DNA of 55,921 nt from a virus. Taxonomy: Duplodnaviria; Heunggongvirae; Uroviricota; Caudoviricetes. Numbering within the stretch: the stretch's first letter is position 1; every line of letters begins with the position of its first letter. The notes under the pieces are model-generated. The model did not search any database. It was not told where the DNA came from and saw nothing but the letters and a program-made list of their open reading frames with translations. Both the position numbers and the translations under genes were made by a program. The stretch is taken from the IMG/VR virus record IMGVR_UViG_2541047806_000003, positions 1-55,921 of that record, one strand, 5' to 3'. This document shows, one piece after another, positions 1-55,921 of the stretch.

Positions 1-1446
1 ATGAGTATGTCATCCATACCGTCGTCCTCCCAATCCGGGAAGCTCTATGGCTGGGTCGAAAGAATTGGTAACAAGGTGCCCCATCCTTTTTTGCTCTTTA
101 TCTATTTGATTATCGTACTCATGGTGACGACAGCAATTTTGTCGGCCTTTGGCGTCAGTGCGAAAAACCCGACCGATGGTACGCCGGTGGTCGTGAAAAA
201 CCTGCTCAGTGTGGAAGTATTACACTGGTTTTTACCCAATGTTATTAAAAACTTTAGCGGTTTTGCTCCACTTGGAGCGATCCTGGCGCTGGTTTTAGGT
301 GCCGGTCTGGCGGAGCGCGTCGGCTTACTGCCAGCGTTGATGGTTAAAATGGCATCGCATGTGAATGCCCGCTACGCCAGTTATATGGTGCTGTTTATTG
401 CTTTTTTTAGCCACATTTCTTCCGATGCGGCGTTAGTGATCATGCCACCGATGGGTGCGCTGATTTTTCTGGCGGTGGGCAGGCATCCAGTTGCAGGTTT
501 ACTGGCCGCCATTGCAGGCGTAGGTTGCGGCTTTACGGCTAATTTACTGATTGTCACAACCGACGTGTTGCTGTCGGGGATCAGCACGGAGGCTGCGGCT
601 GCGTTCAATCCGCAAATGCACGTCAGTGTAATTGATAACTGGTATTTTATGGCCAGCTCCGTAGTCGTACTGACGATTGTTGGCGGCCTGATAACCGACA
701 AAATCATTGAGCCACGTTTAGGTCAATGGCAGGGAAACAGCGATGAGAAACTGCAGACATTAACCGAAAGTCAGCGTTTTGGTTTACGCATAGCAGGTGT
801 CGTATCGCTACTTTTTATTGCTGCGATTGCGCTGATGGTGATCCCGGAAAACGGGATATTGCGCGATCCGATTAATCACACCGTGATGCCATCCCCCTTT
901 ATTAAAGGTATCGTGCCACTGATCATTCTTTTTTTCTTTGTGGTCTCGCTGGCTTATGGCATCGCTACCCGCACAATTCGACGTCAGGCGGATTTACCGC
1001 ATTTAATGATTGAACCGATGAAAGAGATGGCGGGATTTATCGTGATGGTTTTTCCCCTCGCCCAGTTTGTCGCCATGTTTAACTGGAGCAACATGGGGAA
1101 ATTCATCGCCGTGGGGCTGACCGATATACTGGAAAGTTCAGGGCTTAGCGGCATCCCGGCGTTTGTCGGTCTGGCGTTGCTTTCCTCTTTCTTATGCATG
1201 TTTATCGCCAGCGGTTCCGCAATCTGGTCGATTCTGGCCCCCATTTTCGTACCGATGTTTATGCTACTTGGCTTTCACCCGGCATTTGCGCAAATCCTCT
1301 TTCGTATTGCCGACTCATCCGTATTGCCTTTAGCGCCGGTATCTCCTTTTGTTCCACTGTTTCTTGGATTCCTGCAACGTTACAAACCAGACGCGAAACT
1401 GGGTACTTACTATTCGTTAGTTTTGCCCTATCCACTTATCTTTTGA
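1..1446 (+). CDS. abgT: AbgT-family (p-aminobenzoyl-glutamate) transporter; ORF begins at window edge and appears C-terminally shortened at the prophage junction
   Basis: 481 aa polytopic membrane protein, N-terminus MSMSSIPSSSQSGKLYGWVERIGNKVPHPF recognised as AbgT-like; ORF stops at 1446 just before phage-end repeat and terminator. Confidence 0.7.
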   Translation: MSMSSIPSSSQSGKLYGWVERIGNKVPHPFLLFIYLIIVLMVTTAILSAFGVSAKNPTDGTPVVVKNLLSVEVLHWFLPNVIKNFSGFAPLGAILALVLGAGLAERVGLLPALMVKMASHVNARYASYMVLFIAFFSHISSDAALVIMPPMGALIFLAVGRHPVAGLLAAIAGVGCGFTANLLIVTTDVLLSGISTEAAAAFNPQMHVSVIDNWYFMASSVVVLTIVGGLITDKIIEPRLGQWQGNSDEKLQTLTESQRFGLRIAGVVSLLFIAAIALMVIPENGILRDPINHTVMPSPFIKGIVPLIILFFFVVSLAYGIATRTIRRQADLPHLMIEPMKEMAGFIVMVFPLAQFVAMFNWSNMGKFIAVGLTDILESSGLSGIPAFVGLALLSSFLCMFIASGSAIWSILAPIFVPMFMLLGFHPAFAQILFRIADSSVLPLAPVSPFVPLFLGFLQRYKPDAKLGTYYSLVLPYPLIF

Positions 1447-1513
1447 ATGGCTGGCTTAACGAAAAAATATTTTGTATTCAACATGTTATGTTTTGTTTTG
1501 TTTTTAATTTACC

Positions 1514-1537
1514 AATTTGGTCGCAATTTGGTACACA
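1514..1537. repeat. Left copy of 24-bp prophage-end repeat AATTTGGTCGCAATTTGGTACACA (candidate integrase arm-type/att site)
   Basis: 22/24 identical to 55886-55909 immediately upstream of integrase start; contains AATTTGGT sub-repeats. Confidence 0.45.
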
Positions 1538-1564
1538 AAAAAGAAACGAGGCGTTAGCCTCGTT
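1536..1564 (-). terminator. Rho-independent terminator ending the late (tail) operon
   Basis: 8-bp GC-rich stem AACGAGGC/GCCTCGTT with loop GTTA, followed on minus strand by TCTTTTTTGTGT. Confidence 0.6.
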
Positions 1565-1611
1565 TCGCGCGGCGATGTTTTCAACATCACCATGCTATCA
1601 CTGCCGCATCA

Positions 1612-1896
1612 TTAAGCCCATGCGCGGACGCCTGGATCTGGAACAATGAAAGGCTCAAGCTGAGAAATATCAACATCGTCACCAGTTATACGCACGTTGA
1701 CGTAATAACCTTTTTTCCCAATAAGTACAGGTGTCTCGCTTTCTGGATCGTCGAATACAAGGACAAAACCGATATCATCAATAAACACGGTTGACCAATT
1801 GGCATCCAGCAAGCCGCTATTAATCACAATGTCGTTGTATTGCTGTTTGTCAGTAAATTGCAAGCTAACGTCTTTCATGTTAACCACCTTAAACAA
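1612..1896 (-). CDS. Hypothetical protein downstream of tail fibre (possible fibre assembly/accessory protein)
   Basis: 94 aa ORF, start overlaps stop of tail-fibre gene (translational coupling); last gene before terminator. Confidence 0.45.
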   Translation of the reverse strand: MFKVVNMKDVSLQFTDKQQYNDIVINSGLLDANWSTVFIDDIGFVLVFDDPESETPVLIGKKGYYVNVRITGDDVDISQLEPFIVPDPGVRAWA

Positions 1897-3685
1897 TTTC
1901 GCTTAATTGCGCATCAGTTAATGCCTTATGCCATACTCGAAAATTTCTGATATGACCAAATAAATGACGTTGTCCTGTCGTTGTCTGACCACCGATACGA
2001 ATAGTTGCGGAGCTTTGAATATAAGTCCAGGTTGTTTTTATTTCGCTGGATATACGTCCGTTACTTATTGCACATGTCAATTGATCTGCTTTTACACGCA
2101 TCCCCATAACCATTTTTTCCAGCCCGGCATTTTCATTTATTCGTCGGTCTGAACCACTTATATTGCAATACGGAAAACCGTCGTACCCACCTGATGAACC
2201 AAACCCCATTTCGATCCCCGCTCCGGTTTGATGACCGCTGATATTAAAAACACGCGGTGCTGCATTTGGCGTTTTATACCAGTTCTTATGTACCTCACAA
2301 AGAACCGTAAAAGGAAGATTATAAAGGTTATTCTTGATTGGGACTGTCACCATATCGCTTGCCCGCGTTGCCGGTGCCGTCCCCGTAACAATAAAAGATG
2401 ATGCGCCTGTACCAGCCTCAATCTGTGGAGTGGTTACATCGAGATAATCCCCTGATGTAACCATCTGCCCTGTATCCGGAGAATACTGGACAAAACCACC
2501 AACCGTATTTTCTGTTGTATCTGCTTTTAATGTAGCCTCAAAAAATATCCAGCCAGTTGCATCATCCTTAACAGACCTTGCTGTAACACGGCTTGTCTGA
2601 CCTGTCTTGCTAATTATGCGGGTGGTAAGGTTCAGGTTTGCTGCTCCTATTGATGTCCTTACCTCCCCATCATAATGTTCAAATAAAATACGAACGGCGA
2701 TATTATCAACTTCACTTTTTACCCGACAGGATATAGTTACATGCTTTTCGTCCCCTGAAGTATCAACCCCTCCGGCACTCGAATACAGTCCGATAATGGC
2801 ATGCGCTTTACTTGTACCAACAATCGAATCCTGTACGACAAACCGGCCATAATTAAACCCGAAACTATCTGCGCCTGTTTCTGTAACGTCCAGTGAAGTT
2901 GACTTATTCCACTTCGAAGGGTCTGTACTGTTCTGGAAGAAGTTCGTTCTTTGTCCCTCAATAAGCAGGCCATCACACTCAAATCGCGGCTCATTAATTT
3001 CCGCCGTTTTCAGTTCGCCAGATTTGTTGATATATGTTGCCGTTGATGCGCGACTGAAATTAACCTGTTTATCACTGGCAACCTGAACCACATTATCGCC
3101 AATCTTCACTTTTTTATAACCCGGAGAATAGCCCGTAATCATATCCAGCGAATCATTAAAGGGCATCCACACATCCGGCAGCGGCTGTAAAACATACGCG
3201 TAAGGCTGCGCCGTCTGATTGGCGTATTCGTGGGCTTCGTCTCTGTATGTCTTAGCTGAATCGGCTGCGCTTGTCGCTGTTGTTGCAGCGTTGGTTGCAG
3301 TGGTAGCTGATTGTGATGCTAATTTTGAGGCTGAAATCACATCTTTGTTGTCGCTAAAAAATTCAACTGCGTCCGCTATTTCTGATTCTTTGCCCTGATA
3401 GTAACGCAGTGTTTCGGCGACATCCTGAGCAAGACCATCCACAGAGATCGAATCTGAAAGCAGGATGCTAAATTTAGTTCCAGCCGGAATAGCCGGACTT
3501 GCCGCAGGAGTTACCGACAAACTTGTTGCGCTTTTTACCTTTGTGATTGAAAAAATCTGCACCGGATCGCTAATGGCAATAAGAGTGCAACCCACTCTGA
3601 TCAGAGATAATGCGGCGTTGAATTCAGTCCCTGCCCCGGTAACTGTGTTTCCGCTAACAGCTATAGTGCCTGTTGTGTAAATCAT
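1889..3685 (-). CDS. Distal/side tail fibre protein
   Basis: 598 aa; N-terminal MIYTTGTIAVSGNTVTGAGTEF and Ala/Thr-rich repeat ATTATNAATTATSAADSAKTYRDEA typical of tail fibres; position after J-like gene. Confidence 0.7.
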   Translation of the reverse strand: MIYTTGTIAVSGNTVTGAGTEFNAALSLIRVGCTLIAISDPVQIFSITKVKSATSLSVTPAASPAIPAGTKFSILLSDSISVDGLAQDVAETLRYYQGKESEIADAVEFFSDNKDVISASKLASQSATTATNAATTATSAADSAKTYRDEAHEYANQTAQPYAYVLQPLPDVWMPFNDSLDMITGYSPGYKKVKIGDNVVQVASDKQVNFSRASTATYINKSGELKTAEINEPRFECDGLLIEGQRTNFFQNSTDPSKWNKSTSLDVTETGADSFGFNYGRFVVQDSIVGTSKAHAIIGLYSSAGGVDTSGDEKHVTISCRVKSEVDNIAVRILFEHYDGEVRTSIGAANLNLTTRIISKTGQTSRVTARSVKDDATGWIFFEATLKADTTENTVGGFVQYSPDTGQMVTSGDYLDVTTPQIEAGTGASSFIVTGTAPATRASDMVTVPIKNNLYNLPFTVLCEVHKNWYKTPNAAPRVFNISGHQTGAGIEMGFGSSGGYDGFPYCNISGSDRRINENAGLEKMVMGMRVKADQLTCAISNGRISSEIKTTWTYIQSSATIRIGGQTTTGQRHLFGHIRNFRVWHKALTDAQLSEIV

Positions 3686-3730
3686 CGCAATAACTCCGTT
3701 TTGTTAATTAACTAAACAATTCTACCATTT

Positions 3731-3746
3731 TGTGATCTGTGTTACA
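3731..3746. promoter_or_regulatory. CRP-like palindrome TGTGATCTGTGTTACA upstream of moron 1
   Basis: 9/10 match to TGTGA-N6-TCACA; part of recurrent CATTTTGTGATCTG motif. Confidence 0.3.
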
Positions 3747-3882
3747 CTTTGGGCTTATACATAATGTATTTTTTGATCTATATCAACATACGAAATGATA
3801 GCTTCTGCGGTGATTTGCTCATCGGATGGGTGGATCATCACGAACAACAAATGACAGTAAAACAAACAGTAAGGTGAATACA

Positions 3883-4128
3883 ATGAAAAAACTAATTGTT
3901 GCTTGCATCTTATCAGCTCTGTCTTTTGGTGCTTTTGCTTCTGTAAATTCGACAGATAAGAGTGATGCTGGCACTGCTCAATATGGTGATACTGGCCTTG
4001 ATAACCAACGTTCGAGTTATTTCAATACTGACTCATGGAAAGAAAAACAACTACAAGGTAAAATTATTGACAGTGAATGTAATTTACCTATCCATTTTTC
4101 TGGTATAAATGATGGGTGTAAAAAATAA
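3883..4128 (+). CDS. Small secreted protein (moron between J and tail fibre)
   Basis: 81 aa from ATG 3883 with SD AAGGTGA; N-terminal signal peptide MKKLIVACILSALSFGAFA; opposite strand to tail genes; own terminator. Confidence 0.5.
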   Translation: MKKLIVACILSALSFGAFASVNSTDKSDAGTAQYGDTGLDNQRSSYFNTDSWKEKQLQGKIIDSECNLPIHFSGINDGCKK

Positions 4129-4140
4129 AAACAATGCATA

Positions 4141-4167
4141 AAAAACGGGGCTTATGCCCCGTTTTTT
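4141..4167. terminator. Bidirectional rho-independent terminator
   Basis: Stem AACGGGGC/GCCCCGTT, loop TTAT, A-run upstream and T-run downstream. Confidence 0.6.
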
Positions 4168-7100
4168 ATGCTGTCGTTGATGTTCTAAATGATCCGGTGC
4201 CTCTTGCTACTATCATTGTTGGAGAATACAACGCGGTACAATATGCGTATCCTTCAGATGATGATGTTTGAGGACAATATATTTTCCCGATAATATCTGA
4301 TGCTTTTAAACCAGAAAAAGCGCATTGCACTGTTAATGTGCATCCACCATAAGGCACGTAATATGAAATTGTTTTGTTTTTATCTCCGCAACTAAACGTT
4401 ACGTTATAAGTGGATCTATATTCACCAGACATTAATGAAATAGTCGCCATAAGCATAACTGATTTCGTCAATGCATTATCCGTGCTGTCTTTATATGTGA
4501 TGGTTGCGCTATAACTTCCGTTATGCCCAAGCACTCGATCTGGACCAACCCCCATGTTAGCAACGTCACCGACAAATGACTTTGCCTCTACTGTACCTTT
4601 AAACTTCCCGCTTGTGGCCTGAATCTCACCAGTGAATTTACCAGATGTTGCGTACACCGTACCGCGTACAGTGACGTTGTTGAACTCCGCATTGCCGTTT
4701 TTATTTAGCATCCAGCCAGCCGAACCAGCTTTATAGTTGGTTGACTGAATTTGCTGCGCAATCTTCGCGGTAGTGATTGATGCGTCTCTGATCCACGCAT
4801 CACGGATGTAGCAAGCACCGTTAGTAACATAGAACGGGGTCTGATAGGAGCCACCTGCCGCAGTCATAAGCACGAAACGGTCAACGAGGAAAATACACTG
4901 CGATTGAACGTTAGTCCCGCTACCAGTAAGGCCGAGCGACATTCCTGTAGCGTATTTCATACCGTTTTTATCAGTGGCAATCTTAATTGAATATGACGCA
5001 TCAACGTTACCTTTGAAGTCAGTCAGTGCTTTTGATGTCGTTTCTATCGCCGTTGTGTTTCCGTTAATAGTTACTTTCAACTGGTCGATTCTGGTTGACA
5101 ATGCCTCGTCTGCCGTTGCCATAGCCTGTGACCATTCCGTGATGCTTGAGTTTACATCGTCGAAAGATGCCGAGATCTGGCCAAATTTTTCCGCGCTTGA
5201 TGTTTCATGCGTAGAAAGTGCAGTTGACACTTCGGATACTTTCGAATTAATCGTACTGGTAAGCGATGAGTTAAGGCTGCTGATTGCGTCAGTGCGTGCA
5301 TTCTTCTCATCTGCGATCGCTTTATCCATCCTGGTTACGTTGCTTGTCACCTTGCTATCGAGCGTGGAAATTGACGCATTAACCCCGCTAATAGCTTCTG
5401 CGCGTGCGCTCGCCTCATCTGCGATTGCTTTATCAAGACGGGAAACGCTCGCGTCGGTTTTGCTTTCAAGACTACTGACGCTGGCGTTAACGTTGCTAAT
5501 AGCTTCTGCGCGTGCGCTCGCCTCATCTGCGATTGCTGTGTCTACCCTTGCTATTTCCGCTTTTGTTTTTGTTTGTCCTTTCCTGTATTTCGCCTCAATA
5601 ACAGTGCTCATCTTGCTTTGCGCCATTGAGTTATTAATAAGCGCCAGAGATGCGTTTTGCAGACTTGCTTTCGCCTGATCTATCTCGTCGCTGTTTTTAT
5701 CAACCTCACTTTTAACGCCGCCAAGCGTCGCGCTGATACCTGATATCGCCTGAGCACGTGCGCTTGATTCATCAGCGATAGCTTGATCAAGACGGCTAAC
5801 ACTGGCATTTGTGTTATTTTCAAGCGTTGTTAAATCAGCTTTAACCACTGTTATTGCGTCGCTTCTTGCCTGCGTTTCATCTGATATTGCATTATCGAGG
5901 CGCTTAACGCTGGCGTCAGTTTTCTTGTCAAGTGTTGAGATACTTGCGTTCACGTCGCTGATAGCCTGAGTACGCGCACTTGTTTCGTCTGCAATTGCCT
6001 GATCAAGACGGTTTACGCTGGCGTCAGTTTTCTTGTCAAGATTGCTTATTGAGGCATTTACACCGTTAATAGCTTCAGCGCGGGCGCTGGCCTCGTCAGC
6101 TACTGCGCGTTGCACATTAGAGATCTGACCTTTAAGGTTTGTGTCCATCACATTCATTTCTGCCGTGATGGTTTCCAGTGATTCCGCTGTCGCTTTTTTC
6201 TCTTCAGCGATAACGTTGTCAATGCGGTCAATTTCCGCTTTCGTCTCTGTCCTGCCTTTCTTGTACTGAGCGGTAAGAGTTACGCGAGTGTTAGTCTGTG
6301 CAAGCGAGTTATTAATAAGAGCAAGTGAGGCGTTTTGCAGACTTGCTTTTGCTTGCGCCAGTTCGCTGCCAACTTTTTCGCTAGACACCTCCAGCGAGTC
6401 GATTCTCGACTCATGCTGTCCAATATCATCGGCGTTTTCCTTAACTTTTTTATAAAGATCTTCCGTTTCTTTTTTGAGCGTATCAGTATCAGCTTTTATT
6501 GATCCTGTTTCTATGGTTAGGTTGTCAGTTTCAGTCCTTAAATCGTCAGTTATGTTGGTCAGATTATCAGTTGCAGTTTTGAGGTTGTCAGTAGCAGTTT
6601 TAAGGTCATTCGTAGCGCTTTCGATAAGATCAGTGCGGTCGCCTAGATCTTTAATGTCACCAACCATTTCTTTAAATTGTTTGGAATTCATTACGTCTTT
6701 GGTGACGTAATCGGTAATTTCATCAAAGTTTTCTGTTGGCTTACCTGACGCTTCCACAAAGTCAGACACACCAAAAGCGTTACGCGCGCGCACATAAACG
6801 TAATATGTGTGACCTGTATTCATGCCGCCAAACGTCCACTGATGACCACGCCCAGTATATTGTGCTTTAGTGGTTATTGATGCCGGATCAGTGATCTGCG
6901 TTTCACCTGAGTAATAAAACTCGTAACTGGTATCAGTGGTGAGCGTTGTTCTGCTGATCGGGTAAACTGTAGCCTGGAATACACCGGGAACCCAATTAAC
7001 GCCAACTGGGGCCGCTGGTGCGCCAATAACCAGATCGACAATGCTTTCCGCACCCTTCATGCCCGTGTCATTTCTGCCACGAATGCCTAATGAGTAGTTG

Positions 7101-9136
7101 CCAGCATCAATGCCATAAAAATCATAACTGTAATTCGTGGTTTCGTAGCTTTTAACTACAGCGCCTTCGGCGTTATACACGCGAATCTCAAAGGTCAGGC
7201 GACGCGTTGTCGTCTGTGTTTCCCATGTTGCGCGACATTGAACCGTTTCAGATCCAACGTTTAACACCTTCAGATTTTCAATGTTCGGCACGCGGAAGTG
7301 ATTAAGCGTGTCGTTATTGATCTCGAAGATTGCGCCATTATCGACTACGGCCTGCTTATGTGGATCATGCTGTGCGGCCTCGATGGTGTATACGCTGTTA
7401 TTTTCTGTTTCTGCTACACTGGTGATTCGACATAAAACGGGTTTTGCTGCGTTGGTTGATACAGCAAAAACAGTGCCGTTACGAATCCACGCCGGGGCGG
7501 CTGCAAGGGTGATAATGTTCCCGTTAACTCCGATGATCTGGTGTTTTTTAAATTTACCATCGCTATCAAGTAAGCTGATGGTGTCGCCAGCCGCGATATA
7601 TTCAGAATCAACCTTGTCGACCGTGATCGCTCTGCCATTGTTCGCCACGATGCGACCGCCTAAACGAGCGCCTGCGCGATTATTATCGAGGATCTCGATT
7701 ATATCCCCCGGCGTAAAGTGAATGGCGTCACGGGCCATTTTAAATGTGAATTTTGACGGCTCGCGTTTCGCTGTTTCGATCAGCCATTTACCAGCGCGGT
7801 GCGCTTGCCCGCGTGAAGTGCAACCGAACGCCTCCAACGTGGTTTCGTTATAACCATCACGGGCGATTAGTTTATCATCTGCGACATATTCTTTTGATTG
7901 CTCCCAGCCGTTTTCAGGGTCAGTCCAGGATACGATCACGGCGTTGTAGCATTCTGCGCGTGCGATACTTGAACGAGTAAACGCGCCATCAACGACGTTT
8001 GCATTTGTGATGGTGGCGATTGGATCTTGTGGCGCATCAATCATCACGGTAAGACGTTGTCCGTCCCATAACGCGATACCACGGAACATACCTGCGATGT
8101 TGTCCAGTAGGTCGCGGGCGCTCATTTGCTCCGTAATGTAAGCGTTAAGCGTCATGCGAGGTTCAAGGCCACCATAGCCATCATCAACCAACTGATCGCA
8201 GTATTGAGAAAGCACGTACAAAGCGCCATCATCAACATCAATGTAACCAGCATGTCGAGCAAGTCCAAAGCGCTCGTTTTTAACCAGATACCGGAAAAGC
8301 CATGCAGGGTTATTGGTATACGCCTTTTTAAATCCACCAAGCCATAAACCTGAATATGTGCGCGTTTCAGGGTTGTAGTTGTCAGGCACATCAACAATCA
8401 GGCCGCGAAGGTGATAGGTGCGGGTAGGCGTATCAGTATACTGATCATGGTCAATTACGGCGCCAGCTACAGCGGTATGAGGATAAGACAGATTATCATC
8501 TATTATTTCGCTGTAACTACTCCACCGCGTATCATTCCGCAATAGATCGCCGTTGCTGTCTGGTGTTATGCGACGAACGCGAATATCAAACGGTTTTTCA
8601 TCCGGCGCTTTAATGATGTGAGCTTCCAGGTATTCACCGCTTTGTTTACCAGGGCCAATGTGTATGTCTTTAATCAGCGACCACGTAGAAGATGATGACG
8701 GTTTAACATCAACCATCAACATGACGGATGTATTATATTGATTGCCCTTTTCATCTGACTGAACGAGAGCATCAACACCAAGATTCAACCTGACGCGGGT
8801 AACGTTTGGATCTGAAACAGTCCTGATTATTGGTGTGTCGTGAGTTACCTTTGCGTTGACAATAACGGTTGACTCAATGGCGTTAAAACCATTAATCGGC
8901 GATTGGTCAGCCGTGCCGTTGCGCCAGGCTATACTAATCCCCGGAATTGATGTATTCCCGTTTGCGTCAGTAACAGGAGTGTCATTAAGCATCACGTCAT
9001 TCAATGGCGCTTTCTGGTTTACCGGACCGTATATCGGCCCTTCGCTGAGAATATCTAAAACACGATAAAACTGTTTGTGATACAGGTTATCGTTCAATAA
9101 TGTTGGTGTTTTGGCTTTGCCGCCGCCGCTACTCAT
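4166..9136 (-). CDS. Host-specificity / central tail fibre protein (lambda J-like) with long coiled-coil repeat extension
   Basis: 1656 aa; N-terminal two thirds resemble lambda gpJ (e.g. YSGLWLGGFKKAYTNNPAWLFRYL); residues about 920-1400 are heptad-like repeats (DASVSRLDKAIADEASARAEAISGVNASIS...). Confidence 0.85.
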   Translation of the reverse strand: MSSGGGKAKTPTLLNDNLYHKQFYRVLDILSEGPIYGPVNQKAPLNDVMLNDTPVTDANGNTSIPGISIAWRNGTADQSPINGFNAIESTVIVNAKVTHDTPIIRTVSDPNVTRVRLNLGVDALVQSDEKGNQYNTSVMLMVDVKPSSSSTWSLIKDIHIGPGKQSGEYLEAHIIKAPDEKPFDIRVRRITPDSNGDLLRNDTRWSSYSEIIDDNLSYPHTAVAGAVIDHDQYTDTPTRTYHLRGLIVDVPDNYNPETRTYSGLWLGGFKKAYTNNPAWLFRYLVKNERFGLARHAGYIDVDDGALYVLSQYCDQLVDDGYGGLEPRMTLNAYITEQMSARDLLDNIAGMFRGIALWDGQRLTVMIDAPQDPIATITNANVVDGAFTRSSIARAECYNAVIVSWTDPENGWEQSKEYVADDKLIARDGYNETTLEAFGCTSRGQAHRAGKWLIETAKREPSKFTFKMARDAIHFTPGDIIEILDNNRAGARLGGRIVANNGRAITVDKVDSEYIAAGDTISLLDSDGKFKKHQIIGVNGNIITLAAAPAWIRNGTVFAVSTNAAKPVLCRITSVAETENNSVYTIEAAQHDPHKQAVVDNGAIFEINNDTLNHFRVPNIENLKVLNVGSETVQCRATWETQTTTRRLTFEIRVYNAEGAVVKSYETTNYSYDFYGIDAGNYSLGIRGRNDTGMKGAESIVDLVIGAPAAPVGVNWVPGVFQATVYPISRTTLTTDTSYEFYYSGETQITDPASITTKAQYTGRGHQWTFGGMNTGHTYYVYVRARNAFGVSDFVEASGKPTENFDEITDYVTKDVMNSKQFKEMVGDIKDLGDRTDLIESATNDLKTATDNLKTATDNLTNITDDLRTETDNLTIETGSIKADTDTLKKETEDLYKKVKENADDIGQHESRIDSLEVSSEKVGSELAQAKASLQNASLALINNSLAQTNTRVTLTAQYKKGRTETKAEIDRIDNVIAEEKKATAESLETITAEMNVMDTNLKGQISNVQRAVADEASARAEAINGVNASISNLDKKTDASVNRLDQAIADETSARTQAISDVNASISTLDKKTDASVKRLDNAISDETQARSDAITVVKADLTTLENNTNASVSRLDQAIADESSARAQAISGISATLGGVKSEVDKNSDEIDQAKASLQNASLALINNSMAQSKMSTVIEAKYRKGQTKTKAEIARVDTAIADEASARAEAISNVNASVSSLESKTDASVSRLDKAIADEASARAEAISGVNASISTLDSKVTSNVTRMDKAIADEKNARTDAISSLNSSLTSTINSKVSEVSTALSTHETSSAEKFGQISASFDDVNSSITEWSQAMATADEALSTRIDQLKVTINGNTTAIETTSKALTDFKGNVDASYSIKIATDKNGMKYATGMSLGLTGSGTNVQSQCIFLVDRFVLMTAAGGSYQTPFYVTNGACYIRDAWIRDASITTAKIAQQIQSTNYKAGSAGWMLNKNGNAEFNNVTVRGTVYATSGKFTGEIQATSGKFKGTVEAKSFVGDVANMGVGPDRVLGHNGSYSATITYKDSTDNALTKSVMLMATISLMSGEYRSTYNVTFSCGDKNKTISYYVPYGGCTLTVQCAFSGLKASDIIGKIYCPQTSSSEGYAYCTALYSPTMIVARGTGSFRTSTTA
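4940..6380. repeat. Intragenic tandem repeat region within J-like gene
   Basis: Exact 41-bp repeat TAATAGCTTCTGCGCGTGCGCTCGCCTCATCTGCGATTGCT at 5388-5428 and 5507-5547 plus many degenerate copies encoding the coiled coil. Confidence 0.6.
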
Positions 9137-9149
9137 GGTTTTTCTCCTG

Positions 9150-9680
9150 TTAACTTACAACGTCTAAGGCGTCTCTATTGTTGCTTGTGTCTATGCCTAA
9201 CGATCCGACGTTTGAACCTATTTTCATTTCACCTAATAGTATTGGCACTGGTCTACCCTGGCCCACCTTGTTTTCAATGCTGGTGTAGGTGTTGTTCGTT
9301 ATGGTGTTATCTTGTGCGCTTTCTGCCGATGTTTTTATCTTCATGTTGCGGGACATAAAGATTGAGAACGCAACGCTAACCACCGAAACACCAATCAGGA
9401 TCCAGCCTACAACACCAATCCCAGCAATACCGCCTTCAACTACTGGCGCAATAATGACGGTAGTTCCGTCAGGGTATTTACTATTAACCGCTGCCGGGGC
9501 CGTCTTTTCGTTATAATCTTTCCCGGCAATCCGTAACCGCAAAGGTGTATTTAAAAAAGCCTTCTTGAATTCCTGATTCTGCGCGGTCAATAAGCGAAGC
9601 CCTTGCGCTGGCGTTTCAACGTTTAAACACACTTTGCTGTAATATCTTCGAAGATTGCCCGTAAATCTAAATTTGAGCAT
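9150..9680 (-). CDS. Tail assembly protein (lambda I-like); 5' end uncertain
   Basis: 176 aa, C-terminal hydrophobic segment, position between K-like and J-like genes; ORF overlaps K-like 3' end by 58 nt. Confidence 0.65.
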   Translation of the reverse strand: MLKFRFTGNLRRYYSKVCLNVETPAQGLRLLTAQNQEFKKAFLNTPLRLRIAGKDYNEKTAPAAVNSKYPDGTTVIIAPVVEGGIAGIGVVGWILIGVSVVSVAFSIFMSRNMKIKTSAESAQDNTITNNTYTSIENKVGQGRPVPILLGEMKIGSNVGSLGIDTSNNRDALDVVS

Positions 9681-10354
9681 TTATCAGATCTCCATATTGA
9701 ATGCGTTTGTCGAACATAAGCGGGCCGCATTTGCTCGCGGCGGCTTAACAGTCCGGCATTGTCATGATGCAAAACAGTGTTATCGCCCAGGTAAATCATC
9801 GCGTGGCATGGGTCAGCGCCTTTGAACGGCTGCCTGATTATTACGTCACCTGGCTGGATGCTTTGCGCATCAACCTGATAAAACCCGTTTCGCGGCAAGT
9901 TTTTTAAATACAGGTTTTCACCGCGAAGCCACCAGCCATCAAGGCGCTCGAAGTCCGGTAGATCCACGCCACAAAGGTGATATGCGTCGCGGAAAAGCGC
10001 GTAGCAGTCTGTTTTCCCGTGCTCAAATTTTCGGCCTAACAGGTGCGCTACCGGGCGGAATTTTCTAACCCTGCCACCGGAGCATAAAAGCCACGGGAGG
10101 CCGGAAATAACCTGTTGTTGTCGATCCAGCGCAGACAATACCGGAATATCATCAACGTGAGAGTGAAAAACGGCGGTTATAACGCCTAATTCGTCAGCTT
10201 TGATGTAATCGTCCGGCGAAATTTTGAAGCTGTTGTATGGCGTTTCAGATACGTTAGCGCACGGGTAAAAATATTCGTTATTTATCACCAGGCCGCAAAC
10301 TTCCTCACGCGGGTGAGCTGCGGCGTAGCGAACCATTTTGTCTTCAAGTGCCAT
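9623..10354 (-). CDS. Tail tip assembly protein (lambda K-like; MPN/JAMM plus NlpC/P60-like)
   Basis: 243 aa; JAMM-like motif AVFHSHVDD; position between L-like and I-like. Confidence 0.8.
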   Translation of the reverse strand: MALEDKMVRYAAAHPREEVCGLVINNEYFYPCANVSETPYNSFKISPDDYIKADELGVITAVFHSHVDDIPVLSALDRQQQVISGLPWLLCSGGRVRKFRPVAHLLGRKFEHGKTDCYALFRDAYHLCGVDLPDFERLDGWWLRGENLYLKNLPRNGFYQVDAQSIQPGDVIIRQPFKGADPCHAMIYLGDNTVLHHDNAGLLSRREQMRPAYVRQTHSIWRSDKCSNLDLRAIFEDITAKCV

Positions 10355-10356
10355 AA

Positions 10357-11061
10357 TTAGCCCACCTTACTTGAACCGGGGAAACAGGAAATTGGTAACG
10401 GATTTGGACGCGGGAAACGTAAACGACAACCGCTCAGACGGTGGCTACATCTGTCGGCTTTAGGATCGCTTGTCGGCTCGTCTTTATCGTTTGCTACTGG
10501 TCCGCCAGCGTACATACACCCGTCGCCTCTGTATTGCCACTGGCAAACGTCAGCAAGGATGGTGCGCCCAGGGATGACAGCTTTATCTGCATCAATTGGC
10601 GTTGACAGTTCATACTGCACCTGATCCGCTGTTTCTTCGCTCATTGCTTCAACGACGTAAAAAGATACAGCCTCAATAGATGGATCTGCGTCTGGATTAC
10701 CGTTAGGGAAGTTAACGGCGTCAAGATATTTCACCTCCACCTGGCGGCGCGTAACCTTCATTCCTCTAAGGTCGTTAAAATCGTTGTTCATCCCCGTAAT
10801 GAGTCCGCCGATATTGGCTACAACCATTTGAGGCCGTGAATAAACACCCTCATTTTTCATTTCGAAGCCCGTCGCCTCGATCGGGTAGCTGTTGTAAGCT
10901 ACTCCCTTCCAGATAACCTGGCCGTAATAGCCGTTCGCGCCGGAATGGAAGCGGATAACCTCGCCTCCCAGGGGAGTAAGGTCCAGTTCAAATAAGTCAA
11001 TGACCGCGCCAACTCCGGCATCGACGGAATCAATAATCATCTCTCTCGGAATATTGCGCAT
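10357..11061 (-). CDS. Minor tail protein (lambda L-like)
   Basis: 234 aa; C-terminal Cys cluster CSHRLSGCRLRF as in gpL; gene order M-L-K-I-J. Confidence 0.85.
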   Translation of the reverse strand: MRNIPREMIIDSVDAGVGAVIDLFELDLTPLGGEVIRFHSGANGYYGQVIWKGVAYNSYPIEATGFEMKNEGVYSRPQMVVANIGGLITGMNNDFNDLRGMKVTRRQVEVKYLDAVNFPNGNPDADPSIEAVSFYVVEAMSEETADQVQYELSTPIDADKAVIPGRTILADVCQWQYRGDGCMYAGGPVANDKDEPTSDPKADRCSHRLSGCRLRFPRPNPLPISCFPGSSKVG

Positions 11062-11079
11062 TTTCTCACCTTGTCATTT

Positions 11080-11095
11080 TGTGATCTGCGTCACG
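11080..11095. promoter_or_regulatory. CRP-like palindrome TGTGATCTGCGTCACG upstream of moron 2
   Basis: 9/10 match to TGTGA-N6-TCACA consensus; about 60-70 bp upstream of candidate promoter start. Confidence 0.3.
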
Positions 11096-11116
11096 CTAAA
11101 TCATACCAAAATGGAT

Positions 11117-11145
11117 TGATCGTGGTTTTTACAATATGTATATTT
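11117..11145 (+). promoter_or_regulatory. Candidate sigma70 promoter for moron 2 (TTGATC-N17-TATATT)
   Basis: -35/-10 hexamers with 17-bp spacer read directly from sequence. Confidence 0.3.
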
Positions 11146-11190
11146 TACTCAAACGAAGGGGAAGTTAACAAAATGGCGCGGAGGTGCGTT

Positions 11191-11379
11191 ATGACTGAAA
11201 AGCTATGGAAGTTGACGGTATTCATGACAGACGGTAGGGAAAAGGTTATCGCCCTGTATGACGACGAGGGGGAAGCATTGGTTGACGCGCTTTTACTTGC
11301 TGAGGATGACCGCCTTTTGGGATACCAGATCGAACCTGTCAAATATGATGCTAACAAAAATGAAAAAATACAGTCTTGA
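11191..11379 (+). CDS. Hypothetical small acidic protein (moron 2, gene 1)
   Basis: 62 aa from ATG 11191 with SD GGAGGTG; in-frame upstream ATG at 11174 also possible. Confidence 0.4.
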   Translation: MTEKLWKLTVFMTDGREKVIALYDDEGEALVDALLLAEDDRLLGYQIEPVKYDANKNEKIQS

Positions 11380-11707
11380 TGTGTGGTTAAGTGGTAGCAA
11401 GGAGTGTTTCGGATTATTTGATAGCGAAGAAGTAGCCCTGGAAGAAGGCAGGATTCTTGAATGTAGTTTAGGCCATCCAGTGAAATATACTGCTAATCCG
11501 GTACAGATAGTTGATGAGGTGGAAGATATGAACCCGAAAGATATTAATGTTAACTTCAATGTTAATTTTGCAGACTCTATGGATCAGTCTTGCCCTGGTG
11601 AAATACACGCAAAAGGTTTCCCGGCTGACGATCCAGAAGCAAAACGCGAATACGAAAAAGCTGCGAAAGATTTCTGTATCGATAACCTTTCAGCATTCGA
11701 TAAATAA
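11360..11707 (+). CDS. Hypothetical acidic protein (moron 2, gene 2)
   Basis: 115 aa from ATG 11360 (MKKYSLDVWLSGSKE...); overlaps gene 1 stop region. Confidence 0.45.
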   Translation: MKKYSLDVWLSGSKECFGLFDSEEVALEEGRILECSLGHPVKYTANPVQIVDEVEDMNPKDINVNFNVNFADSMDQSCPGEIHAKGFPADDPEAKREYEKAAKDFCIDNLSAFDK

Positions 11708-11716
11708 GGCGGCAAC

Positions 11717-11965
11717 ATGGGGCGGCGCAATCACGGTGATTATGTGTACACGTTGAAACAGGCCGCCCGCCTCATCGGTTATCATGAACACGAATTTATT
11801 GATTTGCTGATTGAGCGCGGGATACTGTACCAGGTCTGCTTAACGCTGTACCCTAAAGCGAAATACCTACAGGAAAAGTTATTTATCATCATGACGGATG
11901 AAAACCAGGTTAATCACTCATTCGTCACTGATAAGGGCGTTAATTATCTGCGTGATAACTTATAG
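11717..11965 (+). CDS. Small helix-turn-helix DNA-binding protein (moron 2, gene 3)
   Basis: 82 aa; YTLKQAARLIGYHEHEFIDLLIERGIL resembles excisionase/MerR-type HTH. Confidence 0.5.
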   Translation: MGRRNHGDYVYTLKQAARLIGYHEHEFIDLLIERGILYQVCLTLYPKAKYLQEKLFIIMTDENQVNHSFVTDKGVNYLRDNL

Positions 11966-12095
11966 GTGACTGATTATAAAAATAGAAGTTTTGGCGCTAA
12001 TAATAATGGGGTTGATAGTATTTGGCGTTCATGCTGTAGATCTGGACTGGAAAACGATAGCAGAAAATATAGCATTAATGGAAATAGAATAAAAA

Positions 12096-12125
12096 TAACC
12101 CCGCTTCGCGCGGGGTCGTGTTTAT
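12096..12125. terminator. Bidirectional terminator
   Basis: Stem CCCCGC/GCGGGG with A-run upstream and T-rich tract downstream. Confidence 0.5.
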
Positions 12126-12319
12126 ACGCCATCAACCAAAAATAAAACCTCCTTCCCTTCCCGGGATCTACACCCAACGTACCCATCACCAACGTCGTGA
12201 AGATACCATATATCGCCGTTGTCAGCTTTTACAGTAAGGTCGTTGATCTCATAGTCGTCAAACAATGTAAAAGCGTAAGTTTTGTCAACTACACAAGTCC
12301 CGTACATAACAACCCCCAT
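12122..12319 (-). CDS. Small protein, distant member of paralogous family also found at 32.3-33.9 kb
   Basis: 65 aa; shares D-x-G-D/H-x-W-Y motif (ADNGDIWYLHD) with ORFs 32353, 32573, 32822, 33034, 33725; start abuts M-like stop. Confidence 0.45.
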   Translation of the reverse strand: MGVVMYGTCVVDKTYAFTLFDDYEINDLTVKADNGDIWYLHDVGDGYVGCRSREGKEVLFLVDGV

Positions 12320-12672
12320 TAGCCAACAACTTGCTCAAACGTTGCGTTTAGCGTGTACAAAGGCCCGTCTTTAGTCATGCTCCATTGCCGACAGACAAAA
12401 AGCCTTTGCACGTTATCCATTGACGGCGACCAGTAAAAAGCCTCGACCGCGCCGCGCGCCCTCAAGAATGCTTCCGCCTGGATTGCTACGTTTCCACCAT
12501 CACCACATCCGGCGCTACTGCCTTTAAACACCAGGGTGTAGCTATCAAGCAATGGATTGATACCTTTTACCTGTCTTTGCTCATAACCATCGCCCAGCTT
12601 AACAACAGATACGTCTGGCTTCCTGGTCACGCTGTAGCTTCTTTGCGGCGTCCATCTGAACACTTCCGGCAT
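12319..12672 (-). CDS. Minor tail protein (lambda M-like)
   Basis: 117 aa; VKLGDGYEQRQ and C-terminal ATFEQVVG match gpM pattern (lambda ends AEFEQVVN). Confidence 0.85.
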   Translation of the reverse strand: MPEVFRWTPQRSYSVTRKPDVSVVKLGDGYEQRQVKGINPLLDSYTLVFKGSSAGCGDGGNVAIQAEAFLRARGAVEAFYWSPSMDNVQRLFVCRQWSMTKDGPLYTLNATFEQVVG

Positions 12673-12705
12673 AAAACCCCCACAAGTTACATTTTGTATA
12701 TATCT

Positions 12706-12731
12706 TTACGCGCTTCTACGCGAAAAATAAG
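12706..12731. repeat. Conserved 26-bp element TTTACGCGCTTCTACGCGAAAAATAA (copy 1, upstream of M-like gene)
   Basis: 24/26 identical to 25055-25080 upstream of portal gene; contains direct TACGCG repeats. Confidence 0.35.
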
Positions 12732-12743
12732 ATCATTGTCACA
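12727..12743. promoter_or_regulatory. Perfect palindrome ATCATTGT-C-ACAATGAT (operator-like)
   Basis: 8-bp inverted arms read directly; about 30 bp upstream of candidate -35 of moron 3. Confidence 0.35.
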
Positions 12744-12770
12744 ATGATTATAGCTAGTTTACAAAATGGC

Positions 12771-12799
12771 TTCACATAGCACGCAACAAGATGTATATA
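12771..12799 (+). promoter_or_regulatory. Candidate sigma70 promoter for moron 3 (TTCACA-N17-TATATA)
   Basis: Hexamers with 17-bp spacer, TG immediately upstream of -10. Confidence 0.3.
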
Positions 12800-12839
12800 G
12801 AAAGCAAGAAGAAAGTAGTACCAACGAAGGAGGCTCAAA

Positions 12840-12995
12840 ATGAAACGCTATGTAGTAGTAATGCTAAATAACGCATTCGAACAAGTGGAAATAGCAATCG
12901 TTAAGGGTTTCGACGACGCATTCAAATACGGTCAATTCATGATGAATGCGAAAGAAGATGAATACCGGGACTTCTTCCTGAAGGCACTTAACTAA
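12840..12995 (+). CDS. Hypothetical small acidic protein (moron 3, gene 1)
   Basis: 51 aa (MKRYVVVMLNNAFEQVEIAIVKGFDDAF...), strong SD AAGGAGG; below 60-aa ORF-track cutoff. Confidence 0.4.
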   Translation: MKRYVVVMLNNAFEQVEIAIVKGFDDAFKYGQFMMNAKEDEYRDFFLKALN

Positions 12996-13012
12996 GGATG
13001 ATGGGGTGAGTT

Positions 13013-13267
13013 ATGAAACTGGTAGCGATTGACAGAAATCTGAAAGCACAGAAAAACGCACAGGACCGGATCATCAAGAAAGGTAAGGAATTACTTAAAG
13101 CCTTTCTGAGAAAAGAAGTTTACCCCAAAAAGTTACGCGACGGTTACGGATACAAAATGGATATCAATCTTGATTGGAGGCTGTTTAGCGAAGATTTGAA
13201 GGTTTGGTTAATTGTTGAGCACCATGCCTATAACAAGTTATGTGGCGTGAAAGGCACTCATAAGTGA
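13013..13267 (+). CDS. Hypothetical basic protein (moron 3, gene 2)
   Basis: 84 aa, SD GGGGTGAG, 17 nt after gene 1 stop. Confidence 0.5.
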   Translation: MKLVAIDRNLKAQKNAQDRIIKKGKELLKAFLRKEVYPKKLRDGYGYKMDINLDWRLFSEDLKVWLIVEHHAYNKLCGVKGTHK

Positions 13268-13326
13268 GTCGAGATATTCGAAAGGGGATATATCGCGCGG
13301 AATGGTCGTTTATAAATACGAAAAAT

Positions 13327-13359
13327 AACCCCGGCATTGCACCGGGGTTTAGTTTATTT
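13327..13359 (+). terminator. Rho-independent terminator of moron 3
   Basis: Stem AACCCCGG/CCGGGGTT, loop CATTGCA, then T-rich tract. Confidence 0.6.
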
Positions 13360-15696
13360 GCGGCGAGGTTGCAACATTCCGCCTGGTCTTTGAGATTCCC
13401 TTGTTATCATTTTCATGGCTACACGTTCCATTGTTAATTCAAGTCTGCGGCTGTCTTCGTCGCTGAATCCGTTCGTGGTCTGAATGCTGATACTGACAGG
13501 CATACTAATACCGCCACCGCCGCCAATATCACGGCCCGGAATAACTCTGCCGTTCTCGCCAGGGATCATATATTGATTGCCGTTAGATGTCTGGAATAGC
13601 TCCGGCCTGTTGTGTTCCCCTACGCGGTACATATTACCACCAATGACGCTACCACCATTAAAGCGACCGCCGCCGAAAATTGACGTAGCCAGCGACATGA
13701 TCGCAGTGAGCGCCGCCGAACCAGCCGCCGCCCAGCTACCGCCAGTTGACGCCGCAGTTGCCGCCGCTGCTGGGGCCGCCGCCGCAGCAATGCTTCCCTG
13801 AGCTGCTACCGCGCTTGCTGTTGTACTTGTTTGCGTGGCCTTGCTTTGTGTCTCCATCATGATCTGATCTGCTATCCAGTTTGCAGCTATGTCTGAGAGT
13901 CTGTTACCGATATTGCCGAGTATATTGCTTCCTAAGTTAGCAAAAACATCACTCAATGATTGAGTGCCGTTTAACAGGCCAACAAGCGCATTACTCATTC
14001 CGCCTTTAAGGCCATTAACACAATCACCGATAAGGCCGTTTGTGTCGCTTTGCGCCTGCCATTGTTCCCATTTCAGATCGCGGATCTGTTGCTCATAGGC
14101 TAACAATTCCTGTTTCTGTTGCGCTTCAGTAGCGCCCAGGTCTATAAGCATTTGCTTACGGATGGCCCATTCATTTTGCGCCTGCTGGATGGGGTCAACT
14201 TCGCCTTTTAGCTGATCCATCGGGCTTACTATTTGTGACCATTTATCACGCAATTCATCTACCGGAATTTGTGCTAATTCTTCTTTCAGTTCCTTGCCGA
14301 TCCCTTTTTGCGCGGCGCGGTACTCAAGGAGCGTGATTTTACCCTGGGCAAATGCAGCATCAATGGCCTTGCCGTTCTCCAACGCTTTGCGCATGGCGGC
14401 GGCGTCTTTGTTGTACTGATCAGAAACGCTTATACCTTTGTCACCAAGCCGATCAGCTTCCGATTTCTTCTCTTTTTTCTGTTTTTTCGGCTTGTCTACT
14501 GGCTTGTCGAATCCGGTAATCGCTCCGTCATTGGCAGCATTCTGTTCATTTTTCCTTGCTTCTTCTGTAGCCTGGATTGCTGCGGTCAGATCATCCTGTA
14601 GTTGCATGACCTTGCCAACGGTCTTCCCGTATTTCTTCTCGTAGTTGCTGTTATATTCGTCGGTTTGCTCTCCTACTACCTCCTTCATCCATTTATAGCC
14701 ATCCATTAGCGCCTTGATTGGCGTCACCATTGCGATGATCTTCTCTGCCACCTCTCCAGCCTTAACAGCCACATCATCAAACATGTCGATAAATTCGCTA
14801 CCAGCCGTTTTGAGTGTGTCGAAGCAGGTTTTAGCGAATTTAGCGCCATCGCCAAGCCCTTTAACGCCTTTCGTGATCAAGTCGATAGCTGAAACAACGC
14901 CATCTGACACGCCAAAAAGATCATCCAACTGCTCAACAAGGCCCATAATTTCTACTTTAAGCTCATTGATAGCCATGCCGGATGTGCGCGGCAACTGAGC
15001 AAACTTATCGTTTGTTTCCTGCGTAGCCGCCTGTATTGCGTTAACCATCCTTTCAGCCGTGATCTTGCCGTCCAGCATTTCGGCGCGGAACTGGCCCATT
15101 GATAATCCCATATGGCGGGCCATTGTTTGTACGATGGTCGGCGTATTTTCAAGCAGGCTGTTAAATTCTTCGGCACGAAGAACACCGCCGTCGATAGACT
15201 GACGGAATTGACGCATTGAGTTAGACATCTGTTCCGCTGACGCGCCGCCTAATGCACCCATTTTCTGAATAGTGCCAACCAGGTTAAGCAATTGCCCTTC
15301 CGTAGCGGAGGTGTTTTTTAGTGAGATAGCCAGGCCTTGCCATAATTCGCCAGTATCTTTCAGGCTCTGCCCCGTCTCCCTGGATATTGCTTTCAGGCCG
15401 TCGAAAACCCGTCCGGCGGACTCCGCATCGCCCGTAAGCATTTTGATTTTTACGCGAAGCATTTTTGCTTGCTCCGCCATATCCATAAATTGGCGCACAG
15501 CCTCCGCAGCAATTAGCAGATGGATAACCCTGGTCAGTGCCTTGATGGATGTTTTCAGGGTGTTTACCTGGCGGTCAGCCTGTTTTGCGCCGCGCTCTAT
15601 ACGATCAAAGGCCTGGTCTGCCTGTCGTTGTGCAACGAGAAGTTGACCAGTTTTCGCATCAACTTCGTAATAAATTGTACCTACACTGGTAGCCAT
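13354..15696 (-). CDS. Tail tape measure protein
   Basis: 780 aa, alpha-helical, Ala/Gly-rich C-terminal part, position between chaperone and M-like. Confidence 0.85.
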   Translation of the reverse strand: MATSVGTIYYEVDAKTGQLLVAQRQADQAFDRIERGAKQADRQVNTLKTSIKALTRVIHLLIAAEAVRQFMDMAEQAKMLRVKIKMLTGDAESAGRVFDGLKAISRETGQSLKDTGELWQGLAISLKNTSATEGQLLNLVGTIQKMGALGGASAEQMSNSMRQFRQSIDGGVLRAEEFNSLLENTPTIVQTMARHMGLSMGQFRAEMLDGKITAERMVNAIQAATQETNDKFAQLPRTSGMAINELKVEIMGLVEQLDDLFGVSDGVVSAIDLITKGVKGLGDGAKFAKTCFDTLKTAGSEFIDMFDDVAVKAGEVAEKIIAMVTPIKALMDGYKWMKEVVGEQTDEYNSNYEKKYGKTVGKVMQLQDDLTAAIQATEEARKNEQNAANDGAITGFDKPVDKPKKQKKEKKSEADRLGDKGISVSDQYNKDAAAMRKALENGKAIDAAFAQGKITLLEYRAAQKGIGKELKEELAQIPVDELRDKWSQIVSPMDQLKGEVDPIQQAQNEWAIRKQMLIDLGATEAQQKQELLAYEQQIRDLKWEQWQAQSDTNGLIGDCVNGLKGGMSNALVGLLNGTQSLSDVFANLGSNILGNIGNRLSDIAANWIADQIMMETQSKATQTSTTASAVAAQGSIAAAAAPAAAATAASTGGSWAAAGSAALTAIMSLATSIFGGGRFNGGSVIGGNMYRVGEHNRPELFQTSNGNQYMIPGENGRVIPGRDIGGGGGISMPVSISIQTTNGFSDEDSRRLELTMERVAMKMITRESQRPGGMLQPRRK

Positions 15697-15823
15697 GATT
15701 TAACCTCATGCAAAAATGTGATCTGTGTATCTATTTTATACAAAATGGCTTTACTTCAACGACTCCATTTTGTATAAGGAAGCTAAAGGGAATGGTCAGT
15801 AAATCAAGTTAGCGTGGTGGGTT

Positions 15824-16483
15824 ATGAAACGGTTAGCAAAAGTGGCAATGATTGCGGCGGTATTGGGTCTGGTTGGTTGCAATGAGGATAATGAAAAAGC
15901 GCCTATAGTGACCAATCAAGAGCAACAAGCATTAGCAGAGAAAAATGCTAAATGGCTTGCAGAACAACAAGCAAAACAAGCCGCATACGATGCACAGTTA
16001 GAAAAAGAAAATGCTGGTAAACAGTGGCTTGTAGTTGAAAGAAAAGATGATATGCAGGACGCAAAAAACGTATTCCTTTTTGTGAAAGCAGAACAATTCA
16101 GCGGAAGTCTTGATGCTTTCCCGACACTGAAGGCACAGGATAAGAATAAACCGGTATTAACAATCGCTTGCCAGGGTAATAAAACAAAAATGTTCGTAGC
16201 ATGGTCACACCATGTAACTGACGCCGGGGACACTACTTATATTAACTACCGGATCGGCGTTCACAAAGCTGTAGCTACTGAGTGGTGGCGGTCAACTAAT
16301 TATAAAGCTCTTGGATTATGGGACGGCAAAAAAGCCATCCCAATGATTAAAAAACTGGTTAACGAAAAACAATTCATCATTGAAGTAGTGCCGGAAGCTG
16401 GCGACATTGAGAAAGCAGTGTTTAACATTGATGGTCTTTATAACCACATCGACAAAGTGAAAAACGCTTGCAACTGGAATTAA
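15824..16483 (+). CDS. Lipoprotein (moron 4, gene 1)
   Basis: 219 aa; signal peptide plus lipobox LVGC; SD GGTGGG. Confidence 0.6.
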   Translation: MKRLAKVAMIAAVLGLVGCNEDNEKAPIVTNQEQQALAEKNAKWLAEQQAKQAAYDAQLEKENAGKQWLVVERKDDMQDAKNVFLFVKAEQFSGSLDAFPTLKAQDKNKPVLTIACQGNKTKMFVAWSHHVTDAGDTTYINYRIGVHKAVATEWWRSTNYKALGLWDGKKAIPMIKKLVNEKQFIIEVVPEAGDIEKAVFNIDGLYNHIDKVKNACNWN

Positions 16484-16493
16484 GGGGTAAATC

Positions 16494-16868
16494 ATGAAAA
16501 AAATAATCAAAGCGGTTCTCATTGGTGTTATGGCTTTAGCTCTTACAGGGTGCGCAAGATCAACTGATTTCGTTAAGTTAGCTGATAAAAATTTGCAAGT
16601 TGGAATGACTTGTGAGCAAGTGAATAAAATAATGGGGGAACCACAAAGAATCGAGCATGACGGTAATTATAGTTATCACGTATGGTATTCAGTAACCAGC
16701 ACGATAGGATTTACTTACATGGATGTTGAAGAATTATCCCCTTCAAGGGTTATCGCAAAGTTTGATAACTGCATCCTAAAAGAATGGAAAGATCGCAGTA
16801 AGGCAAAGTCTGTATACAATACAATCACACACAGTTCACCAGGTACAGCAATTAAAGATTTCAATTAG
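16494..16868 (+). CDS. BamE/SmpA-OmlA-like lipoprotein (moron 4, gene 2)
   Basis: 124 aa; lipobox LTGC; LQVGMTCEQVNKIMGEP resembles BamE motif. Confidence 0.55.
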   Translation: MKKIIKAVLIGVMALALTGCARSTDFVKLADKNLQVGMTCEQVNKIMGEPQRIEHDGNYSYHVWYSVTSTIGFTYMDVEELSPSRVIAKFDNCILKEWKDRSKAKSVYNTITHSSPGTAIKDFN

Positions 16869-17568
16869 CAAAACGCCCGGATCTACCGGGCTTTTCTTGC
16901 TCACGATTTTTCATTCTTTCTAGTGCCTTTTTAGCGGCCTCCATTTGCTCGTCATAAGCACGTTTATTTATGTGAATGTTTGGCTTGCTTCTCTCGTTTC
17001 TTTCGTCTGGCGGCGTTTTAGCGCGTACAACGGCCCTATATCCGGTCATTGTCATATTCCATGCTTCTGATTCTGATAACCCCAGGTGAGCTACGGCAGA
17101 ATAAACGAATTCCAGCACGTTAAAAGTCGGCTTATATTCCCCTTCCCGGCTCTCTCCGGCGTCTTCTTCTGGCCCGTCACCGATTAAACCGTGGTACATG
17201 CAATGTTGTGCCAGCGTGATAACGTCACTGGTCGGCATCAGTCCGGGTTTTAGTCGTAACTTGCCGGAAGAAGTTAACCTACATTCACCCAATAACGGGG
17301 CTATTTCGTCGTCTGAGCAACATTTCAGGATGCGCATTGACGTTTGTACTATCTCACCATAACACCGCGCCATAATGCGATTGCGGAGGTCTGGATCTGT
17401 AGGCAATCGTGATGGGTATTTGCTGCCGTGGATAAGTGCGAAATATTCGACAAGCTCACTATCGTTGCCGATTTTAGCCATCGCAGCAAAGCAAGGATTA
17501 AACTCATAGCGCTTACCGTTCACCACAGCCGCAAATTGTCCTGTACGAACATGGATCATAGTATTCAC
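16861..17568 (-). CDS. Tail assembly chaperone (G/GT-position)
   Basis: 235 aa acidic protein between major tail and tape measure genes; assigned by position. Confidence 0.5.
   Translation of the reverse strand: MNTMIHVRTGQFAAVVNGKRYEFNPCFAAMAKIGNDSELVEYFALIHGSKYPSRLPTDPDLRNRIMARCYGEIVQTSMRILKCCSDDEIAPLLGECRLTSSGKLRLKPGLMPTSDVITLAQHCMYHGLIGDGPEEDAGESREGEYKPTFNVLEFVYSAVAHLGLSESEAWNMTMTGYRAVVRAKTPPDERNERSKPNIHINKRAYDEQMEAAKKALERMKNREQEKPGRSGRFAN
16875..16898 (+). terminator. Rho-independent terminator of moron 4
   Basis: Stem GCCCGG/CCGGGC, loop ATCTA, then TTTTCTT. Confidence 0.6.
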
Positions 17569-17571
17569 CTT

Positions 17572-17596
17572 AAAAGAAAAGGGGCCAAATGGCCCC
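17572..17596 (-). terminator. Attenuator/terminator after major tail protein gene
   Basis: Stem GGGGCC/GGCCCC followed on minus strand by TTTTCTTTT. Confidence 0.5.
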
Positions 17597-17614
17597 GATT
17601 GTTAATATTGGCTG

Positions 17615-18091
17615 TTATGCTGGCGGAACGTCGCCTACCGTTACCTTGCCAGCGCTTTCGCACTCAATGGACCAGGTGGAAACATTATCGTGTGGATCTT
17701 CTTCTTTAAAGGAAGTGCAAAGGAATGGGCCTTCAGTTACGTCTACAGGAGAAACGATCTTCAGCCATACATAAGGTTGTGATCCGGTGGTTTCACCTGG
17801 CGTAATTACGTGGCGTTTCAGCGCTTTCTGATTATGGATTTCTTCAGTGCGGGACACACCGTCGCCGGAGAAAGAAACGGATTTGTAAGTAACCATTGAT
17901 TCTTTCGTGTAATCGGCTGATTTATCGGCGGTGGCGTCAGCGGTTTCCCATTCAACGGAAAGTGTTTTACCACGCATCATGCCTAACGCTTTGTACGCTC
18001 CAGTTTCCGGCTTCGCATTTGGACAAGCGATAGCGAAGAATACAGCAACGTCACGGCCTGTAAACGTGCCTTTTTCGCAAGTCTGAGACAT
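17615..18091 (-). CDS. Major tail protein
   Basis: 158 aa; position upstream of chaperone and followed by attenuator hairpin. Confidence 0.7.
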   Translation of the reverse strand: MSQTCEKGTFTGRDVAVFFAIACPNAKPETGAYKALGMMRGKTLSVEWETADATADKSADYTKESMVTYKSVSFSGDGVSRTEEIHNQKALKRHVITPGETTGSQPYVWLKIVSPVDVTEGPFLCTSFKEEDPHDNVSTWSIECESAGKVTVGDVPPA

Positions 18092-18104
18092 GTTAATTTA
18101 CCTC

Positions 18105-18491
18105 TTATCTTGATATGATGGTTTGAAAAGCTACGGTAAAAATAAAGCGCCCTTCTCTTGTCTGCATTGCAGGGATAGCGCCAACTGGCTTCATGTGTGT
18201 AATTTTATCAGTTTTATATTCTGTTAACATACTTTGACGGATGGCATCGGCAAGGTCTTCCACTTCACTGATATTTGTATCATTACGCGCTGAAATAACC
18301 AGAATGCGGAAATAATCACGGGTTATTGCTTCTTCACCAGCCGCGCCGCCGTTTTGCTGGATTACGATGTATCTGTCATTATTCGAATTGCTCCGCTCAT
18401 TCCAGAAACGGGCCTGCAAAATATAGCCCTCATCGTATCCGTGGGATTGAATCCAATCCCTTATTTCGTCGTATACTTCGCTGCGCTTCAT
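18105..18491 (-). CDS. Tail terminator / completion protein (U-position)
   Basis: 128 aa, position between head-tail genes and major tail gene. Confidence 0.5.
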   Translation of the reverse strand: MKRSEVYDEIRDWIQSHGYDEGYILQARFWNERSNSNNDRYIVIQQNGGAAGEEAITRDYFRILVISARNDTNISEVEDLADAIRQSMLTEYKTDKITHMKPVGAIPAMQTREGRFIFTVAFQTIISR

Positions 18492-18952
18492 GTTTTGTAA
18501 CCTTCTACAATCTCTTTATAAATATCGTCGGCGTTGTTTGGATCTTCGAATGCCTTGCGCAAGAATTCCGGCTCCGCGTTTGGGTCCCAATATTTACCTT
18601 TGCCAGTACCGCCGCCGAACTCAATTACCTGTTTCGGCCCGAAATCTGAAAGGTTATTTGTTTTCCCGAAATGTTCACGCGGCTGGCCTTTTAATGTGCC
18701 TGGCATATTGTGCACCCATTCAGCGTAACGGGCTGTATATCCCAGCCGTAACTGCATACCCTCCGCCGTGTTACCTATATATTGAAATTGGCTGTTAATT
18801 AAAAAACCCGTATCAACTGGTGTCATGTTTGCCGCGAAGCCACCAGCCAGCATACCGACGCGCCATAAAACTTCGTGCGTCTTTTTATCGGTGATTTCCT
18901 TTAGTTCCTGCTTTAATCTCTCACGGACGCGTTTAACCCCCTTGATAGGCAT
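18488..18952 (-). CDS. HK97 gp10-like tail/neck component
   Basis: 154 aa; VDTGFLINSQF resembles gp10-family motif. Confidence 0.55.
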   Translation of the reverse strand: MPIKGVKRVRERLKQELKEITDKKTHEVLWRVGMLAGGFAANMTPVDTGFLINSQFQYIGNTAEGMQLRLGYTARYAEWVHNMPGTLKGQPREHFGKTNNLSDFGPKQVIEFGGGTGKGKYWDPNAEPEFLRKAFEDPNNADDIYKEIVEGYKT

Positions 18953-18954
18953 GA

Positions 18955-19323
18955 TTAACCCCCTGTCACGATCTTATAATCCGGCGTGTCGTTAAACATG
19001 CTCATATCCCATTCAACGATCCCGGTAATAACGTTGGCCCCAGCCACCAGCGGGTCGGAAATATTAGTGGTGTCGCCAGTGGCAATCATCCAGCCGTTTT
19101 TCGGGCGCTGCACTGGCTGCATATTATGAAGCAGTTCGGTAAATACGGTTATTGTATTGCTAACCTCATTACCGTTTGTGTCTGTTGCAGTGCCGTCGGT
19201 GCGCTCCCATGCGCAGTTAATCAGGTATGGTGCGCCGTATACGTCGGCGTTTGTCCAGTCGTCATGCGTTACGGGGTAGATGGTGGCTAATGCCTTGTAA
19301 CTGAATCGCGCAATCTTACTCAT
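18955..19323 (-). CDS. Head-tail joining / head closure protein
   Basis: 122 aa, assigned by position. Confidence 0.45.
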   Translation of the reverse strand: MSKIARFSYKALATIYPVTHDDWTNADVYGAPYLINCAWERTDGTATDTNGNEVSNTITVFTELLHNMQPVQRPKNGWMIATGDTTNISDPLVAGANVITGIVEWDMSMFNDTPDYKIVTGG

Positions 19324-19507
19324 AGCCGTAACTCCAGCTAATGACCTTTGGATGAGTTTTCGCCACGCGCGGGCAAAGAATTACCCATAAGCCAGCATCA
19401 TTGAGGTAGGCCGCCACCTGGCGTCCGCTATCCGTTTTAACCCACACGCGGGTAAATGGTTTCGGCAATACTGGATTTGGTAATGTCAGGTCGTTCCACA
19501 TTGTCAC
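19316..19507 (-). CDS. Small hypothetical protein in head-tail joining cluster
   Basis: 63 aa ORF coupled to neighbours. Confidence 0.35.
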   Translation of the reverse strand: MTMWNDLTLPNPVLPKPFTRVWVKTDSGRQVAAYLNDAGLWVILCPRVAKTHPKVISWSYGYE

Positions 19508-19890
19508 ATCCTCCTGCTCTTACCAATCCACAGCCCGGCGTGCGCGGTGTTTTCTGGATCTGGTGGAATTAGTTCGGCTGTACAATGGTGTTTGTCCAGT
19601 GAGTAAAGCAACGAATAGGCCGCCTTCCATCGCTTATTAAAATCGACATAGCGGTAAGACTGGCTTGCACCGTTCGGACCAGTCTGCGAGGAAACGTATT
19701 TATCAGCCTGGCTGAGTCCTAACAGGCCAATGAGATAAAGCTGAATCAATGTTGCAGTGGAGGACGGATAATTGGCATCAAGGCATTCATTAACGCTATT
19801 TGCCTGCTCCACCAGCAAAGATAAAACCACGTCTGGTATTTCAATCCCCTGGCTTTCGAGATATTCCCGCGCCTGTTGTGTGGTAACCAT
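19504..19890 (-). CDS. Head-tail connector / DNA packaging protein (gp6 or FI-position)
   Basis: ORF-track start 19926 lies inside a terminator hairpin; start moved to MVTTQQAREY at 19890. Confidence 0.45.
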   Translation of the reverse strand: MVTTQQAREYLESQGIEIPDVVLSLLVEQANSVNECLDANYPSSTATLIQLYLIGLLGLSQADKYVSSQTGPNGASQSYRYVDFNKRWKAAYSLLYSLDKHHCTAELIPPDPENTAHAGLWIGKSRRM

Positions 19891-19908
19891 TTTGTTTTCT
19901 CCACATAC

Positions 19909-19936
19909 AAAAAAAATCCCCGGCATTGCGCCGGGG
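19909..19936 (-). terminator. Terminator/attenuator after major capsid gene
   Basis: Stem CCCCGGC/GCCGGGG followed on minus strand by T-run. Confidence 0.55.
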
Positions 19937-19955
19937 AGCTACAGAAACATATCAA

Positions 19956-21020
19956 TCAGGTATTGCTGCCGTAGACCACTCCTGAACGACCTTCCATGTC
20001 ACGGGTGATTTGCAGACCCTCAGCGGACATGATGCGGAAGTTGTAGTTATCAGTCGGCATCATGCGCGGTAACGGTACAACACCAGTAGTCATACCAACC
20101 AGCGGGGTAATTACGCTACGGCTGCGCTGATAAGCAATGAACTCGTTGCCGGACAATGCATAGCTCTGGCGAATCTCACCAACCGGAGCGAACGGCATAA
20201 TGACGCTCAGCACGCTACCGACTACAGCACCATTAACGATGTGTGGGCGTGCCAGGTTAGCCATGATTTCTGGCGATACCCACATTACATCGTATTTAGC
20301 TACGAAGTTGGCGCGGGCCAGTTTCCCGAACTCACCAGTGGTAAAGAATTCAATAATCTTATCGAAAGCCGCAGTGGTAAGGTCGATTTTAGCGACAGTT
20401 TTCAGTTTAAGTTGCTGGGTGTTTTTGTGGTTTTTAATACCCATTGCTTTATGATCATCAACCACGATGCGATCGTTACCATTCAGGTAGAACTGGACGC
20501 GTGCTTTGTTGAATTTTTTCAGTTTAAGGCGCTGGCTGTCTAATGCAAGGTCGATACCTACAGTATTTAAGCCCTGAGCGAGACGCCAGTTAACACCGTA
20601 ACCAGCCGCGAACATCGGGATCGGGTCGCCATCGCTATCGTATTCGGTGTGATCAAAGCCGTGTGGCGCTTGACCATCCATAGACATCACAACTTCATCA
20701 TTGATGTCACCGGATACGTTGTACATTTTCAGCGTTTTACCGACTGGCAGTACGGTTTGCACACCCATCAGGTCGTTTACGATCTCAATACCGATTTCTT
20801 CGGTGTTCAGTTCGATAATCTGGTTATCGATTTCTTTCCAGAATTCTTTTGCGAAGCCGCCGACGGCGTTACAGGTCAACATTTCAGCGGTCATATTTGC
20901 CTGATTTGCAGCAATCATGGCGTTGTGCTGCTCGTTGAAGATATTGCGTTGCGCCCACAGTTCTTTCCAATGGCCCTGCATACGGGCGTTGGTGGCAAGG
21001 TTTTCTTTTGTAAAGTACAT
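19956..21020 (-). CDS. Major capsid protein
   Basis: 354 aa, follows decoration-protein gene, followed by strong terminator. Confidence 0.8.
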   Translation of the reverse strand: MYFTKENLATNARMQGHWKELWAQRNIFNEQHNAMIAANQANMTAEMLTCNAVGGFAKEFWKEIDNQIIELNTEEIGIEIVNDLMGVQTVLPVGKTLKMYNVSGDINDEVVMSMDGQAPHGFDHTEYDSDGDPIPMFAAGYGVNWRLAQGLNTVGIDLALDSQRLKLKKFNKARVQFYLNGNDRIVVDDHKAMGIKNHKNTQQLKLKTVAKIDLTTAAFDKIIEFFTTGEFGKLARANFVAKYDVMWVSPEIMANLARPHIVNGAVVGSVLSVIMPFAPVGEIRQSYALSGNEFIAYQRSRSVITPLVGMTTGVVPLPRMMPTDNYNFRIMSAEGLQITRDMEGRSGVVYGSNT

Positions 21021-21037
21021 GTTTTTCCCCTTTTAAA

Positions 21038-21466
21038 TTAAGCAACGCGAACGCGGATAAAATCTTCCGCCTCCAGGGTTACGTCTTCCTGGCAGTATGC
21101 GATGATCGGATCTGGCGCTGCCTGTTCACTTGGCGCAACAAACAGTTTCACCCCGTCGGCTGCGAGAGCAATAGCTGCACCCTTAACATAAGCGGCTGCA
21201 GGAACAAGGAGAGCAAACTCTCGGCCCTGTTCCACATAATCAGCAACAACAGTTTCATTTGCAGCGATTGCATCAGTAATGGTTTTGCCTTCGTGGAATG
21301 CCGGGTTGACGATGTACAACTGAGCTGCACCGACATCAGCACTGGTTGCTTTTGCAAACTTACCTCCGTCCAGTTTTACCAGTTCACCTGGTTTTACTGC
21401 GACCTTAGCAGTGTAGGTTTCGGTAATGGATTTACCATCAATATTTACACGACGAAAACGAGACAT
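21038..21466 (-). CDS. Head decoration protein (lambda D-like)
   Basis: 142 aa Ala/Val-rich protein immediately upstream of capsid gene. Confidence 0.7.
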   Translation of the reverse strand: MSRFRRVNIDGKSITETYTAKVAVKPGELVKLDGGKFAKATSADVGAAQLYIVNPAFHEGKTITDAIAANETVVADYVEQGREFALLVPAAAYVKGAAIALAADGVKLFVAPSEQAAPDPIIAYCQEDVTLEAEDFIRVRVA

Positions 21467-21480
21467 TGTATTCCCTCCAG

Positions 21481-22785
21481 TTAGAAATAAGTGTTAAAGT
21501 CAGGGACTTCGCCTTTTTTGTCTTCACTTGCTGTGTTGGCGGCTAGCGGAGTTGCTTTACCCAGGGATTTAAACATTGCCTCTAATGCTTCACCGCTTAA
21601 TGCGTTAGCAACAATTTCGCCGTGAACTTTTGCTACTGCGGCGCGTTTTTCTGCTACTTCTTTATTTGCGTTTGCTGCAATTTCTTCTTTAATTGCTTTC
21701 TGGTTGGTCTGTAATTCTTCTTGGTTGGTCTGCAATTCTTCTACGCTTGCCTGTACTGGTTTTAATGCCTCTGCTACTGCATTAGCGATATTGGCGGCTA
21801 AGCCTTCGTTAATTTCTTTTACCAGTTCGGCGCGTTCTTCTTTTGTCAAAGGCATGGGATCGTCCTCCGATTTATTGGCCTTAATTTTTTCATTCAGGGA
21901 GAAAAGATTAGACAGGTGTTCAGCGAACTGAGCGAACCATGATTTACTTTCCTCATTGGTTGCAAGTTCGCCATTATTGAGAATAATTTTATCAGCCTGT
22001 TTTTCATATGCGCAAACTTGAGCACTTTCGGTATTAGTGGCAATCGTCACTTCTTTATCAGTGAAGTCCACAACATACACGTAATCGGCATCAGGAAATA
22101 ATTCACGCGCCGCGTCGGTTAATTGTTTCTCAAGCGTACGGTAACTGTTTTCTTTCATTGCCACCGCCATTAACGGTTTCGCCTGGTCAGTATTAACCAT
22201 CAACCCTACACCCTGTTCAGGTGATGCGGCTGGCGGCTCATGCAGCAAAATAGCGTCATGGTCGATCGACATAATTTTTACTACATGGTCAGCGCCCTGG
22301 GCTTTCATCTCTTCAGTAGCTGGCATACGCTGACGATATACAGCGACGGACGACCAGATAGGATCTTTGCTTTCTCCTTTCTCCAGTGCTTCCAGTCGGG
22401 TTAATAATTCGCGCCCCTGTTCTGAATGGCTGGCTGTTTCAATATCCACCCATTTTTCCACATAAACACGATTGCCGCGTAATTCAACGTTTCTGTTCCA
22501 CGCTCCACAAAACCCGGTGTTCAATCCTTCCGGGCTAAATGCGGAAACAAATTTACCGTCAACGGTAGGATGGCCTAACGGTGCAAGCGTCCCCTCCAGT
22601 GACTGGTAATTAGCGATAATTTCAGCTTCTGGGTAATACTCACGATTCATAACGATATTGAATGGCAGCGTATATGATGGCACAACAATGTGCTCGCGTC
22701 CGTTATAAGTTTCCCGGCGTATGGTATTAGCGGTTAATTTGGTATTAACCTGAATCAATTCTTTACTCACGGTTTTTACTCCCAA
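21481..22785 (-). CDS. Prohead protease / scaffolding protein (fusion type)
   Basis: 434 aa, C-terminal coiled coil with EELQTNQEELQTNQ repeat; position between head morphogenesis and decoration genes. Confidence 0.5.
   Translation of the reverse strand: MGVKTVSKELIQVNTKLTANTIRRETYNGREHIVVPSYTLPFNIVMNREYYPEAEIIANYQSLEGTLAPLGHPTVDGKFVSAFSPEGLNTGFCGAWNRNVELRGNRVYVEKWVDIETASHSEQGRELLTRLEALEKGESKDPIWSSVAVYRQRMPATEEMKAQGADHVVKIMSIDHDAILLHEPPAASPEQGVGLMVNTDQAKPLMAVAMKENSYRTLEKQLTDAARELFPDADYVYVVDFTDKEVTIATNTESAQVCAYEKQADKIILNNGELATNEESKSWFAQFAEHLSNLFSLNEKIKANKSEDDPMPLTKEERAELVKEINEGLAANIANAVAEALKPVQASVEELQTNQEELQTNQKAIKEEIAANANKEVAEKRAAVAKVHGEIVANALSGEALEAMFKSLGKATPLAANTASEDKKGEVPDFNTYF
21700..21741. 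repeat. 21-bp tandem direct repeat (2 copies) inside scaffold gene
   Basis: CTGGTTGGTCTGTAATTCTTC / TTGGTTGGTCTGCAATTCTTC. Confidence 0.6.
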
Positions 22786-23720
22786 TCTTCGCCATATTTA
22801 GCGTGCGCAACTTTATAGTTTTCTTGCGCCCGATCTAATATTCTTCCGTTTAATATGTTACCGTCTTCGTCAACTAATACGGTAATCGTGCTACATTTGC
22901 AGTTAATAGAATTTGGGGATCTGCTCCACCATTCGCGCTGCTCATCTATGGTGTATGTTTTTCCGTGCCGCTGCGCGTGCGATAGCCTGGTGGTCGGTGA
23001 TAACGCCGAAATGTGCATTTGCATAGTGCGCAGATTAAATTCTTCTGTCGCAGCTTCTGCCTCATCCATACGCGCTGTGCGTAACGCTGTGCATATTTCA
23101 GTTCGGGCAATACGTTTACACCTGAATAGCGGTAATTGCGTCTCCTGATTCAATGTGCGCGCTATTTCCAGTGGGTTTAAACCACGGGCCATGCCTTCAG
23201 TTAGTCGGCGGGCCATATCCTTTTTGATCTGTGCTGTCAGCCCGCGCATTTCCTCAAATACACGGGTACGGACCAGGGCAAGGCGCGTGCGGTAGGTTGT
23301 GCTTGATAGTACGGCAGATACATCGGGATAAACGCTTGAGTACGTGACAGACTGGTTAGCAAGGTTGGCGTATTCCTGTGCCGTGCCTCGCTGATACGCG
23401 ACCTTCACGTATTCCTGCCAGAACCAAAAACTTTCCGGGTCGGTTAGCTCGAATATCTCATCAATCATGTCGCTGGCGTCCTCCAGCATGTCGTGAAATT
23501 CATCCATGTAAATCTGAAAGGTGTATTTCTTATTAACAGCCAGGCTATATTGGATTCTGTCCAATATGGCGATATATGGATCGGCTACTTTTTTCAGGCA
23601 GGATTTGAAACGCTTAATAGCACCAGACCTTAACTTCCCTGTCATGGTCGGGTCTTCGGTGTTAGATGGCATTATCGCGGCTGGAGGTATTCGCCTGATT
23701 ATCTTCTTCACATTCATCAT
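22776..23720 (-). CDS. Head morphogenesis / minor capsid protein (Mu F / SPP1 gp7-like)
   Basis: 314 aa, position directly after portal gene. Confidence 0.6.
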   Translation of the reverse strand: MMNVKKIIRRIPPAAIMPSNTEDPTMTGKLRSGAIKRFKSCLKKVADPYIAILDRIQYSLAVNKKYTFQIYMDEFHDMLEDASDMIDEIFELTDPESFWFWQEYVKVAYQRGTAQEYANLANQSVTYSSVYPDVSAVLSSTTYRTRLALVRTRVFEEMRGLTAQIKKDMARRLTEGMARGLNPLEIARTLNQETQLPLFRCKRIARTEICTALRTARMDEAEAATEEFNLRTMQMHISALSPTTRLSHAQRHGKTYTIDEQREWWSRSPNSINCKCSTITVLVDEDGNILNGRILDRAQENYKVAHAKYGEDWE

Positions 23721-25032
23721 CGTTTTCCTCTTCCAGTTCTACCTCACTAGCCGGGCCATCGTATCCGGCAGCTTCGCGGATCTCGTCACCGCTGAATATT
23801 TCCTCACCAGTAGCGAGACATGCCTGATTGATTTGTGCCATTTTGTATGCCGCGTCGAGTAGCTCTGCTTTTGTCATGGCGTTAAGGTCGTCCCACAGTA
23901 CAGATACGTCTACTGGCATACTGATAAGGCGGAGATCTGCCATCTTGCGGAATAGCTCCTCAAGCTCACCTCCTATTTCCTCACGGCGGGTCATGCAGCG
24001 GTTATTGAAGTAGCGGAGGTCTTCGGTTGATGCGCGCTCGCCCTGCTGATTCCCAACCAGGATACGCGTTGGAATATCGATACCAGCGGCTGCGGTTTGC
24101 AGGTTGACGTCATAGGTAGCGGAAGGATCTGCTACGGCAGTAACCAGCGGGCTAACGGTAGCTCCCTGTAATGCCATCATCACATCATTACCTTTATTTA
24201 TATCCTCTGCCGCTTCATTGAATTTTTCGCGTAGCTCTGTAACGTCGCAACCGTATGTTGCAGCCAGAGAACGGAAATCAATTTCTTTATCGAACGAGAT
24301 AGCCAGTTGACGTGCTGCGTTTTTCAGGAATGATTCACCGCTGCCGCCTTCCACTTTCTCCAGTGAAACGAATGCGTTATAGGACGGTTCAAGGAAAGCG
24401 ATGGCATCATCAGAATAATCACCGAAGATAAATATGCGATCTGGATGTATCTTTCTTGCTATGGTCTTACTGTTAATGCGCTCCTTGTATTCCCACCATG
24501 TAGGCAGGCCATAGTTTTCTTTATCCGGGTTTTCTTCGAAGTCCTTCGGTGTAAGAGCACCAGCCCATACGGGGGTAAATTTGGCAATGCCTACGCCTTT
24601 TGTTACTGGCTGATCCCACGGCTTGTTATCCCTGACGTGAATTAACAGTCCAGCATAACGACCGATGAGGCGGCGGCGATCGCATTCAGCAATTACGCGC
24701 CAGAATCTATTGTCGAATCGTTTTTTGATTTCTCTTTCCCACGAAGTTTCCTTTTCCGCTTTCTCGTCTTCCGTACCTTCAATCAGCGTTGGCCTGGTGC
24801 GCCAGCACGTAGTAATGATCTTCTCAATAGCACCGTGAGCGATACCACCGCGACGATACAGTTTGTATAAATCGGCATAGGTGATTTCTTCTTTGAATCC
24901 GTATTCACTCCACGCAGCATCACGTTTTGCATCAATACCCATTGAGAATGGGTTAGCGGCTGCATAGCGGGCAAAGGCCGCCTGGCGTTGTGACAAGGCA
25001 GCATTAACCGCCAATTCTAAATTGGATGGCAT
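23662..25032 (-). CDS. Portal protein
   Basis: 456 aa from ATG 25032 (SD AGGAG), acidic C-terminus, follows terminase large subunit. Confidence 0.75.
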   Translation of the reverse strand: MPSNLELAVNAALSQRQAAFARYAAANPFSMGIDAKRDAAWSEYGFKEEITYADLYKLYRRGGIAHGAIEKIITTCWRTRPTLIEGTEDEKAEKETSWEREIKKRFDNRFWRVIAECDRRRLIGRYAGLLIHVRDNKPWDQPVTKGVGIAKFTPVWAGALTPKDFEENPDKENYGLPTWWEYKERINSKTIARKIHPDRIFIFGDYSDDAIAFLEPSYNAFVSLEKVEGGSGESFLKNAARQLAISFDKEIDFRSLAATYGCDVTELREKFNEAAEDINKGNDVMMALQGATVSPLVTAVADPSATYDVNLQTAAAGIDIPTRILVGNQQGERASTEDLRYFNNRCMTRREEIGGELEELFRKMADLRLISMPVDVSVLWDDLNAMTKAELLDAAYKMAQINQACLATGEEIFSGDEIREAAGYDGPASEVELEEENDDECEEDNQANTSSRDNAI

Positions 25033-25054
25033 AATGTTTACTCCTGAATACATG

Positions 25055-25080
25055 TTTACGCGTTGCTACGCGAAAAATAT
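25055..25080. repeat. Conserved 26-bp element TTTACGCGTTGCTACGCGAAAAATAT (copy 2, upstream of portal gene)
   Basis: 24/26 identical to 12706-12731. Confidence 0.35.
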
Positions 25081-25180
25081 AAAAACTTGCGGGGGATTGT
25101 GAGGCAGATTTTATGTAGCCAATTGAGAATTATTCTTGTTCATCTTCGGAAATTTTTCGAAGTTGATAATAATCAATAAC

Positions 25181-26695
25181 TTAAAATCCGCGCAGGCGCT
25201 TAGGTAACATAAGGCCCATCGCCTGTGGTTGGCTTAATTCGGTGATACCCCATACCATAGCGTCCATACGGTCAGGGGATTTTTTAGCGGTGGCTGGCAC
25301 GTATTCCATCATTTGATTTTCCAGCGTGTACAACTCACCAGTGTGGGCCACCCTTCCCTGTGCATATAGCGCAGATATTGGTTCGGCACGGGCGAATTTA
25401 CCTTTGCTTGCGTGTACCTTAACAATGCGGCCTTTGAATCCGGCATTACGTAGTGTGGCCTCTGCCATATCACCACCCTGGTTGGTTTCGATAACCATCG
25501 CGTCAGCTTCATGGATGTTGTAGGCGTTCATTGCTGCTTGCGCCCAGTCGTTAGGTGACATGCGGCCTGAGTAGTCACCGTCTACAGAATACTGAGCGTA
25601 CTTGCCGCCACCATAAGCGGAACATGCCACGATCCCGGTTTCGTCCGACTCATCAGATGATGTTGTTGCCGGGTCGATGGCTATCACCGTGCGAATTTTC
25701 TCCTGCGTTATCTGCATCCTGTGCGCGGCGGTTATCATCGCTTCAGTCCACAATGCGCCCTCTTGATCGAACTTGCGCGGACACTGCATATATTGAGCTT
25801 CGAATGTTCGGCGATGTGATTTAAGAGTTGATTCATCTTTATCACTATGCTTATGCAACCATAGCCAGCCATCCGGCAGGTTGTGAGGAACAGGAATAGC
25901 GAATTTGTTTTCCGGGTACAGATCCCAATAGTCAAGACTGTTGTCGATCTTCACTGGCAGGCAAAGGTGATGCCATTTCTCACCACTACCGCCACGTAAC
26001 AGGTAGCCGGATAAATCATCGTAGTGGATACGCTGCATGATGACGATCACTGGCGTTGTTTGCACAGCCAGGCGCGAAGAAAGCGTGTCGTTGTAATTGG
26101 TATTAACCTGCTTTCGCACCACATCAGAATAAGCGTCAGCTGGTTTCAGGGGGTCATCAATAATCATTGCGCCGTTAAACCCAGGTTCCATGTACCCGGC
26201 GCGGAACCCTGTCACCTGTCCAAGCGATGACGTCGCATACACGCCGCCACCCTGAGTGGTCCACCACAGGTTTTTCGCGTTCGAATCGTTGCGCATTTGC
26301 ATAGGCCACAATTCCTGATATTGCGGCATCGTGATTATGTTTCTTGTCTCTGAGGAATTAAGCAAGGCGAGTCCGTGTGAATACGATACATGCAGGAATC
26401 TGGTGCGGGGTTCTATTGCGAGGCAGCGGGCCATCATGTGAATTGTGGCAATCATTGTTTTGCCATAGCCCGGTGGGATGTTGATTATCAACCTGGTGAT
26501 TTCACCATTAATAACTCGTTGTAGCGTATCGGCAATTATTCTGTGATGACGCCCAACCAAAAAGTCATTGCCAACCTGTTGCTTATAAAAGTAGGAACTA
26601 AAAAACAAAGGTGCTGATATGTCTTTGGGAGCACAACCTTTAACACACAACCACCTTAGAACCTCTCTGTCAATCTTTGTCGTCGCAGTCTCCAT
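25181..26695 (-). CDS. Terminase large subunit
   Basis: 504 aa; Walker A-like PPGYGKT; nuclease-like acidic motif AIDPATTSSDESDETG; start uncertain. Confidence 0.85.
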   Translation of the reverse strand: METATTKIDREVLRWLCVKGCAPKDISAPLFFSSYFYKQQVGNDFLVGRHHRIIADTLQRVINGEITRLIINIPPGYGKTMIATIHMMARCLAIEPRTRFLHVSYSHGLALLNSSETRNIITMPQYQELWPMQMRNDSNAKNLWWTTQGGGVYATSSLGQVTGFRAGYMEPGFNGAMIIDDPLKPADAYSDVVRKQVNTNYNDTLSSRLAVQTTPVIVIMQRIHYDDLSGYLLRGGSGEKWHHLCLPVKIDNSLDYWDLYPENKFAIPVPHNLPDGWLWLHKHSDKDESTLKSHRRTFEAQYMQCPRKFDQEGALWTEAMITAAHRMQITQEKIRTVIAIDPATTSSDESDETGIVACSAYGGGKYAQYSVDGDYSGRMSPNDWAQAAMNAYNIHEADAMVIETNQGGDMAEATLRNAGFKGRIVKVHASKGKFARAEPISALYAQGRVAHTGELYTLENQMMEYVPATAKKSPDRMDAMVWGITELSQPQAMGLMLPKRLRGF

Positions 26696-27185
26696 GAGTA
26701 TTGTACTCCTTATTCAGGTTATCGATTATCTCAAGGACAGTAGTCTGATTTACTTCTACCTGGACGGGTGCTTCTTCCTTGTTACCGACGATCTCCTGTG
26801 TGACGCGTTCGCCGTATTTGCGCGGCTGGAGTTTTGCCAGTAGCCACTTGCGTGTCTCAATCATCAGTTGATGGCGGCGCAATTGGTCCTTATCTGCGTT
26901 CTCTGCGGCATCAGCCAGATCGATGATTTCATCAGCCAACACCTCGAAGCCGATCTCCTTCGCGCGCGCGTACATGATCGAGAATTCCGGTACATCCCTA
27001 AACCATTTCAGAATTGTGGAACGGGTAGGCATACCAGGCATTTTAGATATTTTGTTAATGCTCTGACCGTCCGCCACCAGTTCGCAGATCTCTAACGCTT
27101 TTTCTTCTGTATAACCATGCGGACGGCCCACCCTTTTTGCGGCTGGCTTTTTATCGTCAGCATTTGCCTTTTTAGTGCGGGCCAT
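26670..27185 (-). CDS. Terminase small subunit
   Basis: 171 aa, HTH-like N-terminal region, immediately upstream of large subunit. Confidence 0.65.
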   Translation of the reverse strand: MARTKKANADDKKPAAKRVGRPHGYTEEKALEICELVADGQSINKISKMPGMPTRSTILKWFRDVPEFSIMYARAKEIGFEVLADEIIDLADAAENADKDQLRRHQLMIETRKWLLAKLQPRKYGERVTQEIVGNKEEAPVQVEVNQTTVLEIIDNLNKEYNTHGDCDDKD

Positions 27186-27195
27186 AATTCACCTC

Positions 27196-27279
27196 TCAAT
27201 ATTTATTGATGATATATACGCAAGCTACAAAACTTGCGCAGTATGTTAAAACTTCCAACCAGTCGAACAGCTCTTTCAT
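27196..27279 (-). CDS. Mini-ORF P10, MKELFDWLEVLTYCASFVACVYIINKY
   Basis: 27 aa, SD AAGGTAA; ends 10 nt before TerS start. Confidence 0.3.
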   Translation of the reverse strand: MKELFDWLEVLTYCASFVACVYIINKY

Positions 27280-27349
27280 TGTTTACCTTTATGCGAAGAA
27301 AACGATAACGACTAACAACGTGCATATAGCCATAATTAAGAAGTCACTG

Positions 27350-27424
27350 TCAGACATTGATAATCACCCCAATAATAACTAATGCAACGGTACACACGAT
27401 CAACATAATATCAATAGCGTTCAT
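27350..27424 (-). CDS. Mini-ORF P8, MNAIDIMLIVCTVALVIIGVIINV
   Basis: 24 aa, SD AGGTGA. Confidence 0.3.
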   Translation of the reverse strand: MNAIDIMLIVCTVALVIIGVIINV

Positions 27425-27432
27425 GCTTTCAC

Positions 27433-27501
27433 CTATTGAGCAAGCGCGGTCATAGTGAGAACAATCGCAACGATCAGGAAAAAGAAATCAAGCCATTTCA
27501 T
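27433..27501 (-). CDS. Mini-ORF P7, MKWLDFFFLIVAIVLTMTALAQ
   Basis: 22 aa, ATG overlaps stop of P6 (ATGA), SD GGGAG. Confidence 0.3.
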   Translation of the reverse strand: MKWLDFFFLIVAIVLTMTALAQ

Positions 27502-27578
27502 TTTTTAAACTCCCGATAAACATCTACGGCAATAACTGTAATAACAGCCACCAGCAATAGCATTTCGTATGCGTTCAT
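27498..27578 (-). CDS. Mini-ORF P6, MNAYEMLLLVAVITVIAVDVYREFKK
   Basis: 26 aa; alternative frame within 3' part of P5 ORF. Confidence 0.3.
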   Translation of the reverse strand: MNAYEMLLLVAVITVIAVDVYREFKK

Positions 27579-27672
27579 TGACACTACCTATAACCAGACC
27601 AATGATGATAATTACGGCTACTACGCAAAACATCATCCCGCACATAATCGCCAGTAATTCGAATATATCCAT
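27505..27672 (-). CDS. Mini-ORF P5, MDIFELLAIMCGMMFCVVAVIIIIGLVIG... (55 aa)
   Basis: SD AGGTGA; longer than siblings, may be a fused or degenerate copy. Confidence 0.25.
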   Translation of the reverse strand: MDIFELLAIMCGMMFCVVAVIIIIGLVIGSVNERIRNAIAGGCYYSYCRRCLSGV

Positions 27673-27680
27673 GCCGTCAC

Positions 27681-27755
27681 CTATACAACATTCTTCCACC
27701 AGAAACAGATAATGACGGCGACCAACGACCACCAGATGAGATCGTAAATATTCAT
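27681..27755 (-). CDS. Mini-ORF P4, MNIYDLIWWSLVAVIICFWWKNVV
   Basis: 24 aa, SD GAAGGT. Confidence 0.3.
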   Translation of the reverse strand: MNIYDLIWWSLVAVIICFWWKNVV

Positions 27756-27766
27756 GGTGAATACCT

Positions 27767-27841
27767 TCAGCTTTCAATGAGTATCATGATCGCCAGCCAT
27801 ACAGCGACGCAGACAGAAAGGATAATTAGCGGGTCAATCAT
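27767..27841 (-). CDS. Mini-ORF P3, MIDPLIILSVCVAVWLAIMILIES
   Basis: 24 aa, SD GGTGGGGTGA inside 3' end of P2. Confidence 0.3.
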   Translation of the reverse strand: MIDPLIILSVCVAVWLAIMILIES

Positions 27842-27846
27842 ATTTT

Positions 27847-36043: not shown

Positions 36044-36233
36044 CCTTCACCTCGCGACGATAGATTTCTACTGGCTTAACCGGAATAGCGTTAAAATCCC
36101 CTTCATCCAGTGCGGCAATAAACGTTAGCGCCAACCGTGCTTCAACACCGCTTAAATACTTGCACCATGCATCACCGTTATAATCTTCAAAAAGAATAAT
36201 CACTTTTTTTCATGTTTATCTCTTGTTGTTTCA

Positions 36234-36956
36234 TTATTCACCCCGTGTCACTCGTTTAATTTCGTTATCAGCCCGCGCCTCTTCTTTGAACAATTCAGTA
36301 ATGGCGTCTTCATAGAAAGCACGGTATTTCTTCCACCACGTTGATCGGCTTACCGGAAATACAAGCTGATTAACCGCACGCCGGACAAGATCTACAGGGA
36401 AACGCGAGTACCCGCGCCCGCCGCAATGCTGGCACGTTTTGAACACTGGCATTTCCGCTGCTTCACTGGCTGCTTTATCCGGTATCTCGCCGCGCCCTTT
36501 GCATCGTTTACAATGATTGAGAACTTTTCCATGCCCCTTGCATTTTTTGCAAAGGTGTTTTTCTCCGTAGTCGTCAAACGTAAATTTATATCCGCCGCAA
36601 TCCATACAAGTTTTTTCTGTCGCGGCACTCTGGCAGTAATCCCGAAACGCGAAAACGGCAACAAGAATAATAAGATCATTGCGTTTGTCCTCGTCCAGCT
36701 CCATGACGTATTCGTAATCTTTTGCCATAGCTCTTAAACGCTCTGTAAGCAAAACTACGGCCCTGTGTTTTTCGGCTTGCGATAGTTCCATCTTCCCTAA
36801 AAAAGCGCTATAACCAAGCTCTACGCGCGATTGCGCCATACCTGCTGCGGTTAGTGCATCAGTAGTATTAAGCGAGTCTGGGGACGTGCCCCGGCTTTCA
36901 TCTGACAAACGCGGTGATTTTGGGAGGTGGAATTTAAGAATAGATTCCAAATTCAT
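36234..36956 (-). CDS. Q-like late-gene regulator candidate with DnaJ-type zinc finger (four CxxCxGxG-like repeats)
   Basis: 240 aa; CMDCGG, CKKCKGHG, CKRCKGRG, CQHCGGRG; sits after rusA/ninG as Q does in lambdoid phages. Confidence 0.45.
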   Translation of the reverse strand: MNLESILKFHLPKSPRLSDESRGTSPDSLNTTDALTAAGMAQSRVELGYSAFLGKMELSQAEKHRAVVLLTERLRAMAKDYEYVMELDEDKRNDLIILVAVFAFRDYCQSAATEKTCMDCGGYKFTFDDYGEKHLCKKCKGHGKVLNHCKRCKGRGEIPDKAASEAAEMPVFKTCQHCGGRGYSRFPVDLVRRAVNQLVFPVSRSTWWKKYRAFYEDAITELFKEEARADNEIKRVTRGE

Positions 36957-37150
36957 TATTTACCCCCGTAACGTGCAACCAGTCTTTTGCGATCAGATAT
37001 TGATTGCACTAGCTTTCTTTCAAGCTCTTTAAGCGCAAGCAATTCTCGCATGTGGAAAACATGTATTTGTCGTACAGTTTCCAAATCATGCTCGTCGCGC
37101 TGAATATCTATTTGCAGATCTTTAATTTCGTTTTTCATTGTTACCACCAC
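36956..37150 (-). CDS. Small coiled-coil protein
   Basis: 64 aa, coupled between rusA and Q-like gene. Confidence 0.4.
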   Translation of the reverse strand: MVVTMKNEIKDLQIDIQRDEHDLETVRQIHVFHMRELLALKELERKLVQSISDRKRLVARYGGK

Positions 37151-37542
37151 ATATTAGTCAAGTATTCGTTAATATCCGGTAACAGGTCGCCGCGTTCGCG
37201 TACCTTGATAAACAATCGCCCTCTTTTTACCTTCCGGCAGCGGACAAATTTCATTGCGTCAACCTGGCTATCATCAGCCCAAAAACCGGAATAAGTTATA
37301 GCGTCAAATAATGCCTTCCCTACATTGTCAATATCGCGGCGTCTGTTATCTGGCGGTGCAATATACACCGTTATTGATAGCCTACACTTAAGATTAATTT
37401 TCAGATTAAGCAGTTTTATAATGTCTTTTACCTGCTCCCTGTATTCCTTACCTTCCTTGCTTATATAGTGGAAACCGCGCGAATGCCGGTAATATTTATT
37501 GTTCGATGGCGGGTAAGGCAGGCTAAAAGTATATTCATTCAT
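37141..37542 (-). CDS. rusA: Holliday-junction resolvase RusA
   Basis: 133 aa; N-terminal FSLPYPPSNNKYYRHSRG typical of RusA. Confidence 0.85.
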   Translation of the reverse strand: MNEYTFSLPYPPSNNKYYRHSRGFHYISKEGKEYREQVKDIIKLLNLKINLKCRLSITVYIAPPDNRRRDIDNVGKALFDAITYSGFWADDSQVDAMKFVRCRKVKRGRLFIKVRERGDLLPDINEYLTNMWW

Positions 37543-38144
37543 GCTGCCTTTCTCCTTAAGGCGTCCAATTTCGCCTGGTAAACTTTAATGATCTCCTTGC
37601 ATTCTTCGATCGTCCATTTATGCGTATCGTTGTTGTTCTCCAGAGCTACCACCCTGGCGAGGCCAATTTTTCGAATCAGCGCCGGGCGATACCCTCCGAT
37701 GTTGCCGTCTAGTATCTGGTTGCAGTGCCTACATTGCTTGTGGGCGTTATCTTCATTGAAGCGAAGGTGTCCGGCGGCGGCTACAGTCCTATAATGGCCC
37801 GCATCGTATCCGCATTGCTCACCGTAATAAGTCCCGCAGGATATACACGGCAAACTCGCGTCACGCTCTCGGATATAGGCATTAAATACAGCTTGTGCCT
37901 GCTTTAACCAATAACTACGCGGATTTAACTGCCTCCGCTTCCGGTTGCGTTCTTCACGCTGGCTATCACGGCGTTTCTTCCGTTCCATAGCCTTCATAGC
38001 CTTCTCACGGTCGCGGCATAGCTGATCAAACTTCAGCTCTTCCAGACACTCATCACTGCACCACGTTTGATTGTGATATTTAGGCTCAAAAAAAACGCCG
38101 CAGCATTTGCAACGGCGTCTTATTGGTTTTTTAGGGTTCTGCAT
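37539..38144 (-). CDS. ninG: NinG/Rap-like recombination protein
   Basis: Cys-rich (CKCCGVFFEP...CISCG...CRHCN), Arg/Lys-rich; start set to MQNPKK (SD GGGGTGG). Confidence 0.7.
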   Translation of the reverse strand: MQNPKKPIRRRCKCCGVFFEPKYHNQTWCSDECLEELKFDQLCRDREKAMKAMERKKRRDSQREERNRKRRQLNPRSYWLKQAQAVFNAYIRERDASLPCISCGTYYGEQCGYDAGHYRTVAAAGHLRFNEDNAHKQCRHCNQILDGNIGGYRPALIRKIGLARVVALENNNDTHKWTIEECKEIIKVYQAKLDALRRKAA

Positions 38145-38158
38145 AAAAACCACCCCGA

Positions 38159-38335
38159 TTATTTTTGATTCTCTGTTTCGTTCAGCCTTTCGGCGTGTCC
38201 GGCCCTTAGCGAGTGATCTACACATTCGTTGCACTCGTTACATTCTCCTTTTTTCGTGCTGCATACATTGCACATTGCACGCATGACGCTTTCTCGTTCA
38301 TAGTCGTCATGCCATTGGTAATCATCAAAAGACAT
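38159..38335 (-). CDS. Small Cys-rich protein (NinF-position)
   Basis: 58 aa, CNVCSTKKGECNECNEC, SD AGGAG. Confidence 0.35.
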   Translation of the reverse strand: MSFDDYQWHDDYERESVMRAMCNVCSTKKGECNECNECVDHSLRAGHAERLNETENQK

Positions 38336-38493
38336 AATGCTCTCTCCTTTTCAGGTGATTTCTACGCATTTCAGCGCTGCCGGATTTTTAAAGAGCATTT
38401 TGTTTGCTTGAAGTATACAAAATGGATACCCCAAACAAGGCAAAAAGCGCCATTATGTGATCCGCATCACGCAATGACGCCATTTTGTAAATT

Positions 38494-39258
38494 TCAGTCC
38501 GGTAAAACGCGGTTAAGCGTAGTACGATTGATGGCCCAGTCGTTAGCCAGGAATACAGCACGGGCAAAGCCGCGCGGCGTTAGTGAGCGGATCATCTTAG
38601 TGCGTTTCGACTTTCCTCCTAACTTAGCGTGCTGTTTGCTGTCTTCCCATTCATCCGGCATAGGTACAGGCCGGAATAGCGGCTGCTTAAATCCATTCCC
38701 GCACCAGATACAAGTTTTCTTCGTGTAGGCGTCGCGGTCGGCGATGTATTCCGGGAAAGCTGGATGCTTATCATCTTCCGGCAGGTAGCCACCGTAAGCG
38801 CACGGATTAAAGATAAAATCCGGTTTACGCCATAACGTTGACAGTGCGCCCACCGGATTTTCCACCATCCACGGGACGTGGTACATATCAGCAAGCGTTT
38901 CTACCAGTTTTGCGTTGTATGCCGCCTTCTGCTGGAAGTAAGGATCTTTTTTCCGCTTATCAGCAAACCAGCGAGCGCCGGACACCGCAAGATCGTCGCA
39001 CGGAGGAAAGCCCAGGATAATGTCAGGATCTGGATAAACAGACAATTCAGGGGAGAACATTGCCAGGAAATGGCTGTCAATCCATACGTTGACATACTCA
39101 ATGTTCGGATGAATGATTTTGACGCCTTCATAATCGCCGTGATTAGCGCCATCATAGTTGAAGCAATAGCATTTATAACCAGCGTCGGCCCAATCTTTAA
39201 CGGCGTATCCGCTGCCGTCGTACAGCGACCACACCACCCAATTTCTAAGCCCACTCAT
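38494..39258 (-). CDS. Putative DNA (cytosine-5) methyltransferase-like protein (short)
   Basis: 254 aa; motif-IV-like GFPPCDDLAVSG and motif-VI-like VENPVGAL; LYDGSGY resembles motif I. Confidence 0.5.
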   Translation of the reverse strand: MSGLRNWVVWSLYDGSGYAVKDWADAGYKCYCFNYDGANHGDYEGVKIIHPNIEYVNVWIDSHFLAMFSPELSVYPDPDIILGFPPCDDLAVSGARWFADKRKKDPYFQQKAAYNAKLVETLADMYHVPWMVENPVGALSTLWRKPDFIFNPCAYGGYLPEDDKHPAFPEYIADRDAYTKKTCIWCGNGFKQPLFRPVPMPDEWEDSKQHAKLGGKSKRTKMIRSLTPRGFARAVFLANDWAINRTTLNRVLPD

Positions 39259-39758
39259 TTCCTACCCTCGAACGTAAAGTAGCGGCGCATGATGATAGTG
39301 ATCACCGTTACCGCCGCCATTTTTGAGATGAATTGCATAGCTGATATTTCCGGCATGAATGCCATAAACGATAGCGTGGGAAAAATTAACGCATCGCCAA
39401 TGGCGGACGCTATATTTGCAGGCCAGCGTTTAGAATCGAAATCACCAGGTAAAACCCGGTAAACGCCGCCAGAAATAAGCGCACCGGAAACAACCGCGAC
39501 GAATGACGCGATCGCCACCATTCCGGCGTCGTAATTTATCAGCACCGTGATTGCGCCAGCGGCGGCGCATGTTGTAGCCGACCATTTAAGGCCGCCGCCA
39601 TATAACAGAAAATCACGAATCATCATATTGACACACACGGCGGCTACCGTGGTGATCGGAATTACCCACGGGCCACAGTGGTTAACAATAAGATTGATGA
39701 TAACGAAAACGGCGACATAAACGCAGGCTAATAACCTGTCAATTGCCACCATCTTCAT
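39255..39758 (-). CDS. VUT/YhhQ-like (DUF165) membrane transporter homolog
   Basis: 167 aa, 4-5 TM helices; KRWPANIASAIGDALIFPTLSFMAF resembles YhhQ conserved region. Confidence 0.5.
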   Translation of the reverse strand: MKMVAIDRLLACVYVAVFVIINLIVNHCGPWVIPITTVAAVCVNMMIRDFLLYGGGLKWSATTCAAAGAITVLINYDAGMVAIASFVAVVSGALISGGVYRVLPGDFDSKRWPANIASAIGDALIFPTLSFMAFMPEISAMQFISKMAAVTVITIIMRRYFTFEGRK

Positions 39759-40077
39759 TTAGCTCTCCCTCCCGATCCGCTAATATCTGTTCGGCCTTAA
39801 GCGCGTTATAAGCAATAAGGTCTATAAGAGTGTCGAGCGGATCAGTTCCATTAGCGAGAATAGCCCCTAAACGCGCTTCCTTGAGGCAAATCATTAGATC
39901 CCATACATCAAGTGGGGTTAAATTTGCATTCATCTTAGCGTTGAAAATAGCCGCTATTTTTGGCGCTGATTTTTCTTCTTTTCGATCGTATCCGTTTTCC
40001 TCCCCTCTTGCCTCGATAGTTTCAGCCGCAAGTCTCAGCAATTCAGCCGCTTTATTCATTTTCTGCACCTCTTGCAT
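39739..40077 (-). CDS. Hypothetical protein
   Basis: 112 aa ORF. Confidence 0.45.
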   Translation of the reverse strand: MQEVQKMNKAAELLRLAAETIEARGEENGYDRKEEKSAPKIAAIFNAKMNANLTPLDVWDLMICLKEARLGAILANGTDPLDTLIDLIAYNALKAEQILADREGELNEDGGN

Positions 40078-40603
40078 ATAGCTCTTTACGTGTTATCTGC
40101 GTGAAAATACATTCATGTCTGCATCGTGGATGCCAGATCAGGAACAAGCTCCCCTTATTGTTCCCGCTTACTGGTTTCCCTGTTGCAGCATTGATAAACG
40201 CCAGACGCCCGCGCGTGATTAATCGGCATTCGTTTGCCGTCTCCACGCCGTTCATAAACCAGCTAACAGAAATGTCAGCGGGCAATAGCATTACACAGCC
40301 AATATGATTTCGTTGATGTTCAAGCGCCGCCTTATCAACGAATGGCCCAGGATTAGAATATGGTGGATTAAGCCAAACATACTCACCAGGCATTGCCACC
40401 GCTCCCCACGGATAATGCAACGTGTCCATTTCTTCGGTTATATATCGCGGAACTAGCGCGTTTGCTTTGTTTGCCGCCACGTCCGCGACAAATTCAAATT
40501 CGCGGTCCATTCCTCTGAAAACTGGTTTAGGCGTCTGCCATAGATCTTTAATTTCCTTTGGAGTGTGACTACCTCCAAAATCATTTTTCATCATGACCCC
40601 CAT
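40052..40603 (-). CDS. Phage-type DNA N6-adenine methyltransferase (Dam-like)
   Basis: NPPYS motif (VWLNPPYSNPGPF); alternative starts at 40594/40591. Confidence 0.75.
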   Translation of the reverse strand: MGVMMKNDFGGSHTPKEIKDLWQTPKPVFRGMDREFEFVADVAANKANALVPRYITEEMDTLHYPWGAVAMPGEYVWLNPPYSNPGPFVDKAALEHQRNHIGCVMLLPADISVSWFMNGVETANECRLITRGRLAFINAATGKPVSGNNKGSLFLIWHPRCRHECIFTQITRKELYARGAENE

Positions 40604-40854
40604 CAGAAATAATCCTGATCAGTACCCCACCGATTATTTAGATACCCAACCAACCACACAAAACGCTCAATGCTGATTAGTGGGGCAACCTTGCGATAAT
40701 GCTTCTCTAATATCAGCCGCGTGGCTTTATCGCTGTAGCCGTTCTTCTCTACCTCCGCTTTGCAGGCCGAAAGCGCGGCGCGGGCGGCAGTCTTTACGGC
40801 GTTAAATTGCGGCTCTGACATATTGAATAAAGCCATAGGATCACCATTCATCCT
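40603..40854 (-). CDS. Hypothetical protein (start moved to MNGDPMALF)
   Basis: ORF-track N-terminus overlaps neighbouring membrane ORF. Confidence 0.4.
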   Translation of the reverse strand, partial: RMNGDPMALFNMSEPQFNAVKTAARAALSACKAEVEKNGYSDKATRLILEKHYRKVAPLISIERFVWLVGYLNNRWGTDQDYF

Positions 40855-41074
40855 AATCACGCGAAACAGTAAAGCAAAAACCGATGAATGCGCTACCAGC
40901 CAATAAAGCGCGTACAGTAAAAAGAATGCTTTCAATGTCGTTAAATTCAGGTACTGACCATGTAACAAAAATCATACCCAGCGTAAATATGACGATAGCG
41001 CCACTGAACACCAAAAAAACAAAAAGCGTAACCAAAAGCCACGCCTTTAACCAGTTTAAAAAGCTCTTAACCAT
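40853..41074 (-). CDS. Small membrane protein
   Basis: 73 aa, two hydrophobic helices. Confidence 0.35.
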   Translation of the reverse strand: MVKSFLNWLKAWLLVTLFVFLVFSGAIVIFTLGMIFVTWSVPEFNDIESILFTVRALLAGSAFIGFCFTVSRD

Positions 41075-41075
41075 T

Positions 41076-41279
41076 TTAAACCTCGTCTATTACACCGTCT
41101 TTCACCCGCTCTTTTATATCCCATACATGAGGTTTGCATATTTCCTGATAATAGTGATCAGGCCTGCTGCCGAAATACCATTTGCCTTCCATATAAAAGT
41201 AAACGCCCGAAAAGTTTCCGGGCGCTGCCTTTGTTGCTGCTTCTGGGATTTTCCACTCTTTATAGCGTTTATACTTCAT
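41076..41279 (-). CDS. Hypothetical protein
   Basis: 67 aa ORF. Confidence 0.4.
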   Translation of the reverse strand: MKYKRYKEWKIPEAATKAAPGNFSGVYFYMEGKWYFGSRPDHYYQEICKPHVWDIKERVKDGVIDEV

Positions 41280-41460
41280 ACATTTTTACCGCCTGTTTTA
41301 GATCTTTTAATGTGCAAGGCATCAAGCGAAAATGCTGAACGCCTTTAATGATGCAGATTAGGTAAATGTCACCGATTGAGTTGTAGTAATAACATCCGCA
41401 ATAACCGACACCAGCTAATTTGGCGTTGTCCGGTAACTTATATTCTCCAACGCATTTCAT
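41269..41460 (-). CDS. Hypothetical protein
   Basis: 63 aa ORF. Confidence 0.4.
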   Translation of the reverse strand: MKCVGEYKLPDNAKLAGVGYCGCYYYNSIGDIYLICIIKGVQHFRLMPCTLKDLKQAVKMYEV

Positions 41461-41558
41461 ATATCACCTCATATGGTATTCAATAAACCATCTGATAAAC
41501 AGGCATAAGGCAATAAAACCCCAGCAACAGCACATATAAAACAATGTGTCGTCCATAA

Positions 41559-41777
41559 TTAAGCCTCAATAACACCGTAATCAAACGCACCTAAATACCG
41601 TTCGATGCTTACAACCTCAATACCATCAATGCACCGTTTCCACACAGACACCTGGCTTTCATTTCCCCGGAAGTGCATATTAGAAAGCACTTCATCGGCT
41701 GGATAGCTTTTCCCGGCGACGTAGGCATCATGGCCTACGCCACCCTCAACGCAATAAAGCATGTATTCGCGGGCCAT
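41559..41777 (-). CDS. Hypothetical protein
   Basis: 72 aa ORF. Confidence 0.4.
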   Translation of the reverse strand: MAREYMLYCVEGGVGHDAYVAGKSYPADEVLSNMHFRGNESQVSVWKRCIDGIEVVSIERYLGAFDYGVIEA

Positions 41778-41876
41778 CTTGTTTTCCTCCGTGCCGTAAA
41801 CCTTTTGATTTCGGTTTACAAAACGGATACGCGATCACAACACAAAATGTATATTTATGTGATCGCAATCACGCTG

Positions 41877-42506
41877 TTAATGCAGTACACGTTTTTCCGG
41901 TTCAGGCATTGGCTGTGAGTTTTTCCGTGCATCATTAAGCACAGCTATAGCCGCCTGCACGCCGAAATCATTTGCACGCATATCAGTGCCAACCATTTCG
42001 CCGTAAAACAATGGCATAAGGTGTTTAACTTCTTCTTCTTCGTAACCGTCATCAACGAACTTCTCTAGCAATTTAACTTCAAACAGTTTTTTCATCATGT
42101 CACGCATAGTATGCAGTGCAATGCTACCCATATGATTTTCATCCAGCGGGAAGATAACAGCACTTCCGAACGCCATCGGGTCAATCTCTTCCGGCACTGG
42201 CACTCGACCAAAATCCTCTTCCATGCGTTTTACGAAAGTAAGGCAGAAGACATAACGAGCTACAACCGTTTTTTCTTCAGCGTTTAAAGAAACATAATCG
42301 CGGATCGACGCGTCCATCACAATATCAACGATCTGCATAGCCAGGTTTAAATCAGCGTCATACGCGCCAGCTTCCATATCTTTTAATACTTCGTGATAAT
42401 CCTTCGTTTCCACTTCATGAACACTTGCGTCTTCAGTGTAGCGAGTGATTAACATGCCATTGCCGCCAAGTGAATAAGCTGTTTTGATGTCGTTCATGAT
42501 GTTCAT
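41877..42506 (-). CDS. Hypothetical protein
   Basis: 209 aa ORF. Confidence 0.5.
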   Translation of the reverse strand: MNIMNDIKTAYSLGGNGMLITRYTEDASVHEVETKDYHEVLKDMEAGAYDADLNLAMQIVDIVMDASIRDYVSLNAEEKTVVARYVFCLTFVKRMEEDFGRVPVPEEIDPMAFGSAVIFPLDENHMGSIALHTMRDMMKKLFEVKLLEKFVDDGYEEEEVKHLMPLFYGEMVGTDMRANDFGVQAAIAVLNDARKNSQPMPEPEKRVLH

Positions 42507-42510
42507 CCTT

Positions 42511-42843
42511 TTATAGTGGGTGATGCCATTTCATTTCAGTTTCTGGGTTGAACGGGTTTCCTTCACTTGAAAGGAATAAATCACGCGCCCGTTTTAGCTC
42601 TTCCTGGCCTATTTCTATTTCATCAATCTGACCGAACGATCCAGGCATCATCCGTTTTAAATCAGATAGCGGGCGCATAAGGCCGCAACCGCGCAACAAC
42701 ATGTCTAACGCGAACTGTCGCCGCCCTGCTGCATCATTAAAGCGACGCGCCCACGGTACACACACGATCCGGCGTTCGAACTCAATAAATAGTGATAGCT
42801 TATTTGTTTCGCTATCATAGGCCTTATGTAATTTAATTTTCAT
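42511..42843 (-). CDS. Hypothetical protein
   Basis: 110 aa ORF. Confidence 0.45.
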   Translation of the reverse strand: MKIKLHKAYDSETNKLSLFIEFERRIVCVPWARRFNDAAGRRQFALDMLLRGCGLMRPLSDLKRMMPGSFGQIDEIEIGQEELKRARDLFLSSEGNPFNPETEMKWHHPL

Positions 42844-43024
42844 TTAACACCTCAACATATTGTTCAAGATGCCATTTACCCACCTCGTCGTCTTCTTCAT
42901 CAAATAATGTTACTTGACCCCCTGACCCGAAAGAAAAGGCAGCGACAATAAATTTATAGCCATACCACGTGCGGATCTTTTCGCCGCCTTTCAGGTCTTT
43001 AACTTTCACTAATTTTATAGCCAT
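42833..43024 (-). CDS. Hypothetical protein
   Basis: 63 aa ORF. Confidence 0.4.
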   Translation of the reverse strand: MAIKLVKVKDLKGGEKIRTWYGYKFIVAAFSFGSGGQVTLFDEEDDEVGKWHLEQYVEVLNEN

Positions 43025-43290
43025 ACGCCAAACATCCCATTCAGTCCGGCGAACAATTTCCGCCAGTGGTTTTCAACATAAGCACGGAACGGCTTAACGC
43101 GAACATTGTGGGCCTTTAGTTCAATCTCATCAAAGTAGCGCGGTTCTATGATTGTTCCGTCCAGGTATTTAACCACTAGCGGGCGCTCGAGATCGTTATA
43201 TATCTTATTCAGTACAACCAGGCCAGGGTCATCACGATATTCAGGCAACACAACAAGATCACCAGCCTTTGCATCCCATGTTTTCATCAC
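43015..43290 (-). CDS. Hypothetical protein
   Basis: 91 aa ORF. Confidence 0.45.
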   Translation of the reverse strand: MMKTWDAKAGDLVVLPEYRDDPGLVVLNKIYNDLERPLVVKYLDGTIIEPRYFDEIELKAHNVRVKPFRAYVENHWRKLFAGLNGMFGVWL

Positions 43291-43406
43291 GGCAACCCTC
43301 TAAAAATAAAGCTAACCAACGCAGCAAATGCGCCACAAGAAACAACCACAAACAGGAAGCAAATAATGCAAAACGCGACAGTCACAATATCCTTACCGAC
43401 TTTCAT
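43287..43406 (-). CDS. Small hydrophobic peptide MKVGKDIVTVAFCIICFLFVVVSCGAFAALVSFIFRGLP
   Basis: 39 aa, ATGA overlap with downstream ORF. Confidence 0.3.
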   Translation of the reverse strand: MKVGKDIVTVAFCIICFLFVVVSCGAFAALVSFIFRGLP

Positions 43407-43414
43407 GATTGGCC

Positions 43415-43528
43415 TCACATGTTAGTAATGAGTTTAATGATCGCTACCGTGATATAAAGAGATACACTGAGATACAGCACGGCGATAGATAAAGCCGCAA
43501 GCAATGCGGCAATTTTTGCAAAGCTCAT
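43415..43528 (-). CDS. Small hydrophobic peptide MSFAKIAALLAALSIAVLYLSVSLYITVAIIKLITNM
   Basis: 37 aa, ATGA overlap with upstream ORF stop. Confidence 0.3.
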   Translation of the reverse strand: MSFAKIAALLAALSIAVLYLSVSLYITVAIIKLITNM

Positions 43529-43749
43529 TTGCCACCCTCCGCAATTAACTTATCAAGCCATTTGTTATTAGCCAGCCGTTCGGCATCTTCGCCGAATGAT
43601 TTACGGTCGCTTAATTCCTGGCGAGTAGGCTTAGGCCATTTATCGTGCCACCCTGCAGACGTTTCGAACTCATACAGGCCGCCGTCAAAACAAATAAGCT
43701 CATCACAACCGTCAGGAATTTCCTTGTCTACTTCTTTTTCTTCAATCAT
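43525..43749 (-). CDS. Hypothetical protein
   Basis: 74 aa ORF. Confidence 0.4.
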   Translation of the reverse strand: MIEEKEVDKEIPDGCDELICFDGGLYEFETSAGWHDKWPKPTRQELSDRKSFGEDAERLANNKWLDKLIAEGGK

Positions 43750-43761
43750 GATAACACCTCA

Positions 43762-44040
43762 TTAATCGTTAATGACCTGGCCCATACGCCCGCGATATTT
43801 GCGCATACGTGGATCGACATATTCAGGCCAGTGCATATCCGGTTTTCTTTGCAGCGGATAAAAACTTGCCTGCCAGTTGTCGAACCATATTTGTTTTGCG
43901 TACAGGTCACTAAATCTTTTTGCCATCCGTTCCGCTGCCGTGCCGCATAAAAAAAGCCCGCGATCGATTTGATCACAGGCTTCTTTTAATACTTGCTCTT
44001 TTGTTCGTGGCGGTGGTGGCGGTTTTAGATAATCAACCAT
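43762..44040 (-). CDS. Hypothetical protein
   Basis: 92 aa ORF. Confidence 0.45.
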   Translation of the reverse strand: MVDYLKPPPPPRTKEQVLKEACDQIDRGLFLCGTAAERMAKRFSDLYAKQIWFDNWQASFYPLQRKPDMHWPEYVDPRMRKYRGRMGQVIND

Positions 44041-44055
44041 CGCTAACCTATTGGA

Positions 44056-44460
44056 TCAAAACGGGATATCGTCATCAAAGTCCATCGGCGGATTATTCCC
44101 GTTATTATTCTGCTGCTGCGGAGGCGCTTTCTGCTGCTGGCCTTGTTGGTTAACGTTCATGAATTCAAATTCGTTAACCGCCACTTCTACCGCCGTTCCC
44201 TTCGTGCCGTCGTTCCGGTCATATTGCCGAACATCCAGGCGACCGCTTACCACTATTTTTCCACCCTTGCGGATATGTGGCGCTAATTTTTCCGCACGCT
44301 CACCAAATACCAGGCAAGTGACCCACATTGTCCGCTTATTATCGCCGTAGCCATTCGTTACAGCTAACGGAAAACTACCAATCGCTTTCCCGTTTTGTGT
44401 GTAGCGAACCTCCATATCATTACCGATATTCCCGCCCAGCGTGATTGAATTTAAACTCAT
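44056..44460 (-). CDS. ssb: Single-stranded DNA-binding protein
   Basis: 134 aa; Gln/Asn-rich linker and acidic tail DFDDDIPF. Confidence 0.85.
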   Translation of the reverse strand: MSLNSITLGGNIGNDMEVRYTQNGKAIGSFPLAVTNGYGDNKRTMWVTCLVFGERAEKLAPHIRKGGKIVVSGRLDVRQYDRNDGTKGTAVEVAVNEFEFMNVNQQGQQQKAPPQQQNNNGNNPPMDFDDDIPF

Positions 44461-45104
44461 TAACCCATCTCCCCGTTAAGCTCTGCTACCCGGATGTCAT
44501 AAACATCTTTTGCCTTGATTCGATGTTCCGATCCTTCCGGTAGTAATTTCCAGCATTTGCCAAATATTTCACGCAGCTTGTTAGCGTCCTGCGCTTTCGC
44601 TGCTGCATCACAGAAACGTGCTAATACTTCATCAGGATTTGGCGGCGCTTTCTGCTGCTGTGGTTGTTGTTTTGGTGGGTTTTTCTGCTGGCGAGGCTGC
44701 TGGCCTGTCTGCTTAGCGTATGCGTCAGTATCAGGATCTCGCGCATCATCAATGCAGAATAAACCGTTCAAAGCATATTTTCGCGCGTAACTTGATGTCG
44801 CACCTGTTAGCTGGCTTGCGTCCATTCCCTTCTTGCTTTCTTCTTCCCTGGCGTAAGCCGTTACCGCTATTTCGTCTTCACCGTCGCTTAGCGTCGCCGT
44901 AGCTTTCACATAATAGCGATTGCCGATCAGGACAATTTCATCGCTTACAGTCAGCGTAATACTTTGAAGCAGTGGTTTAACCGCCTCTAAAATATCCTCC
45001 GCCGACCTGTAATTATATCCACCAAAATTATTACGCTGATTTTTCGGCGCGTTCAGCGTTTGCTGAATCGTCCATAGCTTTTTATGTAACTCTGTTTTCA
45101 CCAT
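44460..45104 (-). CDS. Erf-family single-strand annealing protein
   Basis: 214 aa; FGGYNYRSAEDILEAVKPLL typical of Erf family; adjacent to ssb. Confidence 0.75.
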   Translation of the reverse strand: MVKTELHKKLWTIQQTLNAPKNQRNNFGGYNYRSAEDILEAVKPLLQSITLTVSDEIVLIGNRYYVKATATLSDGEDEIAVTAYAREEESKKGMDASQLTGATSSYARKYALNGLFCIDDARDPDTDAYAKQTGQQPRQQKNPPKQQPQQQKAPPNPDEVLARFCDAAAKAQDANKLREIFGKCWKLLPEGSEHRIKAKDVYDIRVAELNGEMG

Positions 45105-45219
45105 TTAATCTCCCGTGCTGTTAACACTATGTATAAGGCTTTATTCGCGGCGCTCCACATTTCGGCATCGTGAAGCATTTCCGCTACTGCCAGTTTGAAT
45201 TGAAGCGCCTGAATAACCA
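45097..45219 (-). CDS. Small hypothetical protein between N-like and erf
   Basis: 40 aa, strong SD GGAGGTGA, stop overlaps erf start. Confidence 0.3.
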
Positions 45220-45250
45220 TAATGTCACCTCCGGATGTTTACATTTTGTA

Positions 45251-45541
45251 TTAATGGTAGCGGACTTTATCCAGGGGTTTTTCCCCTAAATGGCGTGGTT
45301 GCGTTGCGTGGTAGTAGCTGCCGCTTTCATTTTCCGTATACCATTTTACTGATCCTTTGCGACGTTCTTTAATGCTATTTGGTTTGCATCTTTCCTCGTT
45401 TGCAAATCGAATAGCTTTATCCACATTGTCTGTTTTATTGATTGCAGGTGATGATTTTCTTTCGTTTTCTCTTTTTATCCTTCTGCGTTCCCTGGCATTC
45501 ATTTTGCTATCACATTTACCATATATAATTGTAACGCTCAT
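45251..45541 (-). CDS. N-like transcription antiterminator (P22 gene 24-like)
   Basis: 96 aa; N-terminus MSVTIIYGK plus Arg-rich motif NARERRRIKRENERK; first gene of leftward operon. Confidence 0.55.
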   Translation of the reverse strand: MSVTIIYGKCDSKMNARERRRIKRENERKSSPAINKTDNVDKAIRFANEERCKPNSIKERRKGSVKWYTENESGSYYHATQPRHLGEKPLDKVRYH

Positions 45542-45597
45542 AATCTGATCTCCGTATATCCTTGATGATACTTAATAAAAAATCATCTTCGTTAATT

Positions 45598-45636
45598 GCC
45601 GCACTTCCAGCGGCTGACCAGATTGTTAATGAGCGG
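45598..45636 (-). promoter_or_regulatory. Candidate nutL (boxA-like CGCTCATTAACAA followed by boxB-like hairpin GCCGC-TGGAAGT-GCGGC)
   Basis: Read on minus strand in leader upstream of N-like gene; boxA resembles rrn/lambda boxA. Confidence 0.35.
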
Positions 45637-45889
45637 CTTAACATCTTTCAACTAATCCCGCAATCATCGCCGTTCCCGGCGTGACCTTGCTCACTCCAAG
45701 CAAGCTGACTCGTCGCCTTGCGTGCGGTTTCGTGGGGGATGTAACGCTTTAAACACCCCATGCGCCTTGTTATCAGTGCCGCTTTCGGTCCCCCATCGGG
45801 GAGTTACTCCACGGTTGACAAGGTGTTAAGCCTGATTTTTAAAGTGCCAGGAAGTTGCTTTTGTTACCTGCGCCCTTCCTTTGACTCGC

Positions 45890-45918
45890 AATATACGCCC
45901 CGTAAAACATCGAGTCAA
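45890..45918 (-). promoter_or_regulatory. Candidate pL promoter (TTGACT-N17-TATATT)
   Basis: Hexamers on minus strand; CCATTTTGTA motif abuts the -35. Confidence 0.3.
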
Positions 45919-46010
45919 TCCATTTTGTATACTTTTTTAAAATATTTTATATGCCATTGATATTTAAATAATAAATAACGTTTCCTGTTTACGTTTTGGT
46001 GTTTTCCAGG

Positions 46011-46035
46011 CAAAGAAAAGCCGCCATTCGGCGGC
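46011..46035 (-). terminator. Terminator after repressor gene
   Basis: Stem GCCGCC/GGCGGC then TTTTCTTTG on minus strand. Confidence 0.55.
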
Positions 46036-46041
46036 TAATGT

Positions 46042-46689
46042 TTATGGCAGGTTTACGATCTTCGCATCAACCACCACGCCTATAATTTTTGATTCTGGAT
46101 TCATAGGGATTGGCGGATACAGCGGATTGAGCGAACGTAAAAGCCTTTGACCTCCATCAATAATCAACTGTTTAAACGTCGGTATCTGCCCTTCCTCAAG
46201 CTGGGCTATAACCAGTTTGCCGTCAATAGCTGGCGCGTGCGGGTCCACAAGTATCATCGTCCCCGCCGGGATGCTCAACCCCTGCGGCGCGTTCATTGAT
46301 TCACCTTTGGCAACCAGCCAGTAACTGTCATCTGAACAAATAACGCTAGTCGTAACGTGTCGTAATGCTGAACGCCTTGCGTCATCCATATTGTTTACTG
46401 TGTCCTTCCAGTCAATAACCGGGTAACTACCTAAATCACGCGGCGGCACGGCCTGAAGTGTATTAGAAACAGAATCATCAATGACCATACCATCATGTGT
46501 AACAGTGAACTGCCGACGACCAAGCTCTCGCATAATCCGCGCAATATCTTCAAGATTTGGCTCGCGGCGACCGTTCAGCCAGTGTGACAGGCCGCCTTTA
46601 GTTATCCCCATGCGATCCGCTAGTGAATCCTGGCTCATGCCCTGCGCCCGCATGAGCTGCTTTGCTAAGTCATACCATTTTGTTTTCAT
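46042..46689 (-). CDS. CI-type prophage repressor (HTH plus S24/LexA-like peptidase)
   Basis: 215 aa; N-terminal HTH (QDSLADRMGITKGGLSHW), C-terminal S24 Ser-Lys region (AKGESMN ... IIGVVVDAK). Confidence 0.85.
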   Translation of the reverse strand: MKTKWYDLAKQLMRAQGMSQDSLADRMGITKGGLSHWLNGRREPNLEDIARIMRELGRRQFTVTHDGMVIDDSVSNTLQAVPPRDLGSYPVIDWKDTVNNMDDARRSALRHVTTSVICSDDSYWLVAKGESMNAPQGLSIPAGTMILVDPHAPAIDGKLVIAQLEEGQIPTFKQLIIDGGQRLLRSLNPLYPPIPMNPESKIIGVVVDAKIVNLP

Positions 46690-46994
46690 GTCGCTACCCT
46701 ATAACCTCAAAAAGTTTGATGCAAGTCACAAAACGTGTATTTTAAGCCTTGATCTTAAAATTCCATTTTGTAAACTTGCAGACAAGGTAAGGCCATACTT
46801 GCAAAGACGCAAGGAAAAAGATAACGGAAGGCACAAAAAGGCACTTACCTTAAGCTCTTTAAAAATCCGGTGTCGCTGCGAAGCGAAAAACAAATATCAC
46901 GCAACGGCGGGATCTGTTGAGCGGTCAGTCACTGCTATCTAATGCTAATGGGATGCCCGCCCGCGCGTTCACTCTAACCATAGGAGAAAACACG
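46690..46994. promoter_or_regulatory. Divergent repressor/early promoter-operator region
   Basis: Intergenic; inverted repeats CTTGC-N6-GCAAG (ACTTGCAAAGACGCAAGG) and CTTGCAGACAAG; CCATTTTGTA motif at 46763. Confidence 0.4.
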
Positions 46995-47252
46995 ATGAGT
47001 ATGCACATGATGAATGAAGTATGGAACGTAAAACTTAACAGCCCGATTCAAAAACTTGTCTTAATGGCTCTGGCTGAAAAGGCAGATAACAAAGGACGGG
47101 TACATGATGCATCACGCAAAGAAGTAGCCGCAATGTGTGAACTTCCTGTTCATACGGTACATGATGCCTTCGCCGCGTTAATGGATAAAGGATTTGTTTG
47201 TCGTCTTGATGCATTCAGTGATGTCTATGTAGTGATGTTGCCGGAGGGATGA
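46995..47252 (+). CDS. Winged-helix DNA-binding protein at Cro/CII position
   Basis: 85 aa from ATG 46995 (SD AGGAG); KLVLMALAEKADNKGRVHDASRKEVAAMCELPVHTV resembles HTH of replication-initiator-type proteins. Confidence 0.45.
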   Translation: MSMHMMNEVWNVKLNSPIQKLVLMALAEKADNKGRVHDASRKEVAAMCELPVHTVHDAFAALMDKGFVCRLDAFSDVYVVMLPEG

Positions 47253-47255
47253 TCT

Positions 47256-48308
47256 ATGAAGTGGTTTAAGCATGACAGCGATGCGAACCGCGATGAAAAA
47301 CTTCAAAACGTTTTGTTAGATTATGGCCTGGAAGGGTACGGGCTTTATTGGTATTGCCTAGAACTAATAACTTATGACGTAGATCAGCACAATCTAACTT
47401 TTGACCTACGACATGACGCAAGAATAATTGCGCGAAACGTCGGATCTACTGAAAAACGTATAGAAGAAATGATGAAATACTTCATCGAAATTGGTTTGTT
47501 TGAATGTTCTCAAGGCCACATAACTTGTTTAAAGTTATTGAAAAGGCTGGACCAATCAATGACTTCTAAAAGCGCTTACAGGGCCGCCATAAACACAGCG
47601 AAGGAGCAATTAAAATTAGAAAAGTTAATCAATCCAACACAAAAAGGTCATGATAGGGTCATGACCGGGTCAGGAAAGGGTCATGAATTAGAATTAGAAG
47701 TAGAAAAAGAAAGAGAAAAAGATATATACACTTCGTGTATTGTCGAAAATGAACAAAAAATGGTCAATCAGGATGGCGTAAACGAAGCGGCATTGCGTTG
47801 CCTTGCCTTCTACAACGACAAGGCAGGATGCAAATGTCGTGATGCTAAGCCATTCGTAGAACTACTGACAGAAACAAAAACACGTAAAGCGTATACGGAG
47901 AATGAGATCACGTTAGTAATTGAGTGGGCTTTAACCCAATGGCGTAGCCGTGGTGGAGTACCTAAGCCTATCAACATTTGCCGGGTAACTAAGTTTGATG
48001 GGTATTTGGCTGATGCTGAACAATGGCGCAAGCTATCAGTTACTGTAAACGCTGCCGACGTGGTGGAAGCATTTAACAGCACGTTTGACGGCCTGTTACC
48101 ACCTGCCGAACTGGATCGGGATCTTGAACGCAAGATCTATGCGTTCACTGACTACCTGAAAGACAAAAGCATTAACGGCTTTGTCGCCTACTTCGAAACG
48201 TTCAAAAACACGGCTTCAGATTTTTACTTCGGCAATGGCTTCACTGCGACACTTGATTTCCTGCTTAAACCAAAAACGCTACGTGATACTCGCGCGGGCG
48301 CTCTTTGA
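47256..48308 (+). CDS. Replication initiation / replisome organiser protein (DnaD-like N-terminal domain)
   Basis: 350 aa; N-terminus MKWFKHDSDANRDEKLQNVLLDYGLEGYGLYWYCLELI matches phage replisome-organiser pattern. Confidence 0.7.
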   Translation: MKWFKHDSDANRDEKLQNVLLDYGLEGYGLYWYCLELITYDVDQHNLTFDLRHDARIIARNVGSTEKRIEEMMKYFIEIGLFECSQGHITCLKLLKRLDQSMTSKSAYRAAINTAKEQLKLEKLINPTQKGHDRVMTGSGKGHELELEVEKEREKDIYTSCIVENEQKMVNQDGVNEAALRCLAFYNDKAGCKCRDAKPFVELLTETKTRKAYTENEITLVIEWALTQWRSRGGVPKPINICRVTKFDGYLADAEQWRKLSVTVNAADVVEAFNSTFDGLLPPAELDRDLERKIYAFTDYLKDKSINGFVAYFETFKNTASDFYFGNGFTATLDFLLKPKTLRDTRAGAL

Positions 48309-48441
48309 CCAACAACGATCCGCAAAAATCCAAAATTACCCACAAAACAATCTCACCAGCGAGCTAAATCGCATTGGGTGCTACACTTGCTTACCTTTTT
48401 GCGATTAGCTCGTCAGAGAACTATTCAGAGAGGATTTTAAA

Positions 48442-48543
48442 ATGGACGGTAAACGCATGTTCGCCCTGGCTTTTGCCATCGCTGCGGCTATCGCAGTTAA
48501 CGTCGCCTTGTTCGGCGGTTTGTTCCTTCTAGTCAATCCATAA
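48442..48543 (+). CDS. Small hydrophobic peptide MDGKRMFALAFAIAAAIAVNVALFGGLFLLVNP
   Basis: 33 aa, SD GAGG. Confidence 0.3.
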   Translation: MDGKRMFALAFAIAAAIAVNVALFGGLFLLVNP

Positions 48544-48683
48544 CCTACCTACCAGTCTGTAAATCGAAAATTAGCCACCTGATAGCGCCTCTGACGCAAT
48601 AAGACACTGCAACCTGTGCAAATGGGTTACGCGGTGGAATTTTGCGTTGTAGCGCGTCTGAGGTGTTTTAAGGAGTTGGATCG

Positions 48684-49595
48684 ATGTGTAAGTTAACACA
48701 TGAGGAACATGTTGCCGCTATTGCGAAAGTTAATCCTGATGTTGAAGTGCTGGGGAAAATTATTAATAGCAAAACAAAAGTATTATGCCGCTGCAGAGTT
48801 TGCGATCATGAGTGGTCGCCTAGACCTACCGACCTAAAATACGGGAAAGGCTGCCCGAAATGTTCTGGTCACACAAAGTTGTCGCATGAAGAACATGTTA
48901 AGGCTATTGCGAAAGTTAATCCTGATGTTGAAGTGCTGGGAGAAATAACGAACGTCGATATAAAAGTATTATGCCGCTGCAAAGTTTGTAATCATGAGTG
49001 GTTGCCGCGGCCTAGCTTTCTTAAACGGGGGAGTGGCTGCCCGAAATGTCGCGGTGGTAGTGATAGACTGTCACACGAGGAACAAGTCACGGATATTGCT
49101 AAGGTTAATCATGATATTGAAGTACTAGGGAGAATTACAGGCAGCCTGAAAAAAGTATTGTGCCGCTGCAAAGTTTGTGGCCATAAAAGGATGTGTACAC
49201 CCCACAACCTTAAGCGCGGCGACGGCTGTCCAAAATGCGCAAAATACGGCTTTCTTCGTCATGAGCGCGGTAAACTTTACATCATGACTGACGATCTGGA
49301 AGTGCCTACACAAATGAAAATTGGTGTAAGCGTTAAGGAGAACGAGCGAAGAAATGAAATATTAAAAAGCGCACATAAAGCAGGTGTTAGAATTCCTGAT
49401 TTGCATATCGTGAAAACGTTAGAAGGGCCAACTGAAAATATCCATGAATTAGAAAGCACGATGCATAAGGCTTTTAGCAATTATAAAATTAACTTCCCTG
49501 TAAAATTTGATGGTAGTAATGAGTTTTTCTATTACAGGCCGGAAGTATTCGACATGGTAGAAGAAGCATATAAAGAGATTGTTTGCTGTCAATGA
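48684..49595 (+). CDS. T5orf172/GIY-YIG-like domain protein with three N-terminal zinc-ribbon repeats (possible free-standing homing endonuclease)
   Basis: 303 aa; three repeats of about 62 aa each with CRCxVC...GCPKC; C-terminal GKLYIMTDD...KIGVS...GSNEFF. Confidence 0.5.
   Translation: MCKLTHEEHVAAIAKVNPDVEVLGKIINSKTKVLCRCRVCDHEWSPRPTDLKYGKGCPKCSGHTKLSHEEHVKAIAKVNPDVEVLGEITNVDIKVLCRCKVCNHEWLPRPSFLKRGSGCPKCRGGSDRLSHEEQVTDIAKVNHDIEVLGRITGSLKKVLCRCKVCGHKRMCTPHNLKRGDGCPKCAKYGFLRHERGKLYIMTDDLEVPTQMKIGVSVKENERRNEILKSAHKAGVRIPDLHIVKTLEGPTENIHELESTMHKAFSNYKINFPVKFDGSNEFFYYRPEVFDMVEEAYKEIVCCQ
48693..49253. repeat. Three tandem repeats of about 186 bp inside ORF 48684-49595
   Basis: Near-identical stretches such as GCTATTGCGAAAGTTAATCCTGATGTTGAAGTGCTGGG and GTATTATGCCGCTGCA-AGTTTG recur. 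Confidence 0.6.
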
Positions 49596-49628
49596 ATATA
49601 CAAAATGTATACCGGAGGATATAACATT

Positions 49629-50747
49629 ATGTGTCAAAGAAAGATTAGTGATGAACAGCTAATCACTGAACATAACAACGGTCTAACGTATAAACAGATC
49701 GCCGAAAAGTACGGAATGGCAAAACGCAACGTCGAACGGCTGGGCGCACGGTTGGCGAAACGCGGTTTAATATCCACGCGCCGCGCTCCTGGTTTTGGCG
49801 TCAATGCTGAGTCATTGCTCGTCGATAAGGATGGCAATGTGATTATGCGCTGGATTAAAACAGCCCGTGACCGCGATGAAATGGAAATGCTAATGCAATC
49901 GGCTTGTGATGCTTTCACGGAAGAGATACCACGCGCGGAGGCCGTGCCAGTGCCGGAAATTGATTTTCAAAAAAGCCTGGCCCTTTATCCGGTATTCGAT
50001 CTGCATATCGGGGCGCTTGCTCATAAAGCTGAATGCGGTGAGAGCTACGACACCGGGATCGCTGAACGCGTGCTAAATGACTTCTTCGACTACGCGGTAG
50101 GCGCTGCGCCAATGTCTGAAAAGGCTGTTTTGCTTCTCGGCGGTGATGTGCTTCACACTGACGGCCTGTTACCAGTGACGCCATCAAGTAATCACGTTTT
50201 AGATTGTGATTCACGCTACGCAAAACTGGTTTATGTGGCGATCCGGTCGGTCCGGCGTGCGGTCGGGAAGATGTTACTAAATCATAAGGATGTCGAGATC
50301 CAGGTATTATCCGGTAATCACGACCAATCAGGTATGATTTGGCTACGTGCTGCGCTGGCGGCTTTTTACGAAGATGAACCGCGTGTGACGGTTGATGTGT
50401 CACCTGCTATCGTCCATCACACACAGTACGGCAAAACATTTCTTGCTTACCACCACGGGCACACTATCAAAAAGCCAGAAAATTTACTTTCTGCCTGCGT
50501 TTCTGACTGGCGGGAGGATTTCGGCAAGTCGTCGTCTGTTTACGCTCATTGTGGACACTGGCATCACCAACGGCTGATTGAATCATCGTTGGGCGTTGTT
50601 GAGTACCACGGCACGTTAGCTGGCAAAGACGCTTATTCAACGAATGGCGGCTGGCGGTCGCGGCGGCTGGCTGCGGTAATAATTTACAGTCCTGATCATG
50701 GGGAAATCGGGCGCTTTGTTTATTACCCTGAATATTCCATTTTGTAA
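49629..50747 (+). CDS. HTH-containing calcineurin-like metallophosphoesterase
   Basis: 372 aa from ATG 49629 (SD GGAGGA); motifs DLHIG, GGDVLH, GNHD, HHGH, GHWHH; N-terminal HTH (LTYKQIAEKYGMAKRNVERL). Confidence 0.55.
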   Translation: MCQRKISDEQLITEHNNGLTYKQIAEKYGMAKRNVERLGARLAKRGLISTRRAPGFGVNAESLLVDKDGNVIMRWIKTARDRDEMEMLMQSACDAFTEEIPRAEAVPVPEIDFQKSLALYPVFDLHIGALAHKAECGESYDTGIAERVLNDFFDYAVGAAPMSEKAVLLLGGDVLHTDGLLPVTPSSNHVLDCDSRYAKLVYVAIRSVRRAVGKMLLNHKDVEIQVLSGNHDQSGMIWLRAALAAFYEDEPRVTVDVSPAIVHHTQYGKTFLAYHHGHTIKKPENLLSACVSDWREDFGKSSSVYAHCGHWHHQRLIESSLGVVEYHGTLAGKDAYSTNGGWRSRRLAAVIIYSPDHGEIGRFVYYPEYSIL

Positions 50748-50765
50748 ACCGGAGGCGATGCCATA

Positions 50766-52187
50766 ATGATAACCGAACAAGTAAACTCATTGCGGCAAGA
50801 AAGAGAATCAGCGGTTATCGGTGGCCTGCTGTTAGGTGGGCTTACTCCTAACGCGCAAGATGTTCTCGCTACGCTTGATCCTGAAGTGTTCACTATTCCG
50901 CTGTATAAGCGGGCTTTTGAAATTATCCGGGCGCAAGCCAGAAACAGAAATCTTATCGACGCCTTGCTGGTTGGTGATGAGATTGGCAACGAAAATTTTG
51001 TACCGCTGATGCAAACGGCGCGATCGTGTCCTTCTGCTGCCAATCTGAAAGGATATGCGCGACTACTACAGGAAGAACACCAGCGGCGGCAAATGCTGGA
51101 ACTAATGGAAGACATTCGCTACAAACTGGAAACGGGGACGCTTGAAGTCGTCAGGGAGACGATGAAAGATTTTGATTCCCGGTATTCAAAATTAAAGGTA
51201 ACAAAAGATCAAATTATCCCGGTGCTGTTGCGCGATGCGGTCCAGGAATACACGGAAGTGTTAAGTAAACGCATGGAGTGTGGCGTGAACTCTGACAACA
51301 TCAAAACAGGGATTGACCCACTCGACGAAATGTTAGGCGGCATTAACGCTACTGATCTGGTGCTTATCGCCGGACGCCCAGGGTCTGGTAAATCGGCGTT
51401 GGCGTTGGCAATTGCCCGCGCGGCGGCTGAACGTCCATACCCTGGCGGCGAAGGTCAGCGGGTCGGCGTTTTGCTGTTCACGCTTGAAATGTCGCTCGAT
51501 CAGATGACTGAACGTGCTATCGCTGGCGCTGGGAACTTATCAACGGATTGCCTACGTAATCCGGTAAAACTGGATGACGAAGGTTGGGCGCACGTCGCCC
51601 AGGGAATGAGTGCCCTTGCCGATCTCGATGTGTGGATTGTTGACGCATCGCAGTTAACGGTTGAGGAAATACGCGCCACCGTCGAACGGATGAAACAGGA
51701 CCATCCTAATCTTGGAATGGTGATGATTGACTACATCGGTTTAATGAAACTGGCTAAGGCCGAACGTCATGATCTCGCCGTAGGGCAATTGTCGTGGTCA
51801 TTGAAAATGATGGCGAAAGAGTTGCGCGTGCCAGTGGCGGCACTGGCGCAATTATCCCGCCGCGTTGAGGAACGACCGAACAAGCGCCCGAACAATTCTG
51901 ATCTGCGTGATTCCGGTAATCTTGAACAGGACGCAGACCGGATCATCATGGTCTACCGCGACGGCTACTACAACGAACAATCGGTTGCCCGCGAATATAT
52001 GGAGATCATCGTTTCAAAAAACCGTCACGGGAAAACGGGGACTGTTTACCAGCGGTTTGACGATAACGGCAACATCATCCCATGCAACCAGGCCCGCGCG
52101 GCGTCCGCTTGCATTCAGTCAATGCAACAACGTCCGGCGGCAAGTCGATTCTCCCCACGAAACAGCCAGAGCAACGCATCTTTTTAA
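50766..52187 (+). CDS. Replicative DNA helicase (DnaB-like)
   Basis: 473 aa; Walker A GRPGSGKS, Walker B-like MVMIDYIG, C-terminal RecA-like fold motifs. Confidence 0.85.
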   Translation: MITEQVNSLRQERESAVIGGLLLGGLTPNAQDVLATLDPEVFTIPLYKRAFEIIRAQARNRNLIDALLVGDEIGNENFVPLMQTARSCPSAANLKGYARLLQEEHQRRQMLELMEDIRYKLETGTLEVVRETMKDFDSRYSKLKVTKDQIIPVLLRDAVQEYTEVLSKRMECGVNSDNIKTGIDPLDEMLGGINATDLVLIAGRPGSGKSALALAIARAAAERPYPGGEGQRVGVLLFTLEMSLDQMTERAIAGAGNLSTDCLRNPVKLDDEGWAHVAQGMSALADLDVWIVDASQLTVEEIRATVERMKQDHPNLGMVMIDYIGLMKLAKAERHDLAVGQLSWSLKMMAKELRVPVAALAQLSRRVEERPNKRPNNSDLRDSGNLEQDADRIIMVYRDGYYNEQSVAREYMEIIVSKNRHGKTGTVYQRFDDNGNIIPCNQARAASACIQSMQQRPAASRFSPRNSQSNASF

Positions 52188-52266
52188 TTAACTTGAGCAA
52201 ACGGCTTACCGGAAAGTTGACCGCTTTCTAGTGGCTGTTTTCGCGCTTAAAACGAGGCGAAAAACA

Positions 52267-52824
52267 ATGAGCATTGAACTTGAAGCAAAAATTATCAATA
52301 TCCTTGAACTTGATGGCATCGACACAATGCACCAGTTACGCCAGAAAACAGGATTATCAGCGGAATATGACGAAGCTGGATGTTTGCCTGAGACAATTAA
52401 ACACTTAATCGACACTGGCATTGTCGAGCGTGTATATACATATTTCGGACCTCGCCGCAGGTTGCTTGGCTATCGAATTAAATATTTGTATGCACAACGT
52501 CGCGATCGTGTGGCATCGTTATTTAGTGACTACAGCGTTAAAAAGCGTATGCGTGACATTAGCGCGGAAACTGGTATTCCGTGGAATTACCTGTCGCGCA
52601 CGCTGCGTTTAATGGTACTGGATGAAACGCTTTGCATAGACACCAATAAGCACGGCCTTAATTTTTACTCACTGTTTAAACCTGGGCGCTTCGGTCACGC
52701 TAATGATCTCGCGTTTGATTTTGACAGCCGCCTGAATGAATACCGGAAAAATAACGGCCTGCTGCCGGATAAACCAGTATTTGAGATCGAAAAACTTAAC
52801 GGTGAAACGGGGTTGGAATTATGA
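52267..52824 (+). CDS. Hypothetical protein
   Basis: 185 aa from ATG 52267 with SD GAGG. Confidence 0.45.
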   Translation: MSIELEAKIINILELDGIDTMHQLRQKTGLSAEYDEAGCLPETIKHLIDTGIVERVYTYFGPRRRLLGYRIKYLYAQRRDRVASLFSDYSVKKRMRDISAETGIPWNYLSRTLRLMVLDETLCIDTNKHGLNFYSLFKPGRFGHANDLAFDFDSRLNEYRKNNGLLPDKPVFEIEKLNGETGLEL

Positions 52825-53027
52825 TACGGGTAATCTTTTATTCAGTTGAAACGTTTGTTGACGATACGCGCGTTTATTATCCGTGGGAAGTATACGACGC
52901 AAAGGTGTATACACCGCCACTGATGCGGAAATATAAACACGTAAAATTTAACCGGGTTTTTGTACCAATGCGTGATGCACTGCGGGTGCTGCGCGGTGAA
53001 TTACGAAACACAATGCGTATTGTGTGA
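52821..53027 (+). CDS. Hypothetical protein
   Basis: 68 aa ORF. Confidence 0.4.
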   Translation: MIRVIFYSVETFVDDTRVYYPWEVYDAKVYTPPLMRKYKHVKFNRVFVPMRDALRVLRGELRNTMRIV

Positions 53028-53036
53028 GGGGCGATC

Positions 53037-53234
53037 ATGAATAAGGAGTTAGATTTAACCATTGAAGACTTTAGCACTATTGCGGAATACATGCGCGGTG
53101 ACGATCCTGATAAACCTGTTGTGGTTGATATGAGATACTTAAAAAGCGCTTTCATGACAAGCTCACGTCTAATTTCTTTGCAGGCGATCATGTATGCGCG
53201 GGCACAGTGGAAAAATAGTAACGATGTATCATGA
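53037..53234 (+). CDS. Hypothetical protein
   Basis: 65 aa ORF. Confidence 0.4.
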   Translation: MNKELDLTIEDFSTIAEYMRGDDPDKPVVVDMRYLKSAFMTSSRLISLQAIMYARAQWKNSNDVS

Positions 53235-53662
53235 GGCAAATAAGATTTGAGATAGTAAATGACGCCGTAAAAGAAAACGCTATCAGGCAGATAAGGGAGA
53301 TACAGCCTGATAGCAAAAGCCCGCTGATAATCACCATCCAGGAGAAAACCCGCTCACTGAGTCAAAACGCGTTGCTTTGGGCGTTGCTGACAGACGTTAG
53401 CGATCAGGTTAACTGGTACGGCAGAAAGCTGTCACCTGAAGACTGGAAGGCGGTATTCACTGCCGGGCTTAAGAAATATGGCGTTGTCCCTAACCTGGAC
53501 AAATCAGGCTTTGTTGTGCTGGGAACATCAACCAGCCGGATGAGTAAAGCGGAATTTAGCGAATTAATCGAACTGATCTACTCGTTCGGTGCTGAACATA
53601 ATGTTCAATGGTCAGGTGATACGAAATTAAACGAGGAATTTATAAAACGCTGGGGGCAATAA
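53231..53662 (+). CDS. ninB: NinB-like recombination protein
   Basis: 143 aa; ITIQEKTRSLSQNALLWALLTDVSDQVNWYGRKLSPEDWK resembles NinB family. Confidence 0.7.
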   Translation: MRQIRFEIVNDAVKENAIRQIREIQPDSKSPLIITIQEKTRSLSQNALLWALLTDVSDQVNWYGRKLSPEDWKAVFTAGLKKYGVVPNLDKSGFVVLGTSTSRMSKAEFSELIELIYSFGAEHNVQWSGDTKLNEEFIKRWGQ

Positions 53663-53838
53663 TGGCTAGTTATTACATGGCTAAACCTACAGGCATTTTG
53701 TATAAGGTTGATGGCGAATACGTTTATTACTTTCACAACCAGGCGCGTGAGTGGCGATTGTGTCACGCGCACTTTAAGCACGAAATAGAAAATCATCCTG
53801 AATATTTTATTAAGGTTGACAATGTAACAGTGGCGTAA
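53662..53838 (+). CDS. Hypothetical small protein
   Basis: 58 aa, TAATG overlap with ninB stop. Confidence 0.35.
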   Translation: MASYYMAKPTGILYKVDGEYVYYFHNQAREWRLCHAHFKHEIENHPEYFIKVDNVTVA

Positions 53839-53853
53839 TTGAGGATAAACAAA

Positions 53854-54510
53854 ATGAGTGAATCAAAAGCAATCGGTGTGATTAGCCATCGCACTAACCC
53901 TGAATGCTACCCATCGTTTGAAGTATCGACATGCAGGGAAGAATATAATTTTGGATCATGTTATTTGGTTGGTGTTCGCGCTGATCGCGACACTTATTCT
54001 GTTATGGCGGCAAGCTGGAAGTTTGATAAATATGCCAATTTATCTAATAAAGATGATGATGGCATGAATAAAGAAAGTGAAATCATTAACGAATTAATCG
54101 AAGATGAGCGGCATGATTGCGATACGCCAGAAGTTACGGAATGGATGGCAGGAGAAAAGCCTCCATGCGGAGTATGGCTTGAGCTTCTAGATCCTGTCGA
54201 TGGTCGGAAATATGTTATTCTGAAATACAAGTATATAAGTGATCGCCTTGCTCTTTTTGTAGAAATGGATGCGCCTGATTTTGAACAAGCCGGGGAATGG
54301 AAGCATTTCGCTCATAAGTTGTATGTAGATCCGAAAGAAAAAACACTGGCTGAAATTGCGTTTGCACTTGCTACTAAGGTTATCGGCGAAGATGCTGCAA
54401 AAGAAATTGATTTTAACCGCGACAACGAATTTTCGTGCGATTATCGCAATATGGCGCAAGCTATTATAGACGGATGTATAGGACACGTTGAATATACGGG
54501 TGGTGAATAA
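53854..54510 (+). CDS. Hypothetical protein
   Basis: 218 aa from ATG 53854 (SD GAGGA). Confidence 0.45.
   Translation: MSESKAIGVISHRTNPECYPSFEVSTCREEYNFGSCYLVGVRADRDTYSVMAASWKFDKYANLSNKDDDGMNKESEIINELIEDERHDCDTPEVTEWMAGEKPPCGVWLELLDPVDGRKYVILKYKYISDRLALFVEMDAPDFEQAGEWKHFAHKLYVDPKEKTLAEIAFALATKVIGEDAAKEIDFNRDNEFSCDYRNMAQAIIDGCIGHVEYTGGE

Positions 54511-55921: not shown

Follow-up and report, generated by a model that had tools for sequence, protein, structure and literature searches.

A conserved paired-repeat element in the leaders of the portal and minor tail protein M genes of mEpimmI-type phages, and its possible action as an RNA operator

Introduction

Why should two late genes of one phage, those for the portal and for the minor tail protein M, be preceded by almost the same short sequence? 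Late-gene control in the phages concerned is less obvious than in lambda, because opposite-strand cassettes repeatedly interrupt the late operon. The window analyzed here (the whole stretch of DNA, 55,921 nt) has the size of a phage genome and belongs to the mEp021/mEpimmI group. In E. coli of the human gut, mEpimmI phages match lambdoid phages in frequency, and mEp021 is Nus-dependent and known to use three nut sites (PMC11893012). In the literature, no mention was found of the element, or of late promoters or operators in the mEp021/mEpimmI group. An original prediction, made from the window, had suggested a protein-binding site or an RNA element. The analysis below bears out a conserved, lineage-specific cis element in two late-gene leaders and mildly favors the RNA option.

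Results

Position and sequence of the two copies

The two copies (Table 1) are identical at 24/26 positions of the core, as had been predicted, and local alignment extends the similarity to 35 nt (30/35 identity); the predicted coordinates of the portal core were exact, those of the M core (12706–12731) one nucleotide too high. Both copies lie on the sense (minus) strand of the downstream gene, the core ending 32 nt (M) and 22 nt (portal) before the start codon. Read on this strand, the element consists of a T-tract, then CGCGTA-N4-CGCGTA, then AA; the A-tract earlier placed after the repeats belongs to the antisense strand.

A degenerate 26-mer with ≤3 mismatches occurred exactly twice in the window, against 0.00 expected (100 dinucleotide-preserving shuffles), and a profile built from 36 variants recovered only these two sites (E = 2e-15 and 4e-14). 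The next best match (E = 0.03), a 14-mer at 24221–24234 complementary to the leader and lying within the portal ORF, was rejected as a third copy; it is freely variable at synonymous sites in relatives and is therefore regarded as a coding coincidence. An inverted 12-mer (CCCCCRCAAGTT near the portal copy, AACTTGTGGGGG near the M copy) was likewise discarded, being neither conserved nor significant (37/300 shuffles). The element is not coding: a small-ORF check across it gave just a spurious 40-aa TTG ORF.

Table 1 Features of the window that bear on the element. All positions are counted from the first nucleotide of the window.
Feature	Position	Strand	Details
Minor tail protein M gene	12319..12672	minus	Pfam Phage_min_tail; ATG at 12672; GGGGG RBS
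M copy of the element	12695..12729 (12729->12695)	minus	35-nt similarity; 26-bp core 12705-12730; sense strand TATTTTTCGCGTAGAAGCGCGTAAAGATATATACA
Predicted M-copy RNA hairpin	12701..12729	minus	12 pairs, bulged U, AGAA tetraloop closed by U.G; CGCG/CGCG stem 12709-12722
Candidate M promoter	12747..12769	minus	13-bp motif CCATTTTGTAAAC (12757-12769), then perfect conserved TATAAT (12747-12752)
Portal gene	23662..25032	minus	Pfam Phage_portal_3 / DUF1073; ATG 25032; AGGAG RBS at 25041-25045
Portal copy of the element	25045..25079 (25079->25045)	minus	35 nt; 26-bp core 25055-25080; sense strand TATTTTTCGCGTAGCAACGCGTAAACATGTATTCA
Predicted portal-copy RNA hairpin	25049..25081	minus	CGCG/CGCG core 25059-25072, AGCA tetraloop closed by U-A, bulged U, AU-rich outer stem
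Terminase large subunit gene	25181..26695	minus	directly before portal, same strand
Lambda-like pR'/qut region	30118->30044 (~30.1 kb)	minus direction	TTGTAG-17-TAAAAT, AACAAT, terminator

Gene context

The two genes had been described as each following an interruption. This holds for M, which is preceded by an opposite-strand cassette, a toxin-antitoxin pair; it does not hold for portal, where the terminase large subunit gene precedes on the same strand. In most relatives the terminase stop codon lies ~45 nt upstream of the portal copy; the spacer of the window contains an additional ~72-bp insertion (about 25107–25178). The first in-frame ATG of the portal ORF (25053) lacks an RBS, and PGAP too picks the second. 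The candidate M promoter, if active, would place the M copy at about +10 to +45 of its transcript; the portal copy has no equivalent of this promoter.

Conservation and distribution

Among relatives retrieved through proteins, the portal copy was conserved in 49/49 portal loci and the M copy in 30/30 mEpimmI-type M loci; the portal copy was also found in 21 metagenome contigs and in three divergent E. coli prophages. Absence from relatives, which was to count against the original prediction, was not observed, the element being universal in the group. Each genome carries exactly two copies, both sites are always occupied, and orientation and distance to the RBS are constant; the element is missing at M homologues that are more distantly related, and from other phages and bacterial genomes. 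About 60 nt of the portal leader are nearly invariant, and the adjacent coding DNA varies at synonymous sites.

Both CGCGTA repeats have the same conservation profile (Y-GCGT-A-R), with GCGT invariant and the first C changed to T once per repeat. Also invariant are TAG, the bulged T, and the TAAA flank, all unpaired in the RNA model described below. Variation concentrates in the predicted loop (AGAA, GGAA, AGAG, AGCA, AGCU, AGCG, plus a 6-nt loop). A repeat spacing of one helical turn, earlier taken as a fixed feature, is not one: a 1-nt loop deletion reduces it to 9 bp in one lineage (L030/L031), the spacing elsewhere being 10 bp. Loop and closing pair are in places swapped jointly between copies (AGCA-A in the M copy of L025; AGAA-G in the portal copy of L088 and L129), which indicates that both versions are interchangeable.

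Matches elsewhere were set aside: one (L210) lies in the 3' UTR of a picorna-like RNA virus, another (L166) looks like chance, five in genome contigs belong to unrelated MAGs and are about the number expected by chance on our estimate, and phage D6 has only the T-rich left half in common (E = 0.1). More divergent relatives were sought for covariation; a portal profile search of genome contigs gave none, a metagenome scan with a free 14-nt core gave just three known variants, and the most divergent E. coli prophages contributed nothing further to covariation.

Predicted hairpin in the sense transcript

The core of the sense RNA is predicted to fold as UUU-CGCG-U[AGAA/AGCA]R-CGCG-(U)-AAA, and the minimum-free-energy fold of both copies is the same extended hairpin. 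In whole-leader folds the core hairpin is retained, the RBS is left free, and no competing inhibitory structure was detected. Folding energies are −10.6 kcal/mol (z = −1.45) for the M copy and −8.9 kcal/mol (z = −0.73) for the portal copy, and are ordinary overall (z = −0.3 to −1.5).

Every substitution in the GC stem, and the majority of those in the AU extension, is a transition that preserves a pair in the sense RNA but not on the other strand (C->U opposite G, A->G opposite U, G->A opposite U); the share of cells that pair is 93.0% on the minus strand versus 82.4% on the plus strand, an asymmetry that comes from a handful of independent substitutions. Covariation was not significant, in sequences too alike for the test to discriminate (93.0% paired versus 93.7% after column shuffling, 497/500 shuffles as high), and a double change occurs at one outer pair only, a pair mismatched in 12/36 sequences.

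Comparison with known signal types

A Rfam scan of the whole window gave 0 matches at the gathering threshold. The element is not a lambda-type nut site: boxA (CGCTCTTTA-like) is absent upstream of the hairpin. A perfect boxA plus spacer, GCWCTTTAAAAATC, occurs only at 38383–38396 (−), 45834–45847 (−), and 46854–46867 (+), and nothing within 3 mismatches of it lies near either copy. An intrinsic terminator was rejected for both strands, the T-tract preceding the hairpin on the minus strand and the A-tract following it on the plus strand; terminator scans reported none at either copy. A conserved sigma-70 promoter was rejected too: a 9/12 match is present at the portal copy of the window only, with none at the M copy, and the A at position 2 of its −10 hexamer is lost in most relatives (TCTATT). 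Nor is the element a qut site. The phage has a Q gene (Pfam PF03589) and a lambda-like pR'/qut arrangement elsewhere (Table 1), to which the element bears no resemblance; the two share only the octamer GCGTAAAC, in different register. This octamer is mildly enriched in the window (12 versus 4.7 expected), almost only on the coding strand, a bias that gene ends of the form GCG-TAA could explain.

Discussion

A leader-RNA operator as the preferred reading

Judged from sequence, the element is a genuine, conserved, and previously undescribed control element. Our preferred reading, to which we give a probability of roughly 0.4, is that its hairpin in the leader RNA may serve as an operator through which the translation or stability of the two cistrons is set. 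RNA is mildly favored over a DNA binding site because variation is focused in the predicted loop, because only the sense strand tolerates the substitutions as wobble pairs, and because one lineage has a 9-bp repeat spacing. Against RNA stand the absence of a covariation signal, the ordinary folding energies, and the like conservation of the two repeats, for which a DNA direct-repeat site accounts just as well. Both copies lie in regions that must be transcribed, and the spacer between terminase and portal has no conserved promoter or terminator nearby.

In such a mechanism, the untranslated leaders of portal and M would carry a cis-acting signal, most likely at the RNA level. The minus-strand transcript would form a short GC-clamped hairpin, 4–19 nt upstream of the Shine-Dalgarno sequence, and a factor acting in trans, either an RNase or an RNA-binding protein of phage or host, would read the bulged U, the AU flanks, and the UAG that is invariant next to the loop. 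Once bound, this factor would determine how fast the downstream mRNA segment is translated, how stable it is, or both. Portal and M, which initiate the assembly of heads and of the tail tip and are needed in low copy number, could thereby be produced in a co-ordinated way, independently of upstream untranslated or terminase-coding RNA. The sequences show that the element exists, in two copies per genome, with its orientation, position, strict conservation, hairpin potential, and strand-asymmetric substitutions; RNA-level action, binding of a factor, and an effect on expression are inferred.

Translational operators in phage leaders (the Com target in the mom leader of Mu, those of T4 gp43 and RegA, and that of the MS2 coat protein) are likewise small hairpins, located at the RBS or just 5' of it, that have a bulged nucleotide and a loop of specific sequence, and the conserved unpaired positions of the element fit a protein-recognized RNA. 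The element differs from these operators in that its hairpin is clear of the Shine-Dalgarno sequence and start codon, and it has no sequence similarity to them. Stabilizer hairpins (ompA-type 5' stem-loops, T7 intercistronic RNase III sites) also occupy an untranslated gap ahead of a cistron that follows untranslated RNA, which ahead of M is the antisense of the toxin-antitoxin cassette; however, the stem of the element does not reach the length of a classical RNase III site, and its sequence-specific conservation goes beyond the need of a generic stabilizer.

A more elaborate form of the leader-RNA operator is improbable. It would be a minimal post-transcriptional regulon in which one phage-encoded RNA-binding factor recognizes the hairpin in both leaders and ties the synthesis of head and tail initiators to the stage that infection or assembly has reached. 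Possible candidates for this factor are Gp17, an arginine-rich, N-like protein that would then act on a boxB-like hairpin without boxA, and a structural protein in excess.

Alternative readings

The alternative that survives best, though still somewhat unlikely, is a DNA operator, in which tandem CGCGTA(R) repeats of 10-bp period would be bound head-to-tail by a phage or host protein that blocks or represses (stoperator-like, in a lysogen) or activates transcription of portal and M. The equal conservation of the two repeats speaks for it, as does the invariance of TAG, the bulged T, and the TAAA flank even though the RNA model leaves them unpaired; the M copy, just downstream of a conserved TATAAT, has a plausible operator position, and covariation is absent for the RNA alternative. 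Lambda CII boxes (TTGC-N6-TTGC) have an identical 4+6 geometry, and they and other tandem operators (Cox, Xis, RHH-type) share with the element two direct repeats of 4–6 bp, a 10-bp period, and repeated occurrence in the genome of a temperate phage. Yet the geometry of the element relative to any −10 is unlike that of CII-dependent promoters, its spacing is not invariant (9 bp in one lineage), and no CII-like protein was found. Against a DNA operator count also the restriction to two sites per genome, with none in the immunity region or in the control region of any regulator, and the lack of a candidate binding protein in Pfam and PHROG scans of 27 proteins from neighboring and early genes; moreover, a roadblock at the portal copy, which follows terS and terL in the same operon, would not silence the terminase genes.

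Internal late promoters for portal and M, with the T-rich YATTTT 5' of the first CGCG as −10 and the repeats as initially transcribed or regulatory region, are improbable, although the portal copy of the window has a sigma-70-like CTCACA-16-TATATT. Its CTCACA is kept in relatives, the 17–19-nt stretch from there to TATTTT varies far more in sequence than in length, YATTTT retains A/T at two key −10 positions in both contexts, and the tail genes downstream of each opposite-strand cassette appear to carry their own promoter-like motif. On the other side, most relatives have TCTATT in place of TATATT, and the alternative TATTTT matches at just 4/6 positions with an 18-nt spacer; at the M copy a −35 partner is lacking, and a TATAAT that is a far better match, and conserved, lies 20 nt upstream. 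A start within the element would leave its conserved downstream half unexplained, and a lambda-like Q/pR'/tR' system exists for reading through internal terminators.

It is very improbable that the element has no dedicated function and is just what remains of an ancient duplication, or a short patch of homology kept by recombination or gene conversion at module boundaries. The exchange of loop and closing pair between copies in some genomes does suggest gene conversion, and mosaic breakpoints and the 72-bp indel adjoin the portal copy; but the core is more conserved than neighboring coding sequence in all relatives, both sites are universal, and orientation and RBS distance are constant.

Most doubtful of all is a boxB-only, nut-like loading site at which the N-like antiterminator Gp17 would re-arm RNA polymerase in the late region: the element shares with lambda-type nut sites (N; Gp17 of mEp021) a short GC stem and an A-rich loop in the sense transcript of a Nus-dependent phage, and with the genuine boxBs of this phage a short (C)GCG-type stem with U at the 5' loop edge and an A-rich loop (nutR2 GCGC-UGAAAU-GCGU, nutL UCGCU-GCGA-AGCGA), the M copy lies 10–20 nt after a candidate promoter as nut sites do, and one lineage alone has a true GNRA loop (GGAA), but the usual loops AGAA and AGCA lack the 5' G of that type, the portal copy has no promoter upstream and is not promoter-proximal, and the boxA-spacer signature common to all three genuine nut sites is never found near the element.

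Implications for the phage group

For mEpimmI phages, the strictly conserved two-site element offers a concrete target, simple to mutate, for work on how the stoichiometry or timing of assembly initiators is set. If it is an RNA operator that has its own binding protein, it would be a new phage translational control module; a DNA operator would reveal an unrecognized late regulator. Under either reading, any effect of the element is probably confined to this phage group.

Position and extent of the element

A conserved element lies upstream of the minus-strand starts of the genes for minor tail protein M (12319..12672) and the portal (23662..25032), and thus on the sense strand of both; it reads TATTTTTCGCGTAGAAGCGCGTAAAGATATATACA in the M copy and TATTTTTCGCGTAGCAACGCGTAAACATGTATTCA in the portal copy (minus strand). 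The two 26-mers of the original prediction are present and 24/26 identical, the second at 25055-25080 and the first at 12705-12730, one base below its claimed position; by local alignment the similarity stretches to 35 nt (30/35 identical). A degenerate 26-mer pattern occurs twice in the window (0.00 expected from shuffles), and a profile drawn from 36 natural variants matches the window at the two copies alone. Their distances from the start codons, 32 nt (M) and 22 nt (portal), agree with the predicted 20-35 nt; neither copy codes for protein. The portal copy is located in the terL-portal spacer, before ATG 25032 with its AGGAG ribosome-binding site, so that only M, behind the cassette separating it from TMP, follows an interruption as had been proposed for both genes. 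The supposed A-tract after the repeats is, on the sense strand, a T-tract ahead of them.

Directly after the terL stop codon, an insertion of ~72 bp (~25107-25178) with a small hairpin (CTTCGAAAAATTTCCGAAG) is found in the window and a subset of relatives and is missing in most (78-bp spacer); the downstream element is unaffected.

Conservation among relatives

Relatives were collected via proteins, not the motif, to prevent bias. The search among relatives suggested earlier bore the element out: two copies each in 7/7 deposited mEpimmI phages, the portal copy in 49/49 usable portal loci of IMG/VR, and the M copy in 30/30 M loci of the mEpimmI group. No similar element was found at 50 more distant M homologues (~67-71% identity). 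Scanning IMG/VR for the motif gave 45 portal-type, 34 M-type and 2 unrelated matches, one of the latter in a picorna-like RNA virus; species-representative bacterial genomes held no portal and no element in phage context, their 5 matches (unrelated MAGs) being roughly the chance number, and the portal leader occurs in 34/5,426 complete E. coli genomes. By column conservation, a stretch of ~60 nt that ends at the portal start codon is nearly invariant and better conserved than the adjacent coding DNA; M is preceded by a compact control region with several conserved blocks, the element among them.

Genome setting

The window has the size of a whole phage genome and is related to mEp021, mEp010/013/044/515/554 and MagusPhagus, coliphages of the 'mEpimmI' type, which are non-lambdoid and depend on Nus (PMC11893012). 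From the CI-like repressor through to the tail fibres, the minus strand carries nearly every gene; the order is CI-like repressor, N-like gene, recombination genes, methyltransferases, lambda-family Q, many small ORFs, lysis genes, terS, terL, portal, head genes, tail genes, TMP, M, L etc. Several plus-strand cassettes, flanked by bidirectional terminators, break up the late region; the one between TMP and M, a small toxin-antitoxin-like pair kept across the group, is bounded by one at 13327-13349. A series of very short hydrophobic ORFs between the lysis genes and terS (~27200-28030, minus strand) may represent morons or specify small membrane peptides. The portal homologue (DUF1073 / Phage_portal_3) is labelled 'anti-CBASS protein Acb1 family protein' by RefSeq/PGAP in most genomes (relatives' loci L251 and L252, database matches H18-H29, E. 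coli prophages), which looks like a naming artefact.

Q and the candidate late promoter/qut region lie ~6 kb and about 30 small ORFs apart. The region is laid out like lambda pR'-tR': after TAAAAT, positions of about +1 to +6 are taken up by AACAAT, a -10-like hexamer (AACGAT in lambda), and a strong terminator (30062-30044) and the holin gene (ATG 30019) come next.

Coordinates of features in the window
Feature	Position	Strand	Remark
TMP-M cassette, 51-aa ORF	12840-12995	+	
TMP-M cassette, 84-aa ParE-like toxin	13013-13267	+	PF24732
Candidate late promoter and qut region	30044-30118	-	TTGTAG-17-TAAAAT; lambda pR'-tR'-like
Lambda-family Q	36234-36956	-	PF03589
nutR2	38383-38396	-	perfect boxA plus spacer
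N-like gene	45251-45541	-	
nutR1	45834-45847	-	perfect boxA plus spacer
CI-like repressor	46042-46689	-	
Leftward nut site	46854-46867	+	perfect boxA plus spacer
13-bp motif, examples	12757-12769, 38413-38425, 11164-11176, 15736-15748, 41814-41826	-	
13-bp motif, examples	45920-45932, 46763-46775, 50737-50749, 15765-15777	+	

Control region upstream of M

Some 20 nt before the M copy stands a TATAAT (12747-12752), perfect and conserved, which is preceded by CCATTTTGTAAAC, an instance of a 13-bp motif. If this candidate is used, the M copy lies at about +10 to +45 of the transcript. The motif (CCATTTTGTAWAC) occurs 23 times in the window (4.1 expected, <=2 mismatches) and 10 times in MagusPhagus (0.18 expected, <=1 mismatch); it is mostly intergenic and faces the downstream gene. 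It stands wherever the gene run resumes behind an opposite-strand cassette (ahead of TMP, M and L), adjoins the early promoters and nut sites (ahead of nutR2; within the promoter that precedes the leftward nut site), and is found elsewhere as well. Frequently it forms inverted pairs (reverse-complement motif, N16, motif), with GATCACAT nearby; one pair is 15736-15748(-)/15765-15777(+). Relative L004 has it at syntenic sites. Judged from sequence, it is probably a promoter or operator module, possibly the Rep021/Cro operator; no description was found in the literature. The portal copy is without this module, and the element must therefore act within a polycistronic transcript too.

Between TATAAT and the M copy (12732-12748) lies a perfect palindrome, ATCATTGT-G-ACAATGAT, where many relatives (L012-L034) instead carry TGTGA-N6-TCTCA, which agrees with the CRP consensus core at 9/10 positions. 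The divergent M/toxin-antitoxin region may be subject to additional control. A start-stop mini-ORF (12686-12691, minus strand; ATG-TAA, ATG-TGA in one lineage) separates the element from the M ribosome-binding site in all M-type relatives.

Anatomy and interpretation

As sense RNA, both copies are predicted to adopt the same minimum-free-energy hairpin, with CGCG pairing to CGCG in the core, AGAA or AGCA as the tetraloop, a bulged U, a closing pair (U.G in the M copy, U-A in the portal copy), and an outer stem of 3-7 A-U/G.U pairs between a 5' U-tract and a 3' AAA(N)AU. Most natural variation falls in the loop (GGAA, AGAG, AGCU, AGCG, 6-nt UAGAAU), a 1-nt loop deletion giving a repeat period of 9 bp. 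The GC stem varies by no more than two C-to-U transitions, each facing G; in the AU extension, A-to-G and G-to-A changes facing U preserve pairing on the sense strand. By pair count, 93.0% of pairs are standard in minus-strand RNA vs 82.4% in plus-strand RNA. The covariation test was negative (93.0% paired vs 93.7% column-shuffled; 36 sequences, relatives too similar); double changes occur at one outer pair only, mismatched in 12/36 sequences, and folding energies are unremarkable (z = -0.3 to -1.5). Whole-leader folds leave the ribosome-binding site free.

The loop and closing-pair versions (AGAA-G, AGCA-A) are swapped as a unit in relatives L025 (M copy), L088 and L129 (portal copy), suggesting gene conversion between copies.

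Viewed as DNA, both repeats share the conservation profile Y-GCGT-A-R at a 10-bp period. Given the hairpin and these repeats, the anatomy is compatible with an RNA hairpin operator as well as with a tandem-repeat DNA site; of the predicted alternatives, protein-binding site or RNA element, a cis-regulatory leader element is upheld, with RNA slightly favoured because variation clusters in the loop, one variant has a 9-bp period and pairing is asymmetric between the strands. We tentatively propose (probability about 0.4) that a hairpin forms in the leader RNA of the portal and M cistrons, where a trans factor would recognise it and set their translation and/or stability. A tandem-repeat DNA operator, which the identical profiles and period support, is the main rival and somewhat less probable. 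Internal promoters are improbable, and the element is no conserved sigma-70 promoter: of the CTCACA-16-TATATT match that the window shows at the portal copy, TATATT is TCTATT in most relatives, and no -35 partner exists for the M copy, though a weak CTCACA-18-TATTTT reading may hold. That the element has no dedicated function seems highly improbable, and so does a boxA-less site for the N-like antiterminator Gp17. The element is no nut site: the perfect boxA and spacer common to the three genuine ones are missing.

Neither copy matched a terminator (terminator scan) or an Rfam family. A Q target was rejected; the lambda-like qut arrangement at ~30.1 kb and the element have no more than the octamer GCGTAAAC in common, and its register differs. 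The boxB region of nutR2 (GCGCUGAAAUGCGUAGAAAU, 38360-38367, minus strand) shares the octamer GCGTAGAA with the M copy, probably by coincidence (5 occurrences in the window, 1.7 expected).

The candidate late promoter/qut region offers a conventional route for read-through of internal terminators. The element is genuine, specific to this lineage and not described before, and belongs to a familiar category, the cis-regulatory leader element.

What the first reader, a model, noticed from the sequence alone, without database searches (positions are those of the whole stretch)
15706..16898. Two lipoprotein genes, one BamE-like, inserted between tape measure and tail chaperone
Plus-strand ORFs of 219 and 124 aa both carry signal peptides with lipoboxes (LVGC, LTGC); the second has a BamE/OmlA-like motif (VGMTCEQVNKIMGEP). 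Prophage lipoproteins such as Cor and Llp block receptors to exclude superinfecting phages, and Bor-type lipoproteins affect serum resistance. A BamE mimic could perturb outer-membrane protein assembly of a phage receptor.
Basis: partly seen in the sequence, partly recalled or inferred. Interest (0 to 1): 0.55.

Follow-up and report, generated by a model that had tools for sequence, protein, structure and literature searches.

The report
Two-lipoprotein cargo cassette in prophage tail
An E. coli prophage carries, in a swap-prone slot between two tail genes, a small add-on operon for two outer-membrane lipoproteins (one VasI/TagO-like, one with a BamE-type fold) that most likely alters the host envelope, possibly against other phages; it is a typical kind of prophage cargo whose function is untested.

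Summary
Plus-strand ORFs at 15824-16483 (219 aa) and 16494-16868 (124 aa) are real, conserved genes (dN/dS 0.08-0.26). Both have canonical lipoprotein signal peptides, no Asp at +2 and a conserved Cys pair. They lie between the tape measure gene and a DUF6246 gene of an mEp021-like (mEpimmI) E. coli prophage and end at a bidirectional terminator.

It is not a T6SS equivalog and is not in a T6SS cluster. ORF2 has the BamE/OsmE/BLIP fold and is a remote homologue of small BamE-domain lipoproteins, but it is not BamE.

The site is a cargo hotspot. Distant relatives have no gap there. mEpimmI phages carry at least 8 alternative opposite-strand cargo genes, nearly all exported, swapped at shared RBS and signal-peptide codons. 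ORF1 and ORF2 assort independently of each other.

Slot cargo shows no association with the receptor-binding J type (AMI -0.04). The gene downstream of J tracks J type tightly (AMI 0.50) and includes the experimentally proven exclusion lipoprotein Lpp010. A Cor/Llp-style receptor block and a BamE mimic are therefore unsupported.

The best guess is envelope-level defence against incoming phages. A VasI-fold anti-phage protein, SDIC4B, is a precedent. The function remains untested.

The parts
13354..15696 (-). Tape measure protein gene (left flank of the slot)
   Evidence: PF20155 TMP_3 1.1e-49; phrog_1538 2e-159; RefSeq 'tape measure protein'.
15697..15823 (.). Divergent intergenic region. It holds a perfect 13-nt inverted repeat (15736-15748 / 15765-15777) and a weak sigma-70-like candidate for the cargo: -35 TTTACT 15750-15755, 17-nt spacer, -10 TATAAG 15773-15778. 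TGTGATC is at 15717-15723.
   Evidence: The inverted repeat is. Its arms are invariant in 14 slot variants with 7 cargo types while the loop varies. Left-flank homology across all cargo types runs to about 15776-15795. The strict promoter scan found nothing here. The hexamers were read by eye, so the promoter is inferred, not shown.
15824..16483 (+). ORF1: 219-aa outer-membrane lipoprotein. It has signal peptide + lipobox LVG|C19 with +2 Asn, a helical linker at about 31-63 and a VasI/TagO-family beta-sandwich at about 68-216 with invariant C116 and C216.
16494..16868 (+). ORF2: 124-aa outer-membrane lipoprotein. It has lipobox LTG|C20 with +2 Ala and a BamE/OsmE/BLIP-fold domain at about 26-100 with nearly invariant C40 and C93.
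16875..16898 (.). Bidirectional intrinsic-terminator-like hairpin (GCCCGG-ATCTA-CCGGGC + TTTTCTT) ending the cargo operon. It is embedded in the last codons of the convergent DUF6246 gene.
   Evidence: The terminator scan found it on both strands. RNA folds are -13.6 kcal/mol (+ strand) and -18.1 kcal/mol (- strand), with z -3.3 and -4.7. Homology between slot variants resumes at 16863-16872.
16861..17568 (-). DUF6246 gene (right flank), at the position of a tail assembly chaperone between the tube and TMP genes. It overlaps ORF2 by 8 nt, convergently.
   Evidence: PF19759 3.9e-55; phrog_791. No PDB relative. In distant relatives it abuts the TMP gene directly, with gaps of -12 to 166 bp.

Best explanation
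This is a two-gene moron: a self-contained, horizontally exchanged cargo operon. It occupies a recombination hotspot between the DUF6246 gene and the tape measure gene of an mEpimmI (mEp021-like) E. coli prophage.

It is read on the strand opposite to the tail operon, probably from its own weak promoter in the conserved 127-bp intergenic region, and it stops at a bidirectional terminator.

Both products are exported by Sec, lipidated at Cys19 and Cys20, and sorted by Lol to the inner leaflet of the outer membrane, facing the periplasm. ORF1 hangs a VasI/TagO-type beta-sandwich on a helical tether of about 30 residues. ORF2 is a compact BamE/BLIP-fold binding module.

The two act independently of each other. 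I think they most likely protect the lysogen at the envelope against incoming phages, at a step after receptor recognition (periplasmic passage of the tail tip or DNA), rather than by masking the prophage's own receptor.

Shown: the genes, the lipoprotein signals, the folds and families, the hotspot and cassette boundaries, independent assortment, and the lack of linkage to receptor type.

Inferred: the promoter, expression in the lysogen, outer-membrane localisation, and the anti-phage role.

The confidence of 0.4 is for the whole statement including the anti-phage role. The structural part (moron, two outer-membrane lipoproteins, folds, hotspot) I hold at above 0.9.
For: Genes and signals.

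Moron hallmarks:
- Opposite strand, GC 41% and 37% against 48-50% for neighbouring tail genes.
- A terminator.
- Presence/absence polymorphism. Distant DUF6246 phages have a gap of only -12 to 166 bp between DUF6246 and TMP. mEpimmI phages have 650-1285 bp holding at least 8 cargo classes.
- The cassette is 100% identical in 6 E. coli genome records, whereas the wider 2.3-kb region including its flanks is about 97% identical in most of them. It occurs in only 14-15 of 5426 complete genomes.

Cassette exchange: homology between different cargoes is confined to the RBS + signal-peptide codons (15811-15866; 16485-16556) and to the terminator.

Envelope theme: the alternative cargoes are lipoproteins (C0, C7, C39), SPase-I secreted proteins (C3, C12, C28) or a 2-TM protein (C8). 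Only one (C10) looks cytoplasmic.

Independence of ORF1 and ORF2: ORF1 occurs with ORF2, with C10, or alone. ORF2 occurs with ORF1, with C3, or in mEp013 with a 59-aa ORF.

Anti-phage lead:
- VasI-family genes recur as exported cargo in temperate phages at lysogeny-expressed positions: directly after the repressor gene in Brucella phage BiPBO1, near the repressor genes in a Labrenzia phage, and at the integrase/att-proximal end in P2-like phages.
- A VasI-like-fold protein, SDIC4B, alone gave 10-200-fold protection against coliphages and is not found in T6SS clusters (bioRxiv 10.1101/2024.01.28.577318). SDIC4 is now a DefenseFinder subtype (PMC13639185).

Not receptor-matched.
Against: - There are no expression or phenotype data for either gene.
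- The promoter is weak. The -10 ends in G, and the strict scan found none.
- No PADLOC model matches either protein.
- SDIC4B has no BLAST similarity to VasI according to its authors, and I could not compare it with ORF1. The precedent therefore rests on fold only.
- The T6SS function of VasI/TagO is itself unknown (PMC13584744).
- The AF2 models are of moderate confidence (pLDDT about 70) and come from shallow alignments.
- The envelope bias of the slot fits any lysogenic-conversion role (serum resistance, colonisation, T6SS or colicin protection), not only phage defence.
- Lack of linkage to J type argues against self-receptor masking, but it says nothing positive about a post-adsorption block.
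Confidence: 0.4

Rival explanations
1. Receptor-masking superinfection exclusion of the Cor/Llp/Lpp type. One or both lipoproteins bind the outer-membrane receptor used by this prophage's own J protein and so block adsorption of the same or similar phages.
For: They are outer-membrane lipoproteins encoded inside the tail gene cluster, as Cor, Llp and the mEpimmI Lpp proteins are. Lpp021 and Lpp010 of this phage group do exclude phages (PMC11893012). The window lacks any Lpp021/Lpp010-type gene, so that role could in principle be filled by something else.
Against: Across 24 dereplicated mEpimmI genomes, slot cargo is unrelated to the J C-terminal type (AMI -0.04, p 0.69). ORF1 occurs with 5 J types and ORF2 with 3. 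J0-type phages like this one carry either ORF1+ORF2, ORF1+C10 or C3. The gene immediately downstream of J tracks J type (AMI 0.50, p<0.0005). For J0 it is a small secreted protein at 3880-4128, the better candidate for the receptor-matched function. There is no sequence similarity to Lpp021 or Lpp010 beyond the signal peptide, and no Cor or Bor Pfam hit.
Confidence: 0.1
2. BamE mimic. ORF2 docks on BamA/BamD in place of BamE and perturbs assembly of outer-membrane beta-barrel proteins, including phage receptors.
Against: The Pfam BamE score is below the gathering threshold and covers only 19 of 71 positions. There is no NCBIfam BamE hit, and OsmE scores 17.8 against a cutoff of 65. ORF2 scores equally well against BLIP-like proteins, OsmE, DUF4309 and a T6SS immunity protein, so the fold is generic. 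It has a conserved Cys pair that the verified E. coli BamE sequence lacks in its mature part. The family is tiny and phage-restricted. Interfering with BAM would be costly for a lysogen.
Confidence: 0.05
3. T6SS-related or other anti-bacterial-weapon function. ORF1 modulates a host T6SS as a TagO/VasI accessory, and/or ORF2 acts as a periplasmic immunity or inhibitor protein against T6SS effectors, colicins or peptidoglycan hydrolases. This would give the lysogen a competitive advantage.
Against: ORF1 falls far below the TIGR03360 equivalog cutoff (47 against 124). It lacks the N-terminal RLxCYD-type motif seen in the other phage VasI homologues. It is not near any T6SS gene. No effector gene is adjacent. 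The role of VasI/TagO in T6SS is unknown. The SDIC4 authors concluded that VasI-fold proteins outside T6SS loci are co-opted, not T6SS parts.
Confidence: 0.15
4. Host-fitness or virulence conversion unrelated to phages or bacterial competitors, such as Bor-like serum resistance, adhesion or invasion (as for IalB), or envelope stress tolerance (as for OsmE).
Against: The evidence is fold resemblance only. The molecular function of IalB is itself unclear. There is no Bor hit. The cassette is rare (0.3% of complete E. coli genomes) and shows no obvious pathotype restriction.
Confidence: 0.15

Closest known systems
VasI / TagO family (Pfam PF11319; TIGR03360), accessory proteins of type VI secretion gene clusters
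   Same: The ORF1 C-terminal domain (about 55-218) matches the Pfam model above threshold. It is an exported protein with the conserved internal Cys and the C-terminal 'ACNW' Cys.
   Different: ORF1 is not in a T6SS locus and is far below the equivalog cutoff. Its N-terminus is a lipobox plus a helical tether instead of the signal peptide + RLxCYD-type motif seen in the other phage homologues. The family's own function is listed as unknown in a 2026 review (PMC13584744).
SDIC4B, VasI-like-fold anti-phage protein of Serratia/Enterobacteria defence islands (bioRxiv 10.1101/2024.01.28.577318; DefenseFinder subtype SDIC4)
   Same: It has a VasI-type fold outside any T6SS cluster and sits in a mobile or defence context. 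A single protein was sufficient for modest (10-200-fold) protection against coliphages.
   Different: SDIC4B is associated with BrxR and a partner SDIC4A in chromosomal islands, not with a prophage tail slot. Its localisation and any lipidation are not reported.
BamE / OmlA(SmpA) / OsmE / BLIP-like domain proteins (Pfam PF04355 and relatives)
   Same: ORF2 has the same two-helix + beta-sheet fold and the GMTxxQVxxxxGxP motif. Like BamE and OsmE, it is an outer-membrane lipoprotein.
   Different: ORF2 is below the Pfam and NCBIfam thresholds, at about 15-28% identity. It has an extra conserved Cys pair. It is phage-borne, and its family is tiny (2 relatives at E<1e-10 among 1.84e9 representatives). 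There is no evidence of BAM binding.
Cor (phi80/N15), Llp (T5) and mEpimmI Lpp021/Lpp010 superinfection-exclusion lipoproteins
   Same: These are also prophage-expressed outer-membrane lipoproteins encoded among tail genes.
   Different: They are small (about 60-80 aa), lie next to the receptor-binding gene and co-vary with receptor type. ORF1 and ORF2 are larger, unrelated in sequence, about 7-12 kb from the J gene (about 11.6 kb from its receptor-binding 3' end), and unlinked to J type.
Classical morons within tail gene clusters, such as HK97 gp15 (my own knowledge: Cumby et al. 2012; concept reviewed in PMC3594210)
   Same: An independent transcription unit inserted between late genes, with different base composition, encoding an envelope protein. 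HK97 gp15 blocks DNA entry linked to the tape measure protein.
   Different: HK97 gp15 is an inner-membrane protein and is unrelated in sequence. Here there are two outer-membrane lipoproteins and a multi-allelic slot.
IalB (Bartonella invasion-associated locus B; PDB 3dtd)
   Different: Identity is 8%. There was no Pfam IalB hit, and the biological context differs.

Membership tests
Bacterial lipoproteins (Lgt/LspA/Lnt substrates) | N-terminal signal peptide with a positive n-region, a hydrophobic h-region and a lipobox [LVI][ASTVI][GAS]C | tested here: met
   ORF1 is MKRLAKVAMIAAVLGLVG|C and ORF2 is MKKIIKAVLIGVMALALTG|C. Gly-Cys is invariant or nearly invariant in homologues.
Bacterial lipoproteins (Lgt/LspA/Lnt substrates) | Actual lipid modification, and outer-membrane sorting (no Asp at +2) | not testable with these tools
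   The +2 residues are Asn (ORF1) and Ala (ORF2), so the E. coli +2 rule (established knowledge) predicts outer-membrane sorting. Confirmation needs globomycin or palmitate labelling and fractionation.
BamE (PF04355; outer membrane protein assembly factor) | Sequence match above the curated Pfam/NCBIfam thresholds | tested here: not met
   PF04355 scores 18.9 bits, below the gathering score of 23.2, over residues 33-51 only. There is no BamE NCBIfam hit. OsmE scores 17.8 against a cutoff of 65.
BamE (PF04355; outer membrane protein assembly factor) | BamE-type alpha-alpha-beta-beta-beta fold | tested here: met
BamE (PF04355; outer membrane protein assembly factor) | Binds BamD/BamA as part of the BAM complex | not testable with these tools
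VasI/TagO (PF11319, TIGR03360) | Match to the family HMM above threshold | tested here: met
   PF11319 scores 58.1 bits against a gathering score of 26.5, E 1.2e-15, over residues 55-218.
VasI/TagO (PF11319, TIGR03360) | Equivalog-level match (same function as T6SS VasI) | tested here: not met
   TIGR03360 scores 47.4 bits against a cutoff of 124.2.
VasI/TagO (PF11319, TIGR03360) | Encoded within a T6SS gene cluster | tested here: not met
   The gene lies between prophage tail genes in the window and in all 16 IMG/VR loci and about 15 E. coli genomes.
Cor/Llp/Lpp-type receptor-blocking exclusion lipoproteins | Gene linked to, and co-varying with, the receptor-binding protein type | tested here: not met
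   Slot cargo against J C-terminal type gives AMI -0.04 (p 0.69). The post-J gene against J type gives AMI 0.50 (p<0.0005).
Cor/Llp/Lpp-type receptor-blocking exclusion lipoproteins | Sequence similarity to known members (Lpp021, Lpp010, Cor, Bor) | tested here: not met
   BLASTP shows signal-peptide-only matches to Lpp010 and to the unnamed P6-type post-J lipoprotein, and no hit to Lpp021. The Lpp primer sequences are absent from the window. There are no Cor or Bor Pfam hits.
Cor/Llp/Lpp-type receptor-blocking exclusion lipoproteins | Blocks adsorption or infection of phages using a given receptor | not testable with these tools
   This needs plaque and adsorption assays.
Moron (independent cargo transcription unit in a phage genome) | Present in some and absent in other closely related phages, at a fixed site | tested here: met
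   Gaps are -12 to 166 bp in distant relatives. mEpimmI phages carry at least 8 alternative cargo classes. mEp021 and MagusPhagus carry a different gene there.
Moron (independent cargo transcription unit in a phage genome) | Own terminator and atypical base composition | tested here: met
   The hairpin + T-run is at 16875-16898. GC is 41% and 37% against 48-50% for the flanking genes.
Moron (independent cargo transcription unit in a phage genome) | Own promoter, active in the lysogen | tested here: inconclusive
   The strict sigma-70 scan found none in 15697-15823. A weaker TTTACT-17-TATAAG candidate lies within a strongly conserved inverted repeat. No expression data are available.
SDIC4 anti-phage system (VasI-like fold) | Homology to SDIC4B, association with SDIC4A/BrxR, and an anti-phage phenotype | not testable with these tools
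   The SDIC4 sequences and HMMs are not in the available libraries. PADLOC v2 (2023) gave no hit.

The most novel reading that the evidence does not exclude
The DUF6246-TMP junction of mEpimmI phages may be a dedicated 'envelope cargo' slot. A conserved promoter/operator-like inverted repeat would drive interchangeable cassettes that are swapped by recombination within shared RBS + signal-peptide codons. On this reading ORF1 is a lipid-anchored, phage-borne version of the VasI fold that blocks genome delivery by heterologous phages in the periplasm. That would give the enigmatic VasI/TagO fold a defined molecular activity. ORF2 would be a BLIP-like inhibitor of an incoming periplasmic enzyme, such as a tail-tip peptidoglycan hydrolase.
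Probability: 0.2. Interest if true: 0.6.

Novelty: new member of a known kind. Interest (0 to 1): 0.4.

Why it matters
If the cassette does protect lysogens, it would add a lipid-anchored VasI-fold protein and a BamE/BLIP-fold lipoprotein to the known envelope-level phage-exclusion factors. It would also give a handle on the VasI/TagO fold, whose role is still listed as unknown in T6SS reviews.

More generally, the slot shows a tidy mechanism for cargo turnover: recombination anchored in signal-peptide codons and a shared terminator. It also offers a practical rule for this gut-prevalent phage group. The receptor-matched exclusion gene sits after J, while the TMP-proximal slot holds receptor-independent envelope cargo.

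mEp013, a cultured phage, carries an ORF2 homologue, so experiments are straightforward.

As it stands, this is ordinary prophage cargo with no demonstrated function.

Tried and rejected
- A third homologue search with the ORF1 alignment added only two fragments.
- A scan of genome contigs with the ORF1 alignment found no relative.
- The afdb50 fold library was unavailable. BFVD gave only uncharacterised phage proteins.
- PDB sequence searches for ORF1, ORF2, the ORF2 profile and DUF6246 gave nothing meaningful.
- PADLOC gave no hits.
- Pfam found no family above its threshold, and PHROGs no annotated function, for the alternative slot cargoes or for the other tail-cluster islands.
- I considered ORF1 as a spanin. 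There is a weak phrog_812 hit (E 0.089) on the coiled region. I rejected this because the window has its own holin, lysozyme and lysis-protein cassette, and ORF1 is on the opposite strand with its own terminator.
- I considered a frameshift extension of DUF6246 into the antisense of ORF2 (49-aa ORF 16715-16864). I rejected it because that ORF is not conserved where the cargo differs.
- I tested whether the conserved repeat TACAAAATGG is the prophage repressor operator. The immunity-region intergenic sequence shows a different palindrome (TGCAAGT-type), and one copy there is simply the repressor's N-terminal codons. The question is unresolved.
- I considered a CRP site at 15717. Only the left half-site is conserved across slot variants, so I did not accept it here.
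- The LF82 prophage paper was not relevant.
- The supplements of the mEpimmI paper did not show whether its lipoprotein types B and D include these genes.
Full report
**What is there.** The window is an E. coli prophage. It is 100% identical to the chromosome of strain MS 21-1 and about 82-90% identical in the flanking tail genes to Escherichia phage MagusPhagus and the Mexican phages mEp021, mEp044, mEp554 and mEp013. That places it in the recently described non-lambdoid mEpimmI group (PMC11893012).

On the minus strand the tail module runs in this order:
- tail tube gene, 17615-18091
- a DUF6246 gene, 16861-17568
- tape measure gene (TMP), 13354-15696
- then distal tail genes down to J, 4166-9136

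Both begin with a textbook lipoprotein signal: MKRLAKVAMIAAVLGLVG|C and MKKIIKAVLIGVMALALTG|C. A six-frame regex scan of the whole window finds no other credible lipoprotein. The Gly-Cys is invariant or nearly so in homologues. The +2 residues are Asn and Ala, not Asp. By the E. coli +2 rule (established knowledge) this predicts Lol-dependent sorting to the outer membrane.

Each mature part has a conserved Cys pair (C116 and C216; C40 and C93), as expected for periplasmic proteins. Nonsynonymous/synonymous ratios against diverged alleles are 0.21-0.26 for ORF1 and 0.08-0.11 for ORF2. These are real, selected genes. They are 10 nt apart, and an AAGGGG ribosome-binding site overlaps the ORF1 stop codon, so they form one operon.

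A GC-rich hairpin with a T-run (16875-16898) follows ORF2. It scores as a terminator on both strands and lies inside the last codons of the convergent DUF6246 gene.

**What the proteins are.**

*ORF1.* It passes the Pfam threshold for VasI (PF11319, 58.1 bits against 26.5) and belongs to phrog_1848. RefSeq calls it 'type VI secretion system-associated protein TagO'. It falls far short of the TIGR03360 equivalog cutoff (47 against 124 bits).

*ORF2.* It has no family above threshold. It has sub-threshold hits to BamE (18.9 against 23.2 bits, 19 residues), DUF7738 and OsmE.

An exhaustive HMMER search of 1.84 billion representatives found only two relatives at E<1e-10. Of 26 weak hits, 22 carry the Pfam BamE domain. 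A profile-profile comparison with small BamE-domain lipoproteins gives 99.4% probability. Direct BLASTP against E. coli BamE gives 28% identity over 61 residues at E 0.01 in a five-sequence database. I verified the BamE sequence against PDB entries.

ORF2 therefore has a BamE-type domain but is not BamE.

**The site is a cargo hotspot.** I fetched 76 viral contigs encoding DUF6246 relatives and measured the distance to the TMP gene.

- In distant relatives (26-41% identity) the two genes usually abut, with gaps of -12 to 166 bp. A few distant relatives hold cargo on the same strand as the tail genes.
- In mEpimmI phages the gap is 650-1285 bp and always holds opposite-strand genes.

Clustering the slot ORFs gives these classes:
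- ORF1 type: 16 loci
- ORF2 type: 9 loci
- the mEp021 gp63 type: 15 loci, with a signal-peptidase-I signal
- a two-TM protein: 9 loci
- two further secreted proteins
- a 245-aa lipoprotein
- one apparently cytoplasmic 106-aa protein

ORF1 occurs with ORF2, with the cytoplasmic protein, or alone. ORF2 occurs with ORF1, with the gp63 type, or (in the cultured phage mEp013) with a 59-aa ORF. The two are therefore independent modules.

Pairwise BLASTN of the slot shows where homology between variants lies:
- The left flank is shared by all variants up to about 15776-15795.
- A short block at 15811-15866, covering the RBS and the first 14 codons of the signal peptide, is shared by ORF1 and three unrelated secreted cargoes.
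- The ORF2 module starts at about 16478-16499.
- The 245-aa lipoprotein shares only 16485-16556, the RBS and signal peptide of ORF2.
- Homology resumes at 16863-16872, at the terminator.

Cassettes are thus exchanged by recombination anchored in signal-peptide codons and the terminator.

The cassette itself is 100% identical in six E. coli genome records, whereas the wider 2.3-kb region including its flanks is about 97% identical in most of them. It is found in only 14-15 of 5426 complete genomes. GC content is 41% and 37%, against 48-50% for the flanking tail genes. All of this is the signature of a moron.

**Expression signals.** The strict sigma-70 scan finds no promoter in 15697-15823. By eye there is a weaker TTTACT-17 nt-TATAAG candidate (15750-15778).

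It sits inside a perfect 13-nt inverted repeat, TTATACAAAATGG / CCATTTTGTATAA. The arms of this repeat are invariant across 14 slot variants carrying seven cargo types, while the loop varies.

Related motifs lie next to the other opposite-strand islands of the tail cluster, at 3726-3766, 11075-11138 and 12690-12768. TACAAAATG occurs 15 times in the window against about 1 expected. Some of those copies are coding.

I could not decide whether this repeat is a promoter or operator for the cargo, or a signal on the late tail transcript. It does not match the palindromes in the immunity region.

Expression in the lysogen is therefore inferred from architecture, not shown.

The mEpimmI paper showed that small lipoproteins Lpp021 and Lpp010 exclude phages using OmpA and LamB respectively. 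Lpp021 (gp81) lies downstream of J in mEp021.

I fetched 44 mEpimmI loci covering the slot, J and the region after J. I classified the slot cargo, the last 300 residues of J (13 types) and the post-J genes. After collapsing to 24 unique combinations:

| Comparison | AMI | Permutation p |
|---|---|---|
| Post-J gene vs J type | 0.50 | <0.0005 |
| Slot cargo vs J type | -0.04 | 0.69 |

The post-J gene includes the Lpp010-like lipoprotein for five J types. ORF1 is found with five J types and ORF2 with three. Phages with this window's J type carry three different slot contents.

The receptor-matched exclusion function therefore maps to the post-J locus. In this window that locus encodes a small secreted, non-lipidated protein (3880-4128). 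This argues against a Cor/Llp-like block of the prophage's own receptor by ORF1 or ORF2.

The BamE-mimic idea rests on fold alone. That fold is shared with enzyme inhibitors and immunity proteins, and I found nothing that specifically supports BAM binding.

**Most likely function.** VasI-family genes recur as exported cargo in unrelated temperate phages, at positions typical of lysogen-expressed genes:
- immediately after the repressor gene in Brucella phage BiPBO1
- close to the CI and repressor genes in a Labrenzia phage
- at the integrase/att-proximal end of P2-like phages, paired with a zinc-ribbon membrane protein
- after the tail chaperone genes of Pasteurella phage Pmp14, in an island that also holds a protein whose N-terminus looked to me like a GHKL-type ATPase (read by eye, not searched against any library)

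A preprint reports that a VasI-like-fold protein, SDIC4B, from Serratia/Enterobacteria defence islands is sufficient for 10-200-fold protection against coliphages and is not found in T6SS loci (10.1101/2024.01.28.577318). SDIC4 is now a DefenseFinder subtype (PMC13639185).

Taken together with the near-exclusive envelope targeting of slot cargo, I think the cassette most likely protects the lysogen at the envelope against heterologous phages after receptor binding. I put this at about 0.4. The structural description (moron, two outer-membrane lipoproteins, folds, hotspot) I put at above 0.9.

Alternatives not excluded are T6SS or colicin-related protection, and host-fitness or virulence conversion.

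I could not compare ORF1 with SDIC4B. PADLOC gives no hit, and there are no expression or phenotype data.

**Novelty and verdict.** The genes are annotated in RefSeq, and the phage group and its exclusion lipoproteins are published. These two genes and this slot have not been analysed. The six phages sequenced in that paper were said to represent only two lipoprotein types, although mEp013 carries an ORF2 homologue.

This is a new member of a known kind: moron-encoded envelope proteins. It is worth a simple plaque-assay experiment but is not surprising to a specialist. Interest 0.4.

Noticed in passing
window 15736-15748 / 15765-15777 (also 3726-3766, 11075-11138, 12690-12768): There is a perfect 13-nt inverted repeat, TTATACAAAATGG / CCATTTTGTATAA, between the TMP gene and ORF1. 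It is invariant across slot variants with different cargo. Similar motifs, together with a TGTGATCTGyGT box, precede the other opposite-strand islands in the tail cluster. TACAAAATG occurs 15 times in the window against about 1 expected. This could be a shared promoter or operator, or a signal on the late transcript.
   Followed up: partly
window 3880-4128 (+): A small secreted protein (signal MKKLIVACILSALSFGAFA|S, no lipobox, about 81 aa, GC 35%) lies immediately downstream of J on the opposite strand. It is present in all 12 loci with this J C-terminal type. It occupies the position held by the proven exclusion lipoprotein Lpp010 in other J types, so it is a candidate receptor-matched exclusion factor that is not a lipoprotein.
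   Followed up: partly
L102, L105, L123, L097 etc. (slot variants); absent at window ~15795-15811: Most mEpimmI slots carry a conserved 27-aa ORF (MKNVNYRPNEHERYADFIEEMLKALKK), preceded by the hairpin CCGGATTAACCGG, between the inverted repeat and the signal-peptide cargo gene. The window and its closest relatives lack this 133-bp piece.
   Followed up: no
window 11173-11965 (+) and 12840-13267 (+): Two further opposite-strand cargo islands interrupt the tail operon, with GC 40-42%. All their ORFs fall in PHROGs of unknown function. The tail module is thus split into at least four segments by morons, each likely ending in terminators that late transcription must read through. An antitermination protein gene is annotated in the window.
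   Followed up: partly
L179 1936-3166 (phage P88_4B11) and L178 3358-4588 (phage 500465-2): P2-like phages carry, next to the integrase/att end, a two-gene unit: a 110-aa zinc-ribbon + TM protein and a 297-aa secreted VasI-family protein with three CxxxxxxxRLxCYD repeats. Its architecture resembles a two-component defence system and might correspond to SDIC4 subtype I. This was not tested.
   Followed up: no
L180 997-5040 (Pasteurella phage Pmp14): After the tail assembly chaperone genes this phage has an island of three secreted proteins, at least one VasI-like (Pmp14_0015), plus a 652-aa protein whose N-terminus looks like a GHKL-type ATPase (read by eye). This is another case of VasI-like cargo at a chaperone-proximal tail position.
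   Followed up: no
window 16864-16890 (-): The last ~9 codons of the DUF6246 gene are encoded by the cargo terminator hairpin and differ between slot variants. tblastn matches stop at residue 226 unless ORF2 is present. Cassette exchange therefore also changes the C-terminus of a conserved tail-module protein.
   Followed up: no
window 1-1446 (+): The left end of the window is a host gene that looks like the AbgT-family p-aminobenzoyl-glutamate transporter (identified by eye from the protein sequence). The integrase is at the far right end of the window. The window therefore spans almost the whole prophage and one host junction.
   Followed up: no

Follow-up and report, generated by a model that had tools for sequence, protein, structure and literature searches.

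A lambda-family Q gene and a candidate late promoter cassette lie 6 kb apart in an mEp021-like coliphage

Genes and features of the locus

The window, meaning the whole stretch of 55.9 kb that was analysed, is the DNA of an mEp021-like (mEpimmI) coliphage, with 86-89% DNA identity to mEp044, mEp010, mEp013, mEp554, mEp515, mEp021 and MagusPhagus. In the human gut, phages of the mEpimmI group are reported to match lambdoid phages in frequency. They depend on Nus factors, 'Q-lambda-like proteins' are said to be required, and an N-like antiterminator, Gp17, has been characterised experimentally in the group together with three nut sites (PMC11893012). The same 2025 paper on the group makes no mention of a late promoter or a Q target (PMC11893012), and no published description of a late promoter was found for the mEpimmI group.

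The gene of interest is a 240-aa ORF that runs from ATG to stop on the minus strand. It lies after rusA and ninG, as the original prediction had placed it, with NinG, RusA and a 64-aa ORF upstream. The position is that of Q in lambda, at the end of the nin region. The genes and features around it are the following:

36956-38234, minus strand: upstream genes of the Q operon (NinG, RusA and the 64-aa ORF)
37539-38234, minus strand: NinG (PF05766)
37141-37542, minus strand: RusA (PF05866)
36956-37150, minus strand: 64-aa ORF, its stop overlapping the Q start
36234-36956, minus strand: Q gene, an ATG-to-stop ORF of 240 aa, lambda-family late-gene antiterminator
30126-36203, minus strand: block of about 25 small ORFs (56-121 aa, functions unknown), closely packed head to tail
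34416-34445, minus strand: conserved hairpin with a T-run inside an ORF of the block, probable intrinsic terminator
28869-30019, minus strand: first late genes, namely holin (29819-30019), lysozyme (29327-29818) and an Rz-like gene (28869-29339)

The terminase, head and tail genes come after the lysis genes, also on the minus strand, and extend as far as about 1.9 kb; the late genes (lysis, head, tail) together span about 28 kb of the minus strand.

Identity of the 240-residue protein and its zinc-ribbon arm

The 240-aa ORF matched the Pfam HMM PF03589 'Antiterm' with 104 bits, the cut-off being 26.7, and phrog_127, 'anti-termination protein Q-like', was a full-length match with E = 1.4e-78. 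The groups behind the solved structures define PF03589 as the Q-lambda family (PMC9388147; PMC7171158). The HMMs for Q21 (PF06530) and Q82 (PF06323) gave no match to the ORF at E <= 0.01. In a sequence search of the PDB, the best match was lambda Q itself (7ubm_Q, E = 1e-39), which paired residues 1-122 of the ORF with 1-123 of lambda Q and residues 148-238 with 117-207. A global alignment with lambda Q ran end to end with one 31-residue gap and showed identity at 84 of the 207 aligned positions, or 41% overall; within residues 1-44 the figure was 26 of 44, or 59%.

The structure of the protein was modelled with AlphaFold2, using 33 homologues as input, and the model had a mean pLDDT of 82.7. 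When it was searched with Foldseek, all of the PDB matches at E <= 0.001 were Q-lambda structures. The top match was 7ubn_Q, the NusA-engaged form (E = 9e-15, TM 0.75). The model contains the helical body with helix-turn-helix and the zinc-ribbon arm that define the Q-lambda fold. The variable sites of the gene are distributed 18/16/90 over the three codon positions, indicating purifying selection, and Q was intact and under purifying selection in all of the genomes examined.

The identity of Q to its counterparts in mEp013 and mEp021 is 91-95%. Homologues with 81-94% identity are named 'antitermination protein' at NCBI, and mEp021_37 is annotated as 'putative late gene regulator Q'; in 5 of the 6 published mEp genomes examined, Q is labelled 'hypothetical protein'. 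Judged by its sequence and modelled fold, the 240-aa ORF is an ordinary, already annotated member of the Q-lambda family, and the annotation of the gene as Q can be regarded as settled.

The protein can be divided by comparison with lambda Q as follows:

[quoted passage not shown]
36408-36620, minus strand: zinc-ribbon arm, residues 113-183, with four Cys knuckles
36513-36608, minus strand: insertion of 31-32 residues relative to lambda Q, about residues 117-148 (the single alignment gap)
36243-36407, minus strand: C-terminal half of the Q body with helix-turn-helix, residues 184-238

The nozzle segment, the four-helix body with helix-turn-helix and the zinc-ribbon arm are all shared with lambda Q (PDB 4MO1, 7UBJ-7UBN; PF03589). 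[quoted passage not shown] Their counterparts here, G39 and T237, are invariant in the 33 homologues. The C-terminal residues 184-238 align with 153-207 of lambda Q, with helices predicted by AlphaFold2 at 188-198 and 204-237, and this part of the body is near-identical across the 15 compared loci of the phage group. The DNA-recognition residues, unlike the overall architecture, differ from those of lambda Q.

The arm is about 71 aa long with four knuckles, whereas that of lambda Q is 39 aa long with two and comprises residues 114-152 (PMC9388147). The CxxC knuckles begin at residues 117, 136, 149 and 175. Three are exact CxxCxGxG motifs (CKKCKGHG, CKRCKGRG and CQHCGGRG) and the fourth, CMDCGGYK, is degenerate, in agreement with the four CxxCxGxG-like repeats originally described. 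All eight Cys of the arm are invariant in the alignment of 33 homologues, and the knuckle pattern is therefore not a matter of chance. Some homologues have CxC or CxxxxC in one knuckle, and knuckles 1 and 2 are separated by a loop of variable length, about 15 to 55 aa.

Knuckles 3 and 4 (C149/C152/C175/C178) align with C118/C121/C144/C147 of lambda Q. They are 26 residues apart, the same spacing as lambda C118-C144, and a helix is modelled between them at 161-167, where lambda has helix H3. The other two knuckles, C117/C120 and C136/C139, are contributed by the insertion and presumably provide a second Zn site. Because the 26-residue spacing and the modelled helix match lambda, knuckles 3 and 4 would represent the ancestral zinc site and knuckles 1 and 2 the added one. 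The spacing also suggests two successive ribbons (1+2, 3+4) and not the nested arrangement (1+4, 2+3) of DnaJ.

The original prediction had set the DnaJ-type zinc finger against a classical lambda Q sequence. That contrast is false, since the alignment with lambda Q extends over the whole protein and two CxxCxGxG motifs, CRDCHGTG and CGRCKGVG, are present in lambda Q itself. The 'DnaJ-type' motifs are the arm of lambda Q, duplicated or enlarged here. When the Q and DnaJ families were compared by HMM, as had been proposed, PF03589 scored above its cut-off, whereas DnaJ_CXXCXGXG (PF00684) reached 26.2 bits, below its cut-off of 32.7, and covered residues 136-183 only, a stretch of 48 residues. 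Unlike DnaJ, whose CR domain (PF00684; PDB 1EXK) was compared together with anti-TRAP, the ORF had no Pfam match to a J domain or to the DnaJ C-terminal substrate-binding domain. DnaJ was absent from the fold matches of the whole protein and appeared as a weak match when the arm was modelled alone. The resemblance to the DnaJ knuckle hairpin is weak, at the level of motif and local fold, and membership of the DnaJ CR family is excluded. In precomputed public annotation, PF00684 stands beside PF03589 in many of the long-form homologues.

Of 60 sampled phage records with a homologue, about half have the long-form, four-knuckle arm, whereas the solved Q-lambda structures that were found are all of the short form of lambda. 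Four Cys pairs in the arm are also found in ES18 gp73, in the Q of vB_EcoS-640R1 (Qin-like) and in the Q of the Klebsiella phage ST16-OXA48phi5.1, with 33-35% identity over 99% of the length. The third Cys pair of ES18 gp73 is CxC and not CxxC, and the three proteins differ from the present one in having a longer loop, 35-55 aa, between knuckles 1 and 2.

The holin-proximal cassette and its separation from Q

A candidate late promoter of the pR' type was found directly upstream of the holin gene. Its elements are:

30113-30118, minus strand: -35 hexamer TTGTAG of the pR'-like candidate, variable among relatives
30112-30096, minus strand: spacer, 17 nt
30096-30108, minus strand: invariant spacer segment TAAACAAACAGAT, candidate Q-binding element, directly 5' of the -10
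30090-30095, minus strand: -10 hexamer TAAAAT
30089-30083, minus strand: gap, 7 nt
30077-30082, minus strand: -10-like AACAAT, candidate sigma-dependent pause element, in a layout shared with lambda-type cassettes
30040-30062, minus strand: intrinsic terminator (tR'-like), GC-rich hairpin with a T-run
30019, minus strand: holin ATG

The cassette ends 20 nt before the holin ATG. Both strands of the window were scanned for a -10 hexamer (at least 5 of 6 positions) followed after 6-7 nt by an A-initial -10-like hexamer and, within 70 nt, by a terminator with a perfect stem. This cassette was the one match, and shuffled sequences gave none (0/100). From the Q stop to the -35 hexamer the distance is 6116 nt, which bears out the original observation that the only clear pair resembling pR'-tR' is 6 kb away, upstream of the holin. 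A second copy of the candidate Q-binding element with its -10 was not present in the window at <=3 mismatches.

The terminator begins about 20 nt past the presumed start, giving a predicted terminated RNA of about 43 nt, and the RNA from the presumed start has a folding energy of -21 kcal/mol (z = -3.5). A terminator is annotated at the same place in mEp021, mEp010, mEp013, mEp044 and mEp515. All of the motif-bearing IMG/VR contigs (36/36) had the cassette about 80 nt before the holin ATG, and the same was true of mEp021, mEp044 and MagusPhagus. A candidate late promoter, pause site and terminator are thereby located for the mEpimmI coliphage group.

In lambda pR', the Q-binding element lies between the -35 and the -10, and Q is loaded at the downstream -10-like element, which serves as the sigma-dependent pause site. 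The DNA site of lambda Q is 13 bp long (PMC9388147). Among 31 distinct related sequences, the column identity jumps from about 65% to >95% at about 30108 and remains high from the spacer through the holin gene. This conservation boundary, at about -25, shows the cassette core to be constrained and the small-ORF block not. The invariance of TAAACAAACAGAT just 5' of the -10 makes it a candidate Q-binding element. The -35 hexamer is replaced by TCGCGC, which has no -35 match, in 9 of the 31 distinct relatives; MagusPhagus carries the -35-less variant. The variant of the Q arm (240 or 242 aa) and that of the upstream promoter assort independently in 15 loci, and the proposed pairing of Q with the cassette is supported by architecture and conservation but not by covariation.

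The succession of a -10, a gap of 6-7 nt, a -10-like AAnnAT and a terminator ahead of the lysis genes is that of lambda, where the corresponding sequences are TAAATT, TGACTC and AACGAT, with a gap of 6 nt compared to 7 nt here. The spacer sequence is unlike that of lambda. In lambda the terminator follows the pause element by about 175 nt, as opposed to 15 nt here, and the Q stop is about 45 nt from the -35, as opposed to 6.1 kb. Measured from the start, the lambda terminator is nearly 200 nt away and the present one about 20 nt, a difference that was counted against a lambda-type action of Q at this site.

A canonical pR' directly after Q was considered and rejected, since the promoter scan showed no promoter-like site there and the next ORF begins 30 nt past the Q stop. 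The other four-knuckle phages differ in this respect. ES18, 640R1 and the Klebsiella phage have a non-coding gap directly after Q, in which a canonical cassette could be read in ES18 (TAATAT, CGTTTC, TAACAGT, terminator, the latter about 120 nt past the Q stop) and in 640R1 (TAAATT, CGTCAT, AATAAT, terminator, followed by a tRNA).

The split layout is a real trait of the phage group. In 15 loci of the mEp021-like group that hold both elements, the gap between Q and the cassette is 1.9-6.7 kb; mEp021, with its Q (gp37), has a block of 1.9 kb compared to 6.1 kb here. Furthermore, a more distant lineage, in which Q is only 48% identical and 257 aa long, has the same split layout: NinG, RusA, a small ORF and Q are followed by 3 kb of arrayed small ORFs and then by TATAAT-6 nt-AATAAT, a terminator and the holin. 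The literature search found no published description of split Q cassettes or of a cis-acting Q, nor one of the split arrangement in this abundant group of gut coliphages. The holin-side position of the cassette is the sole notable architectural point, a minor variant that leaves the known mechanism unchanged.

The ORFs of the block that were scanned belonged to PHROG families of unknown function or had no match, and none was Q-like. Ten of them were also scanned against Pfam and gave no relevant match; those at 35262-35471 and 35065-35265 were scanned against Pfam only. A second Q-like gene between Q and the holin was rejected on these results, and the original proviso of a different Q-like gene beside the late promoter found nothing to sustain it. 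No tRNAs or known RNA families were found in the region. Promoter-like matches across 29000-38500 numbered 10, with 18.8 expected from shuffles, and are thus not in excess.

The block most likely forms the end of the early rightward operon and is transcribed together with Q from the early rightward promoter, under the N-like antiterminator. Its position upstream of the late promoter points to early-operon transcription and not to Q-dependent late cargo. In Shiga-toxin phages several kb of accessory cargo also lie between Q and the holin, and the late promoter is beside Q with the cargo downstream of it. The cargo there is Q-dependent, whereas the block upstream of the promoter here should be Q-independent. 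The predicted early expression of this hypervariable array, as opposed to its expression as late cargo, bears on how the functions of its genes are guessed.

However, simple run-on does not fully describe transcription of the block, as the hairpin at 34445-34416 shows. About 31 nt, third codon positions included, are invariant among about 24 distinct relatives, and in one relative the stem carries two complementary synonymous changes, a compensatory pair. From this pattern of conservation the hairpin is probably a real terminator that would have to be overridden by the N-like Gp17 system. Another hairpin, at 31802-31821 on the plus strand, was rejected as a terminator of the block transcript since it has no T-run on the sense (minus) strand.

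Mode of action and alternative readings

The reading preferred here, with a probability of about 0.78, is that the ORF is a functional lambda-type Q that acts on the cassette at 30118-30040 (minus strand) and reaches it by diffusion. Q proteins are diffusible; they recognise an element in the DNA of the late promoter and are loaded onto polymerase that has paused (PMC9388147). Because Q is diffusible, action 6 kb away from its own gene needs nothing special. In classical lambda genetics a partial cis preference of Q was reported. If that preference is general, it would have been given up by the mEpimmI group, which offers a natural means of testing whether Q has to be encoded beside its target. 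By analogy with lambda, we infer binding of Q at the cassette, pausing and read-through, as well as the early timing proposed for the block. The helix-turn-helix body and zinc arm would bind the spacer site of the late promoter. Sigma region 2 on AACAAT would hold the polymerase paused at about +16/+17, where Q could engage it. [quoted passage not shown] The nozzle is expected to block formation of the hairpin from about +21, so that the terminator would be read through into the late operon of about 28 kb. The closeness of the terminator to the start fits this mechanism, in which Q is already loaded by the time the hairpin is transcribed.

The possibility was considered that Q is loaded elsewhere, near its own gene or within the block, for example upstream of the 34445-34416 hairpin, and that the holin cassette is a Q-independent promoter with an attenuator. 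In mEp021 and mEp515 this conserved hairpin lies about 260 nt past the Q stop, which recalls the lambda order Q-pR'-tR', and the window has a weak promoter-like sequence, CTGGCA-16-GATAAT, at 34690-34663, in addition to the conservation and the one compensatory change of the 34445-34416 hairpin. However, these promoter-like hexamers vary among relatives and lie inside an ORF whose variation by codon position, 18/18/47, is coding-like, and a hidden cassette at 34690-34567, the segment that is directly after Q in mEp021 and mEp515, was rejected on these grounds. Moreover, there is no pair of -10 and pause element with a terminator near 34445-34416, and the hairpin region is 1.5 kb from Q in the window, so adjacency is not restored. 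The cassette next to the holin, on the other hand, has the full lambda-type layout and is invariant. Loading of Q at another site is therefore considered unlikely. It is more improbable still that transcription of the late genes depends chiefly on read-through from the early promoter, governed by the N-like Gp17, with Q dispensable or vestigial. The group does possess this characterised antiterminator with its three nut sites (PMC11893012), and Q, the block and the late genes share a single strand that has no strong promoters within it. However, every genome examined has an intact Q that is under purifying selection, residue G39 in the nozzle segment is invariant, as are the Zn ligands, and the invariant cassette with its pause element is unexplained by read-through alone.

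The original prediction had left two alternatives, that Q acts in trans across the block or that the protein is not the late antiterminator. Action of Q in trans fits all of the evidence. The other alternative is unsupported, since HMM, sequence and fold all identify Q-lambda, the gene is under purifying selection and no other Q-like gene was found. In its explicit form, that of a DnaJ-like zinc-finger protein with some other role, such as a chaperone cofactor, it is barely credible. The DnaJ match is below the cut-off and limited to 48 residues, while the remainder of the 240-aa protein is lambda Q end to end. The same knuckle motif is present in lambda Q itself, there is neither a J domain nor a DnaJ C-terminal domain, and the whole-protein fold matches Q-lambda only.

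One further proposal is rather doubtful as a whole. In the mEpimmI phages a recombination hot spot for small accessory genes may have physically separated the Q gene from its target cassette, and the second zinc module may have an additional effect. Were this separation true, the accessory genes upstream of the late promoter would be expressed early and independently of Q. The second zinc module may alter engagement of the promoter or of the repositioned sigma region 4. Such altered engagement, if true, could let Q act at promoters without a -35, as in the relatives with TCGCGC at that position.

Terminator-like hairpins in the block

Two hairpins were found within the block of small minus-strand ORFs that separates the gene for the late antiterminator, Q, from the late promoter:

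34416-34445, minus strand, hairpin with T-run inside ORF 34230-34508
31802-31821, plus strand, strong hairpin resembling a terminator, whose T-run is confined to the plus strand

The comparison of ~24 distinct relatives showed ~31 nt without variation at the 34416-34445 hairpin and its T-run, third codon positions included. In one relative, the stem carries complementary synonymous changes (GCGGG/CCCGC to GCGCG/CGCGC). The hairpin lies 1.8 kb after Q in the window and only ~260 nt after Q in mEp021. This is probably an intrinsic terminator that functions from within coding sequence. The 31802-31821 hairpin occupies the short gap separating two minus-strand block ORFs and would stop antisense transcription and not the block's own transcript.

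The block also holds tandem paralogues on the minus strand (30126-30478 and 32353-33258). Two neighbouring ORFs in 30126-30478 both match phrog_15318. The family phrog_31142 is hit by three neighbouring ORFs in 32573-33258, to which the ORF at 32353-32580, judged by eye, seems to be related.

Variants of the late promoter and of Q

In 9 of the 31 distinct relatives, including L004 (MagusPhagus), L011, L040 and other IMG/VR loci, the late promoter has a different upstream half (…ATAATCGCGCATAAAAAACAAATAGAT TAAAAT) in the region corresponding to 30113-30125. The mosaic boundary between the variants is at ~-25. The alternative lacks a recognisable -35 hexamer, which raises the question of how such a promoter initiates.

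The first zinc module of Q (residues 117-148, 36513-36608) was compared with that of L004, L007, L009, L011, L033, L034 and L045. Two versions circulate, CMDCGGYKFTFDDYGEKHLC in the 240-aa Q and CPKCGGHGHLPNPYCEYTSTIC in the 242-aa Q, in proteins that are otherwise near-identical. This looks like an exchange of modules inside the Q arm. The module version is independent of the late-promoter variant.

A second lineage and the published records

Q and the promoter-terminator cassette are split likewise in L041-L044, Logan assemblies of ~53 kb phages whose Q (P0010) is 48% identical. Their block is 3 kb and includes a HAD/PNKP-type phosphatase gene, and their cassette reads TATAAT, TCCCTC, AATAAT, followed by a terminator with a 10-bp stem.

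Among the six mEp genomes that have been published, five (GenBank PP180001-PP180005; L002, L045-L048) label both Q and the holin 'hypothetical protein'. In the mEp044 record, no holin gene is called and the lysozyme ORF is extended.

Follow-up and report, generated by a model that had tools for sequence, protein, structure and literature searches.

Two orphan DNA methylases and an orphan VUT/YhhQ-family membrane protein are encoded together in the early region of an mEp021-type prophage of Escherichia coli

Four co-linear genes in a 55,921-nt stretch of viral DNA (referred to below as the window) encode a Dam-family methylase, a DUF6378 protein, a VUT/YhhQ-like membrane protein, and a compact C5-cytosine methylase. 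We consider it probable that they constitute an accessory block in which two orphan methylases are accompanied by an orphan VUT protein that would import a queuosine precursor and have no part in 7-deazaguanine DNA modification. A sequence-only reading had described the same genes as a DNA-modification cluster. All of the gene identities in that description were borne out, whereas the idea of one integrated pathway was not, because no DpdA or Que genes were found and natural variants split the block.

The window comes from an mEp021-type (mEpimmI) temperate E. coli prophage, probably integrated beside abgT. The window was 86–90% identical to phages of the mEp021 group and carried AbgT and an integrase at its ends, and NinG, RusA, and Q were found downstream of the block by Pfam/PHROG scans. 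The block appears to be located in the nin-like region of the N-dependent early operon, upstream of NinF/NinG/RusA/Q, in agreement with its earlier assignment to the early region. All four ORFs were confirmed to lie on the minus strand, in the order Dam-family gene (positions 40052–40603; 183 aa), DUF6378 gene (39739–40077; 112 aa), VUT/YhhQ-like gene (39255–39758; 167 aa), and C5-cytosine methylase gene (38494–39258; 254 aa). Each gene overlaps the next one (by 26, 20, and 4 nt, in that order), an arrangement suggestive of coupled translation. This gene order was identical in approximately 46 near-identical viral contigs and was also kept in L003, a contig with only 50–63% protein identity. 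The pairwise dN/dS values obtained from 39–48 related loci were 0.067 for the Dam gene, 0.22 for the DUF6378 gene, 0.043 for the VUT gene, and 0.10 for the C5 methylase gene. Together with the family matches described below, these values indicate that the four ORFs are real genes and not chance ORFs.

The block is closed by a conserved intergenic region (38336–38493, minus strand), which was recognized by homology to mEp021 only. It was 96% identical to mEp021 over approximately 170 nt, and its conservation exceeded that of the flanking methylase gene. The mEp021 record places a terminator, TERM_4, 14 nt after the methylase gene, and its equivalent in the window would be located at approximately 38447–38480; this assignment was made by homology alone, and our own terminator scan made no call within 38336–38493. 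In mEp021, nutR2 is reported to lie downstream of the methylase gene and upstream of ninF/ninG (PMC11893012), and by homology the intergenic region would include the counterpart of this site as well. Sequence scans of the coding strand of the block detected no promoters, including internal ones, and no terminators above the shuffled expectation.

The 254-aa protein matched phrog_757 (E = 1.9e-87) and contained motif I (YDGSG, residues 12–16), motif IV (GFPPC, residues 83–87) with the catalytic Cys87, and motif VI (ENPVG, residues 133–137) with Glu133. D14, G15, S16, and G17 were invariant or nearly so across 25 homologues, and FPPC (Cys87) and ENPV (Glu133) were invariant throughout the family. 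The protein matched no Pfam family at E values up to 0.1 and did not reach the gathering score of PF00145, and a precomputed PF00145 match was present in only 3 of the 120 homologues listed. A direct sequence search of the PDB returned nothing useful. A search of the PDB with the family profile gave weak scores (E = 0.07), yet all 13 matches were C5 methylases. The protein belongs to a divergent branch that is missed by the general PF00145 model, and it is not a non-member. The AF2 model of the protein (pLDDT, 86.3; pTM, 0.86) was compared with the PDB by Foldseek, and the top 50 matches were all catalytic domains of DNMT3A/3B (E = 9e-8 to 1e-5; TM score, approximately 0.45–0.5).

The 254-aa protein showed 61% identity over 232 aa (E = 2e-101) to the Dcm-like protein of phage KarlJaspers (Bas06), which served for comparison in place of the K42 protein itself; the genomes of KarlJaspers and K42 share 95.4% identity. 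The K42 homologue, Dcm, was demonstrated to form 5mC by LC-MS, with CCWGG implicated as its target, and its model was superposed on DNMT3A (bioRxiv 10.1101/2023.08.16.553469). C87 and E133 align with C82 and E128, which were mutated in the K42 enzyme. The K42/KarlJaspers proteins and the 254-aa protein are all compact (approximately 230–250 aa) with motif I, a PPC-type motif IV, an ENP-type motif VI, aligned catalytic Cys, Glu, and KK residues, and a predicted DNMT3-like fold. On the other hand, the 254-aa protein has approximately 15 additional C-terminal residues, modeled with low confidence, and PPCD in place of PPCT in motif IV, and it is encoded by a temperate mEpimmI phage, unlike its counterparts in virulent T1-like phages (Drexlerviridae). 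The 254-aa protein is a complete, compact, DNMT3-like C5-cytosine methylase ("phage Dcm-like") of the orphan type and is predicted to form 5mC. The objection that such a short protein might lack a complete catalytic core fails, because the core is complete and the family has an experimentally active member.

The 183-aa protein had been regarded as a Dam-like enzyme, and full-length matches to two curated models sustained this view. It aligned with positions 1–167 of the 169 in the Pfam Dam profile (PF05869; E = 9.9e-52; 175.5 bits against a cutoff of 28.1) and scored 141.7 bits against TIGR01712 (phage_N6A_met; cutoff, 97.05). The NPPY catalytic motif was present, as were GFPPC and ENPVG in the C5 methylase, and the protein fell into phrog_111. 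These features, together with its position as an orphan gene in the early region, resemble those of the T1/VT-2 type of phage Dam, and the protein is a full-length, orphan phage N6-adenine methylase. It was only 40% identical to the Dam-like protein of KarlJaspers, and its target is probably GATC by analogy with the family, from which this specificity is assumed. Neither avoidance nor enrichment of GATC or CCWGG was seen in the prophage, where the observed/expected ratios were 0.99 and 0.93, respectively.

The 112-aa protein matched Pfam PF19905 (DUF6378; E = 4.8e-9). Its RefSeq homologues begin at Met7, corresponding to a protein of 106 aa, and all of the homologues found were DUF6378 proteins of E. 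coli prophages. The alignment revealed a conserved core of approximately 100 aa with the tail deleted in the window; the mEp021 protein has a variable C-terminal extension of approximately 60 aa, which is missing in the short form. No functional lead was obtained from the homologue search, PDB sequence and profile searches, or a literature search, and no similarity was found to the pyrophosphohydrolase that adjoins the VUT gene at another locus (L082). A MazG-like identity guessed from acidic motifs was unsupported.

The 167-aa protein matched phrog_4899 (E = 1.1e-45). It gave no direct match to Pfam PF02592 or to NCBIfam at E values up to 0.1, and a direct PDB sequence search gave nothing useful. 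A profile search of 1.84 billion representatives retrieved 261 homologues (E up to 1e-3), and 125 of the 128 homologues tested matched PF02592 (Vut_1). One relative, 33% identical to the 167-aa protein (BLASTP E = 6e-25), cleared the gathering score of Vut_1 by itself. The deep family profile matched YhhQ of E. coli (94.5% probability, E = 7.5e-8) and gp41 of phage CAjan (97.6% probability, E = 4e-12), whereas a shallow profile built from close relatives only did not reach YhhQ. Six long helices were present in the AF2 model (pLDDT, only 66), and six transmembrane segments are given by TMHMM and Phobius in the mEp021 record of the counterpart. A Foldseek search of viral structures with this low-confidence model yielded nothing significant, the top match being a "putative vitamin uptake transporter" (E = 0.47). 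Because there was no direct Pfam match, the shallow profile failed, and the fold search was not significant, membership in the family rests on transitive profile evidence.

On this evidence, the 167-aa protein appears to be a short, divergent, six-helix member of the VUT/YhhQ (Vut_1) family and a putative transporter. The proposal that it is a VUT/YhhQ-like membrane protein was thus upheld by profile searches, and the contrary view that it is unrelated to VUT transporters fails. It shares the short form with CAjan gp41 (159 aa), although the two are not detectably related by BLAST, and it has approximately 50 aa fewer than YhhQ and reduced loops. The gene for CAjan gp41 lies within a folE-queD-queC-queE-dpdA cluster, whereas none of these genes is present in the phage examined here. 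One homologue of the family was fused to a QueF-like domain.

DpdA is the published signature shared by all phages in which 7-deazaguanine DNA modifications are known (PMC10516641). Among the best 80 of 374 viral VUT loci, a DpdA-like gene adjoined the short VUT gene in 30 of 33 distant loci, and the family of these neighbors matched the genetically validated DpdA of CAjan (96.4% probability, E = 1.4e-9). Only this 245-aa gene was DpdA-like among the conserved neighbors. Candidates for FolE, QueD, and QueE among the others were rejected, since they proved to be AAA_24, DUF7173, DUF669, a Cas4-like exonuclease, and a helicase. The possibility that the 245-aa neighbors are homologues of the 254-aa methylase was also tested and rejected. 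The loci having no adjacent DpdA were those of the mEpimmI clade and of its nearest relatives, L050 and L088 (47–48% identical). A scan of species-representative genomes gave a single 48%-identical locus, without DpdA. The DpdA-VUT pairs of Pectobacterium phage PEAT2 and of L051 (phrog_887 plus phrog_4899) share the VUT PHROG with the window at 32–37% identity. In these pairs the DpdA-like gene, plus QueC in L051, precedes the VUT gene, whereas the Dam and DUF6378 genes occupy that place in the window.

The window was searched for such genes. Pfam/PHROG scans of all but three of its ORFs of at least 150 aa detected no DpdA, TGT, or Que genes. The three were 4166–9136 (1656 aa, in the tail region), 13354–15696 (780 aa), and 40884–41348 on the plus strand (154 aa, probably spurious). 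An HMM of 24–27 phage DpdA-like proteins gave best E values of only 1.1–1.9 against all six-frame ORFs, and phmmer with CAjan DpdA gave 0.087. No genes for preQ0 synthesis were detected in the same scans, which covered ORFs below approximately 120 aa in part. The paper on mEpimmI phages makes no mention of queuosine or deazaguanine genes (PMC11893012). Thus, the earlier remark that no tgt/dpdA-like gene is visible held. A very divergent transglycosylase may be present among the unannotated ORFs, for example, 53839–54510 (223 aa), which matched neither Pfam nor PHROG, or 41877–42506 (209 aa), which had no Pfam match and fell into a PHROG family of unknown function.

A cryptic transglycosylase of this kind is one form of the proposal that all four genes make up one DNA-hypermodification pathway, in which VUT would import a base or cofactor for an unrecognized phage enzyme acting on DNA; the DUF6378 protein would be another candidate for this enzyme, as would the C5-methylase-like protein if its donor were not a methyl one. 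The tight packing of the genes and the conservation of their order even at 50–63% protein identity favor such a pathway. Furthermore, the order DpdA-QueC-VUT-C5 methylase-NinG in L051, where the methylase is likewise short, mirrors VUT-C5 methylase-NinF-NinG in the window, a phrog_757 methylase gene lies 3 kb from VUT at another locus, and DpdA subfamilies have been overlooked in the past (PMC10516641). However, the searches described above found no DpdA/TGT-like ORF, and natural variants take the block apart: the C5 methylase gene was cleanly deleted or replaced with VUT left intact, and in one variant the deletion removed Dam, DUF6378, and the VUT gene's 5' half but spared the C5 methylase. 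The C5 methylase family was found in 1,516 phage records and a BLAST-detectable relative of the VUT of the window in only 21, and the tested member of that family is a plain 5mC former. mEpimmI DNA is cut by NdeI and gives normal RFLP patterns, although this is weak evidence (PMC11893012). A hypermodification pathway thus seems very unlikely. The suggested link to 7-deazaguanine modification was not borne out either, as the window yielded neither a DpdA/TGT gene nor a preQ0-synthesis gene, and almost all phages with the C5 methylase have no BLAST-detectable VUT relative.

Two further explanations concern the VUT gene itself. One is that the gene no longer has a function and persists in the operon as a leftover from an ancestral DpdA-VUT module; DpdA is absent, the synteny of L051 suggests descent from a DpdA-QueC-VUT-methylase module, and deletion of yhhQ in CAjan gave no phenotype, with DNA modification unaffected in rich medium (PMC7544227). 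The gene is, however, under strong purifying selection. Its dN/dS of 0.043, over 39 distinct alleles, was the lowest of the four, and the ORF was intact in 45 of 46 mEp-type viral contigs (95–99% identity) as well as in the divergent L003, which makes a remnant highly improbable. A change of job, with no link to queuosine precursors, is somewhat easier to accept but still doubtful: the protein would transport another small molecule, such as a nucleobase or a vitamin-like compound, or play a membrane role in, for example, superinfection exclusion or the timing of host takeover. The VUT family was named for varied "vitamin" substrates, and the mEpimmI clade, L050, and L088 were the members found with no adjacent DpdA. 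The clade departs from several nearly invariant positions (e.g., Ser to Ala after Asp122 and Gly to Ala after Lys146). Against this, most of the family-conserved residues were retained (N22, G29, R48, D49, A82, A84, S85, N115, D122, F126, F131, and K146), and phage relatives almost always stand beside DpdA. To our knowledge, queuosine precursors are also the only experimentally supported substrates of the family. They are given as the substrates of YhhQ by Zallot (2017), as cited in PMC6884629.

The reading that we prefer is an accessory block with separate functions. Dam of the T1/VT-2 type would form m6A, probably at GATC, and the phage Dcm-like enzyme would form 5mC, possibly at CCWGG as implicated for its characterized relative. 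Both methylases would be expressed early in lytic growth, so that replicating phage DNA would be methylated and escape restriction enzymes that need unmethylated sites. E. coli K-12 itself makes Dam and Dcm, which is a point against this reading. The VUT protein is of the type found elsewhere beside DpdA, which replaces guanine in DNA with a 7-deazaguanine base, and that type is presumed to import preQ0. Either through loss or from the outset, the prophage would lack DpdA and every preQ0-synthesis gene, so that VUT would not be part of a DNA-hypermodification system. It would still import a queuosine-precursor base (preQ0/preQ1), usable here only by way of the host QueF/Tgt route leading to queuosine in tRNA. 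Since YhhQ and complete de novo queuosine synthesis are already present in E. coli, an extra importer would bring no obvious benefit. Because the yhhQ deletion in CAjan was without effect, even the canonical VUT role is presumed only. A bolder possibility, which we regard as unlikely, is that VUT reprograms the host by supplying more preQ0/preQ1 to host Tgt and thereby altering tRNA queuosine during lytic growth or, less likely, that it feeds an unrecognized phage DNA-modifying enzyme. In either case, mEpimmI would provide the first example of a phage VUT that functions apart from DpdA, and it would do so in an easily manipulated phage that infects K-12.

The anti-restriction role proposed for the two orphan methyltransferases is reasonable, as no restriction enzyme gene is adjacent to them. 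Phage Dcm triggers retron Ec86, and phage Dam was identified earlier as a retron trigger (bioRxiv 10.1101/2023.08.16.553469); carriage of these genes is therefore costly as well as beneficial. The two methylases are of known kinds, and the block as a whole does not overturn current understanding. The 254-aa protein now has a link to a phage Dcm whose activity was demonstrated experimentally. The 167-aa protein, which has so far been "hypothetical" in RefSeq E. coli entries, a "putative membrane protein" in mEp021, and a phrog_4899 member of "unknown function" in PHROGs, can now be named as a short transporter of the VUT/YhhQ family, belonging to the kind usually found together with DpdA. A related question was raised for phages that have Que genes but lack DpdA (Hutinet et al. 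2019). The orphan VUT of mEp021 on E. coli K-12 would offer a tractable system for a phage queuosine-precursor transporter that works without a DNA transglycosylase.

The block at 38494–40603 consists of four overlapping minus-strand ORFs, which encode, in reading order, a 183-aa Dam-family methylase (40052–40603), a 112-aa DUF6378 protein (39739–40077), a 167-aa VUT-like membrane protein (39255–39758), and a 254-aa C5 methylase (38494–39258), with overlaps of 26, 20, and 4 nt between successive genes. Erf, SSB, and a CI-type repressor are encoded upstream, and a NinF-like ORF followed by NinG, RusA, and antiterminator Q is located downstream on the same strand. Since host abgT (1–1446, plus strand) lies at one end of the window and a tyrosine integrase gene (54686–55921, minus strand) at the other, the window holds a whole E. 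coli prophage, whose boundary is near 1.5–1.9 kb. The region exhibited 86–90% identity to mEp021 and the mEpimmI group of Nus-dependent temperate coliphages, and the block was found in 35 of 5,426 complete E. coli genomes. In the mEp021 record, the four homologous products are putative Dam, hypothetical, putative 6-TM membrane protein, and putative cytosine methyltransferase; the NCBI pipeline names Dam and DUF6378, sometimes the cytosine methylase, and leaves the membrane protein "hypothetical". The order Dam–DUF6378–membrane protein–methylase–NinG–RusA–Q was maintained in a contig whose proteins are just 50–63% identical, and the pairwise dN/dS values among 39–48 related loci were 0.067, 0.22, 0.043, and 0.10 for Dam, DUF6378, the membrane protein, and the C5 methylase, respectively. 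These results confirm that the four co-linear ORFs are genuine genes. No promoter-like site was detected on the coding strand within the block. The methylase gene is followed by a 158-nt spacer with 96% identity to that of mEp021, in whose record it contains an annotated terminator, and nutR2 has been located within it (PMC11893012).

Elsewhere in the window, a 223-aa ORF between NinB and the integrase (53839–54510, plus strand) was matched by nothing in Pfam, PHROG, or PDB. All seven sequenced mEpimmI-type phages have it, but with an identity of only 51–71%, and it thus evolves fast. Within the tail module, an oppositely oriented ORF of 219 aa (15824–16483, plus strand) carries a type VI secretion VasI domain (PF11319, 1.2e-15) and looks like a moron. 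The 303-aa product of 48684–49595 (plus strand), which combines DUF4379/CapR zinc-finger and T5orf172 domains, may be a mobile nuclease or defence-related; its gene lies upstream of DnaB, between a phrog_704 "DNA repair exonuclease" gene and one that is replication-initiator-like.

The 254-aa protein had no match in Pfam or NCBIfam but matched phrog_757 (1.9e-87). Its 2,395 homologues are mostly 226–260 aa long, and members of the family were found in 1,516 phage records, including many E. coli, Klebsiella, and Salmonella phages. Motif I (DGSG), PPC, and ENP are invariant in the family alignment, and the family profile matched, weakly, exclusively C5 methylases in PDB. The AlphaFold model was confident (pLDDT 86), and its best structural matches were the DNMT3A/3B catalytic domains (E about 1e-7). 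In addition, phage KarlJaspers has a "Dcm-like" gene of 711 bp, whose product is 61% identical to the 254-aa protein (E 2e-101). The Dcm of K42, a close relative of KarlJaspers, yields 5mC on retron Ec86 msDNA as determined by LC-MS; a CCWGG site is implicated, and activity is abolished by mutating C82, E128, and K175/K176 (10.1101/2023.08.16.553469). C82 and E128 correspond to C87 and E133 of the 254-aa protein, and the KK pair also aligns in BLASTP. Judged by homology, the 254-aa protein belongs to a compact but functional C5 methylase family. The motifs, the fold, and the active K42 homologue therefore speak against an incomplete core lacking a target-recognition domain, which the sequence-only reading had allowed for. 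Its Dam-like assignment of the NPPY-containing 183-aa protein was also upheld by an end-to-end match to Pfam Dam (1e-51) and a TIGR01712 match well over the cutoff; the protein belongs to the ordinary phage Dam family, from which a GATC specificity is inferred. The DUF6378 product (39739–40077, minus strand) is a short form (106–112 aa) compared with mEp021 gp31 (locus L001, 5435–5932). Most relatives are 161–170 aa long; their C-terminal extension of ~60 aa, which is poorly conserved, is deleted in the window and also absent from the divergent relative L003.

The 167-aa protein had no match in Pfam, NCBIfam, or PDB, and only 12 word-indexed homologues. An exhaustive search of 1.84 billion representatives with a seven-relative profile retrieved 261 proteins, and 125 of the 128 homologues tested matched Pfam Vut_1; in one case, a QueF-like domain is fused to the short VUT. 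The VUT family profile matched E. coli YhhQ (94.5%, E 7.5e-8, 139 columns) and, in phage CAjan, the "putative preQ0 transporter" of 159 aa (97.6%, E 4e-12). A shallow profile of the protein's close relatives failed to reach YhhQ, and a fold search with its low-confidence model yielded nothing significant; the proposed VUT/YhhQ assignment is thus correct, but only transitively. Many bacterial and metagenomic short-VUT homologues (P0151, P0158, P0159, P0162, P0202, P0255, and others; about 290–340 aa) have a C-terminal extension of ~140 aa, which matches DUF5020 in two.

VUT relatives were found in 374 IMG/VR viral contigs, the best 80 of which were examined. In 27 of 33 distant loci (31–47% identity), VUT adjoins a gene of about 245 aa assigned to phrog_887 ("queuine tRNA-ribosyltransferase"), which in most cases is immediately upstream, and in three more VUT has a TGT+DUF6884 gene as its neighbour there; one of the remaining three contigs ends just upstream of VUT. 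The 245-aa family matched CAjan DpdA (96.4%, E 1.4e-9), whose gene is required for DNA modification, as its deletion abolishes it (PMC7544227). The same pairing is annotated in the cultured Pectobacterium phage PEAT2 and Acinetobacter phage AB3P2. A DpdA-like neighbour in 30 of 33 distant loci bears out the view that YhhQ-family genes accompany 7-deazaguanine genes in some phages. The high-GC viral contig L051 (935–3894) encodes DpdA-like and QueC-like proteins, a short VUT, a C5 methylase of ~215 aa (PF00145), and NinG. Its VUT–methylase–NinG order, the same as in the window and possibly ancestral, suggests that the mEpimmI block derives from a DpdA–QueC–VUT–methylase module of this kind. The closest non-mEp VUT relatives (47–48% identical) lie on the 136-kb viral contig L050 and the Succinivibrio MAG contig L088, in the company of YunG-like and phrog_2510 genes. 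In L050, the second gene downstream encodes an N6/N4 DNA methylase. No DpdA was found within the available sequence of either contig.

In the window, no TGT/DpdA, FolE, QueC, QueD, QueE, or QueF was detected by Pfam or PHROG scans covering every ORF of at least 150 aa except two in the tail region (1656 and 780 aa) and one of 154 aa on the opposite strand that is probably spurious. Likewise, neither custom DpdA HMMs nor phmmer with CAjan DpdA or a TGT-like protein from a phage found anything among the complete set of six-frame ORFs, in agreement with the initial impression that no tgt/dpdA-like gene is visible, and the mEpimmI genome paper mentions no TGT/DpdA or Que genes (PMC11893012). Because all phages known to contain 7-deazaguanine in DNA encode DpdA (Cui et al., PMC10516641), its lack argues against this modification in the prophage, and a deazaguanine link of the block is not supported.

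Natural variants indicate that the four-gene block is not one machine. The methylase gene is cleanly deleted in L032, carries an internal deletion in L042–L044, and is replaced in the mEp-type viral contigs L011 (8501–9028) and L013 by an ORF of 175 aa, which has an HNH-like motif (VDHINHVKTDNR) and probably encodes a homing endonuclease. Conversely, the methylase is kept in L049, where DUF6378 is gone entirely, together with most of Dam and the 5' half of VUT. One integrated DNA-modification pathway is not supported. The VUT gene is intact, with 95–99% identity, in 45 of 46 mEp-type contigs; BLAST-detectable relatives occur in only 21 phage records versus about 1,500 for the methylase family. 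In the 78-aa P0139, an in-frame deletion fuses the first ~48 residues of VUT to the last ~30 of the C5 methylase at a shared "MIR" peptide (MMIRDF/KMIRSL), which looks like a microhomology-mediated deletion.

The best-supported reading is that the block combines two orphan methylases with an orphan VUT transporter, the latter uncoupled from DNA hypermodification. The methylases would shield replicating phage DNA against restriction, and the anti-restriction role first suggested for them is retained. The transporter probably still imports a queuosine-precursor base, which would be usable solely by the host QueF/Tgt tRNA pathway. Against import counts that E. coli has its own YhhQ and synthesizes queuosine de novo. 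The CAjan yhhQ deletion, which had no effect on DNA modification in rich medium, also counts against it (PMC7544227). On the other side, import agrees with a previous proposal, according to which phages that encode Que genes but no DpdA may raise queuosine in tRNA (PMC6884629). YhhQ is encoded by some phages without a clear pattern (Hutinet et al.). A changed substrate or membrane role is rather unlikely for the VUT protein, in which the family-conserved residues are mostly kept. It is highly improbable that a cryptic DNA-modifying enzyme resides in the prophage, and least probable that the VUT gene is a dead remnant, which its dN/dS (0.043) contradicts.

Both methylases belong to known families, and a close relative of one of them has been tested; the occurrence of phage VUT/YhhQ in deazaguanine clusters was already known. 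The new elements are the identification of a "hypothetical" gene as VUT, the adjacency of phrog_4899, the PHROG family of this VUT protein, to DpdA in nearly all distant loci examined, and a conserved DpdA-less VUT case in a tractable coliphage.

Follow-up and report, generated by a model that had tools for sequence, protein, structure and literature searches.

We found that the leader of the N-like antiterminator gene gp17 in an mEp021-type prophage contains a GC-rich element of 198 nt, which behaves as a sharply bounded, optional cassette among close relatives and which is probably a functional structured RNA on the gp17-sense strand (probability about 0.65). The reading that best fits our data is that of a self-contained, non-essential, and untranslated RNA module, provided with its own boxA-like sequence and placed in an immediate-early leader.

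The window, i.e., the whole stretch of 55,921 nt that was analyzed, comes from a prophage of the mEp021 group (mEpimmI) of coliphages, and the leader at 46041–45541 belongs to gp17 of these phages. According to the accessible part of PMC11893012, mEp021-type phages are about as frequent as lambdoid phages in human faecal isolates, the group depends on Nus factors, and antitermination by gp17 has been described (citing Valencia-Toxqui 2023). On the minus strand, the region consists of the repressor terminator, an operator-flanked sigma-70 promoter, a 5' hairpin, boxA-1, the 198-nt element, the nut site, and the gp17 ribosome-binding site (RBS), in this order (table 1). An earlier note on this DNA had recognized the leader of an N-like gene with an early promoter beside the repressor and a nut site, and the promoter, the terminator, and boxA/boxB were all located. 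Its "nutL-like" site is indeed a nut site with boxA and boxB, but is named nutR1 rather than nutL in the literature. The terminator is also annotated in the mEp021 and mEp010 records, and the accessible text of PMC11893012 includes t1 of mEp021 as a terminator demonstrated by experiment.

Table 1. Features of the gp17 leader (positions in the window).
Feature	Position	Strand	Basis or remark
Intrinsic terminator 3' of the repressor gene (t1 of mEp021)	46019..46036	-	AGCCGCC-GAAU-GGCGGCU then UUUUCUUU; terminator scan
Operator-like 16-mer AAGTATACAAAATGGA	45919..45934	-	Abuts the -35 hexamer; repeat family D1
Candidate early promoter of the gp17 operon, TTGACT-17-TATATT	45890..45918	-	10/12 consensus matches
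5' leader hairpin GGAAG...CUUCC	45850..45879	-	In MFE fold; long leader allele only
boxA-1, boxA-like repeat GCACUUUAAAAAUCAGG	45831..45847	-	3 nt before helix P1
GC-rich structured element, 198 nt, ten helices	45635..45832	-	Indel boundaries, consensus fold, covariation, diversity
Helix P1	45832-45824/45643-45635	-	Consensus fold
Helix P2	45818-45814/45652-45648	-	Consensus fold
Helix P3	45813-45809/45735-45731	-	Consensus fold
Helix P4	45802-45798/45793-45789	-	Consensus fold
Helix P5 (weak)	45782-45778/45766-45762	-	Consensus fold
Helix P6	45759-45753/45742-45736	-	Consensus fold
Helix P7	45727-45723/45662-45658	-	Consensus fold
Helix P8	45717-45715/45709-45707	-	Consensus fold
Helix P9	45704-45698/45692-45686	-	Consensus fold
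Helix P10, GNRA loop	45685-45677/45672-45663	-	Consensus fold
gp16, 37-aa ORF annotated in mEp021	45648..45761	-	Record annotation; probably not protein-coding
nut-site boxA (boxA-2; nutR1 in mEp021 naming), GCUCAUUAACAA	45623..45634	-	Relatives' alignment; many relatives: GCUCUUUAACAA
boxB hairpin GCCGC-UGGAAGU-GCGGC	45598..45614	-	8 nt 3' of boxA
gp17 RBS (GGAG 45553-45550) and start codon (45541)	45541..45553	-	Direct sequence reading
gp17 ORF	45541-45251	-	ORF list

Judged from the promoter sequence, transcription of the gp17 operon probably starts at ~45886–45882. In the distant relatives L088 and L089, the promoter hexamers are kept (TTGACA-17-TATAGT / TATATT) while the spacer has diverged. 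The operator-like 16-mer occurs 12 times in the window versus 0.85 expected and is invariant in relatives; it may be bound by the repressor. The stem of the 5' hairpin is retained in L001 and L046 despite a different loop.

We compared both boxA-like sequences with the gamma-proteobacterial consensus GYTCTTTAANA (PMC5725501). The nut boxA in the window (GCTCATTAACA) has one mismatch (T5A), a perfect GCTCTTTAACA being present in many relatives, and it is paralogous to boxA sequences at 46854 (+) and 38396 (-). Across Gp17 alleles, six variants of the boxB stem were detected, all with a conserved loop (U-GAAA-U/A or U-GGAAG-U). The segment 45634–45598 thus has the appearance of a lambda-type nut site, with a consensus-like boxA followed by a boxB that combines a purine-rich GNRA-like loop with a covarying stem. 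Binding of nutR1 by Gp17 and a need for this site in read-through of terminators were reported for mEp021 in the accessible part of PMC11893012 (citing Valencia-Toxqui 2023). The second sequence, boxA-1 (GCACTTTAAAA), also has a single mismatch to the consensus (T3A). It was found in every long allele and only where the element is present, with its first base (G1) altered in L047. boxA-1 and boxA-2 form 17-nt direct repeats that flank the element and are identical at 13 of 17 positions. The earlier note had missed the sharply bounded indel module, the two flanking boxA-like repeats, and the annotated 37-aa gp16 inside.

The GC content is 0.53–0.59 over 45600–45800, versus 0.25–0.37 (45850–46000) and 0.29–0.40 (45500–45650) in the flanks. 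A GC-rich segment with stem-loops had previously been placed at 45650–45870; it is GC-rich and structured as claimed, but the true unit is 45832–45635 plus the 5' hairpin at 45879–45850. The CCCC-ATC-GGGG repeat pointed out at that time corresponds to helix P4; CGTGGGGG...CCCCATGCG does contain its G-run and C-run, although these are paired otherwise in the consensus fold, namely in P6 and P3. The 356-nt leader folds at -122.5 kcal/mol (z = -4.6; 0/100 shuffles as good), and the element alone gives z = -3.9 (0/200 shuffles as good). In the modeled fold, long-range closure by P1/P2 (P1 = 9 bp) appears to insulate the multi-helix domain from its flanks. P1/P2 contains 9 + 3 + 5 bp interrupted by a single mismatch and a single bulge, which would make it a marginal RNase III substrate, and its middle pairs are lost in L046–L048. 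The element directly abuts boxA-2 (distance 0 nt), and 94 nt separate it from the gp17 start.

Search of Rfam 15 with cmscan, first over 4 kb and then, at relaxed filter settings, over the 301-nt core, gave chance-level matches only, the best in 45590–45890 having E = 8.1 and 12–14 bits, far under the gathering thresholds. A tRNA/tmRNA scan found none, and the element contains no terminator-like hairpin with a U tract. Several other ideas were rejected. An origin of the element from the nutL-downstream region gave a non-significant local alignment (83/500 shuffles score equally); complementarities between loops or between a loop and boxA that were noticed by eye (P6 loop–boxA; P9 loop–ACUCC; AGUAAC–GUUAC) are each broken in some variants; and the five GGA motifs in 198 nt, also counted by eye, compare with roughly four expected from base composition, which does not single out a CsrA sponge.

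We then analyzed the distribution of the element. It is carried by 31 of 35 E. coli prophage copies, 32 of 42 IMG/VR loci, and 4 of 7 isolated mEp phages; its frequency among relatives is ~75–90%, and it is absent from the remainder. About four in five sampled copies of mEp021-type phages carry it. Long-leader phages include mEp021, mEp010, and mEp515, and short-leader phages include mEp013, mEp044, and mEp554. In the leader alignment of relatives, the boundaries of the element are identical in every case. It is single-copy per genome and always at the leader locus (31 of 5,426 E. coli genomes), and distant-mode searches of 5,426 E. coli genomes, 50,697 phage records, and 72,556 plasmids returned no copy other than those at this locus. 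Among species-representative genomes, scanned with a gapped motif, the sole match was a chance one within a coding region of Phyllobacteriaceae; in two scans of IMG/VR for exact motifs, we recovered the known phages and three chance matches in high-GC contigs; and a metagenome scan added 11 near-identical copies. In L094, a metagenomic copy, the inner 110 nt are missing. A custom covariance model (R1) gave one match in the window and no second or degenerate copy there or in short-type loci, and short-type phages have no copy elsewhere in their genomes.

Variation within the locus is lowest in the element (pi 0.030, 12% variable columns), whose constraint is stronger than that of the flanking genes. 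For comparison, pi is 0.073 in the repressor gene (26% variable columns), 0.090 in gp17 (40%), and 0.13–0.15 in the adjacent non-coding leader. Between the window and L046, identity is 94% in the element, 59% in nut, and 74% in gp17. The corresponding leader of short alleles is highly variable. Since all known copies are at least 94% identical, the low diversity may reflect recent recombinational spread rather than constraint. The Gp17 family is itself narrow (31 clusters down to 60% identity), its most divergent loci have short leaders, and a search via Gp17 relatives recovered no element copy below 94% identity. Identical Gp17 proteins were found with long and with short leaders, indicating that the element is dispensable for the Gp17/nut system. 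The same element precedes two different alleles of the Gp17 arginine-rich motif (ARM) and boxB and two different nut-to-RBS spacers, and is thus independent of the ARM/boxB allele.

The consensus fold contains 58 pairs, and 99.8% of cells are paired on the gp17-sense strand. Structure conservation in relatives, which the earlier note had proposed as a check, was observed: pairing is kept, and P9 shows three compensatory pair changes plus a U-A/U-G change. Among 12 variable stem positions, the pair is kept in nine, and each of the three breaks is a singleton. The P10 loop changes from GGAA to GAAA, GNRA either way. On the other hand, 48 of the 58 pairs are invariant, the covariation represents essentially one evolutionary event in one helix, and pairs changed on both sides show no excess over shuffles (86/500). 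Because no copy falls below 94% identity, the power to detect covariation is low.

As the opposite strand also folds well (z = -4.3), folding energy alone cannot choose the strand. The alifold energy is -69.1 for sense versus -64.9 for antisense, and centroid and MFE lie close together for sense (-75.5 vs. -77.4), a well-defined ensemble, but far apart for antisense (-58.3 vs. -72.8), an ill-defined one. With the same pair table, 99.7% of sense cells and 92.1% of antisense cells pair; since the sense strand served to derive the fold, this comparison is somewhat biased. The substitutions at 45739, 45687, and 45678 preserve pairing only as sense RNA, and on the plus strand A-C mismatches arise from four invariant G-U pairs as well as from each of the three one-sided changes. 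Our data support the view that the GC-rich part behaves as a conserved structured RNA on the gp17-sense strand.

A reasonable hypothesis is that the element is transcribed within the first ~250 nt of an immediate-early transcript, which would run from the repressor-controlled promoter at 45918–45890 through nut into gp17, and that its RNA is made only upon infection or induction. It would not be part of the Gp17 antitermination machinery itself. It has been reported that boxA blocks Rho termination of long untranslated RNAs such as rRNA and CRISPR arrays (PMC7665894, PMC5725501). The compact fold, together with NusB/NusE recruited by boxA-1, may allow the extra 200 nt of untranslated RNA to escape Rho termination, and both might also assist co-transcriptional closure of P1. 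With somewhat less than even odds, the element could be an "RNA moron", that is, an early RNA acting in its own right outside the Gp17 machinery, which would be stable, possibly trimmed, and protein-binding or trans-acting. More tentatively, it may represent the first case of phage "RNA cargo": a boxA-coupled, autonomously folding cassette of ~200 nt, lying at the head of the immediate-early transcript and swapped among near-identical phages, that either provides a trans-acting or protein-binding early RNA (e.g., against host defence or a competing phage) or serves as a sensor gating nut.

Several other explanations should be considered. The segment might be conserved because it encodes gp16 (MGCLKRYIPHETARKATSQLAWSEQGHAGNGDDCGIS), which is annotated in three phage records (mEp021, mEp010, and MagusPhagus) and whose 37 codons are intact in 19 of 20 element variants, with pairwise dN/dS of ~0.1–0.6, not 1, and several synonymous changes. 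However, every synonymous change is structure-neutral as well, and variable states by codon position (8/4/5) show no third-position excess, compared with 30/24/84 in gp17 and 29/20/162 in the repressor. Replacements are radical (Q->W, G->C, S->I): in the L046 group the peptide changes from LAWSEQG to ITWIEWC while the RNA hairpin is kept, and in L040/L070 the stop codon is lost (81 aa). The Shine-Dalgarno sequence is poor (AAGG only, 3-nt spacer), the AUG is buried in P6, and the 70 nt 5' of the ORF are more conserved still (4 variable states in 69 nt). The NCBI PGAP annotation of the 31 E. coli genomes carrying the element leaves it without any feature, and tblastn with gp16 found no homologue beyond the leader locus. 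The element does not evolve like coding sequence, and conservation through gp16 is quite unlikely. The annotation should be corrected, as probably none of three ORFs is a gene, namely gp16, one of 42 aa, and the one on the plus strand; the last (45760–45960) had already been suspected to be spurious, rightly so since frameshifts truncate it to 19–41 aa in many relatives. It is highly improbable that the active molecule is a plus-strand antisense RNA against the gp17 leader in the lysogen, or the DNA itself (a protein-binding array or a single-strand hairpin). The good fold of the plus strand and a weak promoter-like site on it (45638–45667, 9/12) would fit, but such sites are no commoner than in shuffles (5 vs. 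3.3 +/- 1.6), no operator-like motif is present inside the element, and both the pairing percentages, with the bias mentioned above, and the ill-defined antisense ensemble argue against it.

Possible, although rather doubtful, is a cis-acting leader regulator that tunes gp17 expression or nut availability, either by RNase III/E processing of P1/P2 or by pairing of the P1 3' strand (UGUUAA) with boxA-2 (UUAACA), so that exposure of nut would depend on correct closure of the domain. A precedent is offered by the lambda N leader, in which processing by RNase III reportedly relieves N-mediated translational repression. The location of the element in an antiterminator leader, directly next to boxA-2 and close to gp17, is consistent with such a role, as are the long-range helix that brackets the domain and the weakened boxA-2 (T5A) of window-type long leaders, all short leaders keeping a consensus boxA. 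However, the element precedes nut, whereas the lambda hairpin is situated between nut and RBS; it is identical before two boxB/Gp17 alleles and two nut-to-RBS spacers; identical Gp17 proteins work without it; nearly all unpaired bases are conserved, more than a processing stem requires; and the alternative hairpin has merely 6 A-U-rich pairs, conserved anyway within boxA. We consider it unlikely that the element is a functionless insertion or recombination scar, i.e., a foreign GC-rich or MITE-like fragment that entered at boxA, was moved by recombination between conserved flanks, and looks conserved because it is young. Terminal inverted repeats of 13 nt (GGCTTAACACCTT / AAGATGTTAAGCC, 92% complementary, 45832–45820 / 45647–45635), the direct repeats on both flanks, the deviating GC content, the patchy presence over the Gp17 tree, the narrow distribution with at least 94% identity, and the internal deletion in L094 all point in this direction. 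Nevertheless, the element is single-copy, with none elsewhere in the E. coli genomes, phage records, plasmids, and species-representative genomes searched, and the flanking repeats are imperfect and, at 17 nt, overlong for a usual target duplication. Moreover, substitutions spare the helices and one helix was rebuilt by compensatory changes; the adjoining non-coding DNA is 4–5 times more diverse, which would need repeated recombination exactly at the element edges; and a simple boxA–boxA deletion does not account for the short alleles, whose 5' leader is different.

Isogenic pairs of phages that either carry or lack the element occur naturally, so its role is directly testable. A functional RNA module would be a new motif in phage early regulation and possibly a third natural setting in which boxA protects untranslated RNA; a mere scar would mean that boxA sequences serve as recombination joints in phage mosaicism.

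In rrn operons, the 5' strand of the long-range processing helix comes after a boxA; similarly, boxA-1 ends 3 nt before P1. A boxA-like sequence just 5' of an untranslated structured RNA is shared with rrn leaders/spacers and CRISPR-array leaders (PMC7665894, PMC5725501). Unlike in these leaders, boxA-1 has T3A, the RNA is 200 nt rather than kilobases long, and it is followed by another boxA and a boxB that serve a protein antiterminator. The put RNAs of HK022 are factor-independent cis antiterminators of ~70 nt with two stem-loops that replace N. Compared by description only, the element resembles put, which acts on the same transcript, in being a structured RNA just downstream of an early phage promoter, but the present phages possess a complete N-like system that does not need the element to work. 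Like MITE/ERIC transcribed intergenic repeats of enterobacteria, the element has ~200 nt, terminal inverted repeats, a transcribed intergenic site, and a hairpin-closed fold. Unlike them, it is single-copy, confined to one locus of one phage group, and has internal compensatory changes; neither a short exact target-site duplication nor copies at unrelated sites were found (31 of 5,426 E. coli genomes; plasmids).

The same element is present in mEp021 (MH706966, 12024–12224; 98.5% identity), in which gp17 and nutR1 are the published antitermination parts and only the hypothetical 37-aa gp16 is annotated at the element. The accessible text and two supplementary files of PMC11893012 mention no RNA element or long/short leader polymorphism, and the terms "gp16", "sRNA", "small RNA", and "intergenic" are absent from them. 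The overall arrangement resembles the lambda nutL/N leader, with a repressor-controlled early promoter, a long untranslated leader, boxA and a GNRA-type boxB, and a small gene for an arginine-rich antiterminator. N-type leaders are textbook knowledge, yet a structured module upstream of nut between two boxA copies is apparently undescribed in the literature. In the lambda N leader, boxA-boxB is followed by an RNase III-sensitive hairpin before the N RBS, whereas the structured part here is upstream of nut. A regulatory hairpin of this type would be expected to offer RNase III ~20 bp of near-continuous dsRNA, a benchmark for the 9 + 3 + 5 bp of P1/P2. Compared with lambda's single hairpin, the 198-nt element has ten helices; it follows a second boxA and may be present or absent among close relatives.

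Over 901 bases around the leader, the window matches the Escherichia phages mEp010, mEp515, mEp021, and MagusPhagus (93-99% identity) and also 35 E. coli chromosomes; because of these matches, it is assigned by sequence to a prophage of the mEp021 group (mEpimmI). On the minus strand, a LexA/cI-type repressor gene (46689-46042) is followed by a 500-nt gap and a 96-aa ORF (45541-45251) which is gp17 of mEp021. As described in PMC11893012 (citing Valencia-Toxqui 2023), where the nut part of mEp021 has already been published, Gp17 is an N-like early antiterminator with three nut sites as targets: nutR1, which precedes gp17; nutL, which belongs to the divergent transcript; and nutR2, which lies farther downstream.

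Features of the leader between the repressor gene and gp17, and copies of the 16-nt motif in the window
Feature	Position	Strand	Remark
Terminator hairpin, then U tract	46036-46019	minus	t1 of mEp021
CCAAAACGTAAAC within AT-rich spacer 3' of terminator	45999-45987	minus	invariant in relatives
16-mer AAGTATACAAAATGGA	45934-45919	minus	directly adjoins promoter hexamers
Putative early promoter	45918-45890	minus	TTGACT-17-TATATT
Leader hairpin	45879-45850	minus	
boxA-1	45847-45831	minus	boxA-like 17-mer GCACUUUAAAAAUCAGG
GC-rich block (element)	45832-45635	minus	
boxA-2	begins 45634	minus	second boxA-like 17-mer GCUCAUUAACAAUCUGG
Hairpin GCCGC-UGGAAGU-GCGGC	45614-45598	minus	8 nt after boxA-2
GGAG of gp17	45553-45550	minus	
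gp17 AUG	45541	minus	end of leader
Motif TCCATTTTGTATACTT, copies	12688, 15764, 38479, 45919, 46385, 46762, 50736	plus	
Motif TCCATTTTGTATACTT, copies	11162, 12755, 13146, 38411, 49594	minus	

Distant relatives keep both hexamers of the candidate promoter with a different spacer (TTGACA-17-TATAGT or TATATT), and we accept it as the early promoter, with transcription predicted to start near 45884. With three or fewer mismatches allowed, the window has 12 copies of an asymmetric motif, TCCATTTTGTATACTT (core CCATTTTGTAWA), against 0.85 expected. One exact copy adjoins the gp17 promoter and another precedes the boxA of nutR2 by 14 nt, and two inverted pairs (12688/12755 and 38411/38479) are each about 67 nt apart. 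The motif is probably a repressor operator, although its scatter over the genome resembles that of the mycobacteriophage L5 "stoperators". In addition, CCAAAACGTAAAC is unchanged in all relatives, whereas the spacer between t1 and the promoter is otherwise variable; the repressor, or some other protein, may have a further binding site there. Judged from the sequence, the mRNA of the repressor could lack a leader, similar to that of lambda cI: TTGCAT-15-TATAGG ends 8 nt 5' of the ATG at 46689, and no Shine-Dalgarno sequence was found there (46689-46730, minus strand). Directly 3' of gp17, a 40-aa ORF (45098-45220, minus strand), placed as kil is in the left operon of lambda, may encode a Kil-like host-killing peptide; its versions in relatives give weak or faint matches to Pfam Lambda_Kil.

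Together, boxA-2 and the hairpin behind it are the nut site, and they align significantly with the nutL copy at 46854 (plus strand; 0 of 500 shuffles as good). The boxAs at 46854 (plus) and 38396 (minus) match the consensus GYTCTTTAANA perfectly. Thus, the pL and boxA/boxB elements proposed in an earlier note were right in substance. Across Gp17 alleles, the boxB loop is constant (U-GAAA-U/A or U-GGAAG-U) and the stem takes six forms (GCCGC, GCAC, GCUAC, GCAC, UCGC, and GCUC). These covarying versions, found in the window and in five relatives (L045, L046, L088, L089, and L090), track the two main N-terminal arginine-rich motif (ARM) alleles of Gp17, MSVTIIYGKCDSKMNARERRRIKR and MNAKIIYGNCESKLNARKRRRMKR.

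Alignment of leaders from 37 distinct relatives revealed two alleles with constant boundaries between them. The long leader contains boxA-1 and the 198-nt element, and the short one has a purine-rich 5' leader of about 45 nt followed directly by one boxA and boxB. Since the 5' leader of short alleles differs, a simple deletion from boxA to boxA in the long type does not account for them. The long allele was detected in 31 of 35 E. coli prophage copies, 32 of 42 IMG/VR loci, and four of seven isolated mEp phages (mEp021, mEp010, mEp515, and MagusPhagus; mEp013, mEp044, and mEp554 are short). On the Gp17 tree, long and short leaders are intermingled, two Gp17 proteins were found with both, and the same element precedes two different ARM/boxB alleles; this distribution indicates that the module has been exchanged repeatedly, is dispensable for Gp17 function, and does not co-evolve with Gp17. 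Movement of cassettes in the early-left operon is also indicated by an HNH endonuclease gene that, in E. coli E21845/O/A only (locus L048, 2208-2675), is inserted between gp17 and the gene for the erf recombinase.

The element occupies one place per genome, always this locus, in 31 of 5,426 E. coli genomes, and only the four long-type records carry it among 50,697 phage records. It is absent from the 72,556 plasmids searched, species-representative genomes gave only a chance match, and metagenomes contributed eleven more near-identical copies. The covariance-model search suggested in the earlier note recovered one copy in the window but none in short-type loci; Rfam gave no match, and no tRNA or tmRNA was found in the region. 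One Logan contig (ERR14001007; locus L094, 275-377) retains only 88 nt of the element, namely P1, P2, P4, and the 3' part of P10/P7, with the junction within an imperfect direct repeat (ACCGAAAGCGGC/ACCGGAAACGGC); either the deletion is genuine or the assembly is at fault.

The GC-rich, stem-loop-capable character noticed from the sequence was confirmed. The ensemble predicted for the element is well defined, with an energy of -77.4 kcal/mol (z = -3.9), and the whole leader gives z = -4.6. RNAalifold on 14 variants predicted 58 pairs in ten helices (P1-P10), in which a 9-bp long-range P1 and P2 would enclose two multi-branch sub-domains, P3-P6 and P7-P10. Of the 12 stem positions that vary among 20 distinct variants, nine still pair and three are broken, each break being a singleton; 13 unpaired positions vary. 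For P9, most variants have CUUGCUU/GAGCAAG and six have AUCACUU/GAGUGGU (three fully compensatory pairs), with a further U-A/U-G alternation in ten; a G-U pair becomes G-C through U to C at 45739, a C-G pair becomes U-G through C to U at 45678, and the P10 loop is GGAA or GAAA, both GNRA. Of the 58 pairs, 48 are invariant, the compensatory signal is essentially one event, and pairs with a change on both sides are no better than in shuffles (86 of 500). P9 is supported, and the predicted fold is plausible in outline.

In a set of 32 distinct long-type sequences, no other part of the locus is as uniform as the element (pi 0.030, 12% variable columns), compared with the repressor gene (0.073, 26%), gp17 (0.090, 40%), the leader just upstream (0.130, 38%), and nut (0.146, 46%). 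In L046, the carrier that diverges most, the element still has 94% identity, versus 59% for nut and 74% for gp17, and a single hairpin holds eight of the 12 differences. In short alleles, the corresponding non-coding leader varies strongly, and fast leader evolution is therefore the background here. However, all known copies are at least 94% identical, and a young, recombining cassette could mimic such constraint. A functionless scar is rather improbable as an explanation, and a protein is slightly less probable still. The plus-strand ORF (45760-45960), already considered spurious, is frameshifted to 19-41 aa in many relatives, and a 42-aa minus-strand ORF (45644-45516) varies from 6 to 44 aa. 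The 37-aa gp16 ORF annotated in mEp021 (45761-45648) is open in 19 of 20 variants with pairwise dN/dS of 0.1-0.6. However, its variable states by codon position (8/4/5) lack the pattern of gp17 (30/24/84) or the repressor (29/20/162), LAWSEQG becomes ITWIEWC in the L046 group with the hairpin preserved, the stop codon is lost in L040, the AUG is predicted to lie within P6 with AAGG 3 nt away, and the 70 nt upstream are even more conserved; gp16 is thus unlikely to be a real gene. NCBI PGAP annotates nothing there in the 31 element-carrying genomes.

An antisense RNA or DNA-level role is very improbable, since only on the gp17-sense strand is pairing retained at every one-sided change and at four G-U pairs that do not vary. 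The same pair table gave 99.7% of cells paired in sense versus 92.1% in antisense, and consensus energies were -69.1 versus -64.9, both somewhat biased to the strand from which the fold was derived. As a module, the element is optional and non-coding, with sharp boundaries and strong conservation; it folds on the sense strand, is located between the early promoter and nut and between two boxA paralogues, and is independent of the Gp17 allele. A cis-regulator of gp17 or nut is a less favoured but conceivable explanation. We tentatively prefer, with a probability of about 0.40, that the element has an autonomous role as an early RNA, either stable or trimmed, with a protein or target as its binding partner, because P1 insulates the module, its unpaired bases are nearly all conserved, and it behaves as accessory cargo. 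The earlier interpretation is partly supported: it held for the structured segment, promoter, boxA/boxB, and spurious plus-strand ORF, and a specific RNA role stays tentative. The module would form the opening segment of the immediate-early transcript, and its compact fold, together with NusB/NusE at boxA-1, may prevent Rho from responding to the additional 200 untranslated nucleotides.

Natural plus/minus isolates make the element a clean, directly testable lead, within the limits of its narrow distribution and thin covariation evidence. It is known that boxA guards rRNA and CRISPR arrays from Rho (PMC7665894, PMC5725501). Here, boxA-1 ends 3 nt ahead of the 5' strand of P1. This arrangement recalls rRNA, in which boxA precedes long-range processing helices, and the likeness to boxA-coupled untranslated RNAs is in layout only. 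The element falls outside every curated RNA family, differs in position from the RNase III hairpin of the lambda N leader, departs from MITEs in two of three features, and, in gp16, lacks the marks of a coding gene. The nut part is typical of the lambda-type nut family, and the whole is an N-type leader that carries, in addition, one more boxA and a structured RNA cassette of a novel kind.

Follow-up and report, generated by a model that had tools for sequence, protein, structure and literature searches.

A zinc-finger/T5orf172 nuclease gene, probably of homing-endonuclease type, in a hypervariable replication-module slot of an mEp021-like coliphage

What is a predicted nuclease gene with a row of zinc fingers doing among the replication genes of a temperate coliphage? 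The gene in question lies in a viral sequence of 55,921 nucleotides (IMG/VR record IMGVR_UViG_2541047806_000003, Caudoviricetes), which we refer to in its entirety as the window. By its sequence we assign the window to the mEp021-like ('mEpimmI') temperate coliphages or their prophages: across 46900-52200 its identity is 96% with phage MagusPhagus and 84-88% with mEp013, mEp515, mEp554, mEp044, mEp010 and mEp021. The original prediction for the gene, made from the sequence alone, was a T5orf172/GIY-YIG-like protein with three tandem zinc-ribbon repeats, inserted in the replication module as homing endonuclease genes often are. We favour, with a probability of roughly 0.6, the reading that it is a free-standing homing-endonuclease-type gene belonging, within the GIY-YIG superfamily, to the T5orf172 branch, and that its 933-bp cassette occupies a slot in the replication module. 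It would be an ordinary phage gene of the selfish type, predicted to encode a nuclease that three zinc fingers guide to its DNA.

Three zinc fingers and a T5orf172 domain in the predicted protein

The 303-aa product matches PHROG 681 'endonuclease' (E 3.7e-56), and its architecture is that of three CapR/DUF4379 zinc fingers, joined by flexible linkers, ahead of a domain of GIY-YIG fold (Table 1). The full-length AF2 model (pLDDT 85, pTM 0.44), in which low confidence is confined to the linkers, portrays the protein as independent beads on a string. When the C-terminal 120 aa were modelled alone (pLDDT 95, pTM 0.86), the domain was confidently predicted to adopt the GIY-YIG alpha/beta fold, with a three-stranded sheet flanked by helices. 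A Pfam HMM search scored T5orf172 (PF10544) at 25.5 bits over aa 198-289 (cut-off 20, E 1.9e-5), and MUG113, its sister family, also matched (23.2 against a cut-off of 22.3, E 1e-4); with the search and the modelled fold in agreement, the T5orf172/GIY-YIG-like identity first proposed for the gene is upheld. Only 27 representative clusters of the subfamily were matched in a single-sequence search of 1.84 billion proteins. A PDB profile search with the nuclease domain returned nothing significant, and an NCBIfam search of the protein yielded only spurious HypA zinc-knuckle matches under the cut-off.

Within the nuclease domain, Y199, K212, G214, R222, E257, H261, F275, G277, E280 and F282 show no variation among 30 diverse homologues. 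The domain aligns by hhalign (93.8% probability, E 1.7e-7) with the T5orf172 domain of Odn from vibriophage ICP1, such that Y199 is paired with Odn Y125, K212-I-G214 with K138-V-G140, R222 with R148, E257 with E180 and H261 with H184; the Y, K-x-G, R, E-x3-H and E elements of the two domains all correspond. Odn (ICP1 gp88) is an origin-directed T5orf172 nuclease that cleaves DNA in vitro, and its E180A substitution abolishes DNA cleavage both in vitro and in vivo (PMC8263062). Because E257 aligns with Odn E180, the catalytic core of the window protein is intact, and from the order of the secondary structure elements and the alignment in PMC8263062 we infer that they are equivalent to Y6/Y17/R27/E75 of I-TevI. 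E280, the glutamate of the NEFF motif, was rejected as the equivalent of I-TevI E75 and Odn E180, as hhalign sets Odn E180 opposite E257; E280 is a further invariant acid, perhaps at the position of I-TevI N90. Among 11 distinct alleles the pN/pS of the nuclease domain is 0.215, and the domain is therefore being maintained by purifying selection.

Each finger core spans 57 aa, and the linkers between them 5-8 aa. The fingers are recognised by two Pfam families, the DUF4379 'treble clef zinc finger' (PF14311; three stretches, E 1.1e-16, 61.1 bits against a cut-off of 24.5) and the CapR homology domain (PF21817; three stretches, E 1.4e-9, 38.5 bits against a cut-off of 24.2). The cysteine pattern C-x-C-x2-C-x16-C-x2-C, with four predicted zinc-ligand cysteines in each module, is invariant in all three window repeats and in 276 unique homologous repeats. 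The tandem zinc repeats of the original prediction are therefore real, as three fingers of the CapR/DUF4379 type, and the DNA repeat of about 186 bp reported for them coincides with the period found by Tandem Repeats Finder; 'near-identical', as they had been described, overstates their likeness, because they share only 59-75% pairwise identity in protein and 67-80% in DNA. At residue 169, in finger 3, the window allele has Arg in place of the Trp found in 283 of 287 homologous fingers, a change restricted to the window's lineage; as this Trp is nearly invariant, finger 3 of the window allele may be impaired, a point that weighs against the homing reading. With the finger as query, a PDB profile search got no further than a trypanosome DUF4379 protein at E 0.065, and the solved DUF4379 chains are exclusively trypanosome mitoribosome assembly factors.

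Finger arrays homologous to that of the window protein are also fused to a Vsr-like PD-(D/E)xK nuclease domain, with no T5orf172 domain (proteins P0098 and P0107), and to an HNH domain (PHROG 559). That the same arrays are joined to other nuclease heads argues that the array is a DNA-targeting module for nucleases, and supports the view of a swappable module that serves at least three nuclease folds, T5orf172, Vsr-like and HNH. Proteins like that of the window are distributed sporadically: 591 phage records were matched by tblastn, and relatives at 46-56% identity were found in unrelated coliphages of ~140 kb. The model matched 261 viral proteins of BFVD (E <= 0.001), many of them already called 'treble clef zinc finger', 'T5 Orf172', 'CapR homology' or 'GIY-YIG nuclease', and close homologues carry the NCBI label 'GIY-YIG nuclease family protein'. 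Over 1601 bp the segment 48300-49900 shares 99.9% identity with prophages of five human E. coli isolates, in which the gene is annotated as a 'zinc-ribbon domain-containing protein'.

A hypervariable slot among the replication genes

The slot that the gene occupies lies between the replication initiator gene and the exonuclease-like gene preceding DnaB (Table 1). Its location had been given as between the initiator and helicase genes, which holds approximately; the gene is followed directly by the exonuclease-like gene and only then by DnaB. The exonuclease-like gene most likely starts at ATG 49629 (ATGTGTCAAAGAAAG) and not at the mechanically listed ATG 49605, since relatives and a GGAGG at about 49613-49617 point there, and this start leaves 33 bp between it and the stop of the nuclease gene. 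A promoter scan found no sigma-70-like promoter on the plus strand upstream of the zinc-finger/T5orf172 gene, and co-transcription with the replication operon is therefore likely.

Table 1. Positions of the zinc-finger/T5orf172 gene, its parts, its cassette and the neighbouring features in the window.
Feature	Position	Strand	Remarks
cI-like repressor	46042-46689	minus	
Small helix-turn-helix gene			between cI-like repressor and replication initiator
Lin1244-type replication initiator	47256-48308		
Left divergent, co-conversion-like tract	48260..48657	.	~400 bp; 62 mismatches to MagusPhagus
Hydrophobic 33-codon ORF	48442-48543		just 5' of the zinc-finger/T5orf172 gene in gene order
Putative mobile cassette, 933 bp	48658..49590	+	BLAST and flank alignment against MagusPhagus, mEp010, STEC308
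Shine-Dalgarno AAGGAG	48670..48675	+	within cassette, 8 nt 5' of ATG; read from sequence
Zinc-finger/T5orf172 nuclease ORF	48684..49595	+	303 aa plus stop; ORF list, Pfam, PHROG
Zinc finger 1, CapR/DUF4379 treble-clef type	48693..48863	+	aa 4-60; Pfam; AF2 pLDDT about 87-91
DNA tandem repeat	48697..49178	.	Tandem Repeats Finder: 186-bp period, 2.6 copies, 77% matches, score 501
Zinc finger 2	48879..49049	+	aa 66-122; Pfam, repeat alignment, AF2
Zinc finger 3	49068..49238	+	aa 129-185; most divergent finger
T5orf172 (GIY-YIG superfamily) nuclease domain	49263..49586	+	aa 194-301
Right divergent, co-conversion-like tract	49591..49931	.	~340 bp; 28 mismatches to MagusPhagus
'DNA repair exonuclease'-like gene			directly downstream of the zinc-finger/T5orf172 gene; PHROG 704, E 8e-138
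DnaB helicase	50766-52187		after exonuclease-like gene

Several further features of the neighbourhood were observed. Inside the replication initiator gene, four copies of a GGTCATGA-type iteron with 11-nt spacing (47646-47686) have A/T-rich repeats on both sides (AATTAAAATTAGAAAA, at 47608 and 47692); this cluster is probably the phage origin, arranged like the lambda ori inside gene O. All relatives have the short ORF upstream of the slot annotated as a hypothetical gene of 102 nt; it encodes a highly hydrophobic peptide (MDGKRMFALAFAIAAAIAVNVALFGGLFLLVNP) and falls within the left divergent tract. An inverted repeat, CGCAAAAATCCA (48321-48332) and TGGAATTTTGCG (48635-48646), whose arms are complementary at 11 of 12 positions, encloses a segment of ~330 bp that reaches from the initiator stop codon to the slot, and its right arm belongs to the left boundary conserved in all cassettes; a direct repeat, AAATC(C/G)AAAATTA(C/G)CCAC, occurs at 48326 and 48561. 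A second slot that is polymorphic for a nuclease gene separates the exonuclease-like gene from dnaB; it holds an HNH 'homing endonuclease' in mEp021, mEp515 and mEp010 (the HNH gene coordinates are 5529-6032 in locus L002, 4622-5176 in L004 and 3821-4411 in L007) and consists only of a spacer of ~18 bp in the window (50748-50765) and in MagusPhagus.

The boundaries of the cassette are given by its gene-free relatives MagusPhagus, mEp010 and the STEC308 prophage: homology to these ends at 48657 and restarts at 49591, and 9 bp (TTTACGGAA) stand in place of the cassette. The GC content of the cassette is 42.0%, and that of its T5orf172 part 36.8%, against 45.9% for the window as a whole. Using the downstream exonuclease protein as query we fetched 80 IMG/VR loci and classified 51 that were mEp021-like, the window included; these are not all independent, several being near-identical. 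Nine of the 51 slots are empty, 20 contain the zinc-finger/T5orf172 gene and 22 contain unrelated cassettes, all with the same junctions, and the proposal that the gene is an insertion is accordingly supported by its absence from some relatives and by the existence of empty-site alleles. Among 5,426 complete E. coli genomes the locus was present in 35, 12 of which have the zinc-finger gene.

The unrelated cassettes (loci with other cassettes include L004, L005, L006, L024, L025, L029, L031, L042 and L048) encode Bro-N+KilAC, Rha+KilAC or Rha-only proteins, a 351-aa protein with a DUF559/Vsr-like nuclease tail, or a Bro-N protein whose C-terminal part is, by eye, like the nuclease-like tail of the 351-aa protein; in mEp044 the slot holds two genes, one of them a Bro-N protein with a tail of this kind. 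The slot boundaries of these unrelated cassettes are identical (left …TTGTAGCGCGT, right TATACA…TGTAAAC). In ICP1, likewise, the T5orf172 nuclease Odn adjoins a Bro-N/ANT gene (L092 8687-9415). MLI107-type E. coli alleles (L009 2806-2983, L022 and L035) have ~165 extra bp after the stop of the nuclease gene, before the downstream gene, and then a right junction of 'empty-site-like' form (ATACTCATTC), which suggests that they used a different right-hand recombination point.

The difference between the window and MagusPhagus is a 1.67-kb patch centred on the cassette and made up of the cassette and the divergent tracts on either side (Table 1). Outside it the two sequences are about 100% identical on the left (6 mismatches in 960 bp, 47300-48260) and show 1 mismatch in ~1.7 kb on the right (49932-51660). 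Such a patch looks like the product of co-conversion during homing, and it also fits ordinary recombination through conserved flanks, an alternative that the shared slot boundaries of unrelated cassettes leave standing. If the gene does home, its protein would be produced from the early (replication) transcript; the array of fingers would recognise an asymmetric DNA site, by analogy with the single CapR finger (PMC8096241), and the tethered T5orf172 domain would cut nearby through Tyr/Arg/Glu-metal GIY-YIG chemistry, by analogy with Odn (PMC8263062). With a cassette-free related phage or prophage in the same cell, the break would be repaired from the cassette-bearing genome, and this repair would copy the gene together with a few hundred bp of flank.

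Flank-mediated recombination alone could explain both the polymorphism and the divergent tracts, because unrelated cassettes share the slot and its boundaries. The gene would then be a passive accessory cassette ('moron') that is moved only by homologous recombination at the conserved slot boundaries, with the nuclease irrelevant to its spread. The use of identical left and right boundaries by unrelated cassettes favours this explanation, as does the fate of a gene-specific flank signature. In 12 loci, a SNP 6 nt 5' of the downstream ATG and a block, ATACAAAATGT versus ATACATTCTGT, separated gene-bearing from gene-free alleles; as a homing-site signature they failed at 51 loci, where the 'gene-bearing' flank variants were also found with other cassettes and at one empty site. 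None of the flank polymorphisms among the 51 loci split gene-bearing from gene-free alleles, and no target or cleavage site was identified; the best flank candidate, ATACAAAATGT versus ATACATT(C/T)TGT at 49602-49605, showed a frequency difference of 0.77-0.81. A left-flank block at 48600-48618 was rejected as a signature, being merely one of two haplotypes and common to Bro cassettes. The original idea that comparison with gene-free relatives would define a homing site was thus realised in part, with an exact empty site found and no homing-site signature that held at 51 loci. A passive cassette, however, leaves unexplained both the near-constant coupling of finger arrays to nuclease domains of three folds and the wide, sporadic spread in unrelated phages, and we regard it as quite improbable.

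Variation in finger number and finger residues

Among the 20 gene-bearing loci, four alleles have one finger, one has two, fourteen have three and one, that of mEp021, has six; in the best 120 protein matches there are two fingers in 21, three in 50, four in 39, five in 6 and six in 3. Relatives of the window illustrate how these numbers arise. The IMG/VR locus L012, whose flanks are 100% identical to those of the window, encodes a single finger that is composed of the N-terminal half of window finger 1 and the C-terminal half of finger 3 (…CRCRVC joined to GHKRMCTPHN…). Two further alleles, L037 with two fingers and L027 with one, derive from the L010/L038 allele and have chimeric fingers, and L021 is a one-finger derivative of the M1/5 allele. 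In mEp021, fingers 5 and 6 have 94% DNA identity, which indicates a recent duplication. Finger number evidently changes by unequal recombination between the repeats, since relatives carry chimeric fingers; these chimeras, and the 1-, 2-, 3- and 6-finger alleles among the relatives, vindicate the description of the repeats as recombination-prone.

Eighteen of the 20 alleles are intact and the other two are frameshifted just after the NEFF motif. These frameshifts are independent, a +1 change in a T5 run in L012 (2954-3469) and a -1 change beside it in L021 (2949-3449), and they replace or remove the last helix of the nuclease domain. Both are one-finger alleles from one metagenome collection, and their frameshifts may reflect gene decay or sequencing errors; decayed alleles are as expected in the life cycle of a homing gene.

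Across the 276 unique homologous fingers, variation is concentrated at 12 of the 57 positions (24, 26-28, 38, 42-44, 46-47, 50 and 52), which surround the first zinc knuckle and the short helix preceding the second knuckle, and the positions outside these 12 are nearly fixed. The finger scaffold is under purifying selection, with a pN/pS of 0.19 at scaffold codons versus about 0.97 at the 12 variable codons, a contrast that is inflated because the 12 positions were picked for varying. A claim of positive selection on the variable positions was dropped for the same reason, the value of ~0.97 resting on positions so chosen. Alleles at one and the same slot differ in the residues at these putative specificity positions. 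Together with the presence of 1-6 fingers at one site, this is awkward for the homing reading if the fingers define a single homing site.

These differences in finger residues and finger number at a single site therefore give weight to a rival modelled on Odn, in which the gene is a domesticated conflict nuclease whose fingers direct the T5orf172 domain at foreign DNA (competing phages, resident prophages or satellites), as Odn is directed against PLE. An arms race would then drive the evolution of the hypervariable fingers, and the gene would persist through its benefit to the phage and not through homing. Consistent with such a role are the pN/pS values of the variable and scaffold positions, the divergence of variable residues between alleles at the same site, the reshuffling of finger number within lineages, the purifying selection on a nuclease domain that is intact in 18 of 20 alleles, the precedent of Odn itself (PMC8263062) and of Odn-like genes in coliphages (PMC10448857), and the accessory, regulator-type nature of the other slot occupants. 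The first of these arguments is, however, weakened by the choice of variable positions after looking at the data. The PADLOC defence library gave a single weak match (E 1.2e-4, candidate family PDC-S57), which amounts to no meaningful defence-library support, and the presence/absence pattern with its flanking tracts and the decayed alleles suit a selfish element equally well or better. On balance we consider a domesticated nuclease possible, if rather unlikely.

Also tentative, and in our view doubtful, is the idea that the tandem fingers form a modular, rapidly re-programmable DNA-recognition array, with ~12 specificity positions per 57-aa finger and a length reset between 1 and 6 by unequal recombination, that serves mainly in inter-phage or phage-satellite warfare and less in homing to a single site. 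If true, it would explain the completely different finger 'codes' among alleles at one locus.

A protein with fingers need not cut at all, and the gene could instead encode a DNA-binding regulator with little or no cleavage activity, CapR-like or I-TevI-autorepressor-like, whose fingers at a promoter or origin would tune early or replication genes. CapR, a derivative made up of the finger alone, represses a promoter (PMC8096241), the other occupants of the slot include Bro-N/Rha-KilAC 'antirepressor'-type proteins, and the gene lies next to an initiator gene with probable origin iterons. Pure binding would not, however, need the full nuclease core, which is invariant and under purifying selection, and nine relatives manage without the gene; we hold a purely regulatory role to be improbable.

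Comparison with known T5orf172 and zinc-finger systems

T5orf172 nucleases with repeated CapR-type fingers and repeat recombination have been known since 2023, and the window gene is not new in kind. Putative homing endonucleases of the T5orf172 type were described in vibriophage ICP1 and other phages by Barth, Dunham & Seed 2023 (PMC10448857), in whose data 87% of them carry at least one finger of the CapR/DUF723/DUF4379 type ('class V repeat proteins, beads on a string'). Degenerate intragenic DNA repeats, domain swapping and frameshifted alleles are reported there, along with gp174*, an in-frame deletion through repeat recombination, and Odn-like RepA_N-T5orf172 genes are recorded in coliphages. 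Because that work described both the architecture and the repeat dynamics, the window gene adds to a known class. Its authors state that homing by T5orf172 genes still awaits experimental verification, a search of the T5orf172 literature from 2024 onward gave nothing on homing, and in the paper describing the mEp phages the words zinc, homing and HNH are absent.

The interest of the locus is chiefly practical. Phages that can be cultivated on E. coli K-12 carry the gene, and nature supplies near-isogenic gene-free partners (mEp010 and MagusPhagus) as well as versions that differ in finger number (1 in mEp013, 3 in the window's lineage and 6 in mEp021). Homing, the position of the cut, and how finger number and the variable positions set specificity are thereby opened to test in a standard host.

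The closest counterparts in architecture are the putative homing endonucleases of ICP1 and other phages (gp174, gp165, gp121, gp53 and gp130), which, like the window protein, combine one or more CapR/DUF723/DUF4379 fingers with a T5orf172 domain at one end. The ICP1-type genes and the window gene have in common variable presence between related phages, intragenic DNA repeats, frameshifted alleles and in-frame deletion by repeat recombination (gp174* in ICP1). They differ in setting, the ICP1-type examples belonging to lytic phages and the window gene to the replication module of a temperate coliphage or prophage, and direct similarity of the window protein to ICP1 gp122 is negligible (BLASTP E 0.035). 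What the window locus offers beyond the ICP1-type examples is a complete natural set of alleles with 1, 2, 3 or 6 fingers, together with two near-isogenic genomes of which only one has the gene.

No T5orf172 protein other than Odn has been shown to cleave DNA in a sequence-directed manner. Odn finds its target through a RepA_N domain copied from its satellite, where the window protein has zinc fingers instead, and it is a domesticated anti-satellite weapon and not a mobile gene. The finger module of CapR (PF21817), a protein of the PLE satellite, is homologous to the window fingers. CapR binds a promoter sequence-specifically in EMSA, and Cys-to-Ser changes of four cysteines abolish the binding (PMC8096241). 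It is a transcriptional repressor built on one finger module, and no nuclease role has been reported for it, whereas the window protein has three fingers and an intact T5orf172 core. With respect to the classical GIY-YIG enzymes, the nuclease domain is N-terminal in I-TevI and C-terminal in the window protein, and the window protein has a lysine (K212), the T5orf172 signature, in place of the 'YIG' tyrosine. Finally, I-TevI and the Seg and Mob enzymes of T4 bind DNA through helix-turn-helix or IENR/NUMOD elements, whereas the window protein is predicted to do so through its tandem zinc-finger array.
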